Shown here: positions 1 through 64,000 of the stretch, piece by piece
Numbering within the stretch: position 1 is the first letter of the stretch
How the letters are laid out: each line of letters begins with the position of its first letter
DNA from: Paragordius varius
Taxonomy: Eukaryota > Animalia > Nematomorpha
Assembly: GCA_964247055.1 (NCBI GenBank)
Contig: OZ176055.1
Location: 4,092,001 to 4,156,000 of the forward strand
Reading direction: 5' to 3'
DNA: 64,000 bases
The notes under the pieces: model-generated
The model's input: only the letters and a program-made list of their open reading frames with translations
Told to the model about the DNA's origin: nothing
The model's database searches: none
Program-made: the position numbers and the translations under genes

Positions 1-164
1 AACTTGAGTTAAGACTATAAGTTTAGTTAGAACAGCCGAATCGCCCAAAATTCAGAGAATATCGCTAATATAATATTAGGGGCATAGTTTTAGGTTTGAA
101 GTATGTAATATGTACTGGCACAATCAAATTTAAATAATAAAATATAATTTTTATAATAAAAATC

Positions 165-267
165 CTATGGAGACCAGTATTTAAGGAGGTGGAACCGGGC
201 TGGTTCCAACTCAATGGAACCGGTTCTTGTTAAAATCCAAGGAACCGGGTTCTGGTTCCAAGCCCAG

Positions 268-299
<32 letters not shown>

Positions 300-320
300 G
301 TCTGTTATATTTTGGAACCC
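165..320. repeat. Cluster of GGAACC/GGTTCC motifs next to an (AT)n tract; probably the subterminal region of a degraded DNA transposon
   Basis: About seven GGAACC(GG)/GGTTCC motifs in both orientations within ~130 nt of an intron. No matching second end found. Confidence 0.35.
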
Positions 321-464
321 TTTATAAGCGGGAATTTTAAAGTATAAATCAATAGAAAATAAAGAAAAAAAATTATTTAAAAAAGACCTTTCACACAGTG
401 ACGTATAATATAATGATATCAAACCTCATATGTCCTGTTAAAACTATTTAATCCAAACTTTTAG

Positions 465-3400
465 AATCACCTAAAATAGTTCTGCCACCTCAAAATTTAA
501 CAACTCTTGAGGGACTTGCAGCAAGATTCGATTGCGGTGCTCAGGCATTTCCATCCAACGTTACACATACCTGGCTTAAAGGTAAACCATTTTTTTAAAA
601 AGGATAAGGATTGTGGGAACGTAACATATTACCAATAATTTATTCCCTTATTTAGACGGGTCCCTCTTGTCACAAAAAACGGATTTTGGTTCTCGAATAA
701 TTTATCATGCCATGACAGGGGCAATGACCATTAATCCCACTTTTAAAAGCGATAATGGCCAATATAGCTGTGTGGTGGAAAACGGAGTTAATCCGAAAGC
801 TCAAGCTTCCGCCTATTTGGATATACAATGTATGGCTAGAAAAAAAATATTCTCTTTTTTTGAAAAAAAAACAATTAATAAATTTTTCCTAATAGATCCT
901 GCCAGTATAAACGACAAGGCTCTAAAAACGAAGCAGTATCTCCCTCAGGGATTGTTTGGTGCAATTCAATGTCCTGTGCTATCAAACCCTAATTTGGAAT
1001 TTGTTATTTGGACGAAAAATGGAAAAACTATTGATTCCTCATTAGAAACCATCTTAGCAAAAACCGATGAAAATAATAATAATGGCAATTATAGAACATC
1101 CACTCTTTTGCCAGAATTTAAGTGATCTTGCAAACCCTTAAAATATTTTTTAAGTTTTTGTAATATAAGTTTCCGTTCTCTGCTTAATAATACTTGAAAA
1201 TTACATTTCATTGCAATCTATGTTGTGAGAATGTTTGTCATTAAAATGGCTATAGGAATTATAAGTCTATATAACGTACCCTCAAAACTAATAATTAAAT
1301 ATATTCAAAGTGATTAAATATCCATTACTTGTTTTATTAATAATTGCCAAATAACATATTCAGAATAATGTTGTGTTTAAAGTTATTTTTTCACTTTTTC
1401 TTGCTATATATGGTATCTGGAAATACTTAATTATAAACTGGCATTAGTTATTCTCATCTTTTGTAAAACCCGAAAAATCGGGAGTCTAAAAATATAACAT
1501 TTATATATTTTGTTTAGTAATTTGATTCATCAAATCGAACCCTCCAATAATGTTGATATTGTACCAAGCGAAACCAATAATGATAATATTAATACATTAA
1601 CTTTGCAAAAAAATATTTCAGAGCCATATCGAATCGCAAGGAATGGCTCACTTTTTATATTTCAAGTCGATCGCAAAATTCACGAAGCTGTATACACCTG
1701 CACGCCATACAACAAAATAGGCACAAACGGTCCATCCGCCCCAATCCACGTTTATGTAAAAGGTATTTTAAACACGCAAAACTAATAATTCCAGCTTGTA
1801 CATATATAAATAAGATAATGATTTTTAAGTGCTTCTAAAGTTAAATCTAAAAAAAATATTGGCGCAATCATTTTTTATATCTTAAAATCTGAATTTTATT
1901 CTCATCACCCTATTAGATCCACCCATAATTATTAGAAGGCCAAACAAACAATATATAGTTGCGGCTGGGCAATCTTTGACAATACCATGTTCCTTCGGTG
2001 GGAAACCTAATCCCTCTACATTGTGGAAACGGGTAAATAAGTTAAAATTTATACTTTAAATTAAGAGTCTTTTTTGTTCTCTTAAAGGGGGAGAGGGCGT
2101 TGCATATTTATAATTTAAGGTCGGCCACTGGTTTTATAAGTAAACATTTTTTTATATTAAATGTGATATAATAAACTGATAAAAATTTATAAATTAGATT
2201 TGAACAAATTTATATTTTCTAAATTTATTAGGAAAACGGTAAAGATTTGCCAAGGGGTCATTTCTTTTATGCCCTCGGGAATTTGACTATTACTTCAGTG
2301 GGTAAAGAAGATCACGGGATAATTTATTGTATTGGTAGAAACAAAGTGGCAACCATAACGATTCCAATCTCAATAATTGTTTACAGTAAATTTTAATTAA
2401 TATTAATTATCAATTTCCAAGGTTTCAATATTACCTGGTAGTAAAGTTTAACTAATTAAATTATAAGATATTATCTGAATTTATGGGCCTTACCAGTTGT
2501 TTTACTAAAACTTAAAAAGCACCACCATAGTATTTAAATATACCATTTACAAATCGAATTCACCCTTGAATTCAAATACTCGAACAATTTAAATTCAACC
2601 TTGAACAATTGCAGTTTACCCTAAAAATAAATTATGTGTCGGGCTAATATAACTCATCATTAATAAGAAATATATTCATATGGCATAGTCTATTATTTTT
2701 TCAGTTTTATATTAATTTTAAACGTAATTTTGTTATTTTAAAATGTAAAAAAATATATAGGTAAATTTTAATCTTATCGAGAGTGAATTTGAATTGTTCC
2801 AGGGGGAATCTGAATTATTCAAGGGTTAATTCGAATTCTTTAAGGGTCAATTTGAACTGTAAATGGTATATATTTTGTAAAATATATTTTGGTTTATTCA
2901 TAGACACTTCGCCTCATGTGCCCATCAATATAAGTGTTCGATCTAGTGTTTATGGAGCTTATATACGATGGAAACCGGGTTATAATGGTGGACATACGAC
3001 TCGTTACATTGTATGGTAAATATACAAACTCATTAAAAAATATTATACCATTTCCCAGTCTAAATAAACGTTTTCCCAGTCAATCGAAACGTTTTCCCAG
3101 TCAATCGAAACGTTTTCCCAGTCAATCGAAACGTTTTCCCAGTCAATCAAAACGTTTTCCCAGTCAATCGAAACATTTTCCCAGTCAATAGAAACATTTT
3201 CCCAGTCAATAAAAACATTTTCCCAATCAATAAAAACGTTTTCCCAGTCAATAAAAACGGTTTTATTTTTGATGATAAGTATCAAAACAAGATAGAAAAA
3301 TAACTTTAACCATTATCAGCGTAATATTAGGATATTATTTTTCATAAAAAACAATTATTTAATGACAATATTTCCTATATATTCCAATACACAATCCTTA

Positions 3401-6400
3401 ATGATTTATTTTTTATAAACTATATTTTATTAACTGGATATTTTATGGTTTTTAAGTATTTTTAAGAAAATATTTAATAATTTTTTTATTTTATCGATGG
3501 TTCGCATTAATATTCGAGGCTAACTTTTAAAGTCTATAGTTACGGATAATAAAATTTATAAAAATATACCATTTTTATCTCAAATTGGTCATTTAACACT
3601 TCAAATTGGATCATAAACATGTCGAATTGTGTAAAAAATACTGTCAGAAATAAATTTGAACAAAACATGGTTTTATATATAAATTTCATTTAAAAATATT
3701 TTATAAAAAAGGATATTCTAACACAATGGCTTTGCGGGCCGCATCGGCGTTCTGAATTCGTATTACATAAGGACATTCATAAATAATTTATTCGATCTTA
3801 AACATAAGACTGTAAAGTACAAACACAATATATTTTTTAATTCGTTGTCAATTTTATAGACTCATTTAGAATAATAGCGTAAGAAATATGAATTTTATTA
3901 AGATCTTGTTGGCAAATTTTTACATTGGATTTTCCAAATTTTTCGCGGGACGCATAAAGATTCGGAAGGCCGCCTTAGGCCTCCGATGAACCAAATGATA
4001 AATATAAAAAATAGGGTAAAATTTGTGTTTATGACCCAATATGAAGTGTTAAATGACAAATTGAGATAAAAATGGTATATTTTTATAAATTTTATTATCC
4101 GTAACTATAGACTTTAAAAGTTAGCCTCGAATATTAATGCGAACCATCGATAAAATAAAAAAATTATTAAATATTTGCTTAAAAATACTTAAAAACCATA
4201 AAATATTCTTCCAGTTAATAAAATATAGCTTTAAAAAAATAAATTTAATGATTGTGTATTGGAATATATAGGAAATATTGTCATTAAATAATTGTGATTT
4301 TATGAAAAATAATATCCTAATATTACGCTGATAATGGTTAAAAGTTATTTTTCTAGCTTGTTTTGATACTTATCATCAGAAATAAAACCGTTTTTATTGA
4401 CTGGGAAAACGTTTTTATTGATTGGGAAAATGTTTTTATTGACTGGGAAAATGTTTCTATTGACTGGGAAAATGTTTCGATTGACTGGGAAAACGTTTTG
4501 ATTGACTGGGAAAACGTTTCGATTGACTGGGAAAACGTTTCGATTGACTGGGAAAATGTTTCGATTGACTGGGAAAACGTTTTGATTGACTGGGAAAACG
4601 TTTCGATTGACTGGGAAAACGTTTCGATTGACTGGGAAAATGTTTCGATTGACTGGGAAAACGTTTATTTAGACTGGGAAATGGTATATGTAAAATTATT
4701 AAAATTTTTAATGCTCCTTTTTATAGGTGTTCCAAGATTAAATCTACCTTCACAACACTGCCAAGTTTTAGGTCAGTGACATTAGATGCTAAAAACAATC
4801 ACAAATTAGATACAGAACCTGCTTATGCTTATTATTTTAACACCAGCTCAGGATATATTTTAGATCTTGAATCTGCCTCATCCTATACATTTCAATTGCA
4901 AGCCTACAATATGTATGGTTATAGCGAAAAAAGTCCACCCTTGTTAATCAATACTAAAAGTTATATTTCAACCAATTTAATTATATATTTTAAATGACTA
5001 GATTTTCATATTTTAGCTAATCTTTTTTGTGTCATTCAGAGTTTGAGAGTGAATATTACACAATGTCTTCCCTCCAGGGTTTAAGTCAACGGGCAGCTCA
5101 AGATATACAAGGTATAAATTATGATCTTTATCTAAAAACTAAATTAATTAATTGATAATGTTGGCCATTATGCCTAAGGTGATTGGTTTTATTTGTCATA
5201 TATTAGGTGAACTTCACTCCCCTACATATATATCCACGACTTACATAAAAGGAGGTAATGGAAAAGATGTTTTGAGTTCTGGGGGTAAAGATATGATTCA
5301 TCCCAAAGGAATTTTGATTAAGTGGGAGAATATTCCCCGTGGTTCAATAAATGGTCCGATTTTTTATATCTTAGAATACAGGTTTATAATCTCACATACA
5401 ATGTTTAATTATAGTAAAAAAGGCTAAATTAATTAATTTGTCTTAAAACTCTAGCATCAATGAGGAAATACAATGGTATAAATGGGAACCAGCTGTAAAA
5501 GCATCTGAACACGCAAATAAAAAATATATAACATTATTTATACGGGAGGAAGATCTTTTAAAAGCCCTAAAAACTTCAAGCATCCCATCAGTCCTACGGT
5601 TTCGAGTTCGTGCCTATGATTTGAATAGCAAAAGTGATCCATCCATTGTCTCCGAATTATATATTATAAGTAATCTTATTTTATATAATACTTTTGTTCA
5701 TTTACACTTATGGTGGGGTCTAAACGGTTATGAATGCAATTACGACCGTGACTATGACCAATTTTAAAAATAAACATTAAATTTATACAAGCATATGTTA
5801 TCACGCATGTAATATAAGAGTAAACAATGGTATAAAACTTATAATTTATGTAGTCAATTGTGAGATTTAGATAATTATCATATTTTTGTTAGTTGTCATC
5901 TTGTACTTTAAATAAAAGTTCGTAGCTAATTATAATATAGGTATAATAGATTTTTATATTTCACACATAATAGATAGCCCACGTAAACTCATGGGAACAC
6001 CTATCGTAGCCGGAATTATAACTGGAACTGCCTTATCCATTATACTTCTTACCCTTTTTACTATGTTAACTATGGCTTATTACAACAAGCTTACTGGTCG
6101 AAAAGGACGTAAGACTGGCAAAGTCGATTCATTTAGTAAATTTGGTTTATGCGGGGGCGCAGAAATACCTTACAATGGCGATATGATACATCGACCAAAT
6201 AAATTTGGGGAGCTGGATGGAGATTCTAACACAGATATCTATAGTTCATATATTACTAACCAACATGGCTCTTCACAAAACACAACATTAAATAAACAAG
6301 AAAATGGAGACTTGGGCCACACGCATGTTAATGGACATATTCACAACCAAATAAAGGATGTGTCTGACAAAGGACAACGTATGTTTTTAGTATCAATTCG

Positions 6401-9400
6401 TTTGACTAAAAATTAAATTAAACGACTTGAAATTCCTAGTCGAGAACTGATTCAATAACATTTCTATTTATATTTTTTATCGTAGTTTTTGACAAAATTT
6501 AAATATAATTTTTTAAACATATAACTTTATTACTTTTTTAGTAAATGGTGCTTACAAATCAAACAATGGACATATAAGGTATATTTTTAAATTTTATGAT
6601 TCCAAATTAGGTTATATTTATCAATAACTCTATCACATATATTTATAAAAGTTCTTGTAATACAGCTGGCTTACTTACATTATTGATGGTCAATTCGAAA
6701 TACAATGGAAACAAATTTTGTCCATAATTAATTAAACAAAGTAATGTAAGATGGGAAAAAATTATTTACATTTTGTTTTTTTCCATACACTAGTGTGTTG
6801 CCAATTGACCAACTATAACGTGAATAAGCCAGCATAAATGTGCCTACTGTAGTTAGCAAAGCGTAATGAGCTCAAAAATATTATACTGACGTATGGGGAA
6901 AAGGTTTCATATATTTTTCTATCTTAAAAAAATATTTATGGGAAAATCGGCAAGTTAAATTTGGCTAAAAATAGAGAAGATACTATTTTTTCAAATAGCA
7001 ATGACACATTTGCATAATTATCCGTGTTATTTAAATTAACCGATTGGTTTAAAATCACATTTTTTCTACTTTACCCCTGTTTCTCTTCCTAAACCTGCCT
7101 TTTCTTTCAGAAAGCCCGTCATTCAATTTACCCTAAAATTAAAAATATTAAATTATTGGATAATAAAAGTATAAGATCAAAAACATTTTAAAAAAATAGC
7201 GCCTAAAAAGAGTATTATAAACAAGGATTGTTTCCTTTTTTAGTTATTATATCTTTTATTGGACATAAAGCTTAAGAAATTCTTGTCTGATATTTGTCAA
7301 GATCTTACATCACACCCATAATGGTATATATATATACCATTTACAATTCATTTTCACCCTTAAACAATTCAAATTCATCCTTGAACAATTTAAATTCACC
7401 CTTATTCAAATTCACCCTTGAACAATTCAAATTCACCCTCAAATAAAATATATGTTTTTTAAGATTAAAAATTACCATTATTTTTATATATTTTTAAAAA
7501 AATAAAAATTTTGTTTTAAATTAAAATAATACTGAAAAAATAATAAACTATAACATAAACATATATTTAATATTAATAAGGAGTTATATTAGTTCGAAAA
7601 TATATAACTTATTTTTAGGGTGAATTTGAATTGTTTGAGGGTGAATTTGAATTGTTCAAGGGTGAATTTGAATTGTAAATGGTATATATATACCATTATT
7701 ACTTTAAATGTGTCCTTAAACACTTGGTGTTGGTCATTGAACATTTCAAGTTAGCCCTTTAACATTTTTATTTTGTTTTAACTTTTATCAATCAAATCAT
7801 GTATCATTCATCTATTTTCTTTATTTAACATACACTTTAAATCTATATTTATTTTTAATCATTCCGTATATCTTTATTTCTTAAAAAATATTAAATTATT
7901 AAGATTTTAACACGTAAATTAAAAATAAATAAGTTTCTGGGTTATCTTTACAATTTTCTAATAAAAACATTTAGTTAATAATTATTCTAAATTGGAAATG
8001 ATTAAAAAAAAGTGGTTTTTGGATAAAAAATTTTATTTTTAAATAAATATATAATAAATTAGGTTAGAAAATTATAAAATAAAAAAATGCAAAAATTATG
8101 GTCAAATTAAAATTTAGAAATTTTAAGGACCAACTTGCGCAAGGACTAGCTTAAGGTATTCAAGGATACTCTTGAAAGGCAAATGGTATATTAATGGCGA
8201 TTTTAAGGTTTAGATAAAGTATCCAATTAAAAATTTATCCTATTTTAGTGTCTGAAAGCGGAAAAACCAAAATAATTTGATATCACATCCATATTTAAAA
8301 TTTAAGATTTTTTATATTAAAAGTAATAAAAGTTAATAGGTCTATTTATTACATTTTATATATTATTTTTCTTTTTTGTGCACACAGGACGTTGGGTAAG
8401 TTTTTATTAAATAATTTCTTTAATAAAAATATCAGTCTTTATCCAAATTATCTTTATTTTATACCTTTGTTAGATCGATTGAGCCCAAAACCTCACATAA
8501 ACAGGGCTCCACATTATTACACACTGAATCACGGCAGCCCATATGGAATTCAAACAAAAATATCAGCGGGTCAAATATCTCCAACAATCCCGAATTATTC
8601 TCTTCATACAAATTTAACTTCCTCGTCCCATGTGATAAAAAGGGAGAGAAACAATTATCCGACTATCACAACGAATTTCACAAATATCCTTCAACACAAA
8701 AATTCTGGCAGTTACTCTTCAGCGGCTTTGGACCCATTGTATTACCCATGCCAAGAAATGGAGACGATAGATCTGTCATCAAAGCAAAAACGTATGAACC
8801 ATCCGCCCTTAAAAACAACTTTCACAAACGATATCAACAACGAAGTAATGGAGGAAATGCCAAAACTTGGCTCAAAATGTTCAATCCCATTAACGTTTTC
8901 GGGGGTACTTTTTCAAAACTTTTCGCCAGCAATGGTTCAAAAACAGAAGGATCACAATTTAAAATTAGCACCAAAAGAAACAATGGTATGATTGTTGATG
9001 AAACAGACATGGTGCAAGACAATGGAGGTATCGTTCCACAGAAAGGAACGGAATGTATATGCGAAAAAATAGAGAATATTACAGTTAATGATTCTCATAA
9101 AAACCAAAATGGTCATATACAGATAAAACAGGATGATAACATTATTTATATCCAGAATGCTAATAAGTCTGATAAAAATTCTCCAAAAAGTAAAATTTAC
9201 TGTAACTGTCCTGCAAACCTTAAATCGCCAAGTTTGGAATCTCAAACATCACAAAGCTCTAATATCTATAATTTCATTGAGAAAAAATCAAATCTGGGGT
9301 GCCGTTGCAAAAGATTATGCCATCAACCAGATATCCCCACCAATTTGGTACAAAGAGCATCATCACTTTTGTATAAATACTTACAAATAGTTGTGAATGA

Positions 9401-10214
9401 AGCTGTACACCGTATTATTGAACCACATGCAAATGAAATAATTCATCCGAACGAAAAGGCGAAGAATACAACAATGTCTAGTGATGATACTGTAACTTCT
9501 GGAACCTATTGTCTCGTTGACAACTGTAAAAACAATCCATCAAGATATGGTCTTTCAAAAAGCGATATACGTATAATTATGAATTCCACCACCTGTACCC
9601 TAGATGATGATTTCAGCAGCCATTTAGAACAAGTCATTGATAATAGTATTAAAGGTCAATGCGATTCATTTTTCGACTCAACCATTTGTTCTAACACTAC
9701 AATACCGTCTGAAAATAAATGTCAAGCAAAACAAGTGGGTAATCAAAAGCCAAAAATATTATCAAGAAATTCAACTATAGATTCTAGCAAAGCACCTCTG
9801 GACATTGGTTTGCAACCGATTTATGAACCTTTATATGAATCTATGGAACATCATTTAGAAAATTATACGTTAAAAACAAAAGATCTCACACTCACTGATT
9901 CTTTATCGAATCCAACTAGTCCAAATGGAACAAAACCCAATGATATGATTTACATTGATTATGTGAATCATAATACTTCTTCAAACCCTATAATATATGA
10001 CGAAAAAACAAATCCAGTTCCTATTAATAACGCTTCGGAATCAAATGAAAATCACAACAAAGAATTAGAAATCAGGTTTGTAGAAATGAATAAAAAGAAA
10101 GAACTTTCAAATTACTGCCATCCCACTCATTCTTTTTCTCAGCGTTTGCCCTCATTTACCAATTCAATGCAATCTTTCAATTTAGAAAATCGTCTTTCTT
10201 CAACCATTGTATAG
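465..10214 (+). CDS. tutl: Turtle/IGSF9 (Dasm1)-like Ig + 2xFN3 single-pass adhesion receptor; 5' part lies upstream of the window
   Basis: GT-AG exons with consistent phases: 465-581, 656-829, 896-1121, 1518-1762, 1917-2032, 2232-2385, 2904-3015, 4727-4959, 5040-5111, 5207-5381, 5455-5669, 5974-6378, optional 6542-6578, 8474-(8991 or 10214). Three Ig domains (..DNGQYSC, QYLPQGLFGAIQC..YTCTPYNKIGTNGPS, ..EDHGIIYC), two FN3 (PHVPINI..RWKPGYNGG; ..FRVRAYD), then a TM segment (IVAGIITGTALSIILLTLFTML). The QYLP..G..QC and Y.CTPYN..GT.G.S motifs match Drosophila Turtle as I recall them. Confidence 0.8.
2541..2868. mobile_element. MITE, TACCATTT family (short type), copy 1
   Basis: Termini TACCATTTAC...GTAAATGGTA flanked by TA. 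Subterminal degenerate 21-bp repeats (TTGAACAATTCAAATTCACCC) are inverted at the two ends. Lies in turtle intron 2386-2903. Confidence 0.85.
3046..4686. mobile_element. 1.64-kb foldback element with TACCATTT termini and 21-bp tandem arrays in both arms
   Basis: TA|TACCATTTCCCAGTC...GACTGGGAAATGGTA|TA. Arms ~3046-3620 and ~4025-4686 are reverse complements. There are 10 versus 14 copies of a 21-bp unit (TTGACTGGGAAAACGTTTCGA). Fills turtle intron 3016-4726. Confidence 0.9.
7335..7684. mobile_element. MITE, TACCATTT family (short type), copy 2
   Basis: TACCATTTACAATTC...GAATTGTAAATGGTA, with 21-bp subterminal repeats and a core shared with the copies at 2541, 32623, 39546 and 63597. Confidence 0.9.
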
Positions 10215-10322
10215 CACATATTTTGTATGTAGAATTATTTTTCTAGAATTTCCTTACTATTTTGGTGCTATAGATTATTTCACTTATTGGACCATATTTA
10301 CGAGTGTTTATAATATTTTTTG

Positions 10323-10369
10323 AATAAATATTTGATTAATGATTATCATATTAACTATTTTAATTTATT
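10323..10369. terminator. Putative convergent poly(A) signals of turtle (long isoform) and the coiled-coil gene
   Basis: AATAAA on + at 10323-10328 and AATAAA on - (TTTATT) at 10364-10369, inside the 172-nt gap between the two stop codons. Confidence 0.4.
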
Positions 10370-10386
10370 TTCACTATTGGCTTTCA

Positions 10387-12214
10387 TTAATTTTTAATTT
10401 CAGCCATATATGTGTTTTCATCACTAGGAACCGTATTTGCTGTATCAATTGATTTAATGGTCGTTAATTGATCCGTTTCGTCATTTATAATTTTATTGTA
10501 GATGTCTGGATTTTCTTTCAGACATTGCATATACCACTCATGTAAATGATTAGTGCTTGAATTATTATCAGTATCATTTGAAATACCCGTTTTTTCCAAA
10601 TCAGATTTTGGAGTTATCTCGTTTGATTTGCCTTGAAATGTTGATTCTGGTAAAATGTTAACCGATTCCACTGAGGTGCGATTTGTTAAATTTTCCTCAT
10701 ATGTTTTAGGAATCATACAAGGCGAAGTTTCCAAATTTTTAGAATCCAAAGATGTTTCACTGCTTTCCAGAGATATATTATTTTTATAATATTTTGATTT
10801 TGCATCTCCACCCGTATTTTGCAAAAAATCATCTATCTTTGAGGCGCTCATTACAATGTCCAAGTTTTTATTCAAAATATAATTTTTAAAATATACAAGA
10901 TTACGTTGCTGCACCTTTAATGTTTCAGACTGAGATGCTATGATTCGTTTCAGATGTTGACATTGTTCTGACAAACATCTGACTTCACTTGTAAGTGTTA
11001 AGTTTTTTGCTTTATAGCATTCAAGATCGGAATACCATTCTTTTCCACCATCTAGGGCTGTTTTATGGTCCACCTTTTCGTTTTCCAATTGTTTTATGAC
11101 TTGACTCATTTGATTTTCCAAAGCACTCTGGACATTATCTTTTTCAACTATGTCTTTTCGTAGACCTTTGCAGACGCTATCAAGCAAAATATATTTTTCT
11201 TCCCATTTCGAACAATCCTTCTCTACATTAATTTTTTCATCATGTAACATTTTGAGTTGCTTTTCTCTTTGCTCAAATAATGCTTGGATTTTTCCTTTGT
11301 CCTTAGCCATCTTTTCTAATGTTACAGCAAGAGTTTTATTTTCTAAAACATAGTTTTCCAACTTGCTTTCACCATTTATAATTTGCTGTTCCAAATTCCT
11401 TTTATCTGTCATGAGTTGCGTTAGTCCATGTTTCATGTCTCCTATCAATTTGTTAAGAGTTGCTTTTTCTGATTCTGCCTTTGCTAGGCTTTCCGAACTT
11501 TCCATCAATTTGTATTGATAACGGGTACATTTACTTTGGAGCTTGGTTAATCGTTTATTTAATGTATCCCATTTCTGAATACTTTCCCATTCACTGTCAT
11601 AAGCGTTTGCAAGATGTTTATCTTTTAGCTGGATTTGATTCATGAGCATATCAATTTCTCTTCGCTGCTCGTCAATAATGGTATTATTATTATTGGTATT
11701 GGTTATTAATGTGACCTGGTGTTCTCCTCTTTTATCCACAACATCTAATCGTTTATAACGGGATAGTGAATCGGAAATTGGAGCTGGTTTATCATCAATT
11801 ACCTCTCGTTTCCTGGTAAAAATAAAGGTGATTATTTTCTATATATATTGTTCGATGGTATAGTCAGTGTCATAAATGTTTAACAATGTAATTAAATTTG
11901 AATAATATTAATCATATATTGTAACAATTTATATAAAAATCTACCTTATTATGCAAAATACGGATATTTTATAATTATAAAGGTGGAGCCAAAGCAGATT
12001 TTAACAAAGCGGTACTTATTGGGAGAATTAAAAAATTCAAAATTTTAGAAAATATAAAGGCACCGATACTTACCATCGGTACATGGCCTAATTTCACCAC
12101 TGATATATATATGTATATATAATCAATTTGAAATAATTATAATGGTTTATTTTACTCTAAGAAAAAATGTCCTTCGTATAGCTTTGATTTCGATGTCTTG
12201 GTCACTGAATTCAT
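10387..12214 (-). CDS. Uncharacterised coiled-coil protein (~494 aa), two exons
   Basis: Exon 12214-12156 (MNSVTKTSKSKLYEGHFFL, donor GA|GTAAAA) joins in phase 2 to exon 11812-10387, extending the listed 450-aa ORF. Long heptad-rich E/K/L/Q region followed by a low-complexity tail. No family recognised. Confidence 0.7.
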
Positions 12215-13747
12215 GGGTTTTGATAAAATATTAATATATATTAACAATTACATTAAACACTAAGATATGAATAATTTGATTGTTGATGTAAAGTTGATAC
12301 ATAAATAATTTTAAATAAACTTATTTTGATATATAAACAAGCCGATTGTATTGGATCCTTTAAATAATATTAAGGTGAAACAATTGTAACCAAAAGGAAT
12401 TGTAATTTATGTTTATTTTTAACAAAGCTTGTAAACTAACTGCACACAGTGTTCAACACACCTTAATTAACTATTTACCTGCTAGTTTTTTAGTTTTAAA
12501 ACAGGTTGTTTTAGAGATACTTGGGGTAATATTCAGTTTAAAGCGTATTTGATTTGAATATTAAAAAATATGGTCTTCTAGGCTAATTATTTAATATTTT
12601 TACAAGAACGTAACATTGTTAAAAAACTCTTATCTCAACTTTTGACATTAAATATATTTTCTGTTTTTTTTGATATCGCTAAAACAGTAGCTAAATTATG
12701 GTTAAATAAATTTAATTTACATTAAAAGCATTAAATTAAATTAACACGTCAGTATTTTTAATAGGATTTGGAGCTATCTAAATTGTAAACTGTAAAAGTT
12801 ACAAAACCATAAAAAAAATAAAAAAATTGTTTAAATATATTGGTTTATAATTATACAGTTAAAAGCATCCCATGCATTTTTAAAAAAAATTAATATGCAA
12901 ATTGTTTACGTTTCAGTACCAAATACCAGTTTTTATGATAAAATAGGATAACTATTTGCTGAAATAACCCAGGAGTAAAGTATTTTTTGATGAAAAAACT
13001 CCAAAAATTATCTATTATGCCGCACAACACACCGGGAAAAGGTGCCTCACATTATTTGATTTTAAAAATTCTAAATAAGAATGAATCCATCCAACCCAAT
13101 ATGTATCATATTCACGTTTCCCACTGGATATGATGTTGATAATTTTATAATTATTTTTCCTTCAACATTGTTTAACATAGTTTAGACAAATTAGGTTTTT
13201 ATGGTTTAATTATAGATAAATTTGGTTTTGCAATATAGAGTAAGCACATTTATGTTAGCCATTTGGCAATATTGTAGGATATGGGTAAAAAACAACAAAT
13301 GTTTAAATTTAAACAATTTTTTTCTATCTTAATACATTAAATTTGTATATCTAATTATGGACAAAACTTGTATAATATCATAACTATTGTATTACGATTG
13401 GCTAACAATATCCAACAATAAACTGAATACTGTAATAATCAGAGAAGAAATATTTTGTAAATTTTTAAAAACACGTGAATAAGTTTATATTTTCTTCGGG
13501 CAATGGATATGGTCATTAGCTGGATCCATTACTTGATACATAAGCCAATTTATTAGTTTATTTATAATATTTTGATGAAAACCAAACCAATAAATTTACG
13601 CATTACTAATGTTATAATAATATATGGAAAAAAACATATATAGCGTCACAATATATTTATTGAGAAAAAAACTATATCGGGCTTTGGCACGCATAACCAA
13701 TCAACGTTGCGTATATGTCAAAGGTTGATATATATATATTGTATCCA

Positions 13748-14915
13748 CAAATAAAAACAACCTGTTGAAATATATATAGCTATATATTATGATGGGAAAA
13801 TGTATCAAGATTATCATGGTGCTTTTTGTTTGGCCTTACGAGTGATATGAGAAGGTTATTAACACTTTTGGGGTAGGTGCTCCATATCAGAAAATGACGA
13901 AATTTGAGCATATATTTTATAATAACATTTTATTGGTGAAAGCTAAATGCTTCATTCCAAAAAATATCATTAAAATATATAATAAACTACTTATAAAAAG
14001 AAAAACAGTATTTTTAAATATTTTAATTTTTTGATGTGGGCTCCGATAGTCCCATTTTTTTCGCTATTCTAAAATGGGTTAGATATTTTAAAATAAACGC
14101 AATGCCAGGATTGCGCTATAAAATTTTCAATTGACATCCAAATTTTATTTTTAAAAAATGGATACTTTTTACCGACATTTAATTTTTAGCAAAATTTTGT
14201 TGAAGCGTACCTCACACTATGTTTAGGCATAATGGAAACGTTTTAAAACTCTTTTAGATTTTATAAAAACACTTCTATATAATTTGATGATGCTGAACAT
14301 TTCTCTCACCCCAGAATTTTGATTGAAATATTGGTTCGTATTTAAAGTTATGTCAAATATAAATTGTGTTCTTTTACCAAAATTCACCTGAAGCGATAGA
14401 AATGTTAAGCTTTATCGAATTATACAGAAAAGGTGTTTTTATAGTATTTTAAAGAGATTTCATACCGTTTCCATCATGCCTTAAACTAGTATGAAGGAAA
14501 CTCCAACAAAATTTTGCTAAAAATTAAATTTTAAAAAAAGTCATTTTTTAAAAATTATTTTTAGTTGTAAAATATAGCTTGTATTTAAATTAAAGAGCAA
14601 TCTCGGCATGTTTGTGTTTATTATATTAGAACTAACCCATTTGAAGAGAAAAATTTGGGACAAACCTACATCTAAAAATAAAATATTTTAAAAATATACT
14701 TTTGCTTTTTATAGGTAGTTTATGATTATTAGAAATTTAGTTTTCACCAAAATTATCTGCTCAAATTTAGCCATTTTCTGATATGGAGCACGTAATACAA
14801 AAGCGTAAATACTTTCTTATATCACTAGTAAGGGCCAAAGCCAAAAGCACCATGATAATCCTGACTCTTCCTATCAGAATATATATATATATATATTCAT
14901 CAGGTTATTTTTTAT
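13748..14915. mobile_element. Diverged ~1.2-kb foldback/MITE with long imperfect inverted arms
   Basis: GATTATCATGGTGCTTTT..GCTCCATATCAGAAAATG (13810-13896) is inverted as CATTTTCTGATATGGAGC..AAAAGCACCATGATAATC (14772-14860). Further paired blocks lie inward. A related copy is at ~61460-62260. Confidence 0.7.
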
Positions 14916-16937
14916 ATCCCCCGATTCGAGACGCAGTTATATGCATAAAGTGTTAAATTTACAGGTATCTCCTGTACGTGTTTTGAATTTTTTTTTGATA
15001 GAATGGATTATGAAATTTCAGAATCCGATAATAATTTGGGTGTCTGATAAGGTTTTAAATTAGCAATAAATATCCATACTTCTTTAGACGTACTTTTTTA
15101 AAAAAAATTATATTAGGTGAATTGTGAAAATGCCATATATAACACTATATACATGCAAATCTATTGATAAATACAAGTTTGAACGTGCGAATTATTTTAA
15201 TTTAAGTTTAAATCAATTGCAGTTTGGCGTTGCAAATGGCATGATATTACGTATTTGTTGATTCCTGCACAGAGGGAAAATTTCTACAAAATTTAACCTG
15301 AAAAGAATTATTTTAGCCAAGATTTTCAGATAAATAATTATCATTATTCTTAGCCTTTACATAGAAATAATGATAATGAACAATCGAAGTTTTAGCATAA
15401 TTTACTATATGAATGTCATAGACTATTACCGGACACTTTTACCAAATATCTTGATGGGGGAAGGAAGCCGAATGTACATATGGTATCGATATTCCGGAAA
15501 AGATTGGTTAAGCATTTATTAAAGGTTTGCAGCTGTAAATGCTGGAACTGCTCACGCGATTTTCAAAAAGAATAGTTAACCTGTAAGCCCAAACAAGTAT
15601 ATGGTTAAATGATTTACGAAAGAATATCAAAAATGTTATGAATAGCGTCCGTGCAGAACCTCAACGGCAATATGCTGTAATTAGGTATCCGTCACTCAAT
15701 CAAATCCAATCCTGTGTTGTGATATTAATTTGTTTGCAAGTAATGGGGTAACTTCTAATCGGAATGCAACGCCGGATAGCGATCGTGACAAAGGGGCGAT
15801 AACGCCACACTCAACGGGCTGCCGAAACGAACAGACTACGACACCAGGTCCTCGGTAACAATCTCGGAAAATTTACATGTTAAATAGAGAGATTTTTAAG
15901 ACAGTTGGTAATAAAAATATAATCTACGATCTATGATTAAAACATTGGGATTATTAAATTGAAATAGTCCTATATATTTTGCGTATATTTTCAAGCCAAC
16001 ATTTTTCATTATATAAAATCTAAAGTAGAAAATATAGTGTCTGAAAAGACTTAGTAAGCGTACTCATTAAGTTAAAAACAGATATATTTTTTTAGAGCAA
16101 TTATTTTATTTGTTTAATACAAATCAAAATATGTATAAATGAAATAATTACTTGTTGAATGGCTTATTTTAAGGAATCTATAATTATATTGCTCATCTTC
16201 TTAAATCAAAACAATGTACTTACTAAATTGTGTATAAAAAAATTTACTTCTCAAATTACTGCATATTTTCAAATTCTCCTTTTCAAAAAGTTATTCTAAG
16301 ATGTTCGTTCATAGTAAAATATTTTTAGAGCAGACGAAAGTATACGTTTCCCGCATGCGCAAACGATAAAATTTGTTTCCATATTTTATATTAATTTTAA
16401 TTTTTATCCCAAATTTTATTTACATTTTTTAAAAATACCACCAACTACCCATTCACTTCTTAATCATAAATTCTATTTTATTTGAAAAAGGCTGGAATAA
16501 AGAAGATGAGAAAAACAGCATTTTGTATTTATGTATTTTTTATGTTTATGAATTTTATGCAGTGTAGGAAATAAACAATATGTGTGGTTTTACCTTTCTT
16601 CAAAACATTTATTTTCCATTCATTAATAGTGGACTTATAAAAAAATAGGTAACAAAGAGAAAATGTGACTGAAACAAAGCGAAAGGTATTAAATTAATTT
16701 ATATTTTATTTTTTATATGCATGTAATGTTTTAACATTTTAAACAATTTAACATTTCCTTACATATTTTTTTTAATAAAATATAAAATCATTATTTATAA
16801 TTCAGTAAATCTAAATATTTCCATTGTCCATAAAGACCCATCAACATGCCACATATCATCTAATTTGTATCTCATTGCCAAATAATCAATATTTTTTGTT
16901 TATTCCAAAAATTTAATAAGGACACCCACCAACTACT

Positions 16938-19900
16938 ATGAGTGCTGTTGAATTTAACATAAGAAAACCTCTAACCCACAATCATAACAATAATAATAGC
17001 AATCATAATTTTCGCATTAATAAATCTTCTCAAATAATGAAAAATGTTACAAAATGCCAAAGCCTTGTGGATGAAAATTTTCATGGAAAACCTGTAAAAC
17101 ACAAAAATTTTAGTAATAGCAATCCTTATCGTAATAACATTAATAATGTTCAAATACCAAACGCGCAAATGAACTTTATTACACCTAAAAGAGCGGAAAT
17201 CAATCCCCATACTATGCGGTATCAGGATGATCAAAGAACATTTATAACTAACAATACAAGTTATTGCAACTATGATGATTGGGTGGATAATACCGCTGTA
17301 AATAATTACCCAATCATAAAACAAAAAATGGATAATTTACAGGAACAATCAATCAACACAGTTTTTCGGAATCGGCGGGATAATCAAAATAGCGTTCATC
17401 CCATGACAACTTTACAAAGTCAAGAAACTTGGCCAGTCAAAACCACGCACGAAGAAAGACATAAAAAAGGTGTATCATTTTGTTCCTATTACATTTTATT
17501 CAAGATTTTAAAATTTATTATCCGGAAAATATTTGTCTTAGCCATCATACTCTCGTCTATTCTAAGTCCTCCCTTTTTATTAACTATCCCACGAAACATT
17601 GCGAAAACGCATCTCATTCATTTGGAGGATACTGCTTATAAGCCACAAAGTATCGATATTTTATCGCAAATAGAAATTCATCAATCAATAACAAATGAAT
17701 CTGAGCCCATGTTACCCAACTTAATTAGCAACCAACGAAAAATTAGATCTTCTTCCGGTCGTATCGATGCGAACAATTATTTACAAAATGAATACATGGC
17801 CAAACTTCTGGCCAAAAATGGTTTTAAAGATTTATTGAATTTACAGGCCATAAAAATTAATCGTACCCAAAGGCCAGGCCGTGCGGAACATAAAAAGCAA
17901 AAAGAATTGTACAAATATTTAATGTTACATCATAAAATGTGCACATATAATGGTAAACGCTATTGGAAATCTAATTTATGCCACATGCTTCAACAGTGTA
18001 ATTTGTCATGTCAAATCGAAGTTTTTATAACAATTGGTATTGCTTTGGTTAACTTGATTTTTATGTGGGGCATTTATTGTCATTTTGTACACCGACAAAG
18101 GATAAATACATTTTCACCCTCTTCATATGCAAACTCATTTAGAAAGTTATTTAATTACTTAAGTACAAGTTCATATCAGCGACTATCGAATCAATACGAA
18201 TCCGACCATTCATCGAGTTTTGTTTTATCGAAAATTTGGCATTTTTATTTAATTCTGCTGTTGTGTTACGTATTAATCGCATGGATGTTGTTTGGAATCA
18301 AAATACTGATCCCATTAACGCTGGAAACACCTATTGCCATTAACGCCAAAAATTATACAGCAATTTCTAACCAATTTCAAAGCTATAATAGCATAAATAC
18401 AAATGATGGGGAAAATTTTATATTTTCCTACCATGATGTTATCGCGTTTGTTAAATCCTATGTTCATTTTCTATTTCTTTCCCTTGTAATTTTAGCCTTA
18501 ACCATGTTTCTTAAACGGTCAAAGGGCGTTTTCGATGAGCCAGAAAAAGCGTTTTCGGCTCGTTGTATTCGCTCGAACGATGGGAAAAGTTATACGTACA
18601 GAATATCAGGTTCCTTAACTATTGAAGACGCTGCTAAACATATATTATCGCGATATTACATAGATTTTCCTTATTATGATCCGTACTTTGTGTATGATAT
18701 GCATTCAACCACCAGTTCCATGCAGAAAAACCAATCGCCAAATAATGAATCTGAACCACCACACTCTAGGGTCATTACTGTATCTGAGAGGAATGGGTGT
18801 AATAAAATTGTTGGATTCTCGGTCGCTCAGCAGCACGGGAAATCTTCGGCATCAGAAATTATTGCGCCATCAAAACGAACCGTTGTGAATGAACGGCCTT
18901 TCAAGAAAATGACTAATTTAAACGGTCATTCCCAACATCAAAGGGGAATTGAATGCCCCACCTCTCAAATTGTAAACGCTGAACCCGTTAGAACTAACCA
19001 AAGATTTTATGAGCTGGAAGATCACGAATCCAAGGTCAAGAAAAGGCAATGCCGATTGGTGCTGGCTATAGAGGAGGCTTTTGATGTAGTACAAACTATG
19101 CATGATGAAGAGAGTGGATGTAATTATATTCAAGGTAAAAATTTTACTGTTAGAACTTTTTATCCGGTTATACATAAATTTATAAAATTTAACTGAAAAA
19201 TTGCCTAAATTTTCTATCCAAAAGATGCCTGCCATTAAATTTTCTTCTCGACCATACTTTTTAAAAAATTAAGTATATCTAAATAAATATATATAAAATT
19301 TTGAAGTTTTTACCTAAACTTTACATATAAACGCTAATCGGCATTCAGATTCGTCGAACGTTATATAAACGAAATAACTGAAAGAATGCACCAAATAACT
19401 GTGTTTTAATTTAAATTTAAAATATGGTTTAACAAAAAAAACATCCTATATCTATTTGAATAAAAAATATCTCCAATGTTAAAATATTTTTTATATTTCT
19501 CCCCATATTAATGCTAAAATTCAGTAATTTAAATAGCCCTAAATATTTAGTAACATTTTATAATTTATTAAAAAAAATTCAATAATTATACCCCTACGTG
19601 ATCATCACGACAACAATAAACTTTTAAAGATATGATTAAAAAAATCAGTAAATATCGAAATATGATTTAATTTTAAAATTTTGACATACCTTTTTCGATA
19701 TAGTTACGTACTATCTAAAATACCGCTGCATGTATATATTGGATATATAAACTAAAAAATCTGACTGTTAATCTATTTTTATTGGATAGAAATTCAGAAA
19801 TTTTGTCTCATTAGATTTTTGCCTTTGTTATTTAGGATTATATCATTAAATATTGTCGTTTTTTAATTTTAGGCATGGAGGAAAGCAAATTTATATTAAA

Positions 19901-20981
19901 CAAAAGGTGCTTACAATTTAAATCTAAATGGTATAAGGGTAAAAAACCTCGGTAACTCTCTTTCCCTTAAACAATGTCAGTTTTTCAACTTTTGTTATTA
20001 TCATCAATCTTCATCAGGGTACTCAATGACGAGTGTCAGATTTATTTTTTCTTCCATGTGTTGCGGTTGTAGGCCTCCTTGATATCAATTTTCGTTCATA
20101 TTGATCTTATGTGATTGTTTTGTGCCATGTTAAAAGGGACGACCTGGTAGATCTATTTATGATGCTGCATTTTTCAAAATATTATCATCATCTTTTCGCT
20201 CAATGTATCCTAACAAGCTTAGTCTTTTGGTTTGGATTATATGATCAATTGGATCTATTTGAATTGAGTGGGCATCAAAATTACTGTTCAAATTATATTT
20301 AGTTGGGTTTAATGCATAAAGGATTGTCTTGAGAATTTTATTTACTGTTCGTAAGATTTTGTTATTAATAAAAATACTATTATTATTCAATTAAAAATTA
20401 ATTTAGAAAACAATCAAATGGATAAATCTGGTAGCGATCAACCCCTAATCACGTGCATAACAGTTGAGGAAGCCGCACAAACCATTTTCCCAATCATGTT
20501 AAAGCATTTACATAAATTGTTGAAGTTGACGCGACAACAACCCTTTTACAATCTCAAAGTTATTTTGACACACTTGACGAATTGTATTAAATACGATATG
20601 GGACCTTACGCTTTTGCAAAACTATTTTTAGATCCCGTTCCTCAACTCCACAACGAACGAGTGGCAAAATTATCGCTAAACGCAACACCTAAAACCGTAG
20701 GAACCGGCAAAAACGATTATGATTTTTCAATACATGAATGGATCATAATTTGTAGTGATAATTACATAAAAAGAAACGAAGATAGAAACAATGAAAACCA
20801 AAAAAATGTTGGGAAAATGCATAGTCGCATTGTGGATGGAACCTTATTCCAACTGAGAAGGGGTAACATTAAATTGCTGATTGAATTGAAGGAAATACCG
20901 ATTGTATGTTTGCAAGAACACATTTTAAATCCTCACAGAGAAAAATACTATAGTAAAACGGATGCTCGGGACATTGTTTAA
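16938..20981 (+). CDS. Vang: Vang-like/strabismus planar-cell-polarity protein, enlarged (~923 aa)
   Basis: Exons 16938-19134 (donor CAAG|GTAAAA) and 20407-20981, phase 1. Four hydrophobic segments and Vang motifs: IRSNDGKSYTY, RYYIDFPYYDP, RFYELEDHESKVKKRQCRLVLAIEEAF, EAAQTIFP..LTRQQPFY..ILTHL..CIKYDM. Confidence 0.88.
19995..20290 (-). mobile_element. 3' remnant of a non-LTR retrotransposon (RTE-like), antisense in the Vang intron
   Basis: Minus strand reads KRLSLLGYIERKDDDNILK...PGRP...NRNTWKKKI with stops, resembling the RL.W.GHV.R...GRP..RW..A.DR..W end of RTE ORFs. A short GAT/AAT-like tail follows. Confidence 0.55.
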
Positions 20982-22740
20982 ATAGAATTACAAATAAATT
21001 TGGATAGCTAATTATGATCATTTTTATTATAATTTTAATGTAATGTTGTAATACAAGCAATATTATTAATCATAATAATCTCTATATTATAAATGTATTT
21101 AGTATGTACACAGCTATACTTAATATATTGATACTAAATTTAATATTTTTGTCATATATATTTTTTTAACGGACACAGAGGTGTGTCTAGGTGAGTTTTG
21201 AGATGAGTGTGGTGTGCGACAATCAATATTATCAGCTTAGATATGATGATAATCAAATAATAAATTTATATATAAAATTAATGCATGTGTATAAATAAAT
21301 CATTACAAATGAGTTATTTTATATTATTATGAAATAATAGGTATATATATATATCTAACTACAATAATAACGTAATAATGGAAAAAATTACCGAAAAAAA
21401 TCAAAAAATAAGCATATTAGTTGCGGACACACAGCACAAGGCCACAAAATTAGCAAAAAGATCAAACATACAAAGTTTTAGCATCGTAATGGAAAAAAAA
21501 ACAAAAATATATCATAAATTAAAAATATGTATAATTATAAGATTTTATATATAAATTATAAAAAGTAAAGATGGGAGTGTTAATGGCTAGCTAGTACAAT
21601 GCATTTTACTTATGTAAATAAAGCCATAATTTGTAAAAATTGTGATGACGTAAAAGTCCAATTTTAATAGATTGTTTTTATGAAAATGGGTGTAATCAAT
21701 TGTTTTTAGAGATATAAGGCAAGGCGCTTGTAGAAATCGTTTGTGGAAAAGGTTTGAGATTAATTTTTTTAAGTTTTTTTTAAATTATAAAATCATTACA
21801 TATTAGGTATATTATTATGAGCAAACTCTAATATGCAAAACGGGCATGATAATCTGGTTCAAAAAAGGATATAAGAGTAAGCATAGCAATAAATTCCAGA
21901 ACATATAAATAGCAGCAATCAATACACATCATTTCACTGATAATCTAATATAAAAAAATATAGAAAGGTATAAAAGGTAGATTGTGATAGTTCAAAAAAA
22001 ATCATTCAAAAATACTTGATATTAATTATTTTAAAGTAAAACCCAAAGGTAAAAATTTAGTCAACATGACATATGTGCACTTGCTAAATTTAAAAATAAT
22101 ACAAAATAAACCACCTTTTCAGTTTCTATCAATGTTAGATGTGATTTAAATAAAAAAATCTATTCTATCTTTAAAATTGAAAAACAGGTATTTTGCCAAA
22201 TGTTGTAATAATAAAAATGAGGTCTTTATTTGGATATTTCTTATTTATATAATGTTTATGAAGCATAAATTTAAATTGGGACTATTCAGTAGTTTTTAAA
22301 AAATATCAACTTTAATATAGCCTGGGGTATTTAGCCCCCAATTTGAATAGAAATTCTAATGTAACATTTCATTATTTAACAAAAGTTGAGAAAATGTTTT
22401 GATGAAATAAAAAATATATTACGATAAATGCCAATGATAAATTAATATAACATAATAATATACTTAGGGTTTTTATATTTATGGCGCGACCAAGTCTCAA
22501 ACCATAAAGGATCTATCAATGTTATAATAATTCAAACTTCAACGACAAATCTGCAATTATTCATGTACATAAATCTCAAATTTATGAAAATACTAATCTT
22601 TCTTATCTTCTCAAATCAAATATTTTATAGATACTTTTTAGTTATCACACAAAATTAGGGTATTTAAGTGATTGTTATACTACTATAAGACTTGTTAGAA
22701 ACCTTTTTGCTTCAGCATCAAAGCATATTTGAGGCGCCAT

Positions 22741-23081
22741 CTAACTAACTATAGCAGATTGCGTCGCGTTATTATTCAATGTTGCAGTGTTTGGAGAGGG
22801 TGGGGGTATGTTATTAGTATTAATATTTAGGTTGTTTGCGGGATGTTCAGTCGACGTATTAGATGATAGAATAATTGGTTGCCCACTATTTTGGATTAAA
22901 TTACGAATCTGATTGTTTTCATCAGGCCCTTTTTTAGAGCTTCCTGAATTCGCAACTGTTTGATGCGGATGTGTGGCAAACAATGGCTCTTCTTTATACC
23001 ATTCGGGTATGAGTAATTTTTTGAGGTTTGGAAAGTTTGTGAATTCTAAATTTGGATAAATTCGATACAATTTGGATAATC

Positions 23082-23119
<38 letters not shown>

Positions 23120-26100
23120 TATTATAAATTAACTAAATCAAGAAAAATAAATTGATTCTTAAAAAGTTGATTTAAACATTAAAAAATTAGAGGACTTTGA
23201 AAATGATAGCTTGATCGCAAAATGATATAAAGATCACATTTGTAATTGAAGATAAATAACCGAACATATTTTTTTAAAATATCGCTTACCCTCCCAACTT
23301 GGGAATGATACAAATTATAAGCCCTCGCTCTTCATATTATGCCGAATATTTTTGATTAGTGAAATTTGGTAATAATTGTATTTTTACAAGCTTATTTTAC
23401 AGTTTCATTGTGTACACATGAAAAAAGAGTGAAGTATACTTAACAAAAGTTTTTGGATATAACACAAAACCAACAAAACAAAATGAAAAATGCTAGCTAA
23501 ATAAAATAAAACTTAACTTAATTTACAAAAGTATAAATTTAATAATACCCATGGGAGAAAAATTAAATAATGGAGGTAGTGGATTGCCATTGGGTAATTT
23601 GGTGGTTTGGAGTCTGAGTTCATCGAAAAACGCATGTGCGCATGCCTGTAAAGGATCTAATCGTTGTGATGGAATATATTCAAGTAGTTTTGAGATTAAA
23701 TCAACCGCTTCGGGAGCCACTTTACTTTTAAATACCTATAAATATATTATGGTTTTATTGCATATAAGCGATAAAACATATTAACAATTTGTAAAACAAC
23801 AATGAATATGATAATATAACTAATTATTAATGTAATAAACGAAATTGGTATTTCAGATATATTTTTCAAATTTGGCAACTATTAACATATTTATAATTAA
23901 AATACGTGATTATAATCTTTTTTGATATGTTCAAGCTAACATTAATAAAAAATTAATAGAATAAACATTATATATCATACTTTTGTCCAAGGATGTGCTT
24001 TGATATATGGAAATTTGAATTCAACATAATTTGGATTCATTTGTCGTATTTGTTCTCGCGTAGGTGTCCCCAAAACTTTAATAATTTCCACGAGTTGATC
24101 GACCCCGGAATCACCCGGGAACAATGGATGACCGAGTAATAATTCGGCTAATACGCAACCAGAAGACCAAATATCTGATATGAAAAAAGAAAAATGATCT
24201 ATAATTTACTAATCTTTTCGCGCTAAACATTATTTATTAAAATAAAGTGAATATATAAGATTCGTGTGATAACCTATACCAATTATAAACGAATGGCATA
24301 TTCATTTTTTTCTGTTTATTCACCAAATTAATTTAAATTTTTGATTTTTGACAGAATTAACCAATTAAAACAATTATAATGCCTATATTGACTTAATTTA
24401 GTATCTGTAATATAAAAAATATTTATATCAAAAAAATTCTTAAAGCTTATGTAAAACATATTAAAACCGTTGTAGCTGAATTTTTTATATGGTGTAATAG
24501 AAAAGCATTTTTGCTCGGTTGACTGTTAAAAATAAATATAAGATATCTTTTTATGAAAAAGTCAAATTTTACCATTTTATTTTTTTAGATAATTTAGACA
24601 ACTATAATAGTTAAAGATAAGATAATGTGTATAACTATTTACAGTATTCATAATCCGTAACCCAAAACTATGAGTTATATTAAAAAAAGTTTGGTATTTT
24701 TTAAAAATCGTGTTTTAGTTTTTACGTGATGTTATAATTTTCTATTTTTATATAAAAGCAAGTGGAGATATTTCTTAGAAAATATGATTATATCTTTTGT
24801 ATGTGGCATGTATTTTATAAAATGTTGATTCTACAAAATAATTTATACCAAAGATACGTAATTTATAGTTTATTACTAATATACCTATATTCCATGAATA
24901 ATCCGTGGCGCCAAAAATAAGTTCAGGTGCTCTGTAGTATCTGGAACAAATGTAGGACACATTAGGTTCTCCCTTCACCAATACTTTTGCACTATTTAAA
25001 TAAAATGAAATATAAAGAACAATATAAAGAAAAAGTTGTATTCTATAATATTTAATTACTCAGTAAAACTTAGTTTTCAAATAGTTAAAAAAATACCTGT
25101 TCTTTATTTGAAAAAAATTAATCGTAAGATATTCCAGGTTTAAAAAATGTATTACTTATCAGTTATAAACTTTATTACCATGGGTTAAAATAACCTTTAT
25201 AAAATATATATTTCATGGAGATTTTAAAAAAATTTAAAATCTGTTATCATTAGTATGTTTAAAAAGTTCTTTTACAAATATTTAATTAATATCATAATAA
25301 AAAAAGTAGTATAATTATGGTGATGTCGTATCATATATAAACCGGCAATTTACAATTATGAATTACGGAGTGACTCAAATTATTCATTTTGCTAAATGTT
25401 AAATGGGCTTTTAGTATTAATTTTGAATGTTTAATTATGAGTAGTAAACACAGACCCTAAAACAATAATAAAACAGCACCTATAATAAATTAATCGTTCT
25501 TTTTTATATGGGGAATGTAAATATTAATTAAAAAGGCGCATATAATTTCTGTATAATTAGATATAAATATCGCTATTTTTAGCAAATTTTTAAAGGATTG
25601 AAAAGGCATATAAAACAAAAGGATGAACAATAATATCTAATCCCAAATATAAAAATCTATAAAATTCCTTATTATACAAATTTTGCCGATTTTGAAAACA
25701 AAATTAATACGGCACTCGTTTTATAAAATAAATGAAATGGTTGATTTTTTAGGACAAATGGGAAAAATAAAAATAAAATCATATCCACCAATAATGGATT
25801 ACTTGGAATGACCAAATAAAACATTATAAAATGAAGTAAGGAGTATGGGGTCAACATGATAGAGAATATTATGGCGTTTATAAATCTGATTTTTCTTTTA
25901 ATCGTATGTCACGTGAGGACATATTGTATTTGGCTATTGATATACAACTTTTTATATCTTGTCAGCTGGAAACTAATGTGATGATAATGCTTTCCAGATA
26001 TGCATATTAATTAACCGCTTGGATTATATCGCCCTAATATTCCCTATCATTTTATACGGCTGTGAGAGCTGGACCATTAAAAAAGTGTCGAGAAAAGAAT

Positions 26101-27890
26101 AAACGCTTTAAAATATGATGCTGGAGGAAAATATTTGGTATAACACGGAAGGACAAAGTGAAGAACATCGATATTGCAAACAGAATCAACACACAAACAA
26201 CGCTACGTGGTAAAATAACCAAACAAAAATTTGGTTATTTTGGACCCATAATTCGACTTTAAAAAAATATAATGTTAGTAAAAGTAAATGTCAAGAGAGG
26301 AAGAGGCCGAAGGCGTATTTGTTGGATGGACAAAATTTTATTATTATCCAAAATATTTCTAGAAAAATTATCTCAAAAAGCTCATAACAGAACACAAAGA
26401 AAGTTCTCCTATAAAATGACTAAAAGTAGTTGATCGACTAGATGCTCTCATCAACAACATGGTGTCAGCAATGAAAAAACAAAATTTTCGAAATTTATAG
26501 AAAAAAAAAATATTTAATGTGTATAAAAGACCATAATTTGAATATATATGTTTTGTTAAAACGCATGATCCAATGCAAAAAACATTTTATGAATTTTTAA
26601 AAAATATATCCATAAAAACTTAATAGTGACCTAAGCAAATTTTTTTGGCCACTTATGACCTATAATACAAAATCGTGAATTGTCTTTCATACTCATATAC
26701 ATTTTCAGTGTGTTTGTAATGTAGAGTGAAAAGAAAATAAATATTGATACAAATCAAAAGGGTTAATTAATATGATTGAACACTTATAGTATTATAATAA
26801 AAACGAATAAATTTATGCAACTAAATTGGTTTTGTGGTAAGCTTTTAACTGAAATCAAGTGTTAAATTTATAAAAATACCTTCCAAAATCGCAAAGTTTG
26901 AGGACACTTGTTTCAGGATCCAATAATAAGTTTTGTGGTTTGATATCACGGTGGCAAATACATTTGAGATGAATGTAATTTAAGGCTCGAAACAATTGGT
27001 AAAGATATAACTATAAGCGAAAACCATTATTTTTTACAAAGATAAAAAATTATCATAAACTTACAATTGCAATAATAGTTAAAATTTTAAAACTTTAGGG
27101 CATAATTTTGAAATACGATATTAAATACCTTAACATATATTAGGGGTAATGATTGTTTTGACTTAGAGTAATGTCGAGCCACACGATATACAGTTTCAGG
27201 TACATATTCCAAAACAAGATTAAGAAAAACATCATCTTTCTGGATTGTTTTATTACAAATAAATTAACCAAATTAGAATTCATAGTTGATATATGATTAA
27301 TTTAAATATACGATATAGTAATTTATTTAGGTACCTTCTCGCCGGTGCAATAAAAATAATATCGGAGTCTAACAATGTTACAATGGTATAACAACATCAT
27401 AATCTGTAATTCTCGGTTCTATATAAAAAATATATCATTAAAAGAATATATAAAATACAACTTAACAAGTCCTCGCAATAATTGACCAGCAAAAGTTTTT
27501 CAAAAAATGTTTAAACAGAAAATAATAATAAAATGACTATATAAGCTTGCTTTATAATTAAAAATGACAAACCTTAAATCGTTTATCCTGAAGAACCTTT
27601 TTAATAGCCACCAATTCACCCGTATCTACAAGCTTTGCTTGGAAGACTACACCAAAACTACCATTACCAATAACCTTAGTATCTGTATAAGCAATTTGTC
27701 CTGAGTAATTTTTTTCATTGACTAATTCGGGAAATACATTATTTTCGGGCTCATTAAACTCTAGCGAATGAGCTAAAACAGTAGTAATTTTATTTCCACT
27801 AGATGCTCCGTTTACGGATGAAGTCCCGTGATTATTGTTTGTACTGTTGATATTTGATAAATTTGTTGAATTTTTTTGGTTGTTAGGCAT
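22741..27890 (-). CDS. GSK3: Glycogen synthase kinase-3 (shaggy), 478 aa
   Basis: Exons 27890-27573, 27418-27335, 27239-27129, 27010-26880, 24991-24885, 24174-23981, 23735-23549, 23045-22741 total 1437 nt in frame. Motifs [55 protein letters not shown]. Confidence 0.97.
26030..26450 (+). mobile_element. 3' fragment of an RTE-clade LINE in a GSK3 intron
   Basis: Decayed frames read [39 protein letters not shown]...YFGPIIR...[12 protein letters not shown], typical of the RTE C-terminus. Confidence 0.8.
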
Positions 27891-28399
27891 AATAGAGCTG
27901 TTTCATCAAGAATTATTTAGTAATATTACGGTAAAGATATTAAACCTAATTAGATGAGATATAAAAATACCTTTAATATCATTTTAAAAGGGCAAAAAAT
28001 GCTATCAACAAATCAATAATTTTCCCTTATAATAATGACAATGATCAACTGTTTTTCATAAATGGATACAAACTGTAAAAAATTTATTGAAAGAATATTA
28101 AATTCTATTTTTTGCATAGAAAAATAAAATATATGTATAAAGTTAACTGGACCTAAAAATTATAGTTTTTTTGAAATATTTATAGTATTTTATTTTACCA
28201 GTTTAATTATATATGATCAGGCAAAAAAAAAATTTATACCTTTACTTTAACGATTAAATCAAAAAGAGATTATTAATTTAAAGGTTTTAAACAATATTTA
28301 TCTTGAATACAAATTTTAGTAAATTTCGAACAACATTTATAAATTAATTTCCAAAACTCTTATGTTAACAAATATGGGTTAGTTACATATGTCTTTCAA

Positions 28400-31300
28400 A
28401 TGTTTCAAATTTTTCGAAATTTTGGTTATCCGACGTTATACGGGCCTATATCTTATGAATATGATCCTTTTTTATTCAATTTTGTATGGTTTTCTAATTC
28501 TATAATTATATCATTCTTGGTTATCTTAATTGGAGTTAGAGGGAAACAGGTTTCAAAAATTTAATTTTAGCGTATCCATACATTCTTTTATGGCTGTTTT
28601 TCATTGGCAATTGGGATCCTTATCATATGTAAGCACATATTATTGTTATAAAAAAATTAACACCTTTATACATTAAAAAAATGCTCGATTGCATATTGAA
28701 CGGTTCTCAATATGGTCATATTTATAAAATCATTATTTTTTCTAAATTATTAGTTTATTTGCGCATTACTCATAGGTACTTAAGTTATATTTTTCTTTTA
28801 GCTTAAGCAATAACTACAATTTATGATGTAGTACGATTTCCTTGAACTTGAAAAACATTTATAATTCAACGAAAGTTATAAAATAAGTTAAACACTTGTT
28901 AATATTATGCTAAATCAAGTGGAAATAGTTATGTCAAAAAACCTATATAGTTAAATATATGTTTATCTGGATTTAAGATTATTTTTTAGTATGTAAATTT
29001 CCTAAAATATAATAATTATCTATTTGATATGCTTATATAAGTAAAATTTTTTATATAAACATTTAAATTAGCCCGGATTGATTAATGTTGTCTGAAATTT
29101 TATTTTTACATAAATTAGATGTCTTTAAATTATAATTATATATATATATATATAAAACGATTTGTTGGTTTGGGACTCTTTTATCGGCCAAAATATAAGA
29201 TAAGATAAATTTGGTTACTAAATGACATTTCTATTTTTGAATGCATATAATATGGGCAATTAATTTCTAAATTTTTTCAAACATATATTTTAAGACAGAA
29301 TCCAAGGTTAATTTTAGCAAAATAAATAATTATGTGACACAAAATTAAATTGTATATTGCATTTTAAGGTATTTTTCAAACTTTTAAATGTGATACAAAG
29401 ATATTGACATTGACAATGAAATATATATGTTTTAACACGTAGTATCAAAAAAAGATCTCTTTTCAAAATTTAAACCTAAAAATATTAATTTAATTTAACA
29501 CGCTTTTTTTGTTCGTAACTATATAATGTTCTATTGTTATCGATACTTGCTCTTGTTATTGTTTGATCGAAAGATGGGTAATGCAATAATTAAAAATAAA
29601 CTGATAAAACATACAGATAACTCGCTTTGAATAAGTCGACAATTAAGTTATGTCATTAAATGTGATAACTAATGGTTTCAGTAAATATTTTTTGCATTCA
29701 GATTTAAAACTGTCACCGAAACTGCCGTTCATTTTTTACATGCTTTTAAATTATATTCAGAAATCTGGAATGAATGATAGATTTAATTTGGGTGTTACAC
29801 AAAATATATGACTTTTTACACCTTTTTGCGAATAGTCAAATATTTGGTTTGCGGGAATTTGGGGCGTTTATATGCAGTATTATAAAAAAATTATTTGGAT
29901 GTAAATAAAATTATAAGGTAGTTATTTCATTAATGGCAAATAAAATCATTGGTGTAGTCATACGTTTTTACTAGTTTTTTAATAAAATATGTAATTTATC
30001 AACTAATGATTCAAAATATTGTTGATCGGCTTCGATAGCCGCGCCAAAAAAACTGATTGTCATTTGAGGCATATCATTAGTCAACCAATTATCCAACGTC
30101 TTAGAATTTATTGAGGTGCTATCTGCGAACGTGTGCCCCCATCGCAATGTATTAGTCATTTAGGAAGGAAAGTTCAACGAATGATGAAAAATTTTTCATC
30201 GAACTCATTGCAAGGTTCTTTTCACTTTTGTTGTGTGAGACGGAGAAATACCGTGTAACAAAGTCACTTGGCCATGTCTTTCTCATTTTTCGGTTAATAT
30301 AAGGTTATAAATTATAATTTGTTAACGATAGCGTTATATATTTACGGTGTGCCGGGCTTATAGAGTTTACAACCAATACCGCTATGGACCCACCAGACAC
30401 CAAGCATGTCTTTTTGTCAAAGCGATTTGGCCTTGGTATTGATGAACCGGCTTGGAAGCCAATATTTTTTCCCGTCTTGGATTTATAAAATAAACTTCTA
30501 TTTCTCATCACCAGTCAAAATTCGAAGCAAAATTGATTTCTTTTCGTGACGCTGAAGCAGGATTTCACCAGTCACTTTAAAATTTATTGATCCTTTTCAT
30601 TGCTCGTAGACGTATGCTGATAGTTTTTACATGTACTTCTGTCTGCTGCTGAGTTTACTTGGTCATAAAATAACTCTTGCATCTGATAGGTTATGCGGTC
30701 TACTAGAGCGCCTACTATATTTCACATTTCTAAATTTTAACATTTTTGAAGCCATACTCACATATGTTTCTACCAGCAAACAATGAATTGTAACAGCCTT
30801 TTACTTTTGATCGTATGAGAAGAGTAATGCTTGCTGCAAATGTTCTTTAGGCACAAACCTAATGATTACTGATGATAAAAATAAGACGCTATCTTTGGTA
30901 AATCCAAATTTTGGGTGTTTGTAGTTTAATGTCAGATATACAAAATGGGCTGTGTGTCAAACTAATCGTCTGTCTACTTTTCGCTCACGTCCTCTTTTAG
31001 TTAAACGGTAATGACTTATGGTGCACTTGTTTTGTTAAACTTATACGATTTGTTTTATAGATCATATTAACAAACGTAAATAAATAAACAAGTTAGTAAT
31101 AGTAATGAAATAGTCATTTGATAGCATATTTAACTCTAATTAAGCAAAAATTAATCGTTTTATCATATTTTGTTTATACTTAGTAAAACAATTTGATTAT
31201 TATTTATGTTATTTAAAGTAAAACAATTTGATTATTTATGTTATTTTATTTATTTACGAAATACTAGCATTGATTTATCACCTTAAACGACTGTTTTATA

Positions 31301-34300
31301 GGCGGCCGATCAGTTATTATTTTTTGATTGGAAGTTAAGATTACTTGCATTTAACTGTAAATACTAACTTTTTATGAAACATCTATTAATTAAATTTGAT
31401 TTCACATATCAATCAGAAATATAATTTTATTGAATTTTAATATAATTGAATTTTCAATTTTTTGATATTATATTGGAAAAATTGACTCTTTTCATTGAAA
31501 TTATCATTAGTTTGCAATCATGCATATGAATGGGAAACAGGGTCAGTCATTATCACTAGTCATCAACTAAGTCGCAATAAAAACCATGCTGTAATTTCGC
31601 CTATAATTAACACAATTAATGTTTCAACGACGGACAGAAATTCGCAAAGGAGGCGCATTAATTGGCCGTTAAACCAAAGAGTTTCATTGCATATTGGATT
31701 ACGTGGGTTTAATATCACCTTACGTGAATTGGGTATGTTTTTTTATATAAAGCATAAGCGTGAACATATTGATGTGCTACATTACTTTAAAATGACTAAA
31801 ATTAATAAAATACGTTAGTGTATGTTAAATAATTTTGAAATAAGTTTAATACATTTTAAGTCTTAATTTTAATTTTTATATTTTAATACATAAATTTTGT
31901 TGCATTCCCGTTTCAAACAATTAATAATATTTTTGGTTGAAATATTCGATTTTTGAATCCAGTTATATTTTAAGGTTTTTAGTCACAATTTTTGAACATC
32001 GCATACTTATAAGTTGAGTAGGTTAAGTTTTAAATTAATAATAGGATATGCACTAGGGATAGACACTTATAGAGATTTGTTTTAATCTATTTAATTATTT
32101 ATTTACTGCATTTTTATTGCTTAACTAGCCCTTGAATGCTTTTATACTTATTAAGTCTCCATTTTAATTCTATTTTGTTGCAATCTTTAATTAGTAAGTG
32201 TGTCCAAAAATAATCAACTTTGTGTATATTATAAAAACACTAAATATTACTTAAACCAGTGGTTAAAAGGGGGCGCGAAAAAAATTGGAAAATATAATTA
32301 AAAAATAAAACTAGAAACAAATTTAAGGATTTCAGGTGCGAATTATCAAGATTTCTCACCGATATGGGAAAAATATTTTCAGAAAATGTAGATATAAGAA
32401 TTTCATTGATTGAGATTTTTATATATTATAATAAATTTTACATTTTTATTTTGGATTTTTTTGAGAGGGGGGGGGGGACGCTACAATTTTTATTTTCAAT
32501 TTTGTGGGGCGTGAACAAAAAATGGTTGGGAACCACTGGACTTAAACCATACGTCATTAACAATTAAAGCATTTCTGAAATAGTCTTCTTTTGGATGCAT
32601 GATTTATATAAAAGAGGTAATATACTATTTACAATTTATCACCCTTAAACAATAAAAATTCTCCCTAAAAATAAATTATGTGTTTTCGGGCTACTATAAC
32701 TCATTATTAATATGAAATATATCTTTATGGTTTACTTTATTATTTTTTCAGTGTTATTATAATTACAAACAAAATTTTATTTTTTATAAATATAAATATA
32801 TAGGTAATATTTAATTTTAAAAAACACCTATTTAATTTAGGGTGAATTCGAATTGTTCGAGGGTGAATTTGAATTGTTCCGGGGTGATTTTGAAGTGTAA
32901 ATGGTATATATGGTATTAGTGTCATTTATATAACGATTTTAATTCAGAGTTTTTTATTTAGAAAATGATGATGATAAATTAATATCACTGCCAAATAATG
33001 TAATTTATATGCAAAATAATTTTGCCAATTCTCACTTGCCAACAAATACTGCTAAATCAACCATTTTAAATAATACTGCCCAATCACGAAAGTCCCTATC
33101 TAACCATAAATCTCTCTTGAATTATAATGAAGCTTTCAGATGGGATTGGGAACAAGGTATAAAGTTTTTTCCTTAAAAATTGTAATAAAAAATGCTGTTT
33201 AATTTACGGTAAAATATGTCTAAATCACATTTATATATACCTGTTTAATCTTGGAATATATATCATATCTAGGTATTTTGGTTCACAATTCACCACTAGA
33301 AAGTAAATTATCCCGCACTTATTACAAAGGTCTTAAGCAAGGAATACCGCAACCAATTATTACAGTGGCTCAATACTTTTTATTAGATGGGGAGCTTATG
33401 AGGTGGGCCAGATACTATAGGATAGCTGGATATTATGGATTCATTCTTACCTGGTATACATTATATTTTGCTGTGTTTTTCTCAACTTTATGTAGATAGC
33501 CAAAAAAATTTGAGAAACCGTCTAGAAAGGCATTAGATATACTTAATAAAGTCCCATTGCTAACATTTTAGTGTTAAATTTAGGTTTTGATATATATCTA
33601 AAAAAGTTTATGCTCAATATACAATTATTAATCAACATTATATCTATATATTTTTATGAGCATTGAATTATGTATACTGCGGTGTTTACCATATATAGAA
33701 CGAAAAAAATTTCAAAATTACATAATAACGCATTTTATTGGTAAATTTTATAAAAATATTTTAAGGAAAATTAATTAATATTTATTTACATTAGTCCAAG
33801 AGATGCTTACAATAAGTGACACACACATATATATATATATATCATTTTTAATAATTTTTTTAATTGAAAACCTAAACCATAAAACTATATATCGATATGT
33901 AAGATAAAAATATATAACCCGAAGTTATTGATAATAACTAGTAACATAAATTATATTTTTCTAAGAAATGCTTACAGTGTAACATTAATTCGTGAAAGTT
34001 GATTTTATAGATAATTTTTTATTATATTTACACATAGTTTGTGATATTATGATAATTAATTTTTTTTATACCTTCGTATTATGTAATATCTTAAATTTTG
34101 AGATAATTGCAGCATTTGTCTTGGAATCAGTTGCAATACTTTGCTCATAAATATTATAATATATAATGATATATGTTTAATATTTGTGTCTTATATATTT
34201 TTTCATTTTACCATTTTTTTGATGATATAATAAACTCATTTAAAATTAATGTGGTCGTCATTTGCCCTATTTACAATTAAAAAGAAATTATACGGACAAA

Positions 34301-36961
34301 ACGTAAAATTATAAAAACAATTGTTTTTAAATAACCATAATTAAACTTGATTTTTTTAAAATAACTCCTTATTTTTAATTGCAAAATATGATATAGATGT
34401 AGCAACTCTTATATATTTTACGATTGTAATATATAGATAAAATCAATTAAAAAGTATGGCTGTTTTTCGAAAAAAATATTTGTCTTGATATTTTTACGTT
34501 TAGTCTGCATAATTTCAATGTTTACTGTAAAGGGACAAATATATATTGTTTTTTATCCAATTTTATTTTTAGGTTAGCTTTTCCATGTTGGATCCTGGCG
34601 AATTTCCTCATATACATTTGCATTAATTACAGTGGGATATGTTGGATGGCTTGTGGTTTAAGCTTGTTGGCCTGTGATGGAATATTTTGGTTTTATCGAA
34701 CGATGCATTACAAACCGCTCATTATACATATTGAGGGACAACTCATGACTCTGCATTTGGGATCTACGTTTTGGATTGTTTTTGTTACCGGTATATCTTT
34801 ATGACATAAACACATTTAATATCTTATTTTAAGGGGAATATTGTTTTATTATACCTTATTATGAATAGTTTTATTGCGACATGCCAGTTGTTTTATAAAC
34901 TCTTAGAACATTTTTGATTTCAACCTTTAAAGTTTTTCCTTTACCAAGAAACCTATTAAAATTTGCCCTAAATAAATACGTTGCTAGGCTGACCTATAAT
35001 TTGGGTAAAAAATTGGGTAAATTATCATCTTTTGTTTAATAATTTAAATCTGTTCTTTGAATTTTTTATCCTTTTTTAATTGCGTCTATTTTATTATATT
35101 TATAAATAAACCAAAATTAAATGGCTGTGTTTAGTTGTATATATATGTTCGAGCCTTAACTTATTATATGCCTTTTTACTTTCTAAAATAAAATATTAAT
35201 GAATAGGTATTGTGAGTTGTATGATTGGCCTAATCATAATTATTGCCGATTACAAATGTTACAATGAGTTGATGGCTTTTTTCGGAATCGATGTGTTGCA
35301 AGAATATGAAGATTATTACGCAGGTTTTTATACAAAATTTTTCTTCTCCTTCATTAAATGAGCGAAAACATGTGAATAAAACTTGCGTTCAAATTTCCTA
35401 AATATTTTATTAATGTTGTCGTTGATAATTAAATTACCTATGTTAAGTTTTAATAAAATACGAGTTAATTTTAGGTAATTTAGTATTATATTAAATAAAA
35501 GATGAATACCTTAAACGTATTTTTTTATAAAATGGGTTTAAAAATCCATTTCTAAAAAGAATCGAAAAACTGTCAACTTATTCGCACAAAAAAAAGTTTT
35601 AATGAGTTACGGTTCCACATCTCAATCAAACGCGATACCTTTTCAATTACTTAAAGCACTATTATTTCTATATAAGATTTTTAAAAATTTGCTGTGTTTG
35701 TTTTTCCTTTCATATATTTTACCATATATCCTAATAGATCCAAGCGAATTATTAGGCTCGAAATCCCCTTCGCAAAAACCAATTATTTCTGATTCCTCAG
35801 ATTTGGAAAAATCTGCTGAAACTAACACTTGTGTAATGGCTACACATGCAAGGAAATCGACACCTAAATTAGCAACGGAAAAATGCTCCGATATTATAGA
35901 CAGCACTATAACTAAGAACTCCCGTAGTCAAACTTTTACAAATATGTCCTGTTACCTACGTACAGACCTAATCAAAAGCTCAAACATTTGTGATAGTCAA
36001 AAAAATTCAGTATTAATCATTATATGTATATACAATTTTTTCGGTTTTTCGTGGGAACATTTATAAAAAAATTTATCTGGATTTTTTTACATTTGACAAA
36101 GTTTAGTCGTAGTGAACTTAAATTAATGTTTTAGTTTGATTTTTGCTCTCACAAAATATTTTGTCACAATTTAAATAAATGTTTTTTAGATTTTAAAAAT
36201 TTGAAAAAAATGATTATTATACATTCAGATACCTGTACTAAAGAGAAGAGGAACTTCGCATTCATTTCTTTATAGGAAGCAACGAAAAACGCCCATAAAT
36301 AGTAAAAATCCCAACACTATGTTAGAAAATGCTAAATCCCATATATTACCGACTCGATCAGTTCCACTTGATTTGGAATCAAACTATGATCATTTCAAAA
36401 CGGCTCAACATTTTAGTAAATATTTCCATATTTTACCTTAAAGATAAAAGCAGGGGACAAAACAAATTCAAAAGCATTATCCAACTGTTTTATAAATAAA
36501 AAATAGGTTAAATGAATTTATCGTCTTTATAATACAATATGTCGGCATTTCTTCATTTTTTATATATTTTATTTAAATTAAAGTTTTAATTAAACTAGCT
36601 CGTAATTTTTTTCTCCACATGTTTGTTAATGTTTCGCGGAATCATTCAGATTTTTATATTAACATATCGTTAAATTTTTGATAATAAATTAGAATCATTT
36701 GACAAATGTGAACCGGAACCAAAATTATTCAAACCCCAATAAAGAAAGAAATTAAGATTTGATCCATATATAAAAGTTTTTATATATAATTAATATTCAA
36801 AAACATCCCCATTTATAATTAATTTTTTATAATTTTTTAAAAAAAAATAATTCATTTTAGATTTCCAGAATAACAAATATTCTAAACCAATTTGTGATGA
36901 TTTGGTTTCCGATAATGCCAATCCTACTCTAAGTCCAATTAAAGAAAATTCTTATATTTAA
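28400..36961 (+). CDS. DUOXA: Dual oxidase maturation factor (DUOXA/NIP/DOXA-1), ~566 aa
   Basis: Exons 28400-28549, 28571-28628, 31511-31732, 32962-33156, 33273-33453, 34573-34790, 35207-35323, 35738-36009, 36229-36415, 36861-36961 (last two less certain). Motifs MFQIFRNFGYPTLY, LIGVRGKQ, LHIGLRGFNITL, NYNEAFRWDWEQG, KGLKQGIPQPI, RWARYYRIAGYYG. Confidence 0.88.
29948..31030 (-). mobile_element. Near full-length decayed mariner (Mos1-like) element in DUOXA intron 2
   Basis: Broken minus-strand frames: FVP-KEHLQQALLF; EILLQRHEKKSILLRILTGDEK*; SSIPRPNRFDKKT; VTLLHGISPSHT; IEADQQYFE. These are colinear with Mos1 transposase. Degenerate TIR remnants near both ends. Confidence 0.85.
32257..32539. 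mobile_element. hAT-type MITE
   Basis: CAGTGGTT...AACCACTG(G) flanked by the direct repeat ACTTAAAC (32249-32256 and 32540-32547). Confidence 0.8.
32623..32906. mobile_element. MITE, TACCATTT family (short type), copy 3
   Basis: TACTATTTAC...GTAAATGGTA, TA flanks, same core and 21-bp repeats as the other copies. Confidence 0.85.
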
Positions 36962-37763
36962 TAATAGCAATAAAACTTTTTTGAATCATATCATACATAA
37001 TATACTTATATCTCATATCACAGCCATTTTATTATTTTATTCTAATATTCTCATAATTATATATATAGTGTAATTTATATTACTATTGTTTATGGAAGTA
37101 TTAGGATATATTAGTCTATATATCCCCTATTATCTTATTACAATGCTCATTTTTCCTTATTTCAAAAATCAAAAATTCAAACATTTTCAAAATTCATTAT
37201 TTAATTATTTTTATAATAAATAATTTGAATTATTTATCTTGATAATCTATAATGGGAATTTTTAAGGAATACCGGTTTTAATAAAGAAAAGGCATTTATT
37301 TAATTATATTTTAAAAGCAAAATAAATTGCGCTATACTGCAGTTTAATTAGGTATATGTCCGTAGTTATTGACACAATAAAGGCAAAACAGAACCTTGCA
37401 TCTATGCATCGATTTATAGGACGCGTTCAATGTACTCACTCAACCCTATCAACCAAGAAGTCGGTTGATTAATGCTTATATGCAAAAATTAATTAAAGAT
37501 CTGATAAAAGAAAAAAATGCAAAAATAATAAAGTCCATATAACCAGATATAAATTTAGGTATTTAAAATTTATGATTTGAGCAAAAATGTACATAATACA
37601 TTGGTTAATTATATGTAAACCTGATGGTATAAACAAACCAAAAATTATCTTTGATATATATATATATATATATACAAAAAAGAAATAAATCGAAATTCGA
37701 AAATTCATTCATTCAATAAAATTAATTAATGGGAAAAATGTATTTTTTGACTATCACAAACGA

Positions 37764-40700
37764 TCAATGATGAAATAATCGTTGAGGGGTAAATACAAGC
37801 GTTAAGCCATAATCATTTGCCGCTTCGATAACCAACTGATCGTTATGTGAACCGGCCGGGGTTGCGATATACTTTACTCCAGACTGCGCGATAAAAATAA
37901 AAATTTCAAATTAAATGGATTTAAAATATACCACCTTAGGGTTGGTTTTAACAAGTATTGTGAATGAATAATGTAATTATGGTTGTTAGTGTGACCGCAT
38001 TTGATTAACTTGTCGTATAATTTGTAAATATGGAAATTGTATGATATAAAATAATAAAATTAAAATAACATTTTACCGTTTAAAAAATATATTTTTAAAT
38101 TTTAAGTAAGTGTTATAAGTTTATGTCTAGTACAATAATTTAAATTGGGTATTTCGTTTTATTTTATATATCTACTTACATTAGTTTTATCTATTGACTG
38201 GTTATGACCGTAAATGACTGCTTCCATAATCATCCAATAAAACATATCAAAAACCTAACCCTAGTGAATAAATGTAAATATATGAACGCACCTTAACTGC
38301 CCTGTCTATACTGTCACGGAAAGGGAAAAATGCATCGGATGATAGACATACTCCAGAAAGTTGTTTAAGCCATTCACGTTTTTCTTGCTATATTTTTTAT
38401 AACACAAAATAATTTGTGTAAGTTGTAATATTAATAAAACTTAAATAATTATAAATATAATGTTTTTATCCATACTCTAGTTAGGGGTTCTGGTGTTTGA
38501 GAAAACACATGTAGAGCTTGTTGATATGCTAAATCATTCTAATTATTAAATTATACGTATTTAAATATAAAAATTAAATAATCTGTATTAATTTAGTTTT
38601 GGCATATAATAAAAAAACCGGTTAAATAATAAATTTCAATTTTAGCACTTAATATCTTTATTTACCTGTAATTTTTTGATATTAGCTGGTTGGGTATTTA
38701 AAAACAAATATATAAATGAATGTAAATATGCACCAAATTAGTGGTATTATACCATTTAAACAGTTGATTTATAACTTCCCGTCTCCATATAAAATTACTA
38801 TAGTAAAATTTTACACAAACAAAACAAAAAGATAAGATATTATATACCACACCAAATAAATAATTACAATTAAAAATTTATTTGTCTAACATCCATTTAT
38901 TAGTGAACCAATATATTTCAATTTGTATTAAAAATTTAAAATTATTACGTGATAATCTTCATCTTCAAAATCAGTTGTAATATACGTATCAATCGCATTA
39001 ATTTTTTCGGGTCTTTTTACTCCGGGTTTAAAGGACAAATTCAATACTTTGGGATGATGTCGTAACCACCTAAAATAGCGATTCGGCAAAAAATGAATTT
39101 TTTTTATTTAAAATACGGTAAAGTTAATAATAAAAAATAACAACAAACTTTGGTTAGTATACTCAAACCGCGGCCCTAAAAGTCTTTTTTTATGACCGTA
39201 AATTATTTAATTTTTTGATGTACTTTTTTTAAGTATAAATATCAGCAAATGTGTCAAAGAACTATGAGATCCCTTGAGACAAGATTAAAAGGTGTGGCCT
39301 TTAAATTTTTATAGAAAAATACTCAAAATTATAAAAACAAAGCAGACAAAGAAAAAAATATATATTAAAAAACCATATTTTTAAATTTTTGATAAACATA
39401 ACCTAACAGTTGGGGCCGCAAAATAAGAAAGATATATTAAATGGTAATCTTAATTTTATCTTTTAGAATTGTTATCATTTAGGTTATATAAAAACAATCA
39501 AGTATCAAAAGTTGCATTTCTCCAAAAAATAATGGAAATTTTATATACCATTTACAGTTCAAATTCACCCTTGAACAATTTAAATTCACCCTCTAACAAT
39601 TCAAATTCACCCTTGAACAATTCAAATTCACCCTCGAACAATTCAAATTCACCCTATTAATAAATTATGTGTTTTCGAACTAATATAACTTATTATTAAT
39701 ATAAAATATATCTTTATGGCATAATTAATTATTTTTTTCAGTATTATTTTAATTTAAAACAAAATTTTATTTTTTAAAAATATATTAAAATATAGGTAAT
39801 TTTTAATCTTAAAAAACATGTTAATTATTTGAGGGTGAGTTTGAATTGTTCGAGGGTGAATTTGAATTGTTCAAGGGTGAATTTGAATTGTTTAAGGGTG
39901 AATTTGAATTGTTTAAGGGTGAATTTGAACTGTAAATGGTATATTTTGTCTTTATAATAATTTTAATTTTTATGAGTCTAACCAATTATCAGCCTTTTCT
40001 CCAGCAAGTCGTGTACAATGTATTCGTGATTGCTGACCAGCCCCTATACCTATAGTTTGCCCTTGGTAGGCATAACAAACCGAATTTGATTGTGTATATT
40101 TTAACGTTGTGGTCGCCATCATAAGATCTCTCAGAGCTTCGCCAGTTAACTAGTAGTATTAAGGAAAATATATGATTTTTGTCAAAAAAAATTTTTAATT
40201 AATCATTCACATTTCATTTAATATTTCATTCCGATTTACAAAAAAAATATAATCATATACAAGACAAGTACTTTTTGTAAAAATGACCATACTTTTTTGT
40301 TTTGTTACCAATTTATATCTCTATTTCTAATTTTGCAACCCAAAACCATAGGGTATATTAGAAATTATAGAAATATGGTTGTTCTTATAAAAATATTTCA
40401 CCTATTTATCCTTTTATGATTAACAAGAAAAAATATTTACATGTTTATTGGTGGATACAATGTTTGAAAAAAATTGCGAATCAATTTGTATATCATTTCT
40501 TGGCTGTTCTAACGTTAAGCCAAATATATTTTTTCGTTCAAGAATAGTTTTATCAGGGTAGTAAGTTGGATCGATCTAGTTGAAATAAAAAGATTCTATA
40601 TAAGTCTGTTAAAAGTAAATTTATAAAAATTGATAATGGGAAAAATTATAATATAATAGAGTATAAACATATAAGAATATTATTTTTATTAGGATGTTTT

Positions 40701-43700
40701 TTATTAAAATTATTTTATAAAATAGAGGTAAATGTTTTACTGTCATTGCCTTGCTTTCAAATTAAAAATATATAACACAGGTTTTTTATCTAAGGTTATG
40801 GGTAGTTACTGTGTTTTTCAAATCATAATATCAATTTAAAGCAAAATATTAACATTTTTAACCTTTTATAAAAAGCAAAAAATTATGGAAAAATATTAAT
40901 TGATATACCTGTATAACAAGGTAAGATCCATTTTTCTTTCGTTTTAAAACATCAAGCGCTTCAGGCGCAAATGATGGTGCAATTATTCCATCCGATACCT
41001 TATCGCAAAACGCAGTCAAAAATATATAAATATTTGCAAAACAGTCATAATTTAAAAACTTTGGTAGGTGTAAAAATGCAAAAAAACTTCTTTTTGAAGA
41101 AAATTCGCATAAAATCTTTGCTATTATTAATGTGTCCCCGTTTTTAGTTTTAAAAAACTATTTTCGTTAAAAAAATGATCTAATCACCTCTTTGGCTATT
41201 AGCGCCGCAGTTTGAACATCACATTCATGGGATAAAGCAATAAAATCGCCATAAGATGACATTCTATCCGAACCTAATTATATAAAAGCAATACTTAATA
41301 AATTATAAACAAGTTATTTGAAAGTATAATATATATGTACGTAAAATTTTGCTATCGCCTTTAAAACCGTGATTTTATAAATATAAACCTGACCGATGTA
41401 TTAATTTTTTTAAACAAATAATGCACAATTTCATCCATATTTTTTGTAATATAGATAATTTTTTGATAAAAATACTGCAGTCGAAATATTTCAGATTGTG
41501 TATAAAAATCTTTCAATATTCTCAGTATTTCGCACACTATGTTTAATAAGTTTAAAACAAAACTTACAACGCGCTCTCGTGAAAGCTATAGCCATAGGCG
41601 TCATGTGTTGAATATTGTTAATATCCAACATAAATACTTGGGAATCACGTTTGGTATCAACAAAAGGAGCAGAAATTCCAACTCCCGCAGGACTAACATG
41701 CTTAAATGAAGCCGCAACCGCATAGCAAAAGGTATCTGTGTAGAGTAATATGTCTGTATATAGATATCAATTATAAAATTTTTTTATTAAATCAATCATT
41801 TATATTTTTTCAAAAAAGTATTAAATCATCCAATGTTTGTATGTGGTTTTGCCTTAATATTTATTTTAAAACTTATTAATTTTACTCAGTTGAAAGCTTA
41901 TCCATTTTCCAAATTATTATATGAGTTTGATTAATTTCAATGAATCTGGTAATATACCAATCCATAAAGTATGATCTTTTTATCCTACAAAATATTATTA
42001 CAAAATTAATTTTTTATAACTAAATAAATATATAAAAGTGTTTTCAGAAAGACCCTATAACTCAATTTTAATTTTTCACCAATCTGATTCTAATACCTTT
42101 ACTTTATTTCAGAAAATTAGCAAATTTAATTTTAATTCATGTTTTTTACAGTGTAATAATTGAATATTAATAATAATAATCTACAATAAACAATAGATAA
42201 AATGAAAACTGTAAACACCAACCTTCACCGTTAGTTAAATGGCTTAAATCTCCATTAATCTCATTTGAAAAATGTGAATTATCGTTTAATCCGTTTGGCA
42301 TTTTGTTTATGCTTTTCAAGTTTTGTGCCAATTCTGAAACTAAAGCCCAGCCATTCAAAGCATCCAACATATTAATGTAACCGGGTGCCCCGTTTAGAAC
42401 TATGTAAATGAAATAAAAATATTTAAAAATAGATAAGCTTCATGCTTTAATAAAAATCTTAAAAATGGTAAGAAATTTGTTCATTTAATAAAATATTATA
42501 TTAGCATTTATTGTTTCCAAAAAAATATTAAAATTATCATTATATATCGATAAAAAATATAATTGGATACGAATTTGTATAAATATTAAGAAATGTAAAA
42601 GGTCATCCATCACAGTTGGACGTCTTCTTTAATTACTAACAATGCTTTTCAATATCGTTCACCATATTTTATCATATGCTCCAATTCATAATAATATATT
42701 TTAAAAAACATAAATGACAAATAATTTAACTTTCAAAAAATCATATTGATTTTATGTATCTAACGAAAAACTTTTGATAGGTAGCGGACCAAACGCATTA
42801 AATATTTGTGCCGGTTTTTGATTGGGATTCATTCCGTACCGCAAATCAATTTGATAAGAAAGGTTTTTTTCGCCCTCACCACAAGAAGATAGATCTTTTG
42901 AATATTGTTTCCGCAGGTAATTGGATATAGCATCATCGTATTGAGCTGTGTGAGAAAATGCCTAAAAATAATACATAATTTTGAGGTCATGATTAATACG
43001 GTAACATTATTGGTAAAATGATAGAAAAAAACCCTTTAAGTTTCAAATAGAAAAATAATTTACTATCCATTGTTATAAATACAAAAAAACCATTTTGCAA
43101 AAATTATTGCTTTTTTAAAAAATAACTTGTTTCATCATAGAAATGAATGAGCTTTAATTAATGTTTAGGTTTTAATAATATGGATATATTAAAGGTAAGG
43201 GTAGATATTATAACCAAAGATATGTAGATAAACTTTTTAAACAAAACAATGAGATTTATATATTTATAAACTATTAGCAATAAATAATTAATTCTCTCCT
43301 ATCAATGTATTTATTAAGTATTTTTGGGTTTGTAAAGTATTAAAAAATAAACACTTTTTATATTAAAATTCGTATAAAAATGTTATTATTCCCAATTTTA
43401 TAAAAAATGATTGAAGATATATTGGCTAAAATTATTGATAAAATTGAATTTTGCGATTATAACCTTACATCAATTATAAAAATGCTAATATTAAAAGTAA
43501 GGAATAAATATATAGAATACATAAAAAATGAAGATTCTTTCATTATGAGTGTCAAATAAATTTTGTAAATTATTTTGACACGTATTTATTATTAATACTT
43601 TTAAAGCAAGGTGTTTGCGTGTCTCCACCGAGATCATGTTTAACTCTTCATATTCTTGAATAAACACATCATAGTCTTGACAAGTGCATAAAACAGTAAC

Positions 43701-44864
43701 TCTTTCGGCATTTTTCGCAGCGGCCCTCAAAAGCGTCACACCCCCAATATCAATATTTTCTATGGCATCCTCAAAACTTATATCATCAATATTTTGCGTG
43801 ACTTGAGTGAAGGGATATAAATTGCATATGACAAGGCTATATAAGTATAGCGATATATTTATAATAAATGAAAATATTTTTCCTGTCCCAATTGTCTTAA
43901 TACTCAAAAATTAATGTCTATGACTTATTTGAAAATATTTTTACACCAAATAAGTATATCAAATATTTTAAGAAATATATCAGGGTCATAAAAAAAATTT
44001 AGGGACACGGTTTAAATATCACTGATTCAGACTATACTTCTGTCATATAATAGATAAAATGAAAATAAACAGATTATAAAAATATTGTGATTAAAATAGT
44101 TCACCATGCATCATATTCGTTTAATTTGTTATTGTAATATCCATTTCCTGGTTTATTTAAAAAAAATATAAATTAAACTTAGCATTATAGTTTATATCGA
44201 TTATAAATTGTATTGGAAAGGAAACGTTATTAGAGAATCGGAATCTAAAAAATTTATTGGAAAATTTTTTTCAATTAGTGATACATTGATAACCATCTTT
44301 ATTGTTTGCAGGTTTATTTATGGGTTTTTTAACATTTATAAAAGTAGAATCAACTGGTTGATATATTTTTTGTGGTTAATTATTACTTTGTATCGTAAAA
44401 TAGATATCCTGATTTTAAATAATATAACCAAAATTAGAACAATACCGAATTGGAAACGGAAACAAACATATTTAAAATTAAAACCATTAGGTGTAATCCG
44501 TTAATAAGTAGATTTTTAACCAAAAATAATCCCGGTAAAACTTTGTTAAAAATAGCTTACTCAATTTTTTCAAAATTAAAATCAGCCAAATCTTTGTCAT
44601 CATCTTTGTTGTTGTTTCTGGCAAGTATACCGGCATATATGGCTGGATGTAAGGTTTTTACTCTGCCACCCAATATTTCCACAAAACCGGTATATTTTGA
44701 AATATTAGTGACGGGTATACCTAAGTTTTCGATGTATTTGGAAGTATTGCCAGAAGCGATTAATTCATATTGCTTTGAAGATAAAAATTTAACAATTTTA
44801 TCGAGATATGTTTTATCAGATACACTAATAATTGCTAAATTTATAATCAATTAAAACCTCTCAT
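37764..44864 (-). CDS. ATIC: Bifunctional AICAR transformylase/IMP cyclohydrolase
   Basis: Exons 44864-44858, 44834-44561, 43836-43599, 42961-42772, 42399-42223, ~41750-41568, 41273-41188, 40998-40909, 40575-40441, 40149-39983, 39069-38949, 38387-38292, 37883-37764. A small exon between 38388 and 38948 may be missing. Motifs [78 protein letters not shown]. Confidence 0.95.
39546..39941. mobile_element. MITE, TACCATTT family (short type), copy 4
   Basis: TA|TACCATTTACAGTTC...GAACTGTAAATGGTA|TA with about five 21-bp units per arm. Lies in an ATIC intron. Confidence 0.9.
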
Positions 44865-44936
44865 TTTCAGCGTGGTTTTCTTCAACCGAGTTTACAATAG
44901 TGTTTTTAATGTTGGATTAAAAAAAATTAAATATTT
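44865..44936. promoter_or_regulatory. Putative bidirectional promoter region between ATIC and MED10
   Basis: Only 72 nt separate the divergent ATGs at 44864 (-) and 44937 (+). Confidence 0.55.
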
Positions 44937-45465
44937 ATGATGGAAGAAACTCTTTCTCGGACCAAATATGACTCATTAAGTAAACGACTAGAAGAACTTA
45001 TAGAGCATTTTAGACTAATTGAAATAATGGTTAGCGATTTTCAGCCACAAAGCCAAGTTGCGTTTAACCAGCAAATGTAATACTTATTTTTCTTTTTTAA
45101 AATAAATCATATATCATTTTTTTCTTTTAGAAATTCTGTCATTGAAAATTTACAAGAAATTCAAAATATTAAGCTCGATCTACCAGATATTCAAATCCCA
45201 TTCGATCTAATTGAGTATTATATGTTAATATTCCAGATTTATTGATAAAGATTTAACCACTGAAATATATATGAAAGATAATATGGATAAATGTATATTT
45301 AAGAATGAGGAGTCAAAAAAACGAGTTGAAACCTTTCAGGTTTTTTGAACATTTTAATTTCAGAAATTCAAAACTTTATTGACATCCGAAATATCCAATA
45401 TTTATCCGACTGATATAACGAAATACAACATATTACGCAGTGAAGATACAACATTTGAAATTTGA
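44937..45465 (+). CDS. MED10: Mediator complex subunit 10
   Basis: Not in the ORF track. Exons 44937-45076, 45131-45214, 45237-45339, 45364-45465 give ..LEELIEHFRLIEIMVSDFQPQSQVAFNQQINSVIENLQEI..IQIPFDLIEFIDKD..KNEESKKRVETFQKFKTLLTSEISNIYPTDITKYNILRSED.., colinear with human MED10. Confidence 0.9.
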
Positions 45466-45471
45466 ATTGTC

Positions 45472-47076
45472 ATGTCCATGTTTATTAAGGATAAATTAAA
45501 GACATTTTTAAATGTAAAATATTTAAGTATTATCGAGGATTATACCCGCACTCATTACATTTTGTTTGGTCATGAAATGGTTAAAATGCTCGTAACTACC
45601 CTTAATTTTTTGAAAAAAATATATTCTTTATCATATTTTTCAAAGTGTCGTTTCTCCGAAAATTTATCAACTTTTTGTTGGTTATCTATTCTTGATGATC
45701 TTTGGTGTAAATTTGAATATTTGAGTGATTTTGTTTGGGAACAGTTGAATACGGGTTTATGGAAAGATGTAAATCAATGTTGGCGTTATATGTATGCCCA
45801 TCTAAATTATTGCAAAATAATTATTATTATCTCAATTTTCGAAGGGTTAGGAGATTATACATCAATTTCAGTTTTGAAAAATATTAAATACATCAAACAT
45901 ATAACAAAAAGTATTGAAGCACTTTTGATCAAATATGAGCCAGTATGTGAAAGTTATGAATCTAATATATTCCCATATTATCTTGTATGTTTGTGTGATC
46001 TTTCAATACTTTCTGGATTACCGGATACTTTGCCTTTCAATGCTAACGACGGGTCCAACACTTTAAAAATGTATGAAGAAGATATGTTTAATAGTAATAA
46101 CCATTCTACTACTATTTTCCACTATATTGCCCAAGTCTGTACTCATTATTTGACAGGGCAGTTATTGTATGCCAATTTCTCCGATAGTTTACAGAGAGGA
46201 TTTGATAAAATCTTGCACTCAAATGAAGCATCGATTAACGATTTCAACTTGCGATATCCACTTCACGAATATGTTTGTCCTACATTGAGTTTTTTTAGTT
46301 CCCTGGTCCAATTAAAACAACCCTTTGTAATTAGTGATGCACTAAACATAGACGAGTGGCCTTGTATACCATCTTTTAATAAGGCGAAATCTTGGAAAAA
46401 CCTACGTTATTTATTAAGTGTTTGTGGACCTCGTTTAATACCCGTTGAAATTGGTAGTAAATACACTGATGTACAATGGAAACAATGTTTAATGCCCTTT
46501 GATAGATTCGTTAATGATTATTTGATTGGATCGAACCCGCTAAATAAAAGTAATGTTTTGGTATCTAATACACAACTTTCGACGCCCAAAGGATATTTAG
46601 CTCAGCACTTTCTTTTTGATCAGATACCTGAATTAATGCAAGATTTTGAAATCCCAATATACTGTTATGTGAATATTGACAACAATAATATCTTAACATA
46701 CTCTGATGAATCGTCTAACTCATGTGATGACGTTGAAATTAATTGCTGGTTTGGTCCAAGCCAAACTGTATCACCCCTACACACTGACCCTAAACCTAAT
46801 TTACTTTGTCAAGTTTTTGGGTGCAAATACGTTAGACTCTATGATCCTATTTATTCCGATCGCTTATATGCTTATGAAAAGAGTCATCTCCTCTCTAACA
46901 ATACAAGTCCAATTGACGTTGAACACCCGGATTATGAACGTTTTCCCAATTTCCTAAATGTACCTTACAGTGAATGCATATTGCGAAGTGGCGAAATGTT
47001 ATACATACCACCGGGATATTGGCACTACGTTAGATCGTTGGAACCGACTTTTTCCATCAATTTTTGGTGGCAATGA
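45472..47076 (+). CDS. KDM8: JmjC-domain hydroxylase JMJD5/KDM8, intronless, 534 aa
   Basis: VWEQLNTGLWKDV N-terminal motif, GPRLIPVEIGSKYT, GYLAQHFLFDQIPEL, HTD and WHYVRSL Fe(II) ligands, FSINFWW end. Confidence 0.93.
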   Translation: MSMFIKDKLKTFLNVKYLSIIEDYTRTHYILFGHEMVKMLVTTLNFLKKIYSLSYFSKCRFSENLSTFCWLSILDDLWCKFEYLSDFVWEQLNTGLWKDVNQCWRYMYAHLNYCKIIIIISIFEGLGDYTSISVLKNIKYIKHITKSIEALLIKYEPVCESYESNIFPYYLVCLCDLSILSGLPDTLPFNANDGSNTLKMYEEDMFNSNNHSTTIFHYIAQVCTHYLTGQLLYANFSDSLQRGFDKILHSNEASINDFNLRYPLHEYVCPTLSFFSSLVQLKQPFVISDALNIDEWPCIPSFNKAKSWKNLRYLLSVCGPRLIPVEIGSKYTDVQWKQCLMPFDRFVNDYLIGSNPLNKSNVLVSNTQLSTPKGYLAQHFLFDQIPELMQDFEIPIYCYVNIDNNNILTYSDESSNSCDDVEINCWFGPSQTVSPLHTDPKPNLLCQVFGCKYVRLYDPIYSDRLYAYEKSHLLSNNTSPIDVEHPDYERFPNFLNVPYSECILRSGEMLYIPPGYWHYVRSLEPTFSINFWWQ

Positions 47077-47497
47077 AAAAAAAATGTTTTATATTTTATA
47101 TCTATTTTATTTGTGATATATTGTAAAATAAATCGTACCTTTCCTTAAATTTTTGATGAATAAGGCTAAAAATTAGGTCATCCTATAGTAAACATTCCCC
47201 TAAACCAAACTATATTTAGTAAATAAAGAGTCATTTTTAGAGCATTGATTTACGATTGGCAATTACATAGCATTTATTTTACTTAGGTACTTCAAAAATA
47301 GCTATTCAAATTTTTGCTAGTAACTTGTGTAAATAAATATGGCAATCAAATGTTGAAAAAAATACTATTATATGCCCTAAATAACAACCCACTTAAAAAG
47401 TGTATCAAACTCTTCTAATTATCGCTGAATCATAGGCTCATATAAAAATATTAGGATGATTCAAAGAAATTAAAATTTATCTTTTGGGAAAACTAAA

Positions 47498-50400
47498 ATG
47501 TTGAATTTAAAGTTTTTTACAATATTCTTATTCATTCTTATCGGATGTAAGTTTTTCATATTAAATAAAAGTGGATATTATCATACCCACATTTTTGCAG
47601 TCTTAAAATTATCCAAAATTTTAATGTGTCAATTTATCAAATGCCATTATTACCTTATATATCTGGAATGATAAACCATCATTGATAAACCATTTAGATC
47701 AGGGGTGTCCAACACGCCCTTTAAAATATTTATGCGACCCGCAAGATACCGAATACAAAATTTTATATATAAAAACTGGTGTTTACAAAATCTAAGGAAA
47801 AATTATGTTTATTAAACTAAGTTTTTAAATTTGAAAATAAAGTTGCTAACTTGTATATAAATTGTGTTCGTATATGTTTTTAGATTCTATTGTTTGAAAT
47901 TTAATAAAATATTCATTATATCTTTTTCGAATGCGGCTTACGAGGCCATTTGTGCTGGGCACCCCTGTTTAGATAAACAAAATTATGAAAGATATTATGA
48001 AAGACATCCTAACACTTCTGACCACATCACATTAATTTGGGCACTTAAAAAATATATTATTTTCAACCATTTTTTACTTCACTTAAGCGTATTGAATCAT
48101 ACATCATACGATAGCTAAAAGTTTCAAGATAATATTTGTCAATATGATATATACTAGGGGTGGCCAAATGTTCGACTTCGTGCCCGTGAGATTAAACGTG
48201 ACCGCCTGAAAAATTTATAAAAAATGTAAAAATATTTTTGCATAGAATTTTTTTCCATAAAATTTTAATTTATTTTTCATAATTTATTTTTGTTTTGAAA
48301 AAAATTTACCCGTTAACAAAAAATATTTAACTAATTTAATTAAGATAAATAGCCGCATATTTGGAAAATTTCTGCACTTTTCAACTCTTTTTTTGGATCC
48401 ACATTTGTATGAATGTTATTAAAACTAAACAGAGATCACGATTAACTGATAAATATTTCGAATCTTGCCTGAGAATTGCACTGATTTTATATAAACCCAA
48501 TTTTGAAAAACTTTCTAAATTATGGCATACTCAATCTCTTAAATATTTTTTTAAAGTAACATCAAGTTTTTCCACATTCAGCTCACATGACATCGGGATA
48601 ATTTAAAACCGAAATTCTAAATGTTAACGAACTCTGATTAGTTTTCATTACACATCCAAATCTAGCAAATTTGCTTTAAGAAAATGGTTAAGTATTTGAG
48701 TTTTACATTCAACAAATTATCAAACGGAGATAAAACATGGAAATGTATTCGAGTTTATGTATTGAGAAAAATTTTTTCTCCAATATCATCGACATTTTTT
48801 AAATCAACTTTTCAGATTACGTCAAATTAGAAAAATGTGACACTGTTTTTAATTGATTTACACCGTACAATTTTTCTGAGAATCTTTCGTCTACTTAGAT
48901 ATAGCTGTAATAAAAATTGTCTTAATCTGTATAAAAAAGCAGCAGGTCTTAACCATCTTTCATCTGTATTAACTAGTTAACTATGTCAACACCAATTCCT
49001 TTTAACCAAACCTAAAACTGCTGTGCGACCCTCTTTTCCAATTGACGAAAATCTTGAAGCATATGTCGATTATTTAAAACCTGGTGTGCGGTGATCCATA
49101 AAATCTGGTAAATTATAGATATCTTTACCAAGAGCTACAAATCCATTTTTTACTTCAATCATCCGAAATCCATCGCAAGATGTACAATTAAAAGTATCTA
49201 CTGTAAATTAAATCATTTGAATAAAATGTTTTAGTATTTGTACACTGATTGTGGCAACCAGAGGTCTTCTGAATCATTAATATTTTAACAAAAAGATTTT
49301 ATATAAAAATAACTACCAAATATATTTTTTACAATATTATTTCAAAATGGCCTGTGATAGTCACCCCAATCCGTAAATAGAGATATATATTTTGATAAAG
49401 TGATAAATGATTTTTTTTATTCTTAATATTTATACATGCCCGCCTGAAATTTTATGTCAAAAAGGTAGCCTGTGGGAAAAAAGGATAGCCACCCCTGATA
49501 TATACGGTTAAAATACTAGAAATAAAGTTATCTAAATTTTTTAGTTATTAGCCAAAATCAAAAAATCGCATTTTTATCCCATATTAGGTTAAATAAAATT
49601 CAACACAATAGATGAAAACGTGTCAACTAAATTTTATATGTTTTAATTTAATATAGCACAAGAATAATTCGCCAATTTTTTTTATAAAAGCAAATTTTTT
49701 GAAGTATATTGGATAATCTTTATAAGAGTTAATATATAATTGTTTTAATAAAAATTAAAATCTTTTACCGCATATTAACAATTTTTTATGATTTAAATTT
49801 GACGCCAAAGTGCGTTTTAATTTATAGTCTTGTAAATCTTTCTGGGACCCTCAGAAAAAATGTAAAGTCCTTGTTGATAATATTTTGCGCAAGGAATTAT
49901 CATAATTAAAATTTGGTTGACACGTTTTCATCTATTGTCTTTAATTTTATTTGGCCTAATATGCGATAAAAATGCGATTCTTTGATTTTGCCTAATCATA
50001 GAAAAATTAAAATAATTTTCTTAAGTATTTTAACCACATGTATCATTTCGAAATTTATTATCCTGGTACTTTAAGCTATCGATTGATTAATACAATGAAG
50101 GCACAAGCGAAACGCCTGCCCGTCTGATGTAGCAATTTGATTTTTTATAGTTGTCGAAACGATTATGCTAAAATAAATCTTGTGAACTCTTATAAATAAA
50201 CACATAAAATAATGGTAGATTCTAATTAAGGGTGTAACTTTTGTTTGCTTAAAGTTTCCAAATCATTATATAAGTAGATTATTTATGATGTCAACTTTTC
50301 AAGATGTCACAAATTGAATAGAGTTTAACGAAATTTGTATACATTTTGTTTAGTGAATGGATTAGATTTTCAACAAATACGTGGTAGAGCTGGAGGCTCA

Positions 50401-53154
50401 ACCCTTTATCGGAGAAACAATAACAACAGAAATAGGGGTAATAATAATAACAATAACCAAAATTTAAATCAAAAAAATGAATTAACCAAATATTTCCCCT
50501 ATATGGCTTCTCAATATACCATTCGATTGGCTTTTTATTCCCCATCTCTTGATGGAAATACAAACTCCAACAATCGAAGAAATATGTATAAGCGAATGGT
50601 TAAACAGGTAAACCCAAAAATAATTGTGAAATCTTAAAAATTTGCAATTCTATTATTAATAAATATTGTTTTCGTTTTTCTGAATATTTTAGTTGAATGT
50701 TCTGTTTGACCGTTACAATCGCACAGGATTTTTCATACAAGCTCATATAGTTGCCCTTTTTAACTATACAGTGAGTTTTCTGAATACTAAAATTTGATTT
50801 ATAAGAATATACCATTTGCACTTCTATTTGGTCCTTTAACATTTCAAGCTCATTGTTAAAAATACTGTTTGAGTAAAAAAATATATCTAAACAAAAATTT
50901 TTAACCGAAAAATTGATTAATAAATTCATCAACAAATTATAAACAAGATTTAATTATTTAAAGACCACTTGTAGTGCAAATAATATACATTCGCCATTTT
51001 ATTTTTTCATTTATGATTGGATGTTATATTCTTTGCCAATTTATGTTGCCTAATTTATAAAAATTAAAATATAGGCTCCTGTTCAAACAAATTTTCAACA
51101 ATTGTTTCGACAATTCGCAAGCGATCAGCGTCAAAACCGCATGAATTTTGATTATGATATTGGCATTTTAGAAATAAAGTAATAATTTATGGTTTATGAA
51201 AAACATTTATTTTAATTATAGGTAAATATAGTCTTCAATAAATTAACTTTTAAAAAAATATTACATTCATTTAAACTGAATTAAAATTTTGTTTTAAATA
51301 TTGCAAATTTTATTATATATATTTACAAATATATGATATAACTACACTAATTTTTATACATGTTTTTTAGTAATTCAACAAACATCCCATCTCAAAGTAT
51401 GTTAGATTCGATTACACAATATATTTGTCTATAAATTAGATTAAAATTAATATATTTTATTTAGATAATTTGGCATATGGTCAAATTTGTGATGCCCAGA
51501 ACAGCGCTATTATACTCCCTACCATTAGTAATGTAAAACAAGCTTCCCTCAGGATCTTCCGCGAAATAGCGAATCTGTAAGTCCTAATACCCTTTTCAAA
51601 AAATTAGCTTAGACGATTTAATTTCACAACATTTTTCTTAAAATTTTCAAAACCTTTCTGTATGGGTTTTAGTTTCGCAAGAAAAAACGTATTTACTACT
51701 TTTATACCGCACATAAATATAGATTTTTAAAGTTTTTTATTATTTATAAAAAATTAGTATTTTTAAGGACTCATAACTTTAAACACTCGTCTGCTTAGGG
51801 CTGACAGTGAGGTTGGATTGGGTAATTACGTAGTTTGAACCTCTCACACGCACTGAAATTTAGTCAGGCGCCCTAACCTTGGTACCATCGCGTTCATTTG
51901 CTTTATAAAAATATTCAAATCATTTCTTTGATAATAAATATGTTTTTTACTAAAAAAATTAAACTTTATGGCGTTTTTGATTTTTAGATTAAAAATCGAA
52001 ATCATGCAGATAAGTAAAAGCAGAAATAATTTTTGTTTAAAAAAAGACCGGCATACTTTTTTAAACTTTATTTTTTAAGTATAACATTGTTTTAAATAGC
52101 AAAGTGTGAATTAGAGATATAAATAGGTAACACAAGCAATTCTATATTTTACACTTGATATTAAATAATTTACAAGGTTTAAAAAAGTATGGTTGTGGGA
52201 AAAAATATTTGTCTTTATGTTTTTGCGTTTTGTCTGTATAATATCAATAGAGTCGGAGTTCGTGTCAGCAACACAGGCGGTAATGATGACAACGATTACG
52301 ACTATGATAATTATGACGATGGGAATGATTACAATGATAATCTAAATAATTATGATGATGATTACAATAATTACGACACTTTTAACATTCAATCTGCATC
52401 AGCTAGTAGAACTAGATTACCCTATCAAAGGCCGCCTAACGATACACCTAGTATTATCAATAACATATCCATTTTAATTTGCTATTTGAGAGATCAATAT
52501 ATTAAATTTTATTCATAAATAAATATACAGTTTAAGGTTTCATTTTTTTCTTTTATATTAAAAGGATAAGAAACTTAAATTGTATCACTCATGAAGGCTT
52601 TAAAACTAGCATGCCCAGTGCTAACAGTGATGATAGAATAATTGGATAGTTTTGGGATTCGAACTCTGGAACTCCACATAGAAACAGTGAAAGAGTCCGG
52701 CACCCCACCTACTATACCATCACGCCTTATAAATTTTACATTATATCCTTATATTTTAGCGAGGGAGCCAATCTACGACACTATAGGTCAACCCTTGGAA
52801 GAAGAATTGAGAGACGACAACACTGATTCATCAACCGTTTTATTATCGAGTACTATACCCAACCCAAGGAATGTGTATGCTGAATTCTTCCCCGGTTCCC
52901 TGACGGTTAAAACGAAAAGGGAAACCAATTCAAATCTTCGTAGACGTCCTAACACATCTGTTTTAAAAGTTAGGTCACGCGCCAATCGTAATAATCAAAA
53001 CAACAATAACCGAAATCGCAATAGAAATAGAAACAATAATAATAATAATCAGGGAAAGGGTTGTAACAATTCAGGCATACGTTTATCGAGTGGAGAAAAA
53101 AGAATGCTAGCGAAACTTAGGTCACAAACATATTAATCGTTGTTTAAAGTGTTT

Positions 53155-53192
<38 letters not shown>

Positions 53193-56100
53193 CATTAATG
53201 TTGGTAGATTAACATTATTGTTGGTCAATTGGTAATACAGTAGCATTTGAAATAAAACAAATATTCTTCATTAAATAAAATTCAATGCTGTAAGATAGGA
53301 AAAATTGTAATTTCAATCACTTTTTGTTTTACCCATACGTTGTATCAATTTGCCAAAAATAATGTGAATTGACCAACATTAATATTCATACTTATTTGAA
53401 TATTTTGAAATGATGGTTAGATCCCGACTGGGTTGGTGCCTCTTGTATGGTAATGAACATTGGTTGAACAATGAAAACGCAACAAAATACAATCCCTATG
53501 ATGAATTATGCATAATGAAATATGGAAGAGGTGCCCGTAGTGTAATTTCGGTAAATTTTACATATTATTATATTTATTTTTCTAAATATTCAGCGTTTTT
53601 ATATCAAATATTTTGAGATCAAATATTTATTAATAACTTTTATCCTATTTAAGCAATCCACATGTAAACAATTCGTATGCCGTTTAAAAAATGGGAAGAG
53701 AGGGAGCATTCAATTAAGAATGGATTATACACCTTGTAAGGGAAATAATGCTGGTACCCTTGAGGAAAACGCTAGCACTAATAATAATAATCTGGTAATT
53801 TATTATTAATTGAAATTTTATGGGTAACTTTTTGCATTATTGGTATTTTTTAAATATTGTTAATTTGAAATAAAACGATCCATGCTGGAGGTAGTTGCAA
53901 GAAACAATAGTGCTTAAGCTAGCAGAAAGTAGTTTCGAAAATGTATTTTATTTAATTTCATTTTATGCAAGGTATCAGATATCGAATATGCTCACTTTTT
54001 TGTATGGATAATTTGATAAGTTGGCCTATTTGTAGCTTTTTGAAAAAATCTTTTTTACTAAACCTCCTTTGTGCCATACCATTTATGGCATGAATGAAAA
54101 GGAAATCTATAATCCTTTAAATTTAGCCATCTAAAGCTGACGAGGGAATAGTAGCTCGAGTATTGATAAATAACTTTTTTAATGATGCATAAACACCTAT
54201 TTAAAAGCATCTTTTGATCATTATCTCATATTTCAAATATAGAAGATTTTATCAGAACGGTTGAGCTAGTATTACTTAAAAACAATAAATAATATTCATT
54301 TATAAAGCTAATTTTGCAAGCCCTGGAATCTACCTGATTATATTGCAATTAAGCTTTAAAACCTGCAAAAATTACTAACAAAAGGCATTCCGATTTTGCC
54401 ATTATGCCATATATATCTTTTAACGAAGTCATAAACGAAAAAAAATGTTTTAAAAGTGAAAATAAATTAAACATACACAAACTACAAATAACTGTTTTAA
54501 GTCCAATTATTATACGAGTTAAGTAATTTTCATAAATTATTGACAGAAAGTATGCCTTAATCAACGCTGTGTAACCGTTGGTACCAATGATGATAACAAT
54601 GGTGGTGGAGGAAATAACAATAATACTCAATGGACAACTTGTCGAGGATATTGTCCTTATCCCTTTCAATCTCGATCTTGCAAGTTTGTCTTTTTTTCTA
54701 ATTCTTAATTGCTATTCCAAATTAAAAATTTATATCTTAGAAGTACTCATTAGGTTACAATTAGGTGATCATTTTAGCAGGAGCTTCAATTTTAAAGATT
54801 TGTTCTCGAATTTATGGGCTAAAGGGATTGCAAATAGAGCATTTATAATTTGTCTCCTATTTTCAACATAAAATAATTTAAAGGCACAAGCATTTGTAAC
54901 GCTTACTTTTTTAAACCTATAACATTTTCGAGGATTCATTTTTTATGTTTTATGGATTTTTTCATAAATTTAGCGATGATGGAGGTGACAATTATGACAA
55001 CTATGATACCGGCGATGATTACGATTATGATTATAATAATGGAAACAACAATGACAATAACGCACAATGTGTAAATGGGCGCACATTCAGGATTTGCTCG
55101 AATACGGTAATCAATACATTTACATCATTATTTTATTTGCCATAGGTAGTTTTTTCAATAAATGGTAAAGACTTACATTGTATAAGGACTCGGAACCTTA
55201 AGTCGCCTGACCAGGGCTCACAGAGATAAAAAATATTTCACCAATTAAAAATAGTAAAATCACAATACTTCTTTTTTACTCATTCATATAATTGACTTAA
55301 AAATGTAACCCCTTTTTGTGGATTTGAAACTAGTAATATAATTTTACTATTTTTATAAAATTCTATTATGTTAAACTTGTTAAAATAATAAATGAAATTC
55401 ATGTTGGTTTGAATATAAAGAACCGCTTTTAAAGTAATCATTTGAAATTAAAAAACATATGACAATTTATGATTTGAAGATTATATATAGTTGTGGTTTA
55501 AAAATAACTCTTGAGTATAATTAAGTGTATTAAATTTAAATTTATTGACAGTATAAAAATAAAATAGAAGGCATGATGGTATAGTAGGTAAGGCACCAAA
55601 TTTTTAATGGGTACCAAACTAAAAACCGTGAAACTAAACAATTTTTTTATCTCTGTGAGCCCTGGGCAGAGGCGACTGTTTAAGTTTTCCCGAGTCCTGA
55701 TACAATAAAAGTCTTTACCCTTTAATGAAAAAGGGAAAAAGAGATCCTAAACTATACAGACACTATAAAAAGAAATTGATTATATTTGGTATTTTATGCT
55801 TACATTTTTGGTGGATATAACTACTGACTGCAATTATAAGTCAGTCAATATCATTATTTGAGTAATCGAATTCACCATTAATGCAGACATTTTTCCAGTT
55901 AAAAATATATATATAACTATACTATAAATATGTTTTATAATCTAGAATAGTAATTGTCAAACACAAAATGTAATGCGACAAGCCAATCAACGATTGTGCC
56001 GTGCCCAATATCTAAACTCTCAATTTGTTAACGGTATAAAACTAATATATATTATCTTATGATAAGTAAATTTTTTAAAAAAAATTTTAATATTCTCTCA

Positions 56101-56460
56101 CCCATATTGCTCAGTTTATTACCCCAATAATCCTTGTAAATTGAGATGTAATGTAAATGGTCAAATAAATTTGCTCCAACGCAATGTCCAAGATGGAACT
56201 TATTTCCGCTCAAATAATTCAAACAATAACAATGATTATAATAATGACTATTACGACAATTATGATTATGATAACGACGGTTCAGCTCAAACTTACATAT
56301 GTGTTAGGGGCCAAGTTTTTGTAATTTTTTTAATAATATCTTAAGAATTCTGAAACATATGTTTTATAGTTTTACAAAATCACTAAATGTTGTACATAGT
56401 AAATAGCATTTTGACTAATGGAAAAGCGAAAAATATTATTAAGAAAATAATATTACCTTT

Positions 56461-56506
<46 letters not shown>

Positions 56507-57034
56507 TATCTGGCAATAATTAATGAAAACTAGCAATGTATGCCAGAGGCGTAGCTAGCAATTCTGGCACCCGGTGCATGAATCCTATGATGGCGCCTTT
56601 CTCTCCCTCCATTCAATCCCTTGTATTTTAAAAAATAATCAAATTCAAACCGTACTCATAAATGGGTGATTATTTTTTAAAATAAAATTAAAATTTTTTT
56701 AATATCCCTGGCGCCCCTTCAACTATGGCGCAAAACATCCGTCGCCCTTCCCCCCTTAGCTACGCCTCTGATGTATTCTTACTCATACTGTATGTTTCCA
56801 TTTTGTCACAAATTTTACAGGAGTAATATGGTTAGTTTAAATTAACATGCATTATGAAATTTTTTTGCATTTTAGAGCGTTCAAGGTTCTCAAATGATTC
56901 CTGGAAACAACAATAATAATGGGGGCAATGGTGGAGGAGATTACTATCCCGATAATTATGATAATAATTATAATGATTATAATCTTTATAGGAGTGATTT
57001 GAACACTATAGAAAACTTGGCTGTCACGTTTTAA
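47498..57034 (+). CDS. Secreted ADAMTS-derived pseudoprotease (degenerate M12B domain, Cys-rich, TSP1-like, Cys-rich) with D/N/Y and R/N blocks, ~699 aa
   Basis: Fourteen exons in consistent phase, 2100 nt: 47498-47546, 50354-50607, 51075-51178, 51371-51396, 51465-51576, 52251-52450, 52760-53120, 53421-53550, 53654-53794, 54547-54683, 54974-55106, 55946-56033, 56115-56320, 56876-57034. Signal peptide MLNLKFFTIFLFILIGLNG. ADAMTS-like motifs DYDIGIL, GQICDAQNSAII, GWCLL, YDELC..KYG, CKQFVC..DYTPC, WTTCRGYC..QSRSC, PCKLRC..VQDGT..ICVRG. Confidence 0.7.
47700..47967. mobile_element. hAT-type MITE
   Basis: CAGGGGTGTCCAAC...CTGGGCACCCCTG, with TTTAGAT repeated on both flanks. Confidence 0.8.
48090..50095. 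mobile_element. Foldback/MITE with long inverted arms; its left arm is interrupted by the hAT element at 48155-49497
   Basis: 49506-49635 is inverted at ~49905-50035. The arm continues on the far side of the hAT: CGATAGCTAAAAGTTTCAAGATAATA (48109-48134) pairs with ~50055-50082. Confidence 0.7.
48155..49497 (-). mobile_element. Decayed Buster-type hAT transposon (1343 bp)
   Basis: TIRs TAGGGGTGGC/GCCACCCCTG and perfect 8-bp TSD ATATATAC. Minus-strand remnants CDG..KNGFVAL..PDF and NTDERWLR..FLYR; plus-strand C-terminal remnant MNVIKTKQRSRLTDKYFESCLRIA. Confidence 0.88.
51788..51892 (-). mobile_element. Possible tRNA-derived SINE remnant
   Basis: Minus strand GCGATGGTACCAAGGTTAGGGCGCCTGACT..TCAG..GAGGTTCAAAC has A-box and B-box-like segments but no complete cloverleaf. 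Confidence 0.45.
53194..53381. mobile_element. Small hairpin MITE; related sequence at ~59290-59395
   Basis: ATTAATGTTGGT..ACATTATT..TTGG..AATTG is inverted as CAATT..CCAAAAATAATGTG..ACCAACATTAAT. TGTAAGATAGG.AAAAATTG and CCAAAAATAATGTGAA recur in an intron of the neighbouring gene. Confidence 0.5.
55162..55721. mobile_element. Non-autonomous element with ~70-bp TIRs and TTAA-type target (Kolobok-like)
   Basis: GGTAAAGACTT..AGGACTCGG..AGTCGCCT..CAGGGCTCACAGAGATAAAAA is inverted at 55645-55720. Right junction CCCT|TTAA; left junction degenerate (ATAA|ATGG). Confidence 0.7.
56463..56505. repeat. (AT)n microsatellite, longest of several in the window
   Basis: Uninterrupted AT dinucleotide run of 43 nt. 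Shorter runs near 270, 23090, 29140 and 53165. Confidence 0.95.
56544..56770. mobile_element. hAT-type MITE (227 bp)
   Basis: Perfect 14-bp TIR CAGAGGCGTAGCTA/TAGCTACGCCTCTG; TSD ATGTATGC / ATGTATTC (7 of 8 match). Confidence 0.88.
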
Positions 57035-57564
57035 AAATTTAATTTTACAGTAGAAATTGAATATTGTGCAAACAAGATGTAAAAATTAAAAGACAAATAC
57101 TTTCATAAACCTTGTTTTCTTCAAATGCTATAAAATTACAAATTTGAAATATATAATTGACAATTTTACCAATTTCCATCGCGTTATAGTTTAAACAGGT
57201 TGTCTTATTATTAAAAAATATTTGAAATTTTTACATCTGTATATTTCAATTTTTTCTGTGATTTAAAAAATATACACCTTGTCAATAATCATTTTAAATG
57301 TAGTATATATATAGTTAAGGGAAATTATATTTTTTAATTGTACACATATTACAAAATAAATATATCTTAGAGATATTTATTGAATGCTTGCTATCTATAC
57401 AAAGTTACATCACAGAACGAATACAATAAATAGATAAATTTGAAGTAAAAAAGTTTGAATCACATTTGCAAATTTATAGTGAAGTTAATTGTAATAATGG
57501 ATAACGGATACAATATTGTTAACAGAATTACGATATGTAATAATTATTATTGCTTTTTTTGGGT

Positions 57565-60275
57565 TTAGGTGCAAATGGCTTTTGTCATTGTAGCATCCTT
57601 TTCTTTGCTAAAAATATAAAAATAAAATAAAATTTTAATATTTATAATATACAAAAATATATTTTTATAGTTTTAATTAAGGGATAAATATATATGATTA
57701 CTTATTATCACCAGAAAAATATTCTTTACAAAATTTCAAATCAGCTTGAATCTTGTCTCTTAGGTAGGTAAGAGGGGAATTGTTTTTCATCGCCATCTAA
57801 ATTTTTATACAAGTTATAATTAAATTTGCTAGCATATAAATTTTAAGAATATACAGTAAAGATTAGGATTATACAGACAAAGACAACCACACTTATACCT
57901 TATTTTTCCAACTATACTATTTAATTACAATTTTATATTTTATAAATAAAGGTAACAATTTACACCTTTATGCAACCCAAAACGGTGTAATATATGAAAA
58001 AATCCAGTTTTAATATGATTGTCTTTTAAATAACATTTTATTTTTAGTTTTTATGATATGTCGGTATAATATACAAATTTTTGAATTATATATACCTCAT
58101 TATCCTGCTTGTCGGAATTAATTAGACCCATGATTGGTAACAAATATGCCAGTGCCAATGCATTGAAAATGAGTGTGAGGACATAACTTTTACCGTTATC
58201 ACCATTGAATTTTTTGTCAAGATTCATTTGACTTTCTCCTCTAATTGAACGACTTGAAGAGAAGCCATTTATAGCATAATTAATTAATTCAGTATTTTCC
58301 CGTCGGCGATCCTCTTCTTGTCTCCTGCGTTGTTCCTCTTCTCGTCTCCGTTCATCGTTCCTTCTCTCATCTCGACGTGGGTCAGACAATCTAACGATTT
58401 CGGAATCGGTTTTTTCCTAGTATCAATTGTCGGAAAGTTATTTATTTATATATCAGCAATGGTAAAACCGTATTTTAACATTTGCTATTTTATTTGAATC
58501 ATAAAAGTATATTTTTATATTTAAAGAATTTTAAAACTAAGTCACTATAGTATATACACATTGTATAGGGTTATCGGTAAAGTTAAAGGTAAAAATCAAA
58601 ACCATGCCATAAAGCTCAAAACCAAATTTTTGGTAAATAATTTTTACGGGTTCTGAACCAAAATGTATAGCCTTAACCTTAATCAGCCATAAAAGATTGA
58701 TGTTTGACCGTAGCCAAGAACCACGCGACAATAACCTTTGCTCGAATTTATAAATTTTCGTTTAATTAAGATATTTTTTGGGGTAAAATAATATTAAAAT
58801 ATTTTTATTAGATATTATTGTTCTACAATAACTAATAATCTTATTGAGCATTTCAGGGGAATAAATTAATTTTATCTTGATTATAGGATTAATAAATTTC
58901 TTTTTATATTTACCAATATGAATTCCCTGTCCATATCTTGGGCACGTCTTCGCTCATTTTGTCGCCTTTCCTCAGATGTTCGTCTTTCGTTGGCACGTCC
59001 ATCCCGTCTTTGGCTATCATCTCGTCTTTCATTTTTTCGACCCGCAGGACTTTGGTTCAGGACAGGTTCATCTTCTTTCAAATTATCGCTTTCTCGTCTA
59101 CGATCATGTTCTTGGCGACGTTGTTCCTCCTCCCTTCTTCGTTGATCATCCTGACGTCTGTTTGCATTGTAAAAATAATTATCACGTAAAAATGGTTATA
59201 TATACAGTCACACTTTATTGTTGGTTAATCAGCAATCCAGTAGCGCATGATATAAAATATTTTTTGTCCATAATTTAAAAAACAAAGTTAATGTTGTAAG
59301 ATAGGGAAAAATTGTTTTCGCCCATTTGTTGTTGTTTATCCATTCGCTACATTATTGCTAATTGGCCAAAAATAATGTGAAAGTGGCTTACAATAAAGTG
59401 GGTGTTGTATATCAGGTGTCAAAAAAAGGTATTTAAAAACTAACCTTCGTTCCTCAGATTGTCTTGTATCTCGTCGAGGATCTGAAGCTCGAACAAATGT
59501 GTCAACTGAATCCCCAATGTTTTCGGAACCAGTATCAACTTCTGTATTTTCACGGCGTCGGTCTTCTTCCCTTCGTCTTTGCTCCTCTTCCCGACGGCGT
59601 TCATCATTTCTTCGCTCATCTGTTCTACGTTCGTCTCTCCGAGGATCAGAAAATTCTAAAATAATTAATGATAATTATTTATGATTGCAGGACTCCAGGT
59701 TTGTCTGAACCAATATTAAAGTTTATAGACCAGAAAAAACGATAAAAAGTTAATTACATCCTTTTTTGCGAAAAAAATTGTATGTAACTATATTCACTAC
59801 CGTGAATAAAAGTGTCATCAATATTTCTGAATTCCAGCTCTTCAGAGTTGTCTCTTGCCCGTCGGCGGCGCTGAATACGAGTTGATCGTCTTTGCTCTCC
59901 TTCACGTCTTTCTGTCGTCCGCCTTCTCACCGGGGCCAAAGTTTCTGGTTCTATGTCTAATCGTGACATTCGTGTTTCTAGACTTTCGCTGGAAAATCCT
60001 TCAAGGGCTTCATTGAGGTTTGCAGTTATGCGTCTTTGGTCTCGAACCCGATTGTTTGATCCATCTTCTCGTCGTTCAAACGGTAGGCGAGATATGCCAA
60101 TAGAATCAGAATCTCTTGTATCCTTTTGTGCATAAGGCAATTCTCTCTGTTCATCTAAAACTTGAGAATCACCCAAATAGTCGGCATTGACCCCATTGTG
60201 GTTATTAACAATGAGATAACCAAATGTTCCAAGCACCATTAATGTTAAAGTCGTTAGTAAATTTAACCGTCGCAT
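57565..60275 (-). CDS. Uncharacterised secreted or membrane-anchored Arg/Glu/Asp-repeat protein, ~462 aa
   Basis: Exons 60275-59801, 59655-59445, 59157-58914, 58416-58096, 57796-57702, 57607-57565 (1389 nt, consistent phases). N-terminal signal-like segment, repeats of SDPRRD(ERR..EEEQRRR), late hydrophobic stretch VLTLIFNALALAYLLPIMGLI, short two-Cys tail. Confidence 0.7.
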
Positions 60276-61459
60276 TATGCTAAATTGATGTGAAGAGATA
60301 ATAAAATTAGGGAATCAGAAATCCTTGGTGAAAAAAATATAAATGATTGACTTTATTAGGATTTCGCATATATATAGTTTAAATTGTTGGATATGTTCCA
60401 AAAGATGCTATCTTTTTCGGAAAACAGAGATCATACATCTAAATTCCGATATCCGATAGATTAATTATTTTTAGTTATTTTCCCTTTTTTGTTATTGCAT
60501 CATTTGTTTCAATGACTCATCTGTTTTGCTTCGATGCGTTTGTAACCAATAGACTTTTTAATCTATATTGTCAACTAATAGAGTTTAATCAAAAATCGCT
60601 AGTTAAATTGAATGCCCTTGAAATCTTTTGTAATTGCTTTCAGATTTATTTTGTTTTATTACCTCAAATATTTTTGGTGTATATTTAGATCGTTATCTTT
60701 CCAAATAATGAGATATCAATATAATGCTTTTTTTTCCCAGGACTTAATTAACGCTTTACCATATTAAACTTTGTAATTAAATGCAACATTTATTTTTTTA
60801 AAGGATTAATAATAAATAAACGACAAAACTTAATTAAGTCATTACTTTTTGAGATTTCCAATTAAGATAAGAAAAAAATAATTTTTTGGTTATTTCACAA
60901 ATTTGGATACGTGAGATAAAATAATTGGATATGATGATCAAATTGGTTAAATTATATACAATAAACCTTTTACGACTTAAAATTATTAAAGTACAATCAC
61001 CTGGTAAAGAGGATTAAAAAACTAATTAAACAACTATTATGCTTTAATCATGATTATAATAACAGATTTTAAAAATTGGGTCTCCTGTATATGCCAGAAA
61101 TTTAAGTTAAGGGTTTTAGCTACAATTATATTATGTATTTATCTTATGGCCGGCATCGATATACGTCACTTGTTTTCCCAAATAAATCAGTAAAACCTAT
61201 TTTAAATAATAATAAACTTAAAATAGGTCGTCCTAAATATAACATATGGTGTTAATAATTACATTTTAAACCCTACTGGTTCCGCCTGACTTAAATATTT
61301 TATAGAATATCTGACTCCGAAAACTCGAATAGGTGTCAATAATTTGCAAAAATATTAGGATATGTTTTAATTGATGTAGATACTCTTGATATTAAAAAAT
61401 TACAATTTTAAACTAATTATAGCCCATTTTATAAACTAAAATCACACTTGGACAATTTT

Positions 61460-62260
61460 AAATATCACAGTGACCACAGTTGAAGGCTAAATGCTTTATT
61501 CCAAAAATTATCAGTAAAATACATTATAAACTACATATAACACAATATTTTTTAAAAAAAATTTTTAGATGTGGGCTCCGAAAGTCCCAAAATTTTTGCT
61601 CTTGCTAGTCGTCTTAAAATAAACGCAAAAATTTCGGTATTGCGCGATGAAAATTTAAATATATTAAATTTTGATATCAATCAAAAATACTTTTGAAAAT
61701 GCACTTTCAAAAATTTAATTATTATCAAAATTTTGTAGAAGCGTACTTACTTGTTTATGATGGAAACGGTATAAAAACGCTTTTAGATATTATAATAACA
61801 GTTTTTCTAACTCGATAATGGGAGACTCAAATATGGAGTACGCTTCAGCAGATTTTTTCTACAAATTAAATATTTGAAAAAAATATTTTTAAATATGTCA
61901 AAATTTAGCATATATTTTTATTCGATCCCCCTCATTTTTGCTTTTATATTAAGAGGACTAGCTCATCGAAGAGCAAAAAATTTTGGGATGGGAAAAAATT
62001 GTTATGCTCTTAATAGTTTATCATATATTTTGAAGATATCTTTTGGAAAAAGTCTCTAGCTTTCACCAAAAAAATTATTTAAAAAGCGCAGATTTTGCCA
62101 TATTCTGATATGGAGCAACAAAATGGTAAACATCCTAAAATCACTCGTATAGGCCAAAACCAAAAGCACCATGATAATCGTGATACATTTTCTTATCAAT
62201 ATATATATACATATATATATATATTTCGTCAGGTTTTATTTTTTCATACCCCTCGATTTT
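61460..62260. mobile_element. Second, partly deleted copy of the 13.7-14.9 kb foldback family
   Basis: Shared blocks: GAAGGCTAAATGCTT, GATGTGGGCTCCGA.AGTCCC, GAAGCGTAC..TGGAAACG, TTCTGATATGGAGCA, CAAAAGCACCATGATAATC, TCAGGTT..TTTT..AT.CCCC. Confidence 0.7.
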
Positions 62261-63596
62261 TGACCCAATGTAATCCACTCCATACATAGCAAAATTTTTC
62301 TTTCACGTAACCTTTAATTGGTGATAACAATGAACTTAACAAATCACTCAACTATGATATCCCCTTTTTTATATGAGCATTTTTATTTATATTACAACCA
62401 AGACTCTCTATTTTTCTTTTTATGCTACACATCATCAAGGACTTCAATAAAATCCAATTTAATAAATAAAGCGGTTTGATTCCTTTTAAATTCCAAAAAT
62501 GAAATAATAAACAATATCAAGCATTTTTGTGGAAACTCATAATATATACGCCCAAAATCGGGCGGTTAAAAAATGTACTGATAAAATATATAATTCTGAT
62601 ATTAAAATGTATCAGGATCATAGTGTTTTTGGTTTTTCACTATATTTAAAAAGTTTTTCCTTTGGTAACTAAATGGCAAAATTTGCGTTTATTTTGCCAA
62701 ATACCATTATTAGTTAAAGCTAAATGATTACTTAAAAAAAGATTACTCAAATACATCATTCGGCATATAAAAAGAAAAACCAATACTATTTATGATTTAA
62801 AATTAACTTTAGCCGTAGAATCTAAAAAAAAAGACGAATTGCGCCTGTATGGAACCTTTTTCTCAATACTAATTTTTTATTTATTTTTTATATGTTTTTG
62901 AAACTTCATGATCTTTTCAATTTTATATTCTATTGGCATATTGGAGTAGTAATTTTGTAAATAAACCACAGTTTAAGTAAGTTTAAATTTATTTTAGGAC
63001 CGTTCTCATGTATAGATAAAAAAGCTTATTTTAATTTTGTGACTTCTAGAGATAGAATTGGGACAGCTTCAAAACGCGATTGAAACGAATAGCTTATAAT
63101 AAAATATAATATATCAAGTTTATGCTGGTAAAATGTAACCTAAAAGCCTTTTAAAGCTAATTATCTACATTTTCTAACAATAACATATATTTATTTACGC
63201 GTAGCATTAGCGATATGATTTATAGTAAAAAAATGGCGGCAAAAAGTATAAGATATTTTTTGAAAATTTTTTTTAGATAATGCTGCTAATAAGGCTAAAG
63301 AAAGCATATATTTAAATTCGGCTTAATACCTTATATACTTATAATACATTCTAATTTTAAATGGCACTGAGATATAAAAGCTACATCGAAGATAATGGAG
63401 TGTTGATAGTTATTAAAATTAAAGTTTCTTGGCCTGTAAAAGTCAGCTATCCCACTAAGTTTAAATAAACAAAAGGTAAAATTCTTTCATATATAATTAT
63501 AATAGCTATCCGATTTTAACAATATTAAAATAATTTAACTTCGGAGCCCAGAAATACCCTCATGATTTCTAAAAATATTTTGGTTGTATATAAATA

Positions 63597-63840
63597 TACC
63601 ATTTACACTTCAAATTCACCCTTGAACAATTCAAATTCGCCCTAAAATTAATTATGTTTTTTAAGATTAAAAATTAGTTACATTATTTATATTTTTTAAA
63701 AATGTAATTTTGTTTAAATTAAATAATACTGAAAAAATAATAAACATGCCTAAAGTTATATTTCATATTAGACATAATTTTTTAGGGTAAATTTGAATTT
63801 TTTAAGGGTGAATATGAATTGTTCCAGGGTGAATGTAAAT
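63597..63840. mobile_element. MITE, TACCATTT family (short type), copy 5, right end degraded
   Basis: TACCATTTACACTTCAAATTCACCCTTGAACAATTC, shared core, inverted AGGGTGAAT..GAATTGTT repeats. Confidence 0.8.
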
Positions 63841-64000
63841 TATTTCCCAGTGTTACAAAATAGAACATTCATATTCACACATTTTGCACAGTTGTAAATA
63901 ATAGCGCTAAATTCAAATTATGGAAAGATTATCTATTTATAATACCAATCTTTCTCAGACAGGTTTATGCGTTCATTTATTTCTAGTTAATAATCCGCGG

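What the first reader, a model, noticed from the sequence alone, without database searches (positions are those of the whole stretch)
6542..10214. Dual-coding last exon of turtle: a 37-nt microexon could switch between two cytoplasmic tails, both ending in class I PDZ-binding motifs
Seen: from the acceptor at 8472-8473, positions 8474-8991 (~172 codons) are stop-free in two frames despite high AT content. Splicing the phase-1 donor at 6379 directly to 8474 gives the short tail ending KETMV* (8991). Including the GT-AG-bounded exon 6542-6578 (37 nt, LNGAYKSNNGHIR) shifts the frame to the 488-aa ORF frame, ending SSTIV* (10214). Established: x-S/T-x-V-COOH is the class I PDZ ligand, and IGSF9/Dasm1 has a C-terminal PDZ-binding motif. 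Inference: one exon encodes two alternative scaffolding tails chosen by a frameshifting microexon. Two matching termini argue that both frames are selected.
Basis: partly seen in the sequence, partly recalled or inferred. Interest (0 to 1): 0.85.

Follow-up and report, generated by a model that had tools for sequence, protein, structure and literature searches.

The report
Receptor tail exon read two ways
The last exon of a cell-adhesion-receptor gene in a hairworm-like genome stays open in two reading frames for 172 codons and its DNA carries coding marks of both, so a 37-base mini-exon may switch the protein between a long and a short inner tail; no RNA was available to show the switch.

Summary
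Positions 8474-8991 are stop-free in two frames: A ends KETMV* at 8991 and B ends SSTIV* at 10214. The donor at 6379 is phase 1, and a GT-AG-bounded 37-nt exon (6542-6578) moves the reading from A to B.

- **Frame B is real.** If A alone were coding, B would be open by chance in fewer than 1 of 10^6 simulations. Polymorphisms also favour B (4 of 8 synonymous in B, 0 of 8 in A).
- **Frame A is unlikely to be open by chance.** The simulated chance is 2e-4 to 1.3e-3. B's third codon positions are also abnormal only inside the overlap: C/(C+T) is 0.55 against 0.27 downstream (p=2e-6), which looks like a second codon position of A. None of 1951 synonymous resamples with A open reproduces the observed frame signal.
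- **The 37-nt exon looks coding.** Its peptide repeats a motif of the frame-B tail.
- **Not shown.** The four runs laid were all genomic DNA, so no splice junction was seen. Neither tail has a detectable homologue. The "turtle" identity is unproven, and other routes into each frame exist.

Best reading (about 0.45): a true dual-coding last exon, a known kind of arrangement (C. elegans tnt-3; human neuronal genes). The main rival (about 0.3) is that only frame B is used.

The parts
5974..6378 (+). Exon with the membrane-spanning segment and the first ~100 cytoplasmic residues. It ends one base into a codon (phase 1) before the donor GTATGT at 6379-6384.
   Evidence: ORF and translation. 4 of 4 listed polymorphisms are synonymous in this frame. 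Genomic contigs run across the donor, so those runs are DNA.
6542..6578 (+). Candidate 37-nt frameshifting exon encoding (L)NGAYKSNNGHI(R). Including it puts the last exon in frame B.
   Evidence: T-rich tract plus AG upstream and AAG|GTATAT downstream. Best-scoring exon candidate of length 3n+1 in the intron. Its peptide matches the frame-B tail segment VNDSHKNQNGHI: score 39, shuffle maximum 35 of 300. Its 3' edge and donor resemble those of the upstream exon, p=0.014. Splicing was not observed.
8388..8395 (+). Second, very uncertain candidate mini-exon of 8 nt (CACAG|GACGTTGG|GTAAGT), 78 nt upstream of the last exon. With the 37-nt exon it gives frame A; alone it gives an immediate stop (RRWID*).
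   Evidence: Top combined splice-site score in the intron with a generic matrix. Products. Single-copy by depth. This gene's other inferred donors rarely carry G at +5, so the GTAAGT match may mean little.
8474..8991 (+). Dual-frame part of the last exon: 172 codons open in frame A (ends ETMV, TGA at 8989-8991) and in frame B.
   Evidence: Chance estimates. C/(C+T) at B's third positions is 0.55 against 0.27 downstream and 0.18-0.40 in 24 control chunks. LL(A)-LL(B) is +4.1 against -13.9 +/- 4.0 in resamples. Polymorphisms.
8992..10214 (+). Frame-B-only part of the long tail: 407 codons, rich in Cys/Asn/Ser, ends STIV with TAG at 10212-10214.
   Evidence: Frame B beats frame A by 23 nats over 8992-9400. 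Frame A has 20 stops here. An in-frame AAC insertion after 9230 is seen in three runs. No homologue. AlphaFold2 from the single sequence gave mean pLDDT 32, which is uninformative.

Best explanation
The gene encodes a single-pass Ig/FN3 surface receptor. Its last exon is truly dual-coding.

- **Long form.** When the 37-nt exon 6542-6578 is spliced in, the last exon is read in frame B. This gives a ~590-residue cytoplasmic tail ending STIV.
- **Short form.** When the 37-nt exon is left out, the phase-1 donor at 6379 joins 8474 directly. The same 518 bases are then read in frame A, giving a 173-residue tail rich in Ser/Thr/Pro, predicted disordered, and ending ETMV.
- **How frame A is kept.** Frame A appears to be written largely into frame B's wobble positions.

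Shown here: both frames are open, this is statistically unusual, and the sequence carries compositional marks of both frames. Inferred: both splice forms exist, the 37-nt exon is the switch, and the two termini bind PDZ domains.
For: **Frame B is coding across the overlap**
- It would be open by chance in fewer than 1 of 10^6 simulations if A alone were coding.
- It continues into a 407-codon region with a strong frame-B signal.
- 4 of 8 polymorphisms are synonymous in B, and 5 of 8 lie at B's third position.

**Frame A is also marked as coding**
- It is open by chance at only 2.2e-4 to 1.3e-3.
- B's third positions, which are A's second positions, have C/(C+T)=0.55 only in the overlap. The value is 0.27 in the rest of the exon, 0.34 in the upstream exon and 0.18-0.40 in 24 control chunks. 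Fisher p=2e-6, with a broad change point at 8735-9032 that includes A's stop.
- This T-to-C shift is not what stop avoidance alone would produce.
- LL(A)-LL(B) is +4.1. Synonymous resamples of the B protein that happen to leave A open give -13.9 +/- 4.0, and 0 of 1951 reach the observed value.

**The 37-nt exon**
- It is the best exon candidate of length 3n+1 in the intron.
- Its peptide repeats a frame-B tail motif, with 0 of 300 shuffles reaching the score.

**Other points**
- Both stops lie in the last exon.
- A's terminus fits [ST]-x-V, which 1.4% of random open stretches do.
- Published precedents exist: the C. elegans tnt-3 28-nt exon and 54 dual-coding events (PMC13247117), and human neuronal genes (bioRxiv 10.64898/2026.05.28.727796).
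Against: - No RNA was available. The four runs laid are genomic DNA, and no 6378/8474, 6378/6542 or 6578/8474 joint was listed. A junction pattern was absent from metagenome contigs.
- All 8 listed polymorphisms in the overlap change the frame-A protein, some radically (L>S, Q>P, L>H).
- Variation at B's wobble sites is not reduced in the overlap: 5 of 172 sites against 8 of 407 downstream.
- Neither tail has a homologue, so conservation is untested.
- A whole genome was scanned, so a chance event at about 1e-3 can turn up.
- The training set for the codon models is only ~2,500 codons from this window.
- Other routes into A or B exist.
Confidence: 0.45

Rival explanations
1. Only frame B is used. 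The 37-nt exon is constitutive and the gene makes one long tail. Frame A is open by chance in a segment whose frame-B protein is poor in Leu/Ile/Val/Met, and its ETMV end is a coincidence.
For: - The chance of A being open is not astronomically small: 2.2e-4 to 1.3e-3, with 4.4-5.6 stops expected. The finding was picked from a scan of a whole genome.
- Polymorphisms behave as if B alone mattered: 0 of 8 synonymous in A and 4 of 8 in B, with no deficit at B's wobble sites.
- No evidence of exon skipping.
Against: - It does not explain why B's third positions are C-rich and T-poor only within the overlap (p=2e-6).
- It does not explain why 0 of 1951 A-open resamples reach the observed frame-A likelihood.
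- The ETMV end adds about 0.014.
Confidence: 0.3
2. Both frames are used, but the switch is not skipping of the 37-nt exon. Two alternatives fit. In one, the 37-nt exon is constitutive and an 8-nt exon (8388-8395) or the acceptor at 8387 is used optionally, returning the reading to A. In the other, the two GTs of the donor GTATGT (6379 and 6383, 4 nt apart) are used alternately, giving A and B without any mini-exon.
For: - All these products are open.
- 8388-8395 has the best combined splice-site score in the intron under a generic matrix.
- Frame A is open from 8299, i.e. through 8388-8473.
- This gene's other inferred donors are degenerate (GTATTT, GTAAAT, GTTATA, GTTTAT, GTAATC), so GTTTTT at 6383 cannot be dismissed.
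Against: - An 8-nt exon is at the limit of what spliceosomes define.
- The stretch 8396-8473 is typical AT-rich intron.
- The GT at 6383 has no consensus support beyond GT.
- The motif repeat in the 37-nt exon argues only that this exon is coding, not that it is optional.
- No RNA.
Confidence: 0.12
3. There is one mosaic tail. The exon is entered in frame A and a very short intron inside 8474-8991 shifts the reading to frame B. This genome is reported to have introns of 20-32 nt.
For: - Earlier notes of this scan report 20-32-nt introns in this genome.
- Frame-A-like composition is strongest in 8475-8834 and the B signal takes over after about 8900.
- Two GT-AG candidates of length 3n+2 exist: 8739-8770 (32 nt) and 8895-8929 (35 nt).
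Against: - Frame B would have to be open by chance upstream of the switch, at a rate of 11-14 expected stops per 172 codons. That is less likely than the frame-B-only rival.
- The candidates are as GC-rich as exon sequence (AT 0.56-0.57 against 0.78 in introns), have poor donors and lie at or beyond the reported size range.
- The four polymorphisms at 8615-8867 are synonymous in B and all change A.
- The cumulative A-minus-B likelihood is flat rather than V-shaped.
Confidence: 0.05
4. Frame A is the receptor's only tail, by direct 6378/8474 splicing. The 488-codon ORF from the ATG at 8748 is a separate overlapping product of another transcript.
For: - The ORF starts with ATG at 8748.
- Frame A looks like a normal disordered Ser/Thr/Pro-rich tail.
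Against: - Frame B is open 91 codons upstream of that ATG, right back to the acceptor. That would be chance at roughly 1e-3.
- 8475-8747 does not show a frame-A-only signal.
- The polymorphisms at 8615 and 8717 are synonymous in B.
- No promoter or separate-transcript evidence.
Confidence: 0.04

Closest known systems
[quoted passage not shown]
   Same: A tiny exon whose length is not a multiple of three (28 nt there, 37 nt here) decides in which frame the downstream sequence is read. Both frames stay open and one product is predicted disordered. Dual-coding stretches of up to 829 nt are reported there.
   Different: In tnt-3 both junctions, the regulation and the isoform-specific phenotypes were shown. 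Here nothing is shown at the RNA or protein level. At 518 nt the stretch is longer than most of the C. elegans cases, which are mostly under 200 nt. The gene is a surface receptor and the recoded part is its whole membrane-distal tail.
Human dual-coding regions from alternative splicing under selection in both frames (bioRxiv 10.64898/2026.05.28.727796; also PMC1868773)
   Same: Alternative C-terminal tails are read from one exon in two frames, and such regions are enriched in genes of neurons, synapses and neurites. Constraint at wobble positions is the diagnostic, and an analogous wobble-composition anomaly is seen here.
   Different: Those cases rest on peptides and on conservation across vertebrates. 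Here there is one genome plus a few polymorphisms, and no relatives.
IgSF9 / Dasm1 / Turtle family of Ig-superfamily adhesion receptors (PMC3678166, PMC2739522)
   Same: Ig domains followed by two FN3 domains, one membrane span, a long poorly conserved cytoplasmic tail and a C-terminal [ST]-x-V type end. Drosophila turtle has several isoforms that differ at the C-terminus.
   Different: Orthology was not shown. Only part of the ectodomain lies in the window, and the best solved-structure matches of the Ig exons are Dscam and contactin. NCAM/Fasciclin 2-type receptors have the same layout (own knowledge). I found no report of a dual-frame tail for this family in the papers read.
Plasma-membrane Ca2+ ATPase site-C splicing, 'a' and 'b' tails (own knowledge, not checked here)
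   Same: An optional exon of non-triplet length makes the last coding sequence be read in two frames, and this changes whether the protein ends in a PDZ ligand.
   Different: There only one of the two tails ends in the PDZ ligand. Here both would.

Membership tests
Dual-coding region made by non-triplet alternative splicing | An exon or splice-site choice of non-triplet length lies upstream of a stretch open in both resulting frames (60 nt or more in PMC13247117) | tested here: met
   A 37-nt GT-AG-bounded exon, and 516 nt open in both frames.
Dual-coding region made by non-triplet alternative splicing | Both splice forms present in RNA | not testable with these tools
   No run on record as RNA holds the locus. 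The four runs laid are DNA contigs that cross the exon-intron borders. The junction pattern is absent from metagenome contigs.
Dual-coding region made by non-triplet alternative splicing | Both forms escape nonsense-mediated decay (stop in the last exon) | tested here: met
   Both stops (8989-8991 and 10212-10214) lie in the last exon. This is geometry only.
Dual-coding region made by non-triplet alternative splicing | Signs of selection in both frames (constraint at wobble positions) | tested here: inconclusive
   For: C/(C+T) at B's wobble positions is 0.55 against 0.27 (p=2e-6), and 0 of 1951 resamples reach the observed frame-A likelihood. Against: 0 of 8 polymorphisms are synonymous in A, and there is no deficit of wobble polymorphisms. 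No cross-species data.
IgSF9 / Dasm1 / Turtle | Five Ig domains, two FN3 domains, one membrane span | tested here: inconclusive
   The window holds pieces of at least three Ig domains, two FN3 domains and the membrane span. The 5' part of the gene lies outside the window.
IgSF9 / Dasm1 / Turtle | Sequence orthology to IgSF9/Turtle rather than to other Ig-superfamily adhesion receptors | tested here: inconclusive
   Solved-structure matches are Dscam, contactins, Robo and LAR. Full-length relatives could not be reached because the exon-sized queries fall under the length filter. The tails have no hits.
Class I PDZ ligand | C-terminal X-[S/T]-X-hydrophobic, free carboxylate | tested here: met
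   E-T-M-V and S-T-I-V. Pattern only: 1.4% of random open stretches end in [ST]-x-V.
Class I PDZ ligand | Binding to a PDZ domain | not testable with these tools
   Needs a binding assay.
Ultra-short (20-32 nt) introns of this genome acting as the frame switch | A GT-AG segment of 20-32 nt and length 3n+2 inside 8474-8991, with intron-like composition | tested here: not met
   Only 8739-8770 (32 nt, AT 0.56) falls in the size range. 8895-8929 is 35 nt. Both have exon-like composition and weak donors.

The most novel reading that the evidence does not exclude
Both tails are made and both are kept by selection. A frameshifting 37-nt exon lets one adhesion receptor choose between a ~590-residue Cys-rich tail and a 173-residue disordered tail, and each presents its own PDZ-type C-terminus. 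The 172-codon second frame would have been written into the wobble positions of the first. That would make it one of the longest splice-selected dual-coding stretches outside vertebrates, and the first in which both frames end in a scaffold-binding motif.
Probability: 0.3. Interest if true: 0.65.

Novelty: new member of a known kind. Interest (0 to 1): 0.5.

Why it matters
- **If both frames are used.** This would be a long (518-nt) example of a receptor tail recoded by a tiny non-triplet exon, in a phylum with almost no molecular data. It would add to recent evidence from C. elegans and human that frame-shifting splice choices make functional alternative C-termini, especially in neuronal genes.
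- **A reusable test.** The wobble-composition test used here compares third-position C/(C+T) inside and outside the overlap, and compares frame likelihoods with synonymous resamples. It needs only one genome, so it could be applied to other orphan cases.
- **If only frame B is used.** The practical message is for annotation. The gene needs the 37-nt exon to reach its 595-codon tail, and a gene finder that misses the exon would call a false short tail.

Tried and rejected
- **RNA evidence.** Both run searches listed no holder on record as RNA. The single read-laying run (4,351 letters, under the 6,000 limit) showed that X1, X3, X4 and X5 are genomic DNA.
- **Homologues of the tails.**
  - Frame B: word-indexed search and full HMMER scan of 1.84 billion representatives, both empty.
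  - Frame A: empty.
  - Membrane-span exon: empty.
  - ESM Atlas look-alikes: nothing usable.
  - Exact look-ups of two ORF products: not on record.
  - So the test of conservation in related species could not be run.
- **Structure.** AlphaFold2 from single sequences gave mean pLDDT 32 and 35. This is uninformative, so no fold search was made.
- **Plain codon-usage scoring.** It did not separate the frames: B -3.950 and A -3.983 per codon. The frame-contrast scores were contradictory, so I replaced them with phase-specific models and resampling.
- **Internal similarity.** Neither the frame-A nor the frame-B overlap peptide resembles the rest of the protein significantly.
- **Very short intron as the switch.** Rejected as the leading model.
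- **Assembly frameshift.** Rejected. No indel was listed in 8474-8991 among those shown for the four runs, and the only indel in the exon is an in-frame AAC after 9230.
- **Earlier notes of the scan.** Searches by sequence and for "turtle" gave nothing.
Full report
**1. What is there**

The window starts inside a gene on the + strand.
- Its exons encode Ig-domain pieces (ORFs at 625-1125, 1498-1785 and 2232-2396).
- Two fibronectin type III domains follow (about 2890-3016 with 4776-4960, and 5250-5380 with 5447-5665).
- Then comes a membrane-spanning exon, with an ORF at 5991-6378.
- That exon ends one base into a codon, before GTATGT at 6379.
- The next long coding sequence starts at 8474, after a T-rich tract and the AG at 8472-8473.

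From 8474 the three frames behave as follows.
- Frame A (codons from 8476) is open to the TGA at 8989-8991 and ends KETMV.
- Frame B (codons from 8475) is open to the TAG at 10212-10214, 595 codons counted from 8427, and ends SSTIV.
- The third frame stops after two codons.

The segment 6542-6578 is 37 nt, with a T-rich tract plus AG before it and GTATAT after it. Every stated coordinate is therefore correct.

Earlier notes of this scan place the genome with horsehair worms and report introns of 20-32 nt in it. I used that as a lead for one rival model.

**2. Is the double open frame more than chance?**

- If B is the true frame, A is open in 224 of 10^6 codon shuffles. It is open in about 1.3 of 10^3 synonymous resamples of the B protein drawn from this window's codon usage. 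Between 4.4 and 5.6 stops are expected.
- If A were the only true frame, B would be open in 0 of 10^6 simulations, with 11-14 stops expected.
- B is therefore certainly a selected frame over the whole overlap. It runs on into 407 codons where frame B beats frame A by 23 nats per 409 nt.
- A's openness is unusual but not impossible. The finding was picked from a scan of a whole genome, so one event at about 1e-3 could arise by chance.

**3. Independent marks of frame A**

*Wobble composition.*
- In every other coding piece of this gene, and in seven other ORFs of the window, third codon positions are T-rich. C/(C+T) is 0.18-0.40 in 24 control chunks, 0.27 in the B-only tail and 0.34 in the membrane-span exon.
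- Inside the overlap, B's third positions have C/(C+T)=0.55 (51 C, 41 T). Fisher p against the B-only tail is 2e-6.
- The best change point is broad (8735-9032) and includes A's stop.
- B's third position is A's second position. The observed mix (A .37, C .30, G .10, T .24) is that of a second codon position in this tail.
- This makes the frame-A protein rich in Ser, Thr and Pro and poor in hydrophobic residues, as expected for a disordered tail.
- Stop avoidance in A would remove A/G after T. It would not turn T into C.

*Frame likelihoods.*
- With a phase-specific first-order model, LL(A)-LL(B) is +4.1 in the overlap.
- Normal 172-codon chunks give -11 to -43.
- Synonymous resamples of the B protein that happen to leave A open give -13.9 +/- 4.0, with a maximum of 0.1. 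None of 1951 reaches the observed value.
- The cumulative A-minus-B curve is flat to slightly rising until about 8900 and then falls steadily. That is a blend of two frames, not a hand-over from one to the other.

**4. What the polymorphisms say**

- The four runs that hold the locus are genomic. Their contigs cross 6378/6379 and 8473/8474, and intron repeats reach enormous depth.
- They list 8 single-base differences in the overlap. All 8 change the frame-A protein. Four are synonymous in B, and five lie at B's third position.
- This supports B. The chance of five or more of eight falling at one named position is about 0.09 (my own binomial calculation), and under A-only coding the pattern would be odd.
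- It shows no protection of A. Wobble-site differences are no rarer in the overlap (5 of 172) than downstream (8 of 407).
- The B-only tail itself looks almost unconstrained residue by residue (7 synonymous, 17 not). A fast-evolving tail kept only for openness, general character and terminus would therefore look the same. The table also showed only part of the differences.
- No listed allele closes either frame. No indel was listed in the overlap, and the only one in the exon is an in-frame AAC after 9230. Assembly error is therefore unlikely.

**5. The 37-nt exon**

- I enumerated all 82 AG...GT segments in the intron that stay open when entered in phase 1. Among those of length 3n+1, 6542-6578 scores best.
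- Its peptide LNGAYKSNNGHI matches VNDSHKNQNGHI in the frame-B tail (nt 9086-9121). The score is 39 against a shuffle maximum of 35 in 300.
- NGHI also occurs near the end of the membrane-span exon.
- The exon's 3' edge, donor and following intron resemble those of the upstream exon (p=0.014). It suggests the exon arose by duplication.
- These points argue that the exon is coding in the predicted frame. They do not show that it is ever skipped.

**6. Other routes into each frame**

- *An 8-nt segment at 8388-8395.* It has a long pyrimidine tract, CAG before it and GTAAGT after it, and it sits 78 nt upstream of the last exon. With the 37-nt exon it gives frame A. Alone it gives RRWID and a stop.
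- *The acceptor at 8387 with the 37-nt exon.* This also gives frame A, which is open from 8299.
- *The second GT of the donor (6383).* It would give frame B without any mini-exon. This gene's other inferred donors are degenerate (GTATTT, GTAAAT, GTTATA, GTTTAT, GTAATC, read by eye). Neither the weakness of GTTTTT nor the strength of GTAAGT therefore weighs much.
- *A 34-nt candidate at 6857-6890.* It lies beside a repeat.
- *Very short GT-AG introns that would shift A to B inside the overlap.* Only 8739-8770 (32 nt) and 8895-8929 (35 nt) exist. Both have exon-like composition. This model also needs B to be open by chance upstream of the switch.

**7. Identity and relatives**

- Pfam sees only generic Ig and weak FN3 matches.
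- The best solved-structure matches are contactins, Dscam, Robo and LAR.
- The layout fits IgSF9/Turtle: five Ig domains, two FN3 domains, a membrane span and a PDZ motif (PMC3678166), with cytoplasmic domains that are poorly conserved (PMC2739522). It fits other receptors of this superfamily equally well.
- Neither tail has any detectable relative.
- AlphaFold2 from single sequences was uninformative.
- ETMV and STIV fit the class I PDZ-ligand pattern. By chance, 1.4% of random open stretches in this window end in [ST]-x-V.

**8. Comparison with what is known**

- Non-triplet exons that make downstream sequence dual-coding are documented. C. elegans has 54 such events, up to 829 nt long, including the 28-nt tnt-3 exon whose two isoforms have different functions (PMC13247117).
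- In human, 105 transcript pairs show selection in both frames, mostly in genes of neurons and synapses (bioRxiv 10.64898/2026.05.28.727796).
- The present case would therefore be a new member of a known kind. It would be notable for its length, its phylum and the two PDZ-type ends.

**9. Verdict**

| Reading | Confidence |
|---|---|
| Both tails are made, with the 37-nt exon as the switch | about 0.45 |
| Both frames are used, but through another switch | about 0.12 |
| Only frame B is used and A is open by chance | about 0.30 |
| Mosaic tail through a very short intron | about 0.05 |
| Frame A is the tail and frame B is a separate product | about 0.04 |

The decisive evidence, RNA junctions and related genomes, could not be obtained with these tools.

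Noticed in passing
window 7327-7692: MITE-like element inside the intron. It has 76-nt terminal inverted repeats (91% complementary) built from a ~21-nt unit (...TTCAAATTCACCCT...), with TA-rich flanks. Its word depth in the DNA runs is about 10^3-10^4 times that of the neighbouring single-copy sequence. Related units also occur at about 2783-2880 in an upstream intron.
   Followed up: partly
window 3043-3285 and 4363-4779: Tandem arrays of a ~24-nt unit, reading WENVSID... in one frame on either strand, inside the long intron that splits the first FN3 domain. They produce spurious ORFs of 80-138 codons.
   Followed up: no
window 8378-8401: GC-rich island in an AT-rich intron: pyrimidine tract, then CAG|GACGTTGG|GTAAGT. 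It is either an 8-nt exon or a decoy or recursive-type splice site, 78 nt upstream of the last exon. It is single-copy by depth.
   Followed up: partly
window 8992-10214 (frame B): The long tail is unusually Cys-rich for a cytoplasmic domain. It has three C-x-C motifs (CIC, CNC, CRC) within about 80 residues, followed by a predicted long helix (residues ~289-323 of the 579-residue query). It has no family match, and polymorphisms are nearly neutral (7 synonymous, 17 not).
   Followed up: partly
window 10387-11739 (- strand): A 450-codon ORF, convergent with the receptor gene and ending 170 nt from its stop. It is coiled-coil-like and rich in Lys/Glu/Gln. I used it only as codon-usage training.
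   Followed up: no
window 43491-44850 (- strand): Exons of an ATIC (purH)-like gene. The methylglyoxal-synthase-like domain motifs are visible in the ORF translations.
   Followed up: no
window 5950-10300, runs X1, X4, X5: High heterozygosity or haplotype divergence: two contigs from one sample differ at 5 of 125 bases (8692-8816). Run X3 is labelled as another organism, yet its contigs differ from the window at only 0-3 bases each, at low depth.
   Followed up: no

Follow-up and report, generated by a model that had tools for sequence, protein, structure and literature searches.

Genes and short segments of the locus

The window, by which the whole analysed stretch of 64,000 nt is meant, carries gene models for DUOXA, ATIC and MED10, and in these models four segments of 21, 22, 23 and 24 nt, all of them shorter than about 30 nt, interrupt the coding sequence. 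The host genome is AT-rich and of the hairworm type. The features of the three genes are:

28400-28549, + strand: DUOXA exon 1, 150 nt, ATG to ...GVRGKQ, open from the ATG, ends in phase 0
28550-28570, + strand: putative DUOXA intron 1, 21 nt, GT-AG, GTTTCAAAAATTTAATTTTAG, phase 0, in-frame TAA and TAG
28571-28628, + strand: DUOXA exon 2, 58 nt, phase 1 at its end, followed by the donor GTAAGC
28629-31510, + strand: DUOXA intron 2, ordinary, 2,882 nt
31511-31813, + strand: DUOXA exon 3, Pfam DuoxA profile positions 86-129 (sub-threshold), 3' end tentative
43837-44560, - strand: ATIC intron 2, ordinary, 724 nt, GTAAGC...TATAG
44561-44834, - strand: ATIC exon 2, Pfam MGS domain, aligned over residues 2-88 with human ATIC 9-94 (E 6e-20)
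44857-44835, - strand: putative ATIC intron 1, 23 nt, GT-AG, GTTTTAATTGATTATAAATTTAG, phase 1
44858-44864, - strand: probable first coding exon of ATIC, ATGAGAG, 7 coding nt
44937-45076, + strand: MED10 exon 1, Pfam Med10 profile positions 2-32
45077-45130, + strand: MED10 intron 1, ordinary, 54 nt
45131-45214, + strand: MED10 exon 2, Pfam Med10 profile positions 35-61
45215-45236, + strand: putative MED10 intron 2, 22 nt, GT-AG, GTATTATATGTTAATATTCCAG, phase 2
45237-45339, + strand: MED10 exon 3, aligned over residues 1-33 with human MED10 70-102
45340-45363, + strand: putative MED10 intron 3, 24 nt, GT-AG, GTTTTTTGAACATTTTAATTTCAG, phase 0, in-frame TGA and TAA
45364-45465, + strand: MED10 exon 4 with the TGA stop, aligned over residues 1-28 with human MED10 104-131 (E 6e-4)

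An earlier note on this DNA had given coordinates, lengths and GT...AG ends for the four segments, and a check against the sequence found these to be correct in every case. Their removal is also obligatory for the reading frame, as had been claimed: in the translated models each segment, if kept, gives a stop or a frameshift. With the 21 nt of DUOXA the reading is ...GVRGKQVSKI and then a stop; with the 23 nt of ATIC it is MRGFN and a stop. Keeping MED10 intron 2 causes a frameshift with a stop within 10 codons, and keeping intron 3 gives ...ETFQVF followed by a stop. All four segments lie no more than about 400 nt from a start codon.

Ordinary introns, described in the earlier note as ranging from 54 nt to several kb, do occur alongside in the window, partly within the same genes. 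Those of DUOXA measure 2,882 nt and about 1,486 nt, and GSK3 has introns of 154, 95 and 118 nt and no tiny one. Tiny introns make up 4 of the 11 introns with fixed ends in the window; short introns are not dominant.

Homology searches were performed exon by exon. Joined translations were used only locally, for frame checks and for tblastn against two large contigs (L001 and L002). These contigs, at 38-40% GC, were the best ones in a search with JMJD5 that returned no close relative, and in neither of them does MED10 adjoin JMJD5, local tblastn included. Exact look-ups of JMJD5 and of ten long ORFs of the window in a collection of 15 billion proteins gave no match. A screen that joined ORFs across all segments of 18-35 nt yielded 343 GT-AG candidates versus 333-802 for control dinucleotides; the screen shows no GT-AG excess and has no power, so the class is invisible without homology.

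Evidence from the individual genes

MED10 provides the firmest case. All its exon matches, to the Pfam Med10 profile and to human MED10, fall in one register, and the alignment to homologues is unbroken across both tiny-intron junctions. The Pfam-aligned part of exon 2 ends at 45212, the PDB-aligned part of exon 3 starts at 45238, and the 25 nt that separate them consist of a single codon and the 22-nt GT-AG segment. No other frame change fits between the two exons. Exon 3 comprises 34 codons, and exon 4 therefore begins exactly at residue 104 after removal of the 24 nt. The joined local model is an open CDS of 429 nt. Taken alone, exon 2 had no PDB match and exons 3 and 4 had no Pfam match, and a search of representative proteins with exon 1 returned two unrelated repeat proteins and nothing else. 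On this alignment it is close to certain that the 22-nt and 24-nt segments are introns.

In ATIC, the 23-nt segment is probably an intron as well, on the basis of frame and phase logic, not of homology across the junction. Exon 2 has no in-frame Met, and a TAA stands just upstream of its open frame. The 30 nt upstream of exon 2 hold a single GT, located 7 nt after an ATG and in the phase that is required. The spliced N-terminus matches the RAIISVSDK with which many PurH proteins begin; the candidate junction runs from the ATGAGAG exon to CAATTATT. A search for relatives with exon 2, in a length window without full-length models, yielded nothing but fragments whose sources are AT-rich and bacteria-like. 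It could be imagined that the true first coding exon of this gene is a more remote one, which would overlap MED10 on the opposite strand and splice to the same acceptor at 44835, or that another start is used. Such an arrangement would relieve the model of a first exon of only 7 coding nt and of the unusual 5' UTR geometry of two start codons, those of ATIC and MED10, only 72 nt apart on opposite strands. The unspliced frame moreover has L-A just upstream of SVSDK, as we presume to be the case in vertebrate ATIC; the human alignment starts downstream of this point. Against it stand the in-frame TAA directly upstream of an exon 2 frame that lacks a Met, the position of the ATG, 7 nt ahead of the sole GT nearby and in the right phase, for which the chance is estimated at roughly 5%, and the build of the segment (GTTT...TAAAT...TTTAG), which is like that of the other three. 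An upstream or alternative start is thus improbable, and a 23-nt intron is the reading that we retain for ATIC.

For DUOXA, the 21-nt segment is likewise a probable intron by frame and phase logic and not by homology across the junction. The chain of ATG exon, 21-nt intron, 58-nt exon, GTAAGC donor and phase-1 acceptor at 31510 is in frame and leads on, without a change of frame, to the exons with Pfam DuoxA matches. Exon 1 alone has no match in Pfam, PDB or the protein atlas, exon 3 alone has none in PDB, and the exon search for proteins of relatives gave none either. Since exons 1 to 3 are without a PDB match and exon 1 is without a Pfam match, the junction rests on the frame logic and on a motif, GxRGK followed by a hydrophobic SLxIG stretch, whose spacing would be that of vertebrate DUOXA. 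The same lack of matches leaves some room for the 28400-28549 exon and the 58-nt exon not occurring together in the mRNA, because of chance frames or an alternative first exon; an open stretch of 19 codons has about an 18% chance in the composition of the window. This too is improbable: the phased chain runs from its ATG into the Pfam DuoxA exons, a transcript without exon 2 would lose the frame at exon 3, and the presumed vertebrate motif spacing is kept. A comparison of models also gave an alternative donor for exon 3, at 31733.

Two further explanations concern all four segments at once. They could stay in the RNA, the genes being pseudogenes, the assembly being wrong, or the ribosome frameshifting or bypassing them. 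This is very unlikely, given that exact GT-AG ends occur in 4/4 segments (expected from composition at about 0.0025 each) and that every exon is open and conserved. Nor can an indel error account for the two segments whose length is a multiple of three and which contain stops, and MED10 would need two events in 150 nt, yet its human alignment is exactly unbroken. Elimination from somatic DNA, in the manner of the internally eliminated sequences of ciliates, has nothing more than the small size in its favour and is hardly credible, as the ends are GT-AG and not TA-TA and as the YAG acceptor, the T-run and the branch-site-like TTAAT fit the spliceosome.

The best explanation therefore treats the four segments as genuine spliceosomal introns of the major type (GT-AG) that have to be removed from the DUOXA, ATIC and MED10 pre-mRNAs; from sequence evidence we give this a probability of about 0.85. 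The central claim of the earlier note, that obligatory spliceosomal introns of 21-24 nt exist beside ordinary and kilobase introns, is very probably right, as judged from the frames and the MED10 alignment. They may be ancestral introns that became shorter, as the note proposed with reference to a presumed match of the ATIC and DUOXA positions to vertebrate introns.

Sequence signals and recognition

The motifs that had been reported for the tiny introns are all found: three of the four start with GTTT, and all have an A at position -7 and a TAA within -12 to -5. The combination of A at -7, TAA and YAG is present in 4/4 of them versus 7.2% of background segments, the background being the complete set of 859 GT..AG stretches with a length of 21-24 nt that the window holds. 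The chance of this combination in 4/4 is 0.072^4 = 3e-5, for features that were chosen post hoc. A TTAAT in the 3' half, which fits yUnAy, is found in 3/4 tiny introns versus 4.5% of the background. The tiny donors are also reduced relative to agGTaagt: at positions +3 to +6 the four tiny introns have 0-1 matches to AAGT, and the seven ordinary ones have 2-3 (p = 0.006 in an exact Mann-Whitney test, with n=4 vs 7 and ordinary boundaries picked by the analyst).

Paramecium introns with a length divisible by three have an excess of stops. In-frame stops are indeed present in both such introns here, as the earlier note had pointed out, but the weight given to them does not hold up, chance level being sufficient. 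A stop occurs in 52% of the random GT..AG segments of 21 nt in the window and in 60% of those of 24 nt, so the stops carry no information here and an excess of the Paramecium type cannot be claimed.

U12-type introns also form a second intron class beside ordinary ones. The four segments are not members of it: none has the donor (A/G)TATCCTT or the branch site TCCTTAAC. A search of the window with Rfam found no snRNA and no other RNA gene.

With respect to the mechanism, recognition would take place across the tiny intron itself. It would rely on a minimal GTWT donor that hardly agrees with the usual AAGT, on a predicted A-rich branch site (TTAAT or TAAAT) whose A lies at -7, and on a short T-run preceding the YAG acceptor. 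The spacing between donor and predicted branch point would be only 14-17 nt. Because all four introns are near a start codon, the cap-binding complex may help in this cap-proximal splicing. That the spliceosome is modified, or that a second mode of recognition exists, had been put forward as an implication but does not follow from such introns: in both published animal lineages that have them, the myxobolids and Dicyema, U2 snRNA and U2AF1/2 are conventional (PMC13644364). The sole hints of a separate mode in the window are the weaker donors and the TTAAT motif, both in very small samples.

Comparison with other tiny introns

In the literature consulted, up to November 2026, animal introns of less than 30 nt are described only in dicyemids and myxobolid myxozoans, and not in hairworms. 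Among 51 animal genomes, a set that may or may not include a hairworm, such introns were found in myxobolids and Dicyema only (PMC13644364). The list of known cases in the earlier note (ciliates, nucleomorphs, microsporidia, dicyemids) missed the myxobolids (PMC13644364).

Dicyema, too, is an animal whose conserved genes are interrupted by GT-AG introns of 20-30 nt. Their median is 27 bp and about two thirds are below 30 bp (PMC6543705, PMC6736024); the splice motifs are reduced, and a few A residues before the AG probably serve as the branch site (PMC13644364). In Dicyema, however, the whole distribution is short (mean 38 bp) and the genome is reduced to 67.5 Mb, whereas the tiny introns described here share genes with introns of 724-2,882 nt in repeat-bearing DNA, and the 58-nt exon of DUOXA sits between introns of 21 and 2,882 nt.

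The myxobolids (Henneguya, Thelohanellus and Myxobolus) have a median intron of 22-27 bp, and both the conservation of position and long RNA reads have confirmed their tiny introns (PMC13644364). They resemble the present case in size range and in weak donor and acceptor motifs, and both groups are parasites. The short introns of myxobolids are, however, the majority and have short neighbours, whereas ordinary introns occur alongside here. The conserved A residues of myxobolid introns move off the AG with intron length, whereas in the window the A is fixed at -7 over lengths of 21-24 nt (n=4). Ciliates such as Paramecium and Stentor, and nucleomorphs, have introns of 15-30 nt, as found here, but are not animals. 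In Stentor, tiny introns are removed by a conventional spliceosome (PMC13644364).

Implications for hairworm genomes

Current annotation practice may have hidden introns of this size. STAR counts gaps of less than 21 nt as deletions. The default minimum intron of AUGUSTUS is 39 nt (PMC7858049), and the annotation of Gordionus montsenyensis, which has a BUSCO completeness of 71.6%, was made with STAR and BRAKER and nowhere mentions introns. In view of these limits, the gene sets of the phylum and the claims of gene loss made for it may need to be redone with lower intron limits.

A further-reaching and rather doubtful extension is that hairworms possess a discrete class of cap-near introns of 21-31 nt beside kilobase introns, with a near-consensus-free donor mode, truncated gene models and partly artefactual gene loss. 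If true, this class would occur in the same transcripts as kilobase introns, in a large, repeat-rich genome, and its recognition could, for example, be assisted by the cap-binding complex or be independent of U2AF. Many hairworm gene models would then be truncated, since AUGUSTUS by default cannot model introns below 39 nt and the Gordionus annotation used BRAKER, and part of the universal-gene loss reported for Nematomorpha would be an artefact of annotation.

If RNA confirms the four introns themselves, hairworms would be the third animal lineage with introns of less than 30 nt and the first case in a non-compact genome, with introns of 21 nt and 2,882 nt flanking a single 58-nt exon. Extreme intron shortening would then be separable from genome reduction, and hairworms would allow the study of a single spliceosome that copes with both extremes of intron length in one transcript.

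Probable tiny introns and ordinary introns in the same window

The window appears to hold four cases of introns of only 21 to 24 nt, of which the two in MED10 are near-certain and those in DUOXA and ATIC probable, judged on sequence. They had been located in an earlier note made from the sequence alone, and when the sequence was read again the coordinates proved exact, with GT...AG ends in all four. Each of these tiny introns lies within about 400 nt of the start codon of its own gene. Their G+C content is 13 to 23%, the window as a whole having 27.6%, near the published 26.93% of Gordionus montsenyensis. The ordinary introns around them extend from 54 nt (MED10) up to 2,882 nt (DUOXA), and the range given for them in the same note is thus upheld by measurement.

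Tiny introns, neighbouring exons and ordinary introns (window coordinates)
28550-28570, +: DUOXA tiny intron, 21 nt, GT...AG ends
44857-44835, -: ATIC tiny intron, 23 nt, GT...AG ends
45215-45236, +: MED10 tiny intron, 22 nt, GT...AG ends
45340-45363, +: MED10 tiny intron, 24 nt, GT...AG ends
28400-28549, +: DUOXA ATG exon, phase 0, followed by the 21-nt segment
28571-28628, +: DUOXA exon 2, 58 nt open (19 codons), ending in phase 1 at the consensus donor GTAAGC
26855-27890 and 22741-24981, -: GSK3 gene, first exon of 110 codons; introns 1-3 ordinary (154, 95 and 118 nt), others longer
MED10 intron 1: ordinary, 54 nt
ATIC intron 2: ordinary, 724 nt; later ATIC exons about 1 kb apart
DUOXA ordinary introns: 2,882 nt and about 1,486 nt

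GSK3, of which both the 5' and the 3' parts were examined, contains no tiny intron. With ordinary introns only, this gene indicates that the tiny ones are not present in every gene of the window.

Evidence from the three genes

MED10 provides the strongest case. Its exons were searched one at a time, and the joined translation was made locally only. Positions 2-32 of the Pfam Med10 profile fall in exon 1 and positions 35-61 in exon 2, with an offset to the residue numbering of 13 in both, and these exons are therefore in register over the ordinary 54-nt intron. Exons 2 and 3 are in different frames. The last Pfam-aligned codon (ending at 45212) and the first PDB-aligned codon (starting at 45238) are separated by 25 nt, an exact fit to one codon (GA/A, Glu) plus the 22-nt GT-AG segment. 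In the PDB alignment, residues 1-33 of exon 3 correspond to residues 70-102 of human MED10, and residues 1-28 of exon 4 align with human residues 104-131; since exon 3 comprises 34 codons, exon 4 starts at residue 104 exactly once the 24 nt are removed. The joined exons form an open coding sequence of 429 nt, and retention of either segment terminates the protein prematurely. That both are introns is near-certain on this reading of the sequence.

Only 6 nt separate the MED10 stop codon (45463-45465) from the ATG of JMJD5/KDM8 at 45472 on the same strand. The latter gene consists of a single exon (534 aa), and the arrangement looks operon-like or bicistronic.

ATIC exon 2 aligns with residues 9-94 of human ATIC (E 6e-20); it has no Met, and an in-frame TAA stands immediately upstream. 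The sole GT in the 30 nt upstream of the exon lies 7 nt after an ATG and in the phase that the acceptor requires, and the joined start (10 residues) agrees with the RAIISVSDK beginning of many PurH fragments. Splicing of a first exon further away to the same acceptor is a possible alternative; the nearby ATG, GT and phase point to the 23-nt segment as a probable intron.

The start codons of ATIC (-) and MED10 (+) stand head to head with 72 nt between them (44865-44936), so that this space must hold the 5' UTRs of both genes, as well as a promoter if they share one, or else the transcripts overlap. Two families of 21-nt tandem repeats also occur in the window, with arrays at 3051-3264 and 4385-4681 and at 7343-7676 and 39554-39933. 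In each family the arrays are in opposite orientation, resembling the arms of foldback transposons; they sit in an Ig-receptor (turtle-like) gene region and within an ATIC intron.

In DUOXA, the exons 31511-31813, 33300-33496 and 34646-34804 match Pfam DuoxA, and an acceptor at 31510, in phase 1, leads in frame into the first of them. Retention of the 21 nt brings a TAA into frame, and splicing exon 1 straight to exon 3 breaks the frame. Exon 1 has no match in Pfam or PDB and exon 3 none in PDB, exon 2 with its 19 codons being too short a query, so the 21-nt junction rests on frame and phase logic, together with a GxRGK...SLxIG spacing that appears to be that of vertebrate DUOXA. On these grounds the segment is probably an intron.

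The 58-nt exon 28571-28628 is flanked by this 21-nt intron and by the 2,882-nt intron. Further downstream, exons 3 and 4 allow two frame-compatible splice pairings (31733 or 31814; 33273 or 33300), giving an intron of 1,540 or 1,486 nt. The longer exon 3 is favoured, as the Pfam alignment (profile positions 86-129) runs beyond 31733.

Signals, chance and controls

From the base composition of the window, a junction would show GT at one end and AG at the other with a probability of about 0.0025; that all four segments do so lies far outside chance, also when the boundaries are allowed to slide a little. Of the features picked post hoc, the combination of A at -7, TAA and YAG is shared by all four tiny introns, whereas the window's 859 GT..AG segments of 21-24 nt show it in 7.2% of cases. 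TTAAT, which fits the branch-site consensus yUnAy, occurs in the 3' half of three of the four versus 4.5% of the background segments. The donor score, likewise chosen post hoc and compared with ordinary introns whose boundaries were set by the analyst, is low: positions +3 to +6 have 0, 0, 1 and 1 matches to AAGT versus 2-3 in seven ordinary introns of the window (exact p = 0.006).

The two introns of a length divisible by three carry in-frame stops, which had also been used as an argument. This is uninformative, since 52-60% of random segments carry one. In an ORF-joining screen of the window, GT-AG did not stand out from the control dinucleotides; it is thus homology that exposes the tiny introns.

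Mechanism and comparison with other animals

The most likely mechanism would be conventional U2-type splicing, with recognition across the intron and minimal signals. With the A seven nt from the 3' end as the predicted branch point, the distance from donor to branch site would be only 14-17 nt. A separate recognition mode for tiny introns is possible but need not be invoked; the cap-near position and the weakness of the donors hint at one, as leads and not as evidence.

Among 51 animal genomes, introns below 30 bp were found only in myxobolid myxozoans and Dicyema, and further lineages with such introns were predicted (Hadjez et al., Mol Biol Evol, Sept 2026, PMC13644364). The median intron is 27 bp in Dicyema and 57 bp in the orthonectid Intoshia (Zverkov et al.). 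U2 and U2AF are canonical in both dicyemids and myxobolids (PMC13644364), and their short-intron splicing with these components can be likened to that of the tiny introns here. Short introns are nowhere tied to hairworms in the literature covered, a scope that does not include the Acutogordius and Nectonema study in Current Biology. Homologue and representative searches of the protein collection, with candidate lengths narrowed by the short exon queries, returned no hairworm MED10, ATIC or DUOXA.

Besides the four cases, what the window adds is an explicit control on the stop-codon argument and, in DUOXA, a small exon clearly bordered by a tiny intron on one side and a kilobase intron on the other, which would need definition beside both extremes of intron size.

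Follow-up and report, generated by a model that had tools for sequence, protein, structure and literature searches.

In Drosophila, 159 gene pairs are recorded as dicistronic loci ('gene_with_dicistronic_mRNA' in FlyBase), and alternative monocistronic mRNAs are common among them (PMC4528330). Such pairs join unrelated, separately conserved genes on the same strand, the upstream one small, so closely that independent signals do not fit into the gap, and one partner is likely to have monocistronic mRNAs as well. [quoted passage not shown] Green algae possess nuclear polycistronic units with short inter-ORF distances that are conserved between species and depend on leaky scanning, ORF1 having a weak Kozak context and AUGs being depleted ahead of ORF2 (PMC7896298, PMC11291117).

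The window analysed here, a stretch of 64,000 nt from the hairworm Paragordius varius, contains the genes for MED10 and JMJD5 (KDM8) in direct succession, and the same succession is found in Gordionus, a horsehair worm and the closest relative compared. Judged from the gene sequences of both species, the best reading of this pair is a putative dicistronic or overlapping transcription unit conserved in hairworms. With its small upstream gene, its unrelated, same-strand partners and its lack of space for separate signals, the pair is, by analogy, a two-gene unit of the kind known from flies, from which it differs in having an extreme spacer (6 and 12 nt) that is conserved across a deep split within the phylum. 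Two genome papers on hairworms make no mention of such abutting pairs.

The MED10 and JMJD5 genes and their junction

MED10 is single-copy in this genome and complete, with four exons and 142 codons on the plus strand. Searches for MED10 homology were run exon by exon rather than with the joined protein. Exon 1 (44937–45076), which opens with ATG ATG and ends in phase 2, and exon 2 (45131–45214) match positions 2–32 and 35–61 of the Pfam Med10 profile (PF09748; a Mediator middle-module subunit), giving 27.5 bits over positions 2–61, above the family cut-off; exon 1 is also 60.5% identical to its Gordionus counterpart (L032:9333-9446). Exon 3 (45237–45339) aligns with residues 70–102 of human MED10 and is 64.7% identical to Gordionus (L032:9615-9716), and exon 4 (45364–45465), which lacks any ATG and includes the stop codon TGA (45463–45465), aligns with human residues 104–131 of 135 (E=6e-4) and is 63% identical to Gordionus (L032:9779-9859). 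As exons 3 and 4 together reach human residue 131 of 135, the TGA marks the natural C-terminus of MED10. All three intron positions are common to both species: a 54-nt GT..AG intron 1 (45077–45130; 42 nt in Gordionus), a 22-nt micro-intron 2 that is required for the frame (GTATTA..CCAG, 45215–45236; 39 nt in Gordionus) and a 24-nt micro-intron 3 (GTTTTT..TCAG, 45340–45363; 47 nt in Gordionus). Upstream, a divergent region (44851–44936), presumed to be a shared promoter, separates the MED10 ATG from the first coding exon of ATIC/PurH on the minus strand, which was identified by its MGS domain (1.6e-9) and AICARFT_IMPCHas.

JMJD5, likewise single-copy, occupies one exon on the plus strand (45472–47076) of 534 codons plus TGA (47074–47076). 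Its protein has the Cupin_8/JmjC fold (Cupin_8, 7.5e-39; JmjC_2, 1.5e-8) and a KDM8-type N-terminal helical domain (a weak ARM_KDM8_N match), is 38% identical to a Gordionus JMJD5 (P0207, E=1e-110), and finds its best matches among proteins named JMJD5/KDM8. The residues of the HxD...H iron triad (H437, D439 and H518) are invariant in the homologue alignment, and by these residues the enzyme is predicted to be catalytically intact. The top match, a mite protein of 905 aa (P0001), turned out to be a fused model of tandemly duplicated JMJD5 genes, and its QCR9 Pfam match is spurious. In a tree of JMJD5 proteins the window sequence forms a long branch of unresolved position close to a nematode, possibly through long-branch attraction, and a word search restricted to the N-terminal 163 residues retrieved no relatives. 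The lack of introns pointed out in a preliminary description of this DNA is genuine and extends to Gordionus; single-ORF JMJD5 genes were also found in unrelated genomic contigs. Since the Gordionus gene is intronless and already lies behind MED10, any retroposition of JMJD5 would be ancient.

At the junction, MED10 ends with GAA ATT TGA (45457–45465), the spacer ATTGTC (45466–45471) follows, and JMJD5 opens with ATG TCC ATG from 45472. The two genes are thus separated by one TGA and six nucleotides and, with nine positions from stop (45463) to start, share a frame, exactly as first described. Also borne out was the remark that neither a poly(A) signal nor a promoter fits between them and that no AG intervenes: the spacer carries no such signal, and neither AATAAA nor ATTAAA occurs in exon 4 and the spacer (45364–45471). 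A common frame is by itself a 1-in-3 coincidence; the notable feature is the 6-nt abutment of two complete, non-overlapping, single-copy genes on one strand. As intergenic distances in the neighbourhood are 70–400 bp, this tightness does not reflect general compaction.

Conservation of the pair and other abutting genes

In Gordionus, a Med10 gene encoding 143 aa immediately precedes a single-exon JMJD5; the Med10 stop codon TAA is followed by a 12-nt spacer (TTTTTTTTAATA) and by the ATG, again in frame, of a 528-codon JMJD5 ORF. The stretch around this junction (L032:9200-10010) corresponds to OX940787.2, about 13,853,400–13,854,200, on the minus strand of that record. Hence the pair and its frame are kept in a relative, as the preliminary description had proposed to check, whereas the stop codon is not, being TAA instead of TGA. 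The sequences have diverged considerably (60–65% identity for MED10 exons, 38% for JMJD5), and the flanking genes differ between the two species while the linkage of the pair is retained: ORF pieces from 30 kb of the window produced no other clear match to the 21-kb Gordionus locus, with one further marginal match (E=5.6e-4). A MED10 gene next to JMJD5 was looked for in four other organisms, a nematode included (L003, L012 from Soboliphyme, L013/L014 and L015), with no match at E<0.5; conservation of the pair refers to the two species compared, P. varius and Gordionus.

The window genome contains further tight junctions. A prefoldin gene and Vma12 (TMEM199), both of confirmed identity, overlap by one nucleotide in a classic TAATG (–1 nt), as in the SART1-type UAAUG; upstream of RCL1 the junction reads TAA, TT, ATG (2 nt), and upstream of UTP6 it reads TAATAA, ATG (3 nt). 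With spacings of –1, 2 and 3 nt in these other pairs, a common frame is not a shared property of tight pairs.

Start of JMJD5 and transcripts of the pair

Current annotation places the start of JMJD5 elsewhere: the NCBI RefSeq model in Gordionus begins at a downstream conserved Met, leaving a gap of 135 nt after MED10 and lacking 41 codons, the representative Gordionus protein is a partial model of 267 aa, and in the submitter's model only half of the protein is present. In the window this residue is Met36 (ATG at 45577–45579, in the motif 'GHEM'), preceded by 35 codons (45472–45576, plus strand). Were it the true start, the two genes would be ordinary neighbours, with MED10 mRNA ending after an ATTAAA inside the upstream frame, JMJD5 mRNA beginning just downstream, and the open frame ahead of Met36 left untranslated. 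The Met of 'GHEM'/'GSEM' is indeed conserved in both species, its spacing to the conserved WE.LNTG motif (about 51–63 residues) resembles that of other JMJD5 proteins, and ATG 45577 is preceded by a purine at –3 and followed by G at +4. Against this, the JMJD5 frame contains no stop codon from the MED10 stop to that Met in either species (0 of 37 codons in the window, 0 of 45 in Gordionus; 3–7 stops in each other frame), even though these stretches have diverged beyond recognition. The empirical chance of such an open stretch is 0.12 for the window and 0.084 for Gordionus, or ~0.01 jointly. Within the 35 codons themselves, the other two frames hold four and three stops. Codon usage is coding-like in the JMJD5 frame only (+6.4 bits in the window and +4.8 in Gordionus, vs. 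–23.1 and –15.1 bits in the other window frames), an ATG falls within the first 3–5 codons of the open stretch in both species, and the residues ahead of Met36 line up with the N-terminal helix region in homologues. Peptide similarity between the two hairworm extensions was a powerless test, as z was about 0 even for the 50 residues that follow, which are certainly coding. A start at Met36 would further leave only ~55 nt after the MED10 cleavage site for an entire promoter and 5′ UTR, and we regard it as unlikely. The stop-free, coding-like stretch in both species makes a start immediately after the MED10 stop the most likely one for JMJD5.

With six bases between the genes here and 12 in Gordionus, too few for either a 3′ end or a promoter to fit, a shared or overlapping mRNA is expected, and MED10 and JMJD5 very probably are made as two separate proteins from such transcripts, without fusion. 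A candidate MED10 poly(A) signal, ATTAAA (45495–45500, plus strand), lies inside JMJD5 codons 8–10, 30 nt past the MED10 stop; Gordionus has ATTAAA 31 nt past its own (L032:9896), an agreement noticed post hoc, with a chance of roughly 1–5%. Further downstream, AATAAA (47127–47132, plus strand), 51 nt past the JMJD5 stop and 12 nt past it in Gordionus, is a candidate signal for JMJD5 and for any dicistronic mRNA. Exact-protein look-ups with the window JMJD5, Gordionus P0088 and the 528-aa Gordionus ORF matched no transcript contigs. We tentatively suggest, as a complete mechanism that may hold though we would not call it probable, that transcription begins at the MED10 promoter; that many transcripts would end ~15–25 nt past the conserved ATTAAA to give a MED10-only mRNA; that the remainder would reach the AATAAA behind JMJD5 to form a dicistronic mRNA; and that ribosomes finishing at the MED10 stop could restart at the AUG a few bases on, by termination-coupled reinitiation.

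After translating an ORF as long as 142 codons, eukaryotic ribosomes are as a rule inefficient at reinitiating, which counts against the last of these steps. The distances involved (6 nt in the window, 12 nt in Gordionus, and –1, 2 and 3 nt in the other pairs) all lie inside the ~20 nt typical of termination–reinitiation, and the upstream ORF exceeds 100 codons as in the TURBS and SART1 systems. Unlike in those systems, the MED10 stop and JMJD5 start are in frame and do not overlap, the genes are cellular rather than viral or transposon-borne, and elements of the TURBS type are lacking: neither TGGGA, corresponding to the 18S-complementary motif UGGGA, nor GGGA occurs within 120 nt ahead of a stop-to-start junction at any of the four pairs, and RNA folding upstream of the MED10/JMJD5 junction revealed no excess structure (z=0.02).

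Leaky scanning can be rejected as a route to JMJD5, since AUGs are as frequent in MED10 as chance predicts (eight vs. 7.5 ± 2.5 expected in the window; nine vs. 8.0 ± 2.5 in Gordionus), so that scanning from the MED10 cap could not reach the second gene; in contrast to algal ORF1, MED10 thus lacks AUG depletion, and its second AUG is flanked by A at –3 and by G at +4. The same counts fit a nested promoter, by which JMJD5 transcription would start inside MED10 exon 3 or 4, its 5′ UTR would consist of MED10 coding sequence and its first AUG would be that at 45472, while MED10 mRNAs would end at the ATTAAA, a signal that JMJD5 transcripts would skip as lying too near their cap. Indeed, the last 167 nt ahead of ATG 45472, the whole of exon 4 among them, are AUG-free in all frames (p about 0.045) and are equally compatible with an mRNA that begins within MED10; moreover, the conserved position of the ATTAAA, 30–31 nt past the stop, suggests that most MED10 transcripts end there, and 45 of the 159 Drosophila dicistronic loci produce monocistronic mRNAs for both genes too (PMC4528330). 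However, the AUG-free stretch shrinks to 96 nt in Gordionus and to 11 nt in the prefoldin–Vma12 pair, and a nested promoter leaves unexplained why two species so far diverged both have a start within 12 nt of the preceding stop, and why other pairs have one within 3 nt. We consider this arrangement possible, if somewhat doubtful.

A preliminary description had left open a bicistronic transcript or a fusion tethering the hydroxylase to Mediator, either by readthrough of the UGA or by splicing of exon 3 to an acceptor AAG/GAT at 45489/45490; gene geometry and the Gordionus pair at 12 nt favour the bicistronic half, whereas a fused MED10–JMJD5 protein is not supported by the sequences. In each species the ORFs are in frame across a stop-free spacer (6 nt here, 12 nt in Gordionus), a continuation whose prior chance is 1 in 3, UGA is the stop codon most often read through (PMC4528330), and the proposed acceptor does exist, with exon 3 ending in phase 0 and 45490 falling on a codon boundary. 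Yet the frame would be kept by descent unless an indel struck the 6–12-nt spacer, which reduces it to a single 1-in-3 event, and other tight pairs of the genome are out of frame. The stop and its context have also changed, from TGA-A here to TAA-T in Gordionus, neither a conserved stop nor a leaky context such as UGA-C; among functional readthrough stops in Drosophila, 97% show perfect conservation, and the few exchanges are between UAA and UAG only (PMC4528330). No structure is predicted past the stop (folding z=0.28), the acceptor is weak, being AAG where all three MED10 introns end in CAG or TAG, and lacks an equivalent in Gordionus, where the first AG comes 70 nt into the JMJD5 ORF, and both proteins have natural termini. 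Fusion by either route is therefore very improbable. Trans-spliced operons are common in nematodes, to which hairworms are sister, and a similar polycistronic pre-mRNA might be processed here by adding a spliced leader in trans shortly ahead of JMJD5. The close packing of same-strand housekeeping genes recalls nematode SL1- and SL2-type operons, and AGs do occur 28 and 33 nt upstream of the JMJD5 ATG. These lie within MED10 codons, however, where any acceptor would destroy the MED10 mRNA; unlike nematode operons, the pair has no intercistronic region and, in both species, no AG or 3′-end signal between stop and start. A genome search with Rfam SL1/SL2, in which 50 of ~37,000 candidates were scored and a hairworm-specific leader lay beyond reach, found no SL RNA gene, a weak negative, and a literature search linking Nematomorpha with trans-splicing found nothing. 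The SL1 22-mer had four matches at up to three mismatches (two for a reversed control), dismissed as chance resemblance: two are copies of one transposon-like dispersed repeat (~2,000 copies, inverted neighbours), and no donor follows the leader. Resolution by a spliced leader appears very improbable as well.

Implications for hairworm genomes

As the Gordionus JMJD5 exemplifies, gene finders, RefSeq included, split or trim such pairs. A physical fusion being unsupported, the adjacency should not be taken to tie JmjC hydroxylation to Mediator. What the pair does provide is a clean, conserved test case for a second full-length protein starting 6–12 nt past the stop of another gene, for which public stranded RNA-seq of Gordionus montsenyensis exists (~127 M reads; bioRxiv 10.1101/2023.06.26.546503), and it bears on operon-like units without spliced leaders in the sister group of nematodes. 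It is a speculative and rather unlikely extension that hairworms keep several cellular pairs (MED10–JMJD5, prefoldin–TMEM199 and others) in which translation restarts no more than 12 nt from the stop, after ORFs of 100–140 codons and without a TURBS of the viral type. If true, this would amount to a phylum-wide cellular use of coupled termination–reinitiation, an operon-like solution unlike the spliced-leader operons of the sister phylum, the nematodes.

The MED10–JMJD5 pair in two hairworms

In the window (G+C ~27%), the MED10 coding sequence was read as four plus-strand exons (44937–45076, 45131–45214, 45237–45339 and 45364–45465; 429 nt, 142 codons, ending GAA ATT TGA) separated by introns of 54, 22 (45215–45236) and 24 nt (45340–45363). 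A Med10 profile search of the whole source assembly (animal; 110.6 Mb, 44 contigs) placed this single-copy gene above the cut-off, at 27.5 bits. Searched one exon at a time and never joined, exons 1 and 2 covered Pfam Med10 profile positions 2–61, while exons 3 and 4 (KFKTLLTSEISNIYPTDITKYNILRSED...) aligned with residues 70–102 and 104–131 of the 135 residues of human MED10. As exon 4 thus carries the alignment nearly to the human C-terminus, the TGA represents the natural end of MED10.

The junction proved to be as the preliminary description had drawn it: the stop is followed by six nucleotides, ATTGTC, which contain no AG, and then, in the MED10 frame, by the ATG (45472) of a 534-codon plus-strand ORF ending in TGA at 47074–47076. 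This single-copy ORF encodes JMJD5/KDM8 (Cupin_8, 7.5e-39; JmjC_2; a weak match to the KDM8 N-terminal ARM domain), its relatives are all JMJD5/KDM8 proteins, and the iron-binding residues H437, D439 and H518 are invariant across the homologue alignment. The 905-aa JMJD5 model of the mite Medioppia subpectinata (P0001) merges two tandem JMJD5 copies; the Pfam QCR9 match within it coincides with WE.LN.G.W, a motif conserved in the N-terminal domain of JMJD5, and is spurious.

A search with whole JMJD5 matched only distant JMJD5 proteins, and the catalytic half alone retrieved a partial protein of the horsehair worm Gordionus sp. as clearly the best match (295 bits, 51% identity; next, 248 bits). 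Its full RefSeq form (P0207, 487 aa) shares 38% identity with the JMJD5 ORF of the window. At this locus (L032; OX940787.2, GCA_954871325.2), a 143-aa Med10 gene lies directly upstream of JMJD5 on the same strand, with exons 60–65% identical to those of the window and introns (42, 39 and 47 nt) at the same three positions. It ends in ...SEDTTFQP and a TAA (L032:9863–9865), followed by a 12-nt spacer (TTTTTTTTAATA) and the ATG (L032:9878) of a JMJD5 ORF of 528 codons in one exon, which here too shares the frame of MED10. When 121 further ORF pieces, drawn from 30 kb of the window, were compared with the 21-kb Gordionus locus, none matched clearly and one gave a marginal match (E=5.6e-4). In four other organisms, among them the nematode Soboliphyme, no MED10 was found next to JMJD5. 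Within hairworms, therefore, these two genes alone have stayed together.

The 22- and 24-nt MED10 micro-introns share their positions with ordinary Gordionus introns of 39 and 47 nt (L032:9575–9613 and 9717–9763), and so would have arisen by shrinkage in the window's lineage. Upstream of MED10, the minus-strand ATIC/PurH ORF lacks an in-frame ATG; a candidate start (ATG 44864–44862) followed by a 23-nt GT..AG micro-intron (44857–44835), both read from the sequence, would give a typical ATIC N-terminus and leave the divergent ATIC and MED10 start codons only 72 bp apart. Elsewhere in the window, plus-strand ORFs at 16938–19196 and 20418–20981 match the planar-polarity protein Strabismus/Van Gogh (3e-16 and 7e-22) and probably represent exons of a single gene. 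In the first ORF (752 codons), a long N-terminal part has no Pfam match.

Start of JMJD5 translation

In both species, JMJD5 might start at the first ATG, beside the MED10 stop, or at a conserved internal methionine (window Met36, GHEM, ATG 45577; Gordionus GSEM), where RefSeq begins the Gordionus protein, 41 codons after the first ATG. Between these candidates the JMJD5 frame contains no stop in 37 (window) and 45 (Gordionus) codons, against four and three, and seven and six, stops in the other two frames. The empirical chances of such open stretches are 0.12 and 0.084, or jointly ~0.01, the two being effectively independent because the stretches have diverged beyond recognition. Codon usage, a score partly overlapping with the absence of stops, was positive in the JMJD5 frame only (+6.4 bits, window; +4.8 bits, Gordionus; off-frames and non-coding controls, –8.6 to –23.7 bits), and in the homologue alignment residues of the stretch fall within the N-terminal helix region of JMJD5. 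The first ATG, lying 6 or 12 nt past the MED10 stop, is thus very probably where translation begins. Both public annotations of Gordionus JMJD5 (L032:9878–10000) look N-terminally short (submitter, 267 aa; RefSeq, 487 aa; 528 codons from the first ATG).

Probably two proteins rather than a fusion

Of the two outcomes proposed in the preliminary description, a bicistronic transcript or a readthrough or splice fusion, only the former is supported: geometry and conservation in Gordionus indicate a dicistronic or overlapping pair of genes, conserved between the two species, that would make two separate proteins. UGA readthrough is disfavoured by the stop itself, TGA-A in the window and TAA-T in Gordionus; in Drosophila, 97% of functional readthrough stops are conserved and swaps are only between UAA and UAG (PMC4528330). 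Beyond the stop, RNA folding shows no gain over shuffled sequence (z=0.28). The suggested fusion acceptor (AAG|GAT, 45489) ends in AAG, compared with CAG or TAG at the three real MED10 acceptors, and the first 70 nt of the Gordionus JMJD5 ORF contain no AG. The shared frame counts as a single 1-in-3 event, since it is inherited if no indel hit the 6–12-nt spacer.

Other tight pairs occur in the window's genome: prefoldin (5.9e-12) and Vma12/TMEM199 (1.3e-11) overlap in TAATG, RCL1 follows the TAA of an upstream ORF after TT, and UTP6 follows an exon ending TAATAA. Together with MED10–JMJD5, spacings are –1, 2, 3 and 6 nt, and the proportion of pairs in frame, two of four, is that expected by chance. 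As a trace product a fusion is possible; as the function it has no support. In UTP6 (L007:1410–1530), an N-terminal ORF (ATG 1410; U3_assoc_6 positions 1–27) lies one base off the main 726-codon frame near 1513–1516 (...ATA CAG A CGC CGT...); no obvious GT..AG intron there reconciles the frames, and the offset may be an assembly indel or unusual splice.

Expression of the downstream gene

Stop-to-start distances in termination-reinitiation are typically within 20 nt (PMC10275272). Because the start stays close to the upstream stop in both species and in the other tight pairs examined, always within this range, we lean, tentatively, towards a dicistronic mRNA on which JMJD5 would be translated by reinitiation coupled to termination at the MED10 stop. 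No viral-type TURBS was seen upstream of the junction, where UGGGA is absent and the RNA is no more structured than expected (z=0.02). A serious rival, if a slightly less favoured one, is a nested promoter, with JMJD5 transcribed from a start inside MED10, with which reading the lack of any AUG in the 167 nt before the JMJD5 AUG (p ~0.045) is consistent. That run does not extend to an overall depletion of the kind expected for leaky scanning past the MED10 AUGs, as in green algae: their number is 8 in the window (7.5 ± 2.5 expected) and 9 in Gordionus (8.0 ± 2.5), making this route unlikely. Also unlikely is a spliced-leader operon, as neither acceptor nor 3′-end signal separates the genes, Rfam SL1/SL2 searches of the genome, in which 50 of about 37,000 candidates were scored, gave no match, and the SL1-like 22-mers belong to a ~2,000-copy repeat. 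This dispersed repeat (L016:1425–1560 and ~2,000 other places; 85–91% identity) carries the nematode SL1-like sequence (GGTTTAATTACCCCAGTTTGAA) near one end, and some copies are adjacent and inverted (e.g. C8:3529395–3529599); its appearance is that of a MITE or the end of a transposon, not of an SL RNA gene.

Neither AATAAA nor ATTAAA occurs in MED10 exon 4 or the spacer, so that MED10 mRNAs must all extend into JMJD5, and those of JMJD5 must all start inside the MED10 coding sequence or upstream of it. ATTAAA lies 30 nt (window) and 31 nt (Gordionus) past the MED10 stop, a post hoc observation with a chance of about 1–5%. Since its distance from the JMJD5 ATG differs (23 vs. 18 nt), the position of ATTAAA seems to be set with respect to MED10; this suggests an mRNA that carries MED10 alone and ends within the first ~25 codons of JMJD5.

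The pair belongs to a known kind, represented by 159 dicistronic pairs in Drosophila (PMC4528330); we found no mention of such units in two hairworm genome papers. Its distinguishing trait is that the start stays close to the upstream stop, both across two very divergent species and among several gene pairs of the window's genome. MED10–JMJD5 contributes to this kind a clearly conserved case, together with a candidate for a shared 3′-end signal.

What the first reader, a model, noticed from the sequence alone, without database searches (positions are those of the whole stretch)
47498..57034. ADAMTS-derived secreted pseudoprotease with all zinc ligands lost and loops filled with Asp-Asn-Tyr blocks
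Seen: the spliced product has a signal peptide, no prodomain, then REIANLVGVRVS where metzincins have HExxHxxGxxH. Glu and Gly are kept, His becomes Arg/Asn/Val, and a phase-2 intron sits in the codon after the second His position. About 180 low-complexity residues follow, then ADAMTS-type Cys-rich, TSP1-like and Cys-rich segments. Four DNYD/YDYD-rich blocks (52270-52380, 54974-55050, 56215-56280, 56940-56985) and two R/N-rich blocks interrupt the domains. Established: the three His are required for zinc binding; as I recall, ADAMTS13 has a phase-2 intron at this motif position. Inference: an enzyme scaffold repurposed as a structural or adhesive matrix protein, with acidic Tyr suited to sulfation, cross-linking or Ca binding.
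Basis: partly seen in the sequence, partly recalled or inferred. Interest (0 to 1): 0.75.

Follow-up and report, generated by a model that had tools for sequence, protein, structure and literature searches.

The report
Dead-site ADAMTS-derived secreted protein gene
This hairworm-type genome holds an intact 15-exon gene for a secreted protein that descends from an ADAMTS matrix protease but has lost every zinc-binding residue, so it is most likely a non-enzymatic binding protein; dead enzymes of this sort are known among the related ADAMs, but the one review I read lists none among ADAMTSs.

Summary
Window 47498-57034 (+) carries a 15-exon gene, all GT-AG with consistent phases. It encodes a secreted protein with no prodomain.

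Exon-by-exon profile comparison places six exons in order on the ADAMTS protease, disintegrin-like, TSP1 and Cys-rich (CA) modules. Fisher P over all ten exon tests is about 2e-6, and shuffle z is about 7 for the ancillary part.

The protease part is weak by sequence (two exons, P about 0.02 each). But the gene shares seven intron positions and phases with in-genome short ADAMTS genes that keep HExxH. One is the phase-2 intron in the codon after the second His.

Here the site reads REIAN-L-VGVRV. There is no zinc ligand and no Met-turn. About 165 low-complexity residues replace the lower protease subdomain, and CB and spacer are missing. It is an ADAMTS-derived pseudoprotease.

This scan had already noted a second dead-site paralogue (RGIAY-S-MGVKY) on another contig; it shares His1-to-Arg.

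The matrix, adhesive and sulfation ideas remain untested. Similar D/N/Y blocks occur elsewhere in the genome, and a TPST gene exists. The joined product was not searched or folded.

The parts
47498..47546 (+). Exon 1: start codon and signal peptide (16 codons + 1 nt), donor GTAAGT
   Evidence: hydrophobic core read directly, no predictor run
50354..50607 (+). Exon 2: N/R-rich block (about 50410-50480), then the presumed first strand and helix of the protease-like domain; no prodomain
   Evidence: the phase-0 donor matches the C2-array gene; hhalign of the exon's tail gave nothing
50693..50770 (+). Exon 3: 26 codons, phase 0 to 0; counterpart of a 27-codon exon of the C2-array ADAMTS gene
   Evidence: sequence similarity not significant
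51075..51178 (+). Exon 4: protease-domain helix B and strand; phase 0 to 2
   Evidence: hhalign columns 184-217 of 926, P 0.018; same start and end phases as the C2-array exon
51371..51396 (+). Exon 5: 26-nt micro-exon needed to keep the frame (acceptor after a T-run, donor GTATGT)
   Evidence: inferred, no RNA evidence
51465..51576 (+). Exon 6: GQIC...REIAN, the dead active-site helix; ends CT|GTAAGT (phase 2)
   Evidence: hhalign columns 239-268 with R on the first His, P 0.019; HMM 288-299; pairwise p 0.0056 against the C5 paralogue and p 0.0165 against L047
52251..52450 (+). Exon 7: (L)VGVRVS in place of xxGxxHD, then D/N/Y block 1 (52282-52383)
52760..53120 (+). Exon 8: low-complexity linker, R/N block (about 52985-53050), one Cys, and the last stretch of the protease domain; ends CTT AG|GT
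   Evidence: the junction is identical in form to family exons L047, L049 and L050; no hit in 1.84 billion representative proteins
53421..53550 (+). Exon 9: start of the disintegrin-like (D*) domain; begins ag|A TCC (split Arg, then S-x4-C-L-L)
   Evidence: hhalign columns 346-359, P 0.26
53654..53794 (+). Exon 10: D* core (STC..FVC...TPC), followed by an N-rich tail
   Evidence: hhalign columns 367-395, P 0.047; HMM 418-451; p 0.0005 against L049 and p 0.002 against the C5 paralogue
54547..54683 (+). Exon 11: end of D* (KVC..QRC), G/N insert, first three Cys of TSP1
   Evidence: hhalign columns 398-433, P 0.0024; HMM 452-487
54974..55106 (+). Exon 12: D/N/Y block 2 (54975-55061) in place of the TSP1 NPxPxxGG loop, then TSP1 Cys 4 and 5
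   Evidence: the best hhalign hit was off-target, P 0.06, so the placement rests on Cys order and position
55946..56033 (+). Exon 13: last TSP1 Cys and first Cys of the Cys-rich CA subdomain
   Evidence: no profile hit; placed by position only
56115..56314 (+). Exon 14: CA core (PCKLRC ... VQDGT), D/N/Y block 3 (56207-56284), ICVRGQ
   Evidence: hhalign columns 506-537, P 0.00025; best window-wide HMM hit, E 0.042; nearest Atlas clusters are Adt-1/ADAMTS_CR_3, a lead only
56876..57034 (+). Exon 15: Cys-free tail with D/N/Y block 4 (56936-56989) and the stop codon
   Evidence: the terminal exon is inferred from its acceptor and open frame

Best explanation
The locus is an intact gene for a secreted, catalytically dead descendant of an ADAMTS protease.

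Shown:
- It has 15 GT-AG exons with consistent phases.
- Six exons align in order to the ADAMTS protease (M), disintegrin-like (D*), TSP1 and Cys-rich CA modules.
- Its exon-intron plan matches in-genome ADAMTS genes that keep HExxH: the twelve-copy C2 array and a set of short ADAMTS-type loci.
- The motif HExxHxxGxxH reads R-E-I-A-N-L-V-G-V-R-V.
- No Met-turn can be found.
- The stretch between the active-site helix and the end of the M domain has grown from about 48 to about 186 residues of low-complexity sequence.
- CB, spacer and prodomain are absent.

Inferred:
- Without zinc ligands it cannot cleave anything.
- What remains are the D*, TSP1 and CA modules, which in ADAMTS13 act as substrate-binding exosites. 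The protein therefore most likely acts by binding. It could be a matrix-associated protein like the ADAMTS-like proteins, or a decoy or competitor for the substrates or partners of its many active paralogues.
- The D/N/Y blocks sit in loops. They are either tolerated simple-sequence growth or acidic Tyr-rich surfaces that could be sulfated. Nothing here decides between these.
For: Gene model: (2172 nt, every acceptor AG, every donor GT).

Window-wide HMM search: in a search of all 1919 six-frame segments of the window with an ADAMTS profile, only three hits had E < 20. The top two were exons 14 and 11, in the right order.

Exon hits collinear and abutting: HMM 288-299, 418-451, 452-487 and 564-594.

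Shuffle tests:
- Ancillary chain 10.2 against 2.3 +/- 1.2, 0 of 1000 shuffles as high; z 7.1.
- Protease-domain exons 3-6: z 4.0, 2 of 1000.

hhalign against 31 ADAMTS proteins (926 columns):
- Exon 4: columns 184-217, P 0.018.
- Exon 6: 239-268, P 0.019, with R on His1.
- Exon 9: 346-359, P 0.26.
- Exon 10: 367-395, P 0.047.
- Exon 11: 398-433, P 0.0024.
- Exon 14: 506-537, P 0.00025.
- Fisher over all ten exon tests: 2.3e-6.

Shared introns and phases with in-genome ADAMTS genes:
- Phases 0, 0, 2, 2, 2, 0, 0. Each junction was compared with only some of those genes: the first three with the C2 array only, the last three with short-family loci.
- One is the Leu codon split after the second His position.
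- One is the Arg codon split AG|A before S-x4-C-L.

Second dead-site paralogue at C5:10.73 Mb: it shares His1-to-Arg and Gly-to-Ala in the motif and the same introns. The exon-pair score sum has z 5.2, 0 of 5000.

No HExxH in any + frame of the locus.

Long open exons (119, 84, 66 and 66 codons) in 27% GC DNA argue for a gene that is, or recently was, under coding constraint.
Against: - Pfam found nothing exon by exon.
- Genome-wide six-frame Pfam searches for Reprolysin, ADAMTS_CR_2 and TSP_1 gave no hit in this locus at E <= 10.
- phmmer against PDB sequences gave no ADAMTS hit.
- The protease part is weak by sequence alone: p 0.11 in one chain test, not significant when the whole profile is allowed, and exons 2 and 3 gave nothing.
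- Exon 12's best hit was off-target and exon 13 had none.
- Exon HMMs built from in-genome family members rank exons 6 and 10 only second of 1919, at E 3 and 0.27.
- The Cys count is odd (19).
- There is no RNA, no orthologue and no dN/dS, so expression and selection are unproven.
- The spliced product was never searched or folded as a whole.
Confidence: 0.78

Rival explanations
1. It is a decaying or unexpressed relic. A duplicate of a short ADAMTS gene lost its active site and is drifting, filling with simple sequence. The frame is still open only because the loss of constraint is recent.
For: - Catalytic residues, the Met-turn, most protease-domain Cys, CB and spacer are all lost.
- The Cys count is odd.
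- About 19% of residues are Asn.
- The low-complexity blocks show weak tandem structure.
- A 26-nt micro-exon is needed to keep the frame.
- No transcript evidence exists.
Against: - About 723 codons stay open across 15 exons with canonical splice sites, in DNA where, by my estimate from the base composition, a random frame meets a stop about every 12 codons.
- All six TSP1 Cys and six D* Cys are kept. The two D* Cys that are missing are also missing in the active family members I inspected.
- A very divergent paralogue with the same His1-to-Arg change is also intact. This suggests the dead state is old and has been retained.
Confidence: 0.13
2. The N-terminal third is not protease-derived. 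On this view the gene is an ADAMTS-like ancillary-domain protein with an unrelated N-terminal region, and REIANLVGVRV resembles the zinc motif by chance.
For: Sequence support for exons 2-7 is marginal. Pfam Reprolysin gave no hit.
Against: - Two exons hit the expected profile columns in the right order and register.
- Five consecutive intron positions and phases in this region match in-genome ADAMTS genes with intact HExxH.
- The D* domain, which is present here, is absent from all ADAMTS-like proteins (PMC4885070).
- The C5 paralogue bridges the gap: it has the same dead helix but keeps the Met-turn and WSxCS segment.
Confidence: 0.05
3. The D/N/Y and R/N blocks have no function of their own. 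They are replication-slippage growth of GAT/AAT/TAT-type codons tolerated in surface loops of an AT-rich genome.
For: - D, N and Y codons differ only in the first base.
- TRF finds short-period repeats (periods 6-21, 77-91% matches) inside the blocks.
- Similar D/N/Y runs occur at other loci: C1:3297385, C1:3317530, C2:7835027 and C2:8486723.
- The 33-base pattern is no commoner than its reversed control genome-wide.
Against: - Four such blocks lie in one gene, and none elsewhere in the other 146 kb sampled.
- Both T- and C-ending synonymous codons are used, so the blocks are not fresh microsatellites.
- Tyr flanked by Asp fits the tyrosine-sulfation consensus (from my own knowledge), and the genome has a TPST homologue.
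Confidence: 0.5

Closest known systems
ADAMTS proteases (MEROPS M12B; core M-D*-T1-CA/CB-S)
   Same: - Signal peptide.
- Order of modules: M remnant, D*, central TSP1, CA.
- Conserved Cys framework of D* and TSP1.
- The CKL.C ... V.DGT core of CA.
- Exon-intron plan shared with in-genome ADAMTS genes.
   Different: - No prodomain.
- HExxHxxGxxH replaced by REIANLVGVRV.
- No Met-turn.
- Lower M subdomain replaced by low-complexity sequence.
- Second half of CA, CB and spacer missing.
- D/N/Y inserts.
ADAMTS-like proteins and papilin
   Same: Secreted and non-catalytic, built from ADAMTS ancillary modules. They are thought to act in the matrix by binding (PMC4885070).
   Different: ADAMTS-like proteins lack both the M and D* domains and keep CB and spacer (PMC4885070). 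This protein keeps an M remnant and D*, and lacks CB and spacer.
ADAM pseudopeptidases (ADAM2, 7, 11, 18, 22, 23, 29, 32; C. elegans unc-71)
   Same: M12B members whose zinc ligands and/or catalytic Glu are replaced while the domain is kept. They act through protein-protein contacts (PMC11266112, Table 2).
   Different: - They are membrane-anchored ADAMs with disintegrin, Cys-rich and EGF modules, and they typically keep the Met-turn (PMC11266112).
- This one is a soluble ADAMTS-type protein without a recognisable Met-turn.
- That review lists no ADAMTS pseudopeptidase.
Dead-site ADAMTS-like gene of the same genome at C5:10.73 Mb (earlier scan note s1-277291)
   Same: - His1-to-Arg and Gly-to-Ala in the motif (R.IA...GV).
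- Phase-2 intron in the next codon.
- Phase-0 introns flanking the D* core exon.
- D* Cys 3 and 6 missing.
- Exon-pair similarity z 5.2.
   Different: - The C5 gene keeps the Met-turn and WSxCS segment (HMM 320-366, E 0.0099).
- It has no D/N/Y block in the 18 kb scanned.
- It has Gly instead of Glu at the catalytic position.
- The two genes are otherwise very divergent.

Membership tests
ADAMTS (M12B) protease | N-terminal signal peptide | tested here: met
   Exon 1 has a short polar start followed by an 11-residue hydrophobic core. This was read directly; no predictor was run.
ADAMTS (M12B) protease | Prodomain of about 200 residues | tested here: not met
   Only about 45 N/R-rich residues lie between the signal peptide and the first protease-like strand. 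No profile hit falls in intron 1. An earlier scan note reports the in-genome C2-array genes as prodomain-less too; I did not test that.
ADAMTS (M12B) protease | Adamalysin-type metalloprotease domain (homology) | tested here: met
   - Exons 4 and 6 hit profile columns 184-217 and 239-268, each at P about 0.02, in order and in register.
- Exons 3-6 chain z 4.0.
- Five intron positions and phases are shared with intact in-genome genes.
The sequence evidence is weak on its own.
ADAMTS (M12B) protease | Zinc site HExxHxxGxxH(D) | tested here: not met
   The site reads R-E-I-A-N-L-V-G-V-R-V-S across the exon 6/7 junction. No HExxH occurs in any + frame between 44 and 60 kb.
ADAMTS (M12B) protease | Met-turn below the zinc site | tested here: not met
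   Exon 7 has no Met. The only Met of exon 8 lies in the terminal segment. The corresponding family exon (HMM 319-367) has no detectable counterpart apart from its last residues.
ADAMTS (M12B) protease | Disintegrin-like (D*, ADAM_CR fold) domain directly after M | tested here: met
   - hhalign: exon 9 columns 346-359, exon 10 columns 367-395 (P 0.047), exon 11 columns 398-433 (P 0.0024).
- Exon 10 against L049: p 0.0005.
- Ancillary chain z about 7.
- Pfam ADAMTS_CR_2 itself gave no hit on single exons.
ADAMTS (M12B) protease | Central thrombospondin type-1 repeat | tested here: inconclusive
   Six Cys are in the canonical order, and the first third aligns. But only one Trp is kept, Pfam TSP_1 gave no hit, and exon 12's best hit was off-target.
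ADAMTS (M12B) protease | Cys-rich domain (CA + CB) and spacer | tested here: not met
   Only the first half of CA is present (exon 14, P 0.00025). No profile hit to CB or spacer appears anywhere on the + strand of the window.
ADAMTS-like / papilin | Ancillary domains only: no M and no D* domain; CB and spacer present (PMC4885070) | tested here: not met
   An M remnant and D* are present; CB and spacer are absent.
Hairworm in-genome ADAMTS expansion (C2 array and short ADAMTS-type loci) | Shared exon-intron plan: phase-2 intron 2 nt after HExxH, Arg codon split AG|A before S-x4-C-L, phase-0 introns around the D* core exon, and D* Cys 3 and 6 absent | tested here: met
   - 17 of 19 active-site exons inspected end 2 nt after HExxH followed by GT.
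- The junctions are identical in form in this gene.
- Nearest members by score lie on the same chromosome at C6:3.30-3.39 Mb.
ADAM pseudopeptidases | ADAM architecture (disintegrin, Cys-rich, EGF, transmembrane segment) with the Met-turn kept | tested here: not met
   No transmembrane or EGF exon is seen in the model. The ancillary modules are of ADAMTS type. The Met-turn is not found.

The most novel reading that the evidence does not exclude
Hairworms may have turned members of their expanded, prodomain-less short ADAMTS family into a small, old lineage of non-catalytic secreted proteins. Two very divergent paralogues share the His1-to-Arg change. In this one the whole lower protease subdomain has been swapped for a long disordered region, and acidic Tyr-rich blocks are grafted into the TSP1 and CA loops. 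It would then work as a heavily sulfated, cation-binding adhesive or decoy protein of the worm's matrix or secretions.
Probability: 0.2. Interest if true: 0.6.

Novelty: new variant of a known kind. Interest (0 to 1): 0.45.

Why it matters
Dead enzymes are well described for the membrane ADAMs. The 2024 review of metallopeptidase pseudoenzymes that I read (PMC11266112) lists none for the secreted ADAMTS branch, where the known non-catalytic relatives (ADAMTS-like proteins) have lost the protease and D* domains outright.

A gene that keeps a hollowed-out protease remnant plus D*, next to dozens of active paralogues with the same exon plan, offers two things. It is a natural series for asking which parts of an ADAMTS are needed for binding as opposed to cutting. 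It also adds to the picture of an unusual ADAMTS expansion in a little-studied parasitic phylum.

It does not open a long-standing question, and nothing yet shows what the protein does.

Tried and rejected
Searches and tests that gave nothing, or little:
- Pfam on ten single exons: no relevant hit.
- Six-frame Pfam Reprolysin, ADAMTS_CR_2 and TSP_1 over the whole genome: none in this locus.
- Own-genome protein searches with exons 14 and 6: no close paralogue.
- phmmer of exons 14 and 10 against PDB sequences: only a spurious designed-repeat hit.
- phmmer of exon 8 against 1.84 billion representatives: zero hits, so no public protein model or orthologue could be fetched.
- Exact look-up of three neighbouring ORFs: not in the collection.
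- tblastn of the exons against other ADAMTS loci: noise only.
- Pairwise exon alignment with the C2-array gene: not significant.
- Exon HMMs built from in-genome family members: exons 6 and 10 rank second of 1919 but with E 3 and 0.27.
- Atlas look-up of exon 6: no usable hit.
- Own-genome search with D/N/Y block 1: found only itself, so it says nothing about how common such blocks are.

Ideas considered and rejected:
- A hidden exon with an intact HExxH.
- An ADAMTS-like protein identity, because D* is present.
- tRNA-derived elements in the introns: ARAGORN found none.

Not verified:
- The disulfide pairing of the M domain. I recall 1-5, 2-3, 4-8 and 6-7, which would make the kept pair GQIC/GWC a true pair. 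I could not find this in the papers I read, so it is only a lead.


Full report
CONTEXT. The window is G000:C6:4092001-4156000 of a 110.6-Mb, 44-contig assembly with about 27% GC. Earlier notes of this scan call it a hairworm-type (Nematomorpha) genome. I did not test that. It is not human DNA. None of its proteins that I looked up are in the public protein collections.

GENE MODEL. I read the + strand from 47.3 to 57.3 kb and built a 15-exon model.
- Every acceptor is AG, every donor is GT, and all phases fit. The total is 2172 nt, that is 723 codons plus a stop.
- Exon 1 (47498-47546) is a classic signal peptide.
- One 26-nt micro-exon (51371-51396) is needed to link exons 4 and 6.
- The only alternative is a weak GTCAAA donor at 51130 joined to 51465. 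It removes a strand that aligns to the ADAMTS profile and gives up a donor whose position and phase are conserved. I prefer the 723-codon model.
- No HExxH exists in any + frame between 44 and 60 kb.

ROUTINE SEARCHES FAILED. Pfam on single exons, genome-wide six-frame Pfam searches, phmmer against PDB sequences and phmmer of exon 8 against 1.84 billion representatives gave nothing for this locus. By the scan's rule the spliced product was searched exon by exon only. The joined protein was never submitted to Pfam, to a structure predictor or to any other tool. That is the main gap of this report.

PROFILE EVIDENCE. I fetched 134 ADAMTS-family proteins and built a 986-state profile from 56 of them.
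- Against all 1919 six-frame segments of the window, only three hits had E < 20. The top two were exon 14 (states 563-593, E 0.042) and exon 11 (452-487), in gene order.
- With thresholds off, exons 6, 10, 11 and 14 map to states 288-299, 418-451, 452-487 and 564-594. Exons 10 and 11 abut exactly.
- A collinear-chain statistic for the ancillary exons is 10.2, against 2.3 +/- 1.2 in 1000 composition-preserving shuffles. A second scheme gives z 7.1.
- For the protease exons the same tests are weak: p 0.11, z 2.5, z 4.0 for exons 3-6 within the protease region, and no significance when the whole profile is allowed.
- hhalign against an alignment of 31 ADAMTS proteins (926 columns) gave these results:
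  - exon 4 (paired with its C5 counterpart): columns 184-217, P 0.018;
  - exon 6 (likewise paired): columns 239-268, P 0.019, with Arg on the first His and Glu on Glu;
  - exon 9: columns 346-359, P 0.26;
  - exon 10: columns 367-395, P 0.047;
  - exon 11: columns 398-433, P 0.0024;
  - exon 14: columns 506-537, P 0.00025.
- Exon 12's best hit was off-target (P 0.06). Exons 13, 3 and the tail of exon 2 gave nothing.
- Fisher's method over all ten tests gives 2.3e-6. The six on-target hits are strictly collinear, which has a chance of 1 in 720.
- The Atlas look-up of exon 14 pointed to Adt-1/ADAMTS_CR_3 clusters at scores of 0.80 and 0.77. That is a lead only.

GENE-STRUCTURE EVIDENCE. This is the strongest support for the protease part.
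- The genome holds at least 30 ADAMTS-type active-site exons.
- In 17 of the 19 I inspected, the exon ends two bases after HExxH and is followed by GT. That is a phase-2 intron in the next codon, exactly as here. All 19 keep the His-Glu-x-x-His core.
- A copy of the twelve-gene C2 array also shares the following with this gene:
  - the phase-0 introns on both sides of a 27-codon exon (26 codons here);
  - the phase-0 start and phase-2 end of the next exon (AA|GT in both);
  - a phase-0 intron before the D* core;
  - a phase-2 intron just after the third TSP1 Cys.
- Short-family members on C6, C5, C4 and C3 share three further junctions:
  - a phase-2 junction in which an Arg codon is split AG|A and followed by Ser, four residues, Cys and Leu. 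This gene has CTT AG|GT ... ag|A TCC and R-S-R-L-G-W-C-L-L;
  - a phase-0 start of the D* core exon (K-S-T-C-I-K-L-V-C in L050, Q-S-T-C-K-Q-F-V-C here);
  - a phase-0 junction before the last two D* Cys.
- Seven shared junctions with phases 0, 0, 2, 2, 2, 0, 0 have a chance of about 6e-4 on phase alone. That is before counting the similar exon lengths. Each junction was compared with only some of these genes, not all.
- The nearest members by pairwise score are L049 (exon 10, p 0.0005) and L047 (exon 6, p 0.0165). Both lie on the same chromosome, 0.75-0.85 Mb upstream.

A SECOND DEAD-SITE PARALOGUE. An earlier scan note mentioned a gene with RGIAYSMGVKY.
- I found it at C5:10736765-10736783 (-) with a degenerate pattern that included the expected donor. 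The contiguous pattern gave nothing.
- It reads R-G-I-A-Y + TC|GT ... ag|A + M-G-V-K-Y-D. This is the same phase-2 intron.
- It keeps the Met-turn and WSxCS segment (states 320-366, E 0.0099).
- Its exon pairs with this gene score p 0.0056 (active-site exon), p 0.002 (D* core), and z 5.2 in sum, 0 of 5000.
- Both genes have Arg for His1 and Ala for the motif Gly. They differ at His2, His3 and Glu.
- The simplest reading is that inactivation began before the two genes diverged, and that both have stayed open since. That argues for retained function, but it is an inference.

ANATOMY.
- Kept:
  - the signal peptide;
  - the upper-subdomain strands and helices of M, by position;
  - the Cys of GQIC and of GWCLL;
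  - six of eight D* Cys (the two missing are also missing in the active family members inspected);
  - all six TSP1 Cys;
  - four CA Cys and the V-x-D-G-T core.
- Lost:
  - the prodomain;
  - the three zinc-binding His;
  - the Asp after His3;
  - the Met-turn;
  - six of eight M-domain Cys;
  - two of the three TSP1 Trp;
  - the second half of CA, plus CB and the spacer.
- The family exon for states 319-367 (about 48 residues) is represented here by exons 7 and 8 (186 residues, with an extra phase-1 intron). Only its ends are recognisable.
- The protein has 19% Asn and two His in all.

THE D/N/Y BLOCKS.
- They are real, and they are the only such blocks in 156 kb of sampled DNA from this genome.
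- A 33-base D/N/Y-codon pattern finds similar Asp/Tyr-rich runs at C1:3297385, C1:3317530, C2:7835027 and C2:8486723. The last two lie in other open frames.
- Inside the blocks TRF sees periods of 6-21 bases at 77-91% matches. Both T- and C-ending codons are used.
- The genome has a protein-tyrosine sulfotransferase homologue. Its best PDB matches are TPST1 and TPST2, E 9e-23.
- Sulfation of Asp-flanked Tyr is therefore feasible. Nothing shows that it happens, and neutral slippage in loops explains the blocks equally well.

MECHANISM.
- Shown: the protein cannot hold the catalytic zinc in the metzincin manner.
- Inferred: it acts by binding through D*, TSP1 and CA. These modules are exosites in ADAMTS13, and D* forms a unit with M (PMC4885070). 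It could be a matrix-associated protein, or a competitor of its active paralogues.
- I put about 0.78 on 'intact ADAMTS-derived non-catalytic secreted protein', about 0.13 on 'relic in decay', about 0.05 on 'the N-terminal part is not protease-derived', and less on a mis-modelled active gene.

COMPARISON AND NOVELTY.
- It fails membership as an ADAMTS protease (no zinc site, Met-turn, CB or spacer).
- It fails as an ADAMTS-like protein, which lacks M and D* (PMC4885070).
- It fails as an ADAM pseudopeptidase, which has a different architecture and keeps the Met-turn (PMC11266112).
- By gene structure it is a member of the in-genome ADAMTS expansion.
- The review of metallopeptidase pseudoenzymes lists only ADAMs in M12. 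A dead ADAMTS that keeps M and D* remnants is therefore a new variant of a known kind.
- This scan had already noted one such gene on another contig of the same genome.

LIMITS.
- There is no RNA, no orthologue, no test of selection and no whole-protein search or fold.
- Earlier notes say this genome has obligatory 21-24-nt introns. If some lie inside my exons, a few residues would change.
- The M-domain disulfide pairing and the sulfation consensus are from my own knowledge and were not checked here.

Noticed in passing
G000:C6:3305493-3873278 (loci L047-L050): At least five ADAMTS-type active-site exons with intact HExxH lie 0.27-0.85 Mb upstream of this gene on the same chromosome. Two of them (L047, L049) are its nearest relatives by pairwise score. 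This may be a dispersed gene cluster that includes the dead copy.
   Followed up: partly
G000:C10:967248-974212 (loci L026, L027): A multi-exon gene matches Pfam Sulfotransfer_3 over its full length. Its first exon matches human TPST1 and TPST2 structures at E 9e-23. This is a protein-tyrosine sulfotransferase homologue.
   Followed up: partly
G000:C1:3297385-3297435 and C1:3317530-3317565; C2:7835027-7835059 (L024); C2:8486723-8486755 (L025): Other Asp/Asn/Tyr-codon runs resembling the blocks of this gene. The two on C1 are near-identical and 20 kb apart. The one in L024 sits in an 85-codon open frame of an unidentified S/N/K-rich gene.
   Followed up: partly
G000:C1:7204097-7204210 (L056): An active-site exon that reads HELTH (motif Gly replaced by Thr). 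The Pfam Reprolysin match to this locus contained two TAG stops. It may be another degenerating family member.
   Followed up: no
window 49521-50022 and 55151-55732: Long inverted repeats inside introns 1 and 12. The first has 128-nt arms, 84% complementary. The second has 43-nt and 27-nt arms about 500 nt apart. They look like MITE-type insertions.
   Followed up: no
window 53155-53189 and 56463-56505: Pure (TA)n microsatellites of 17 and 21 units in introns 8 and 14.
   Followed up: no
c5 paralogue, G000:C5:10737509-10737763 (L022:2509-2763, minus strand): Two exon-like open frames of the C5 dead-site gene are in the same frame and separated by a single stop codon. This would fit one of the tiny introns reported for this genome.
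   Followed up: no
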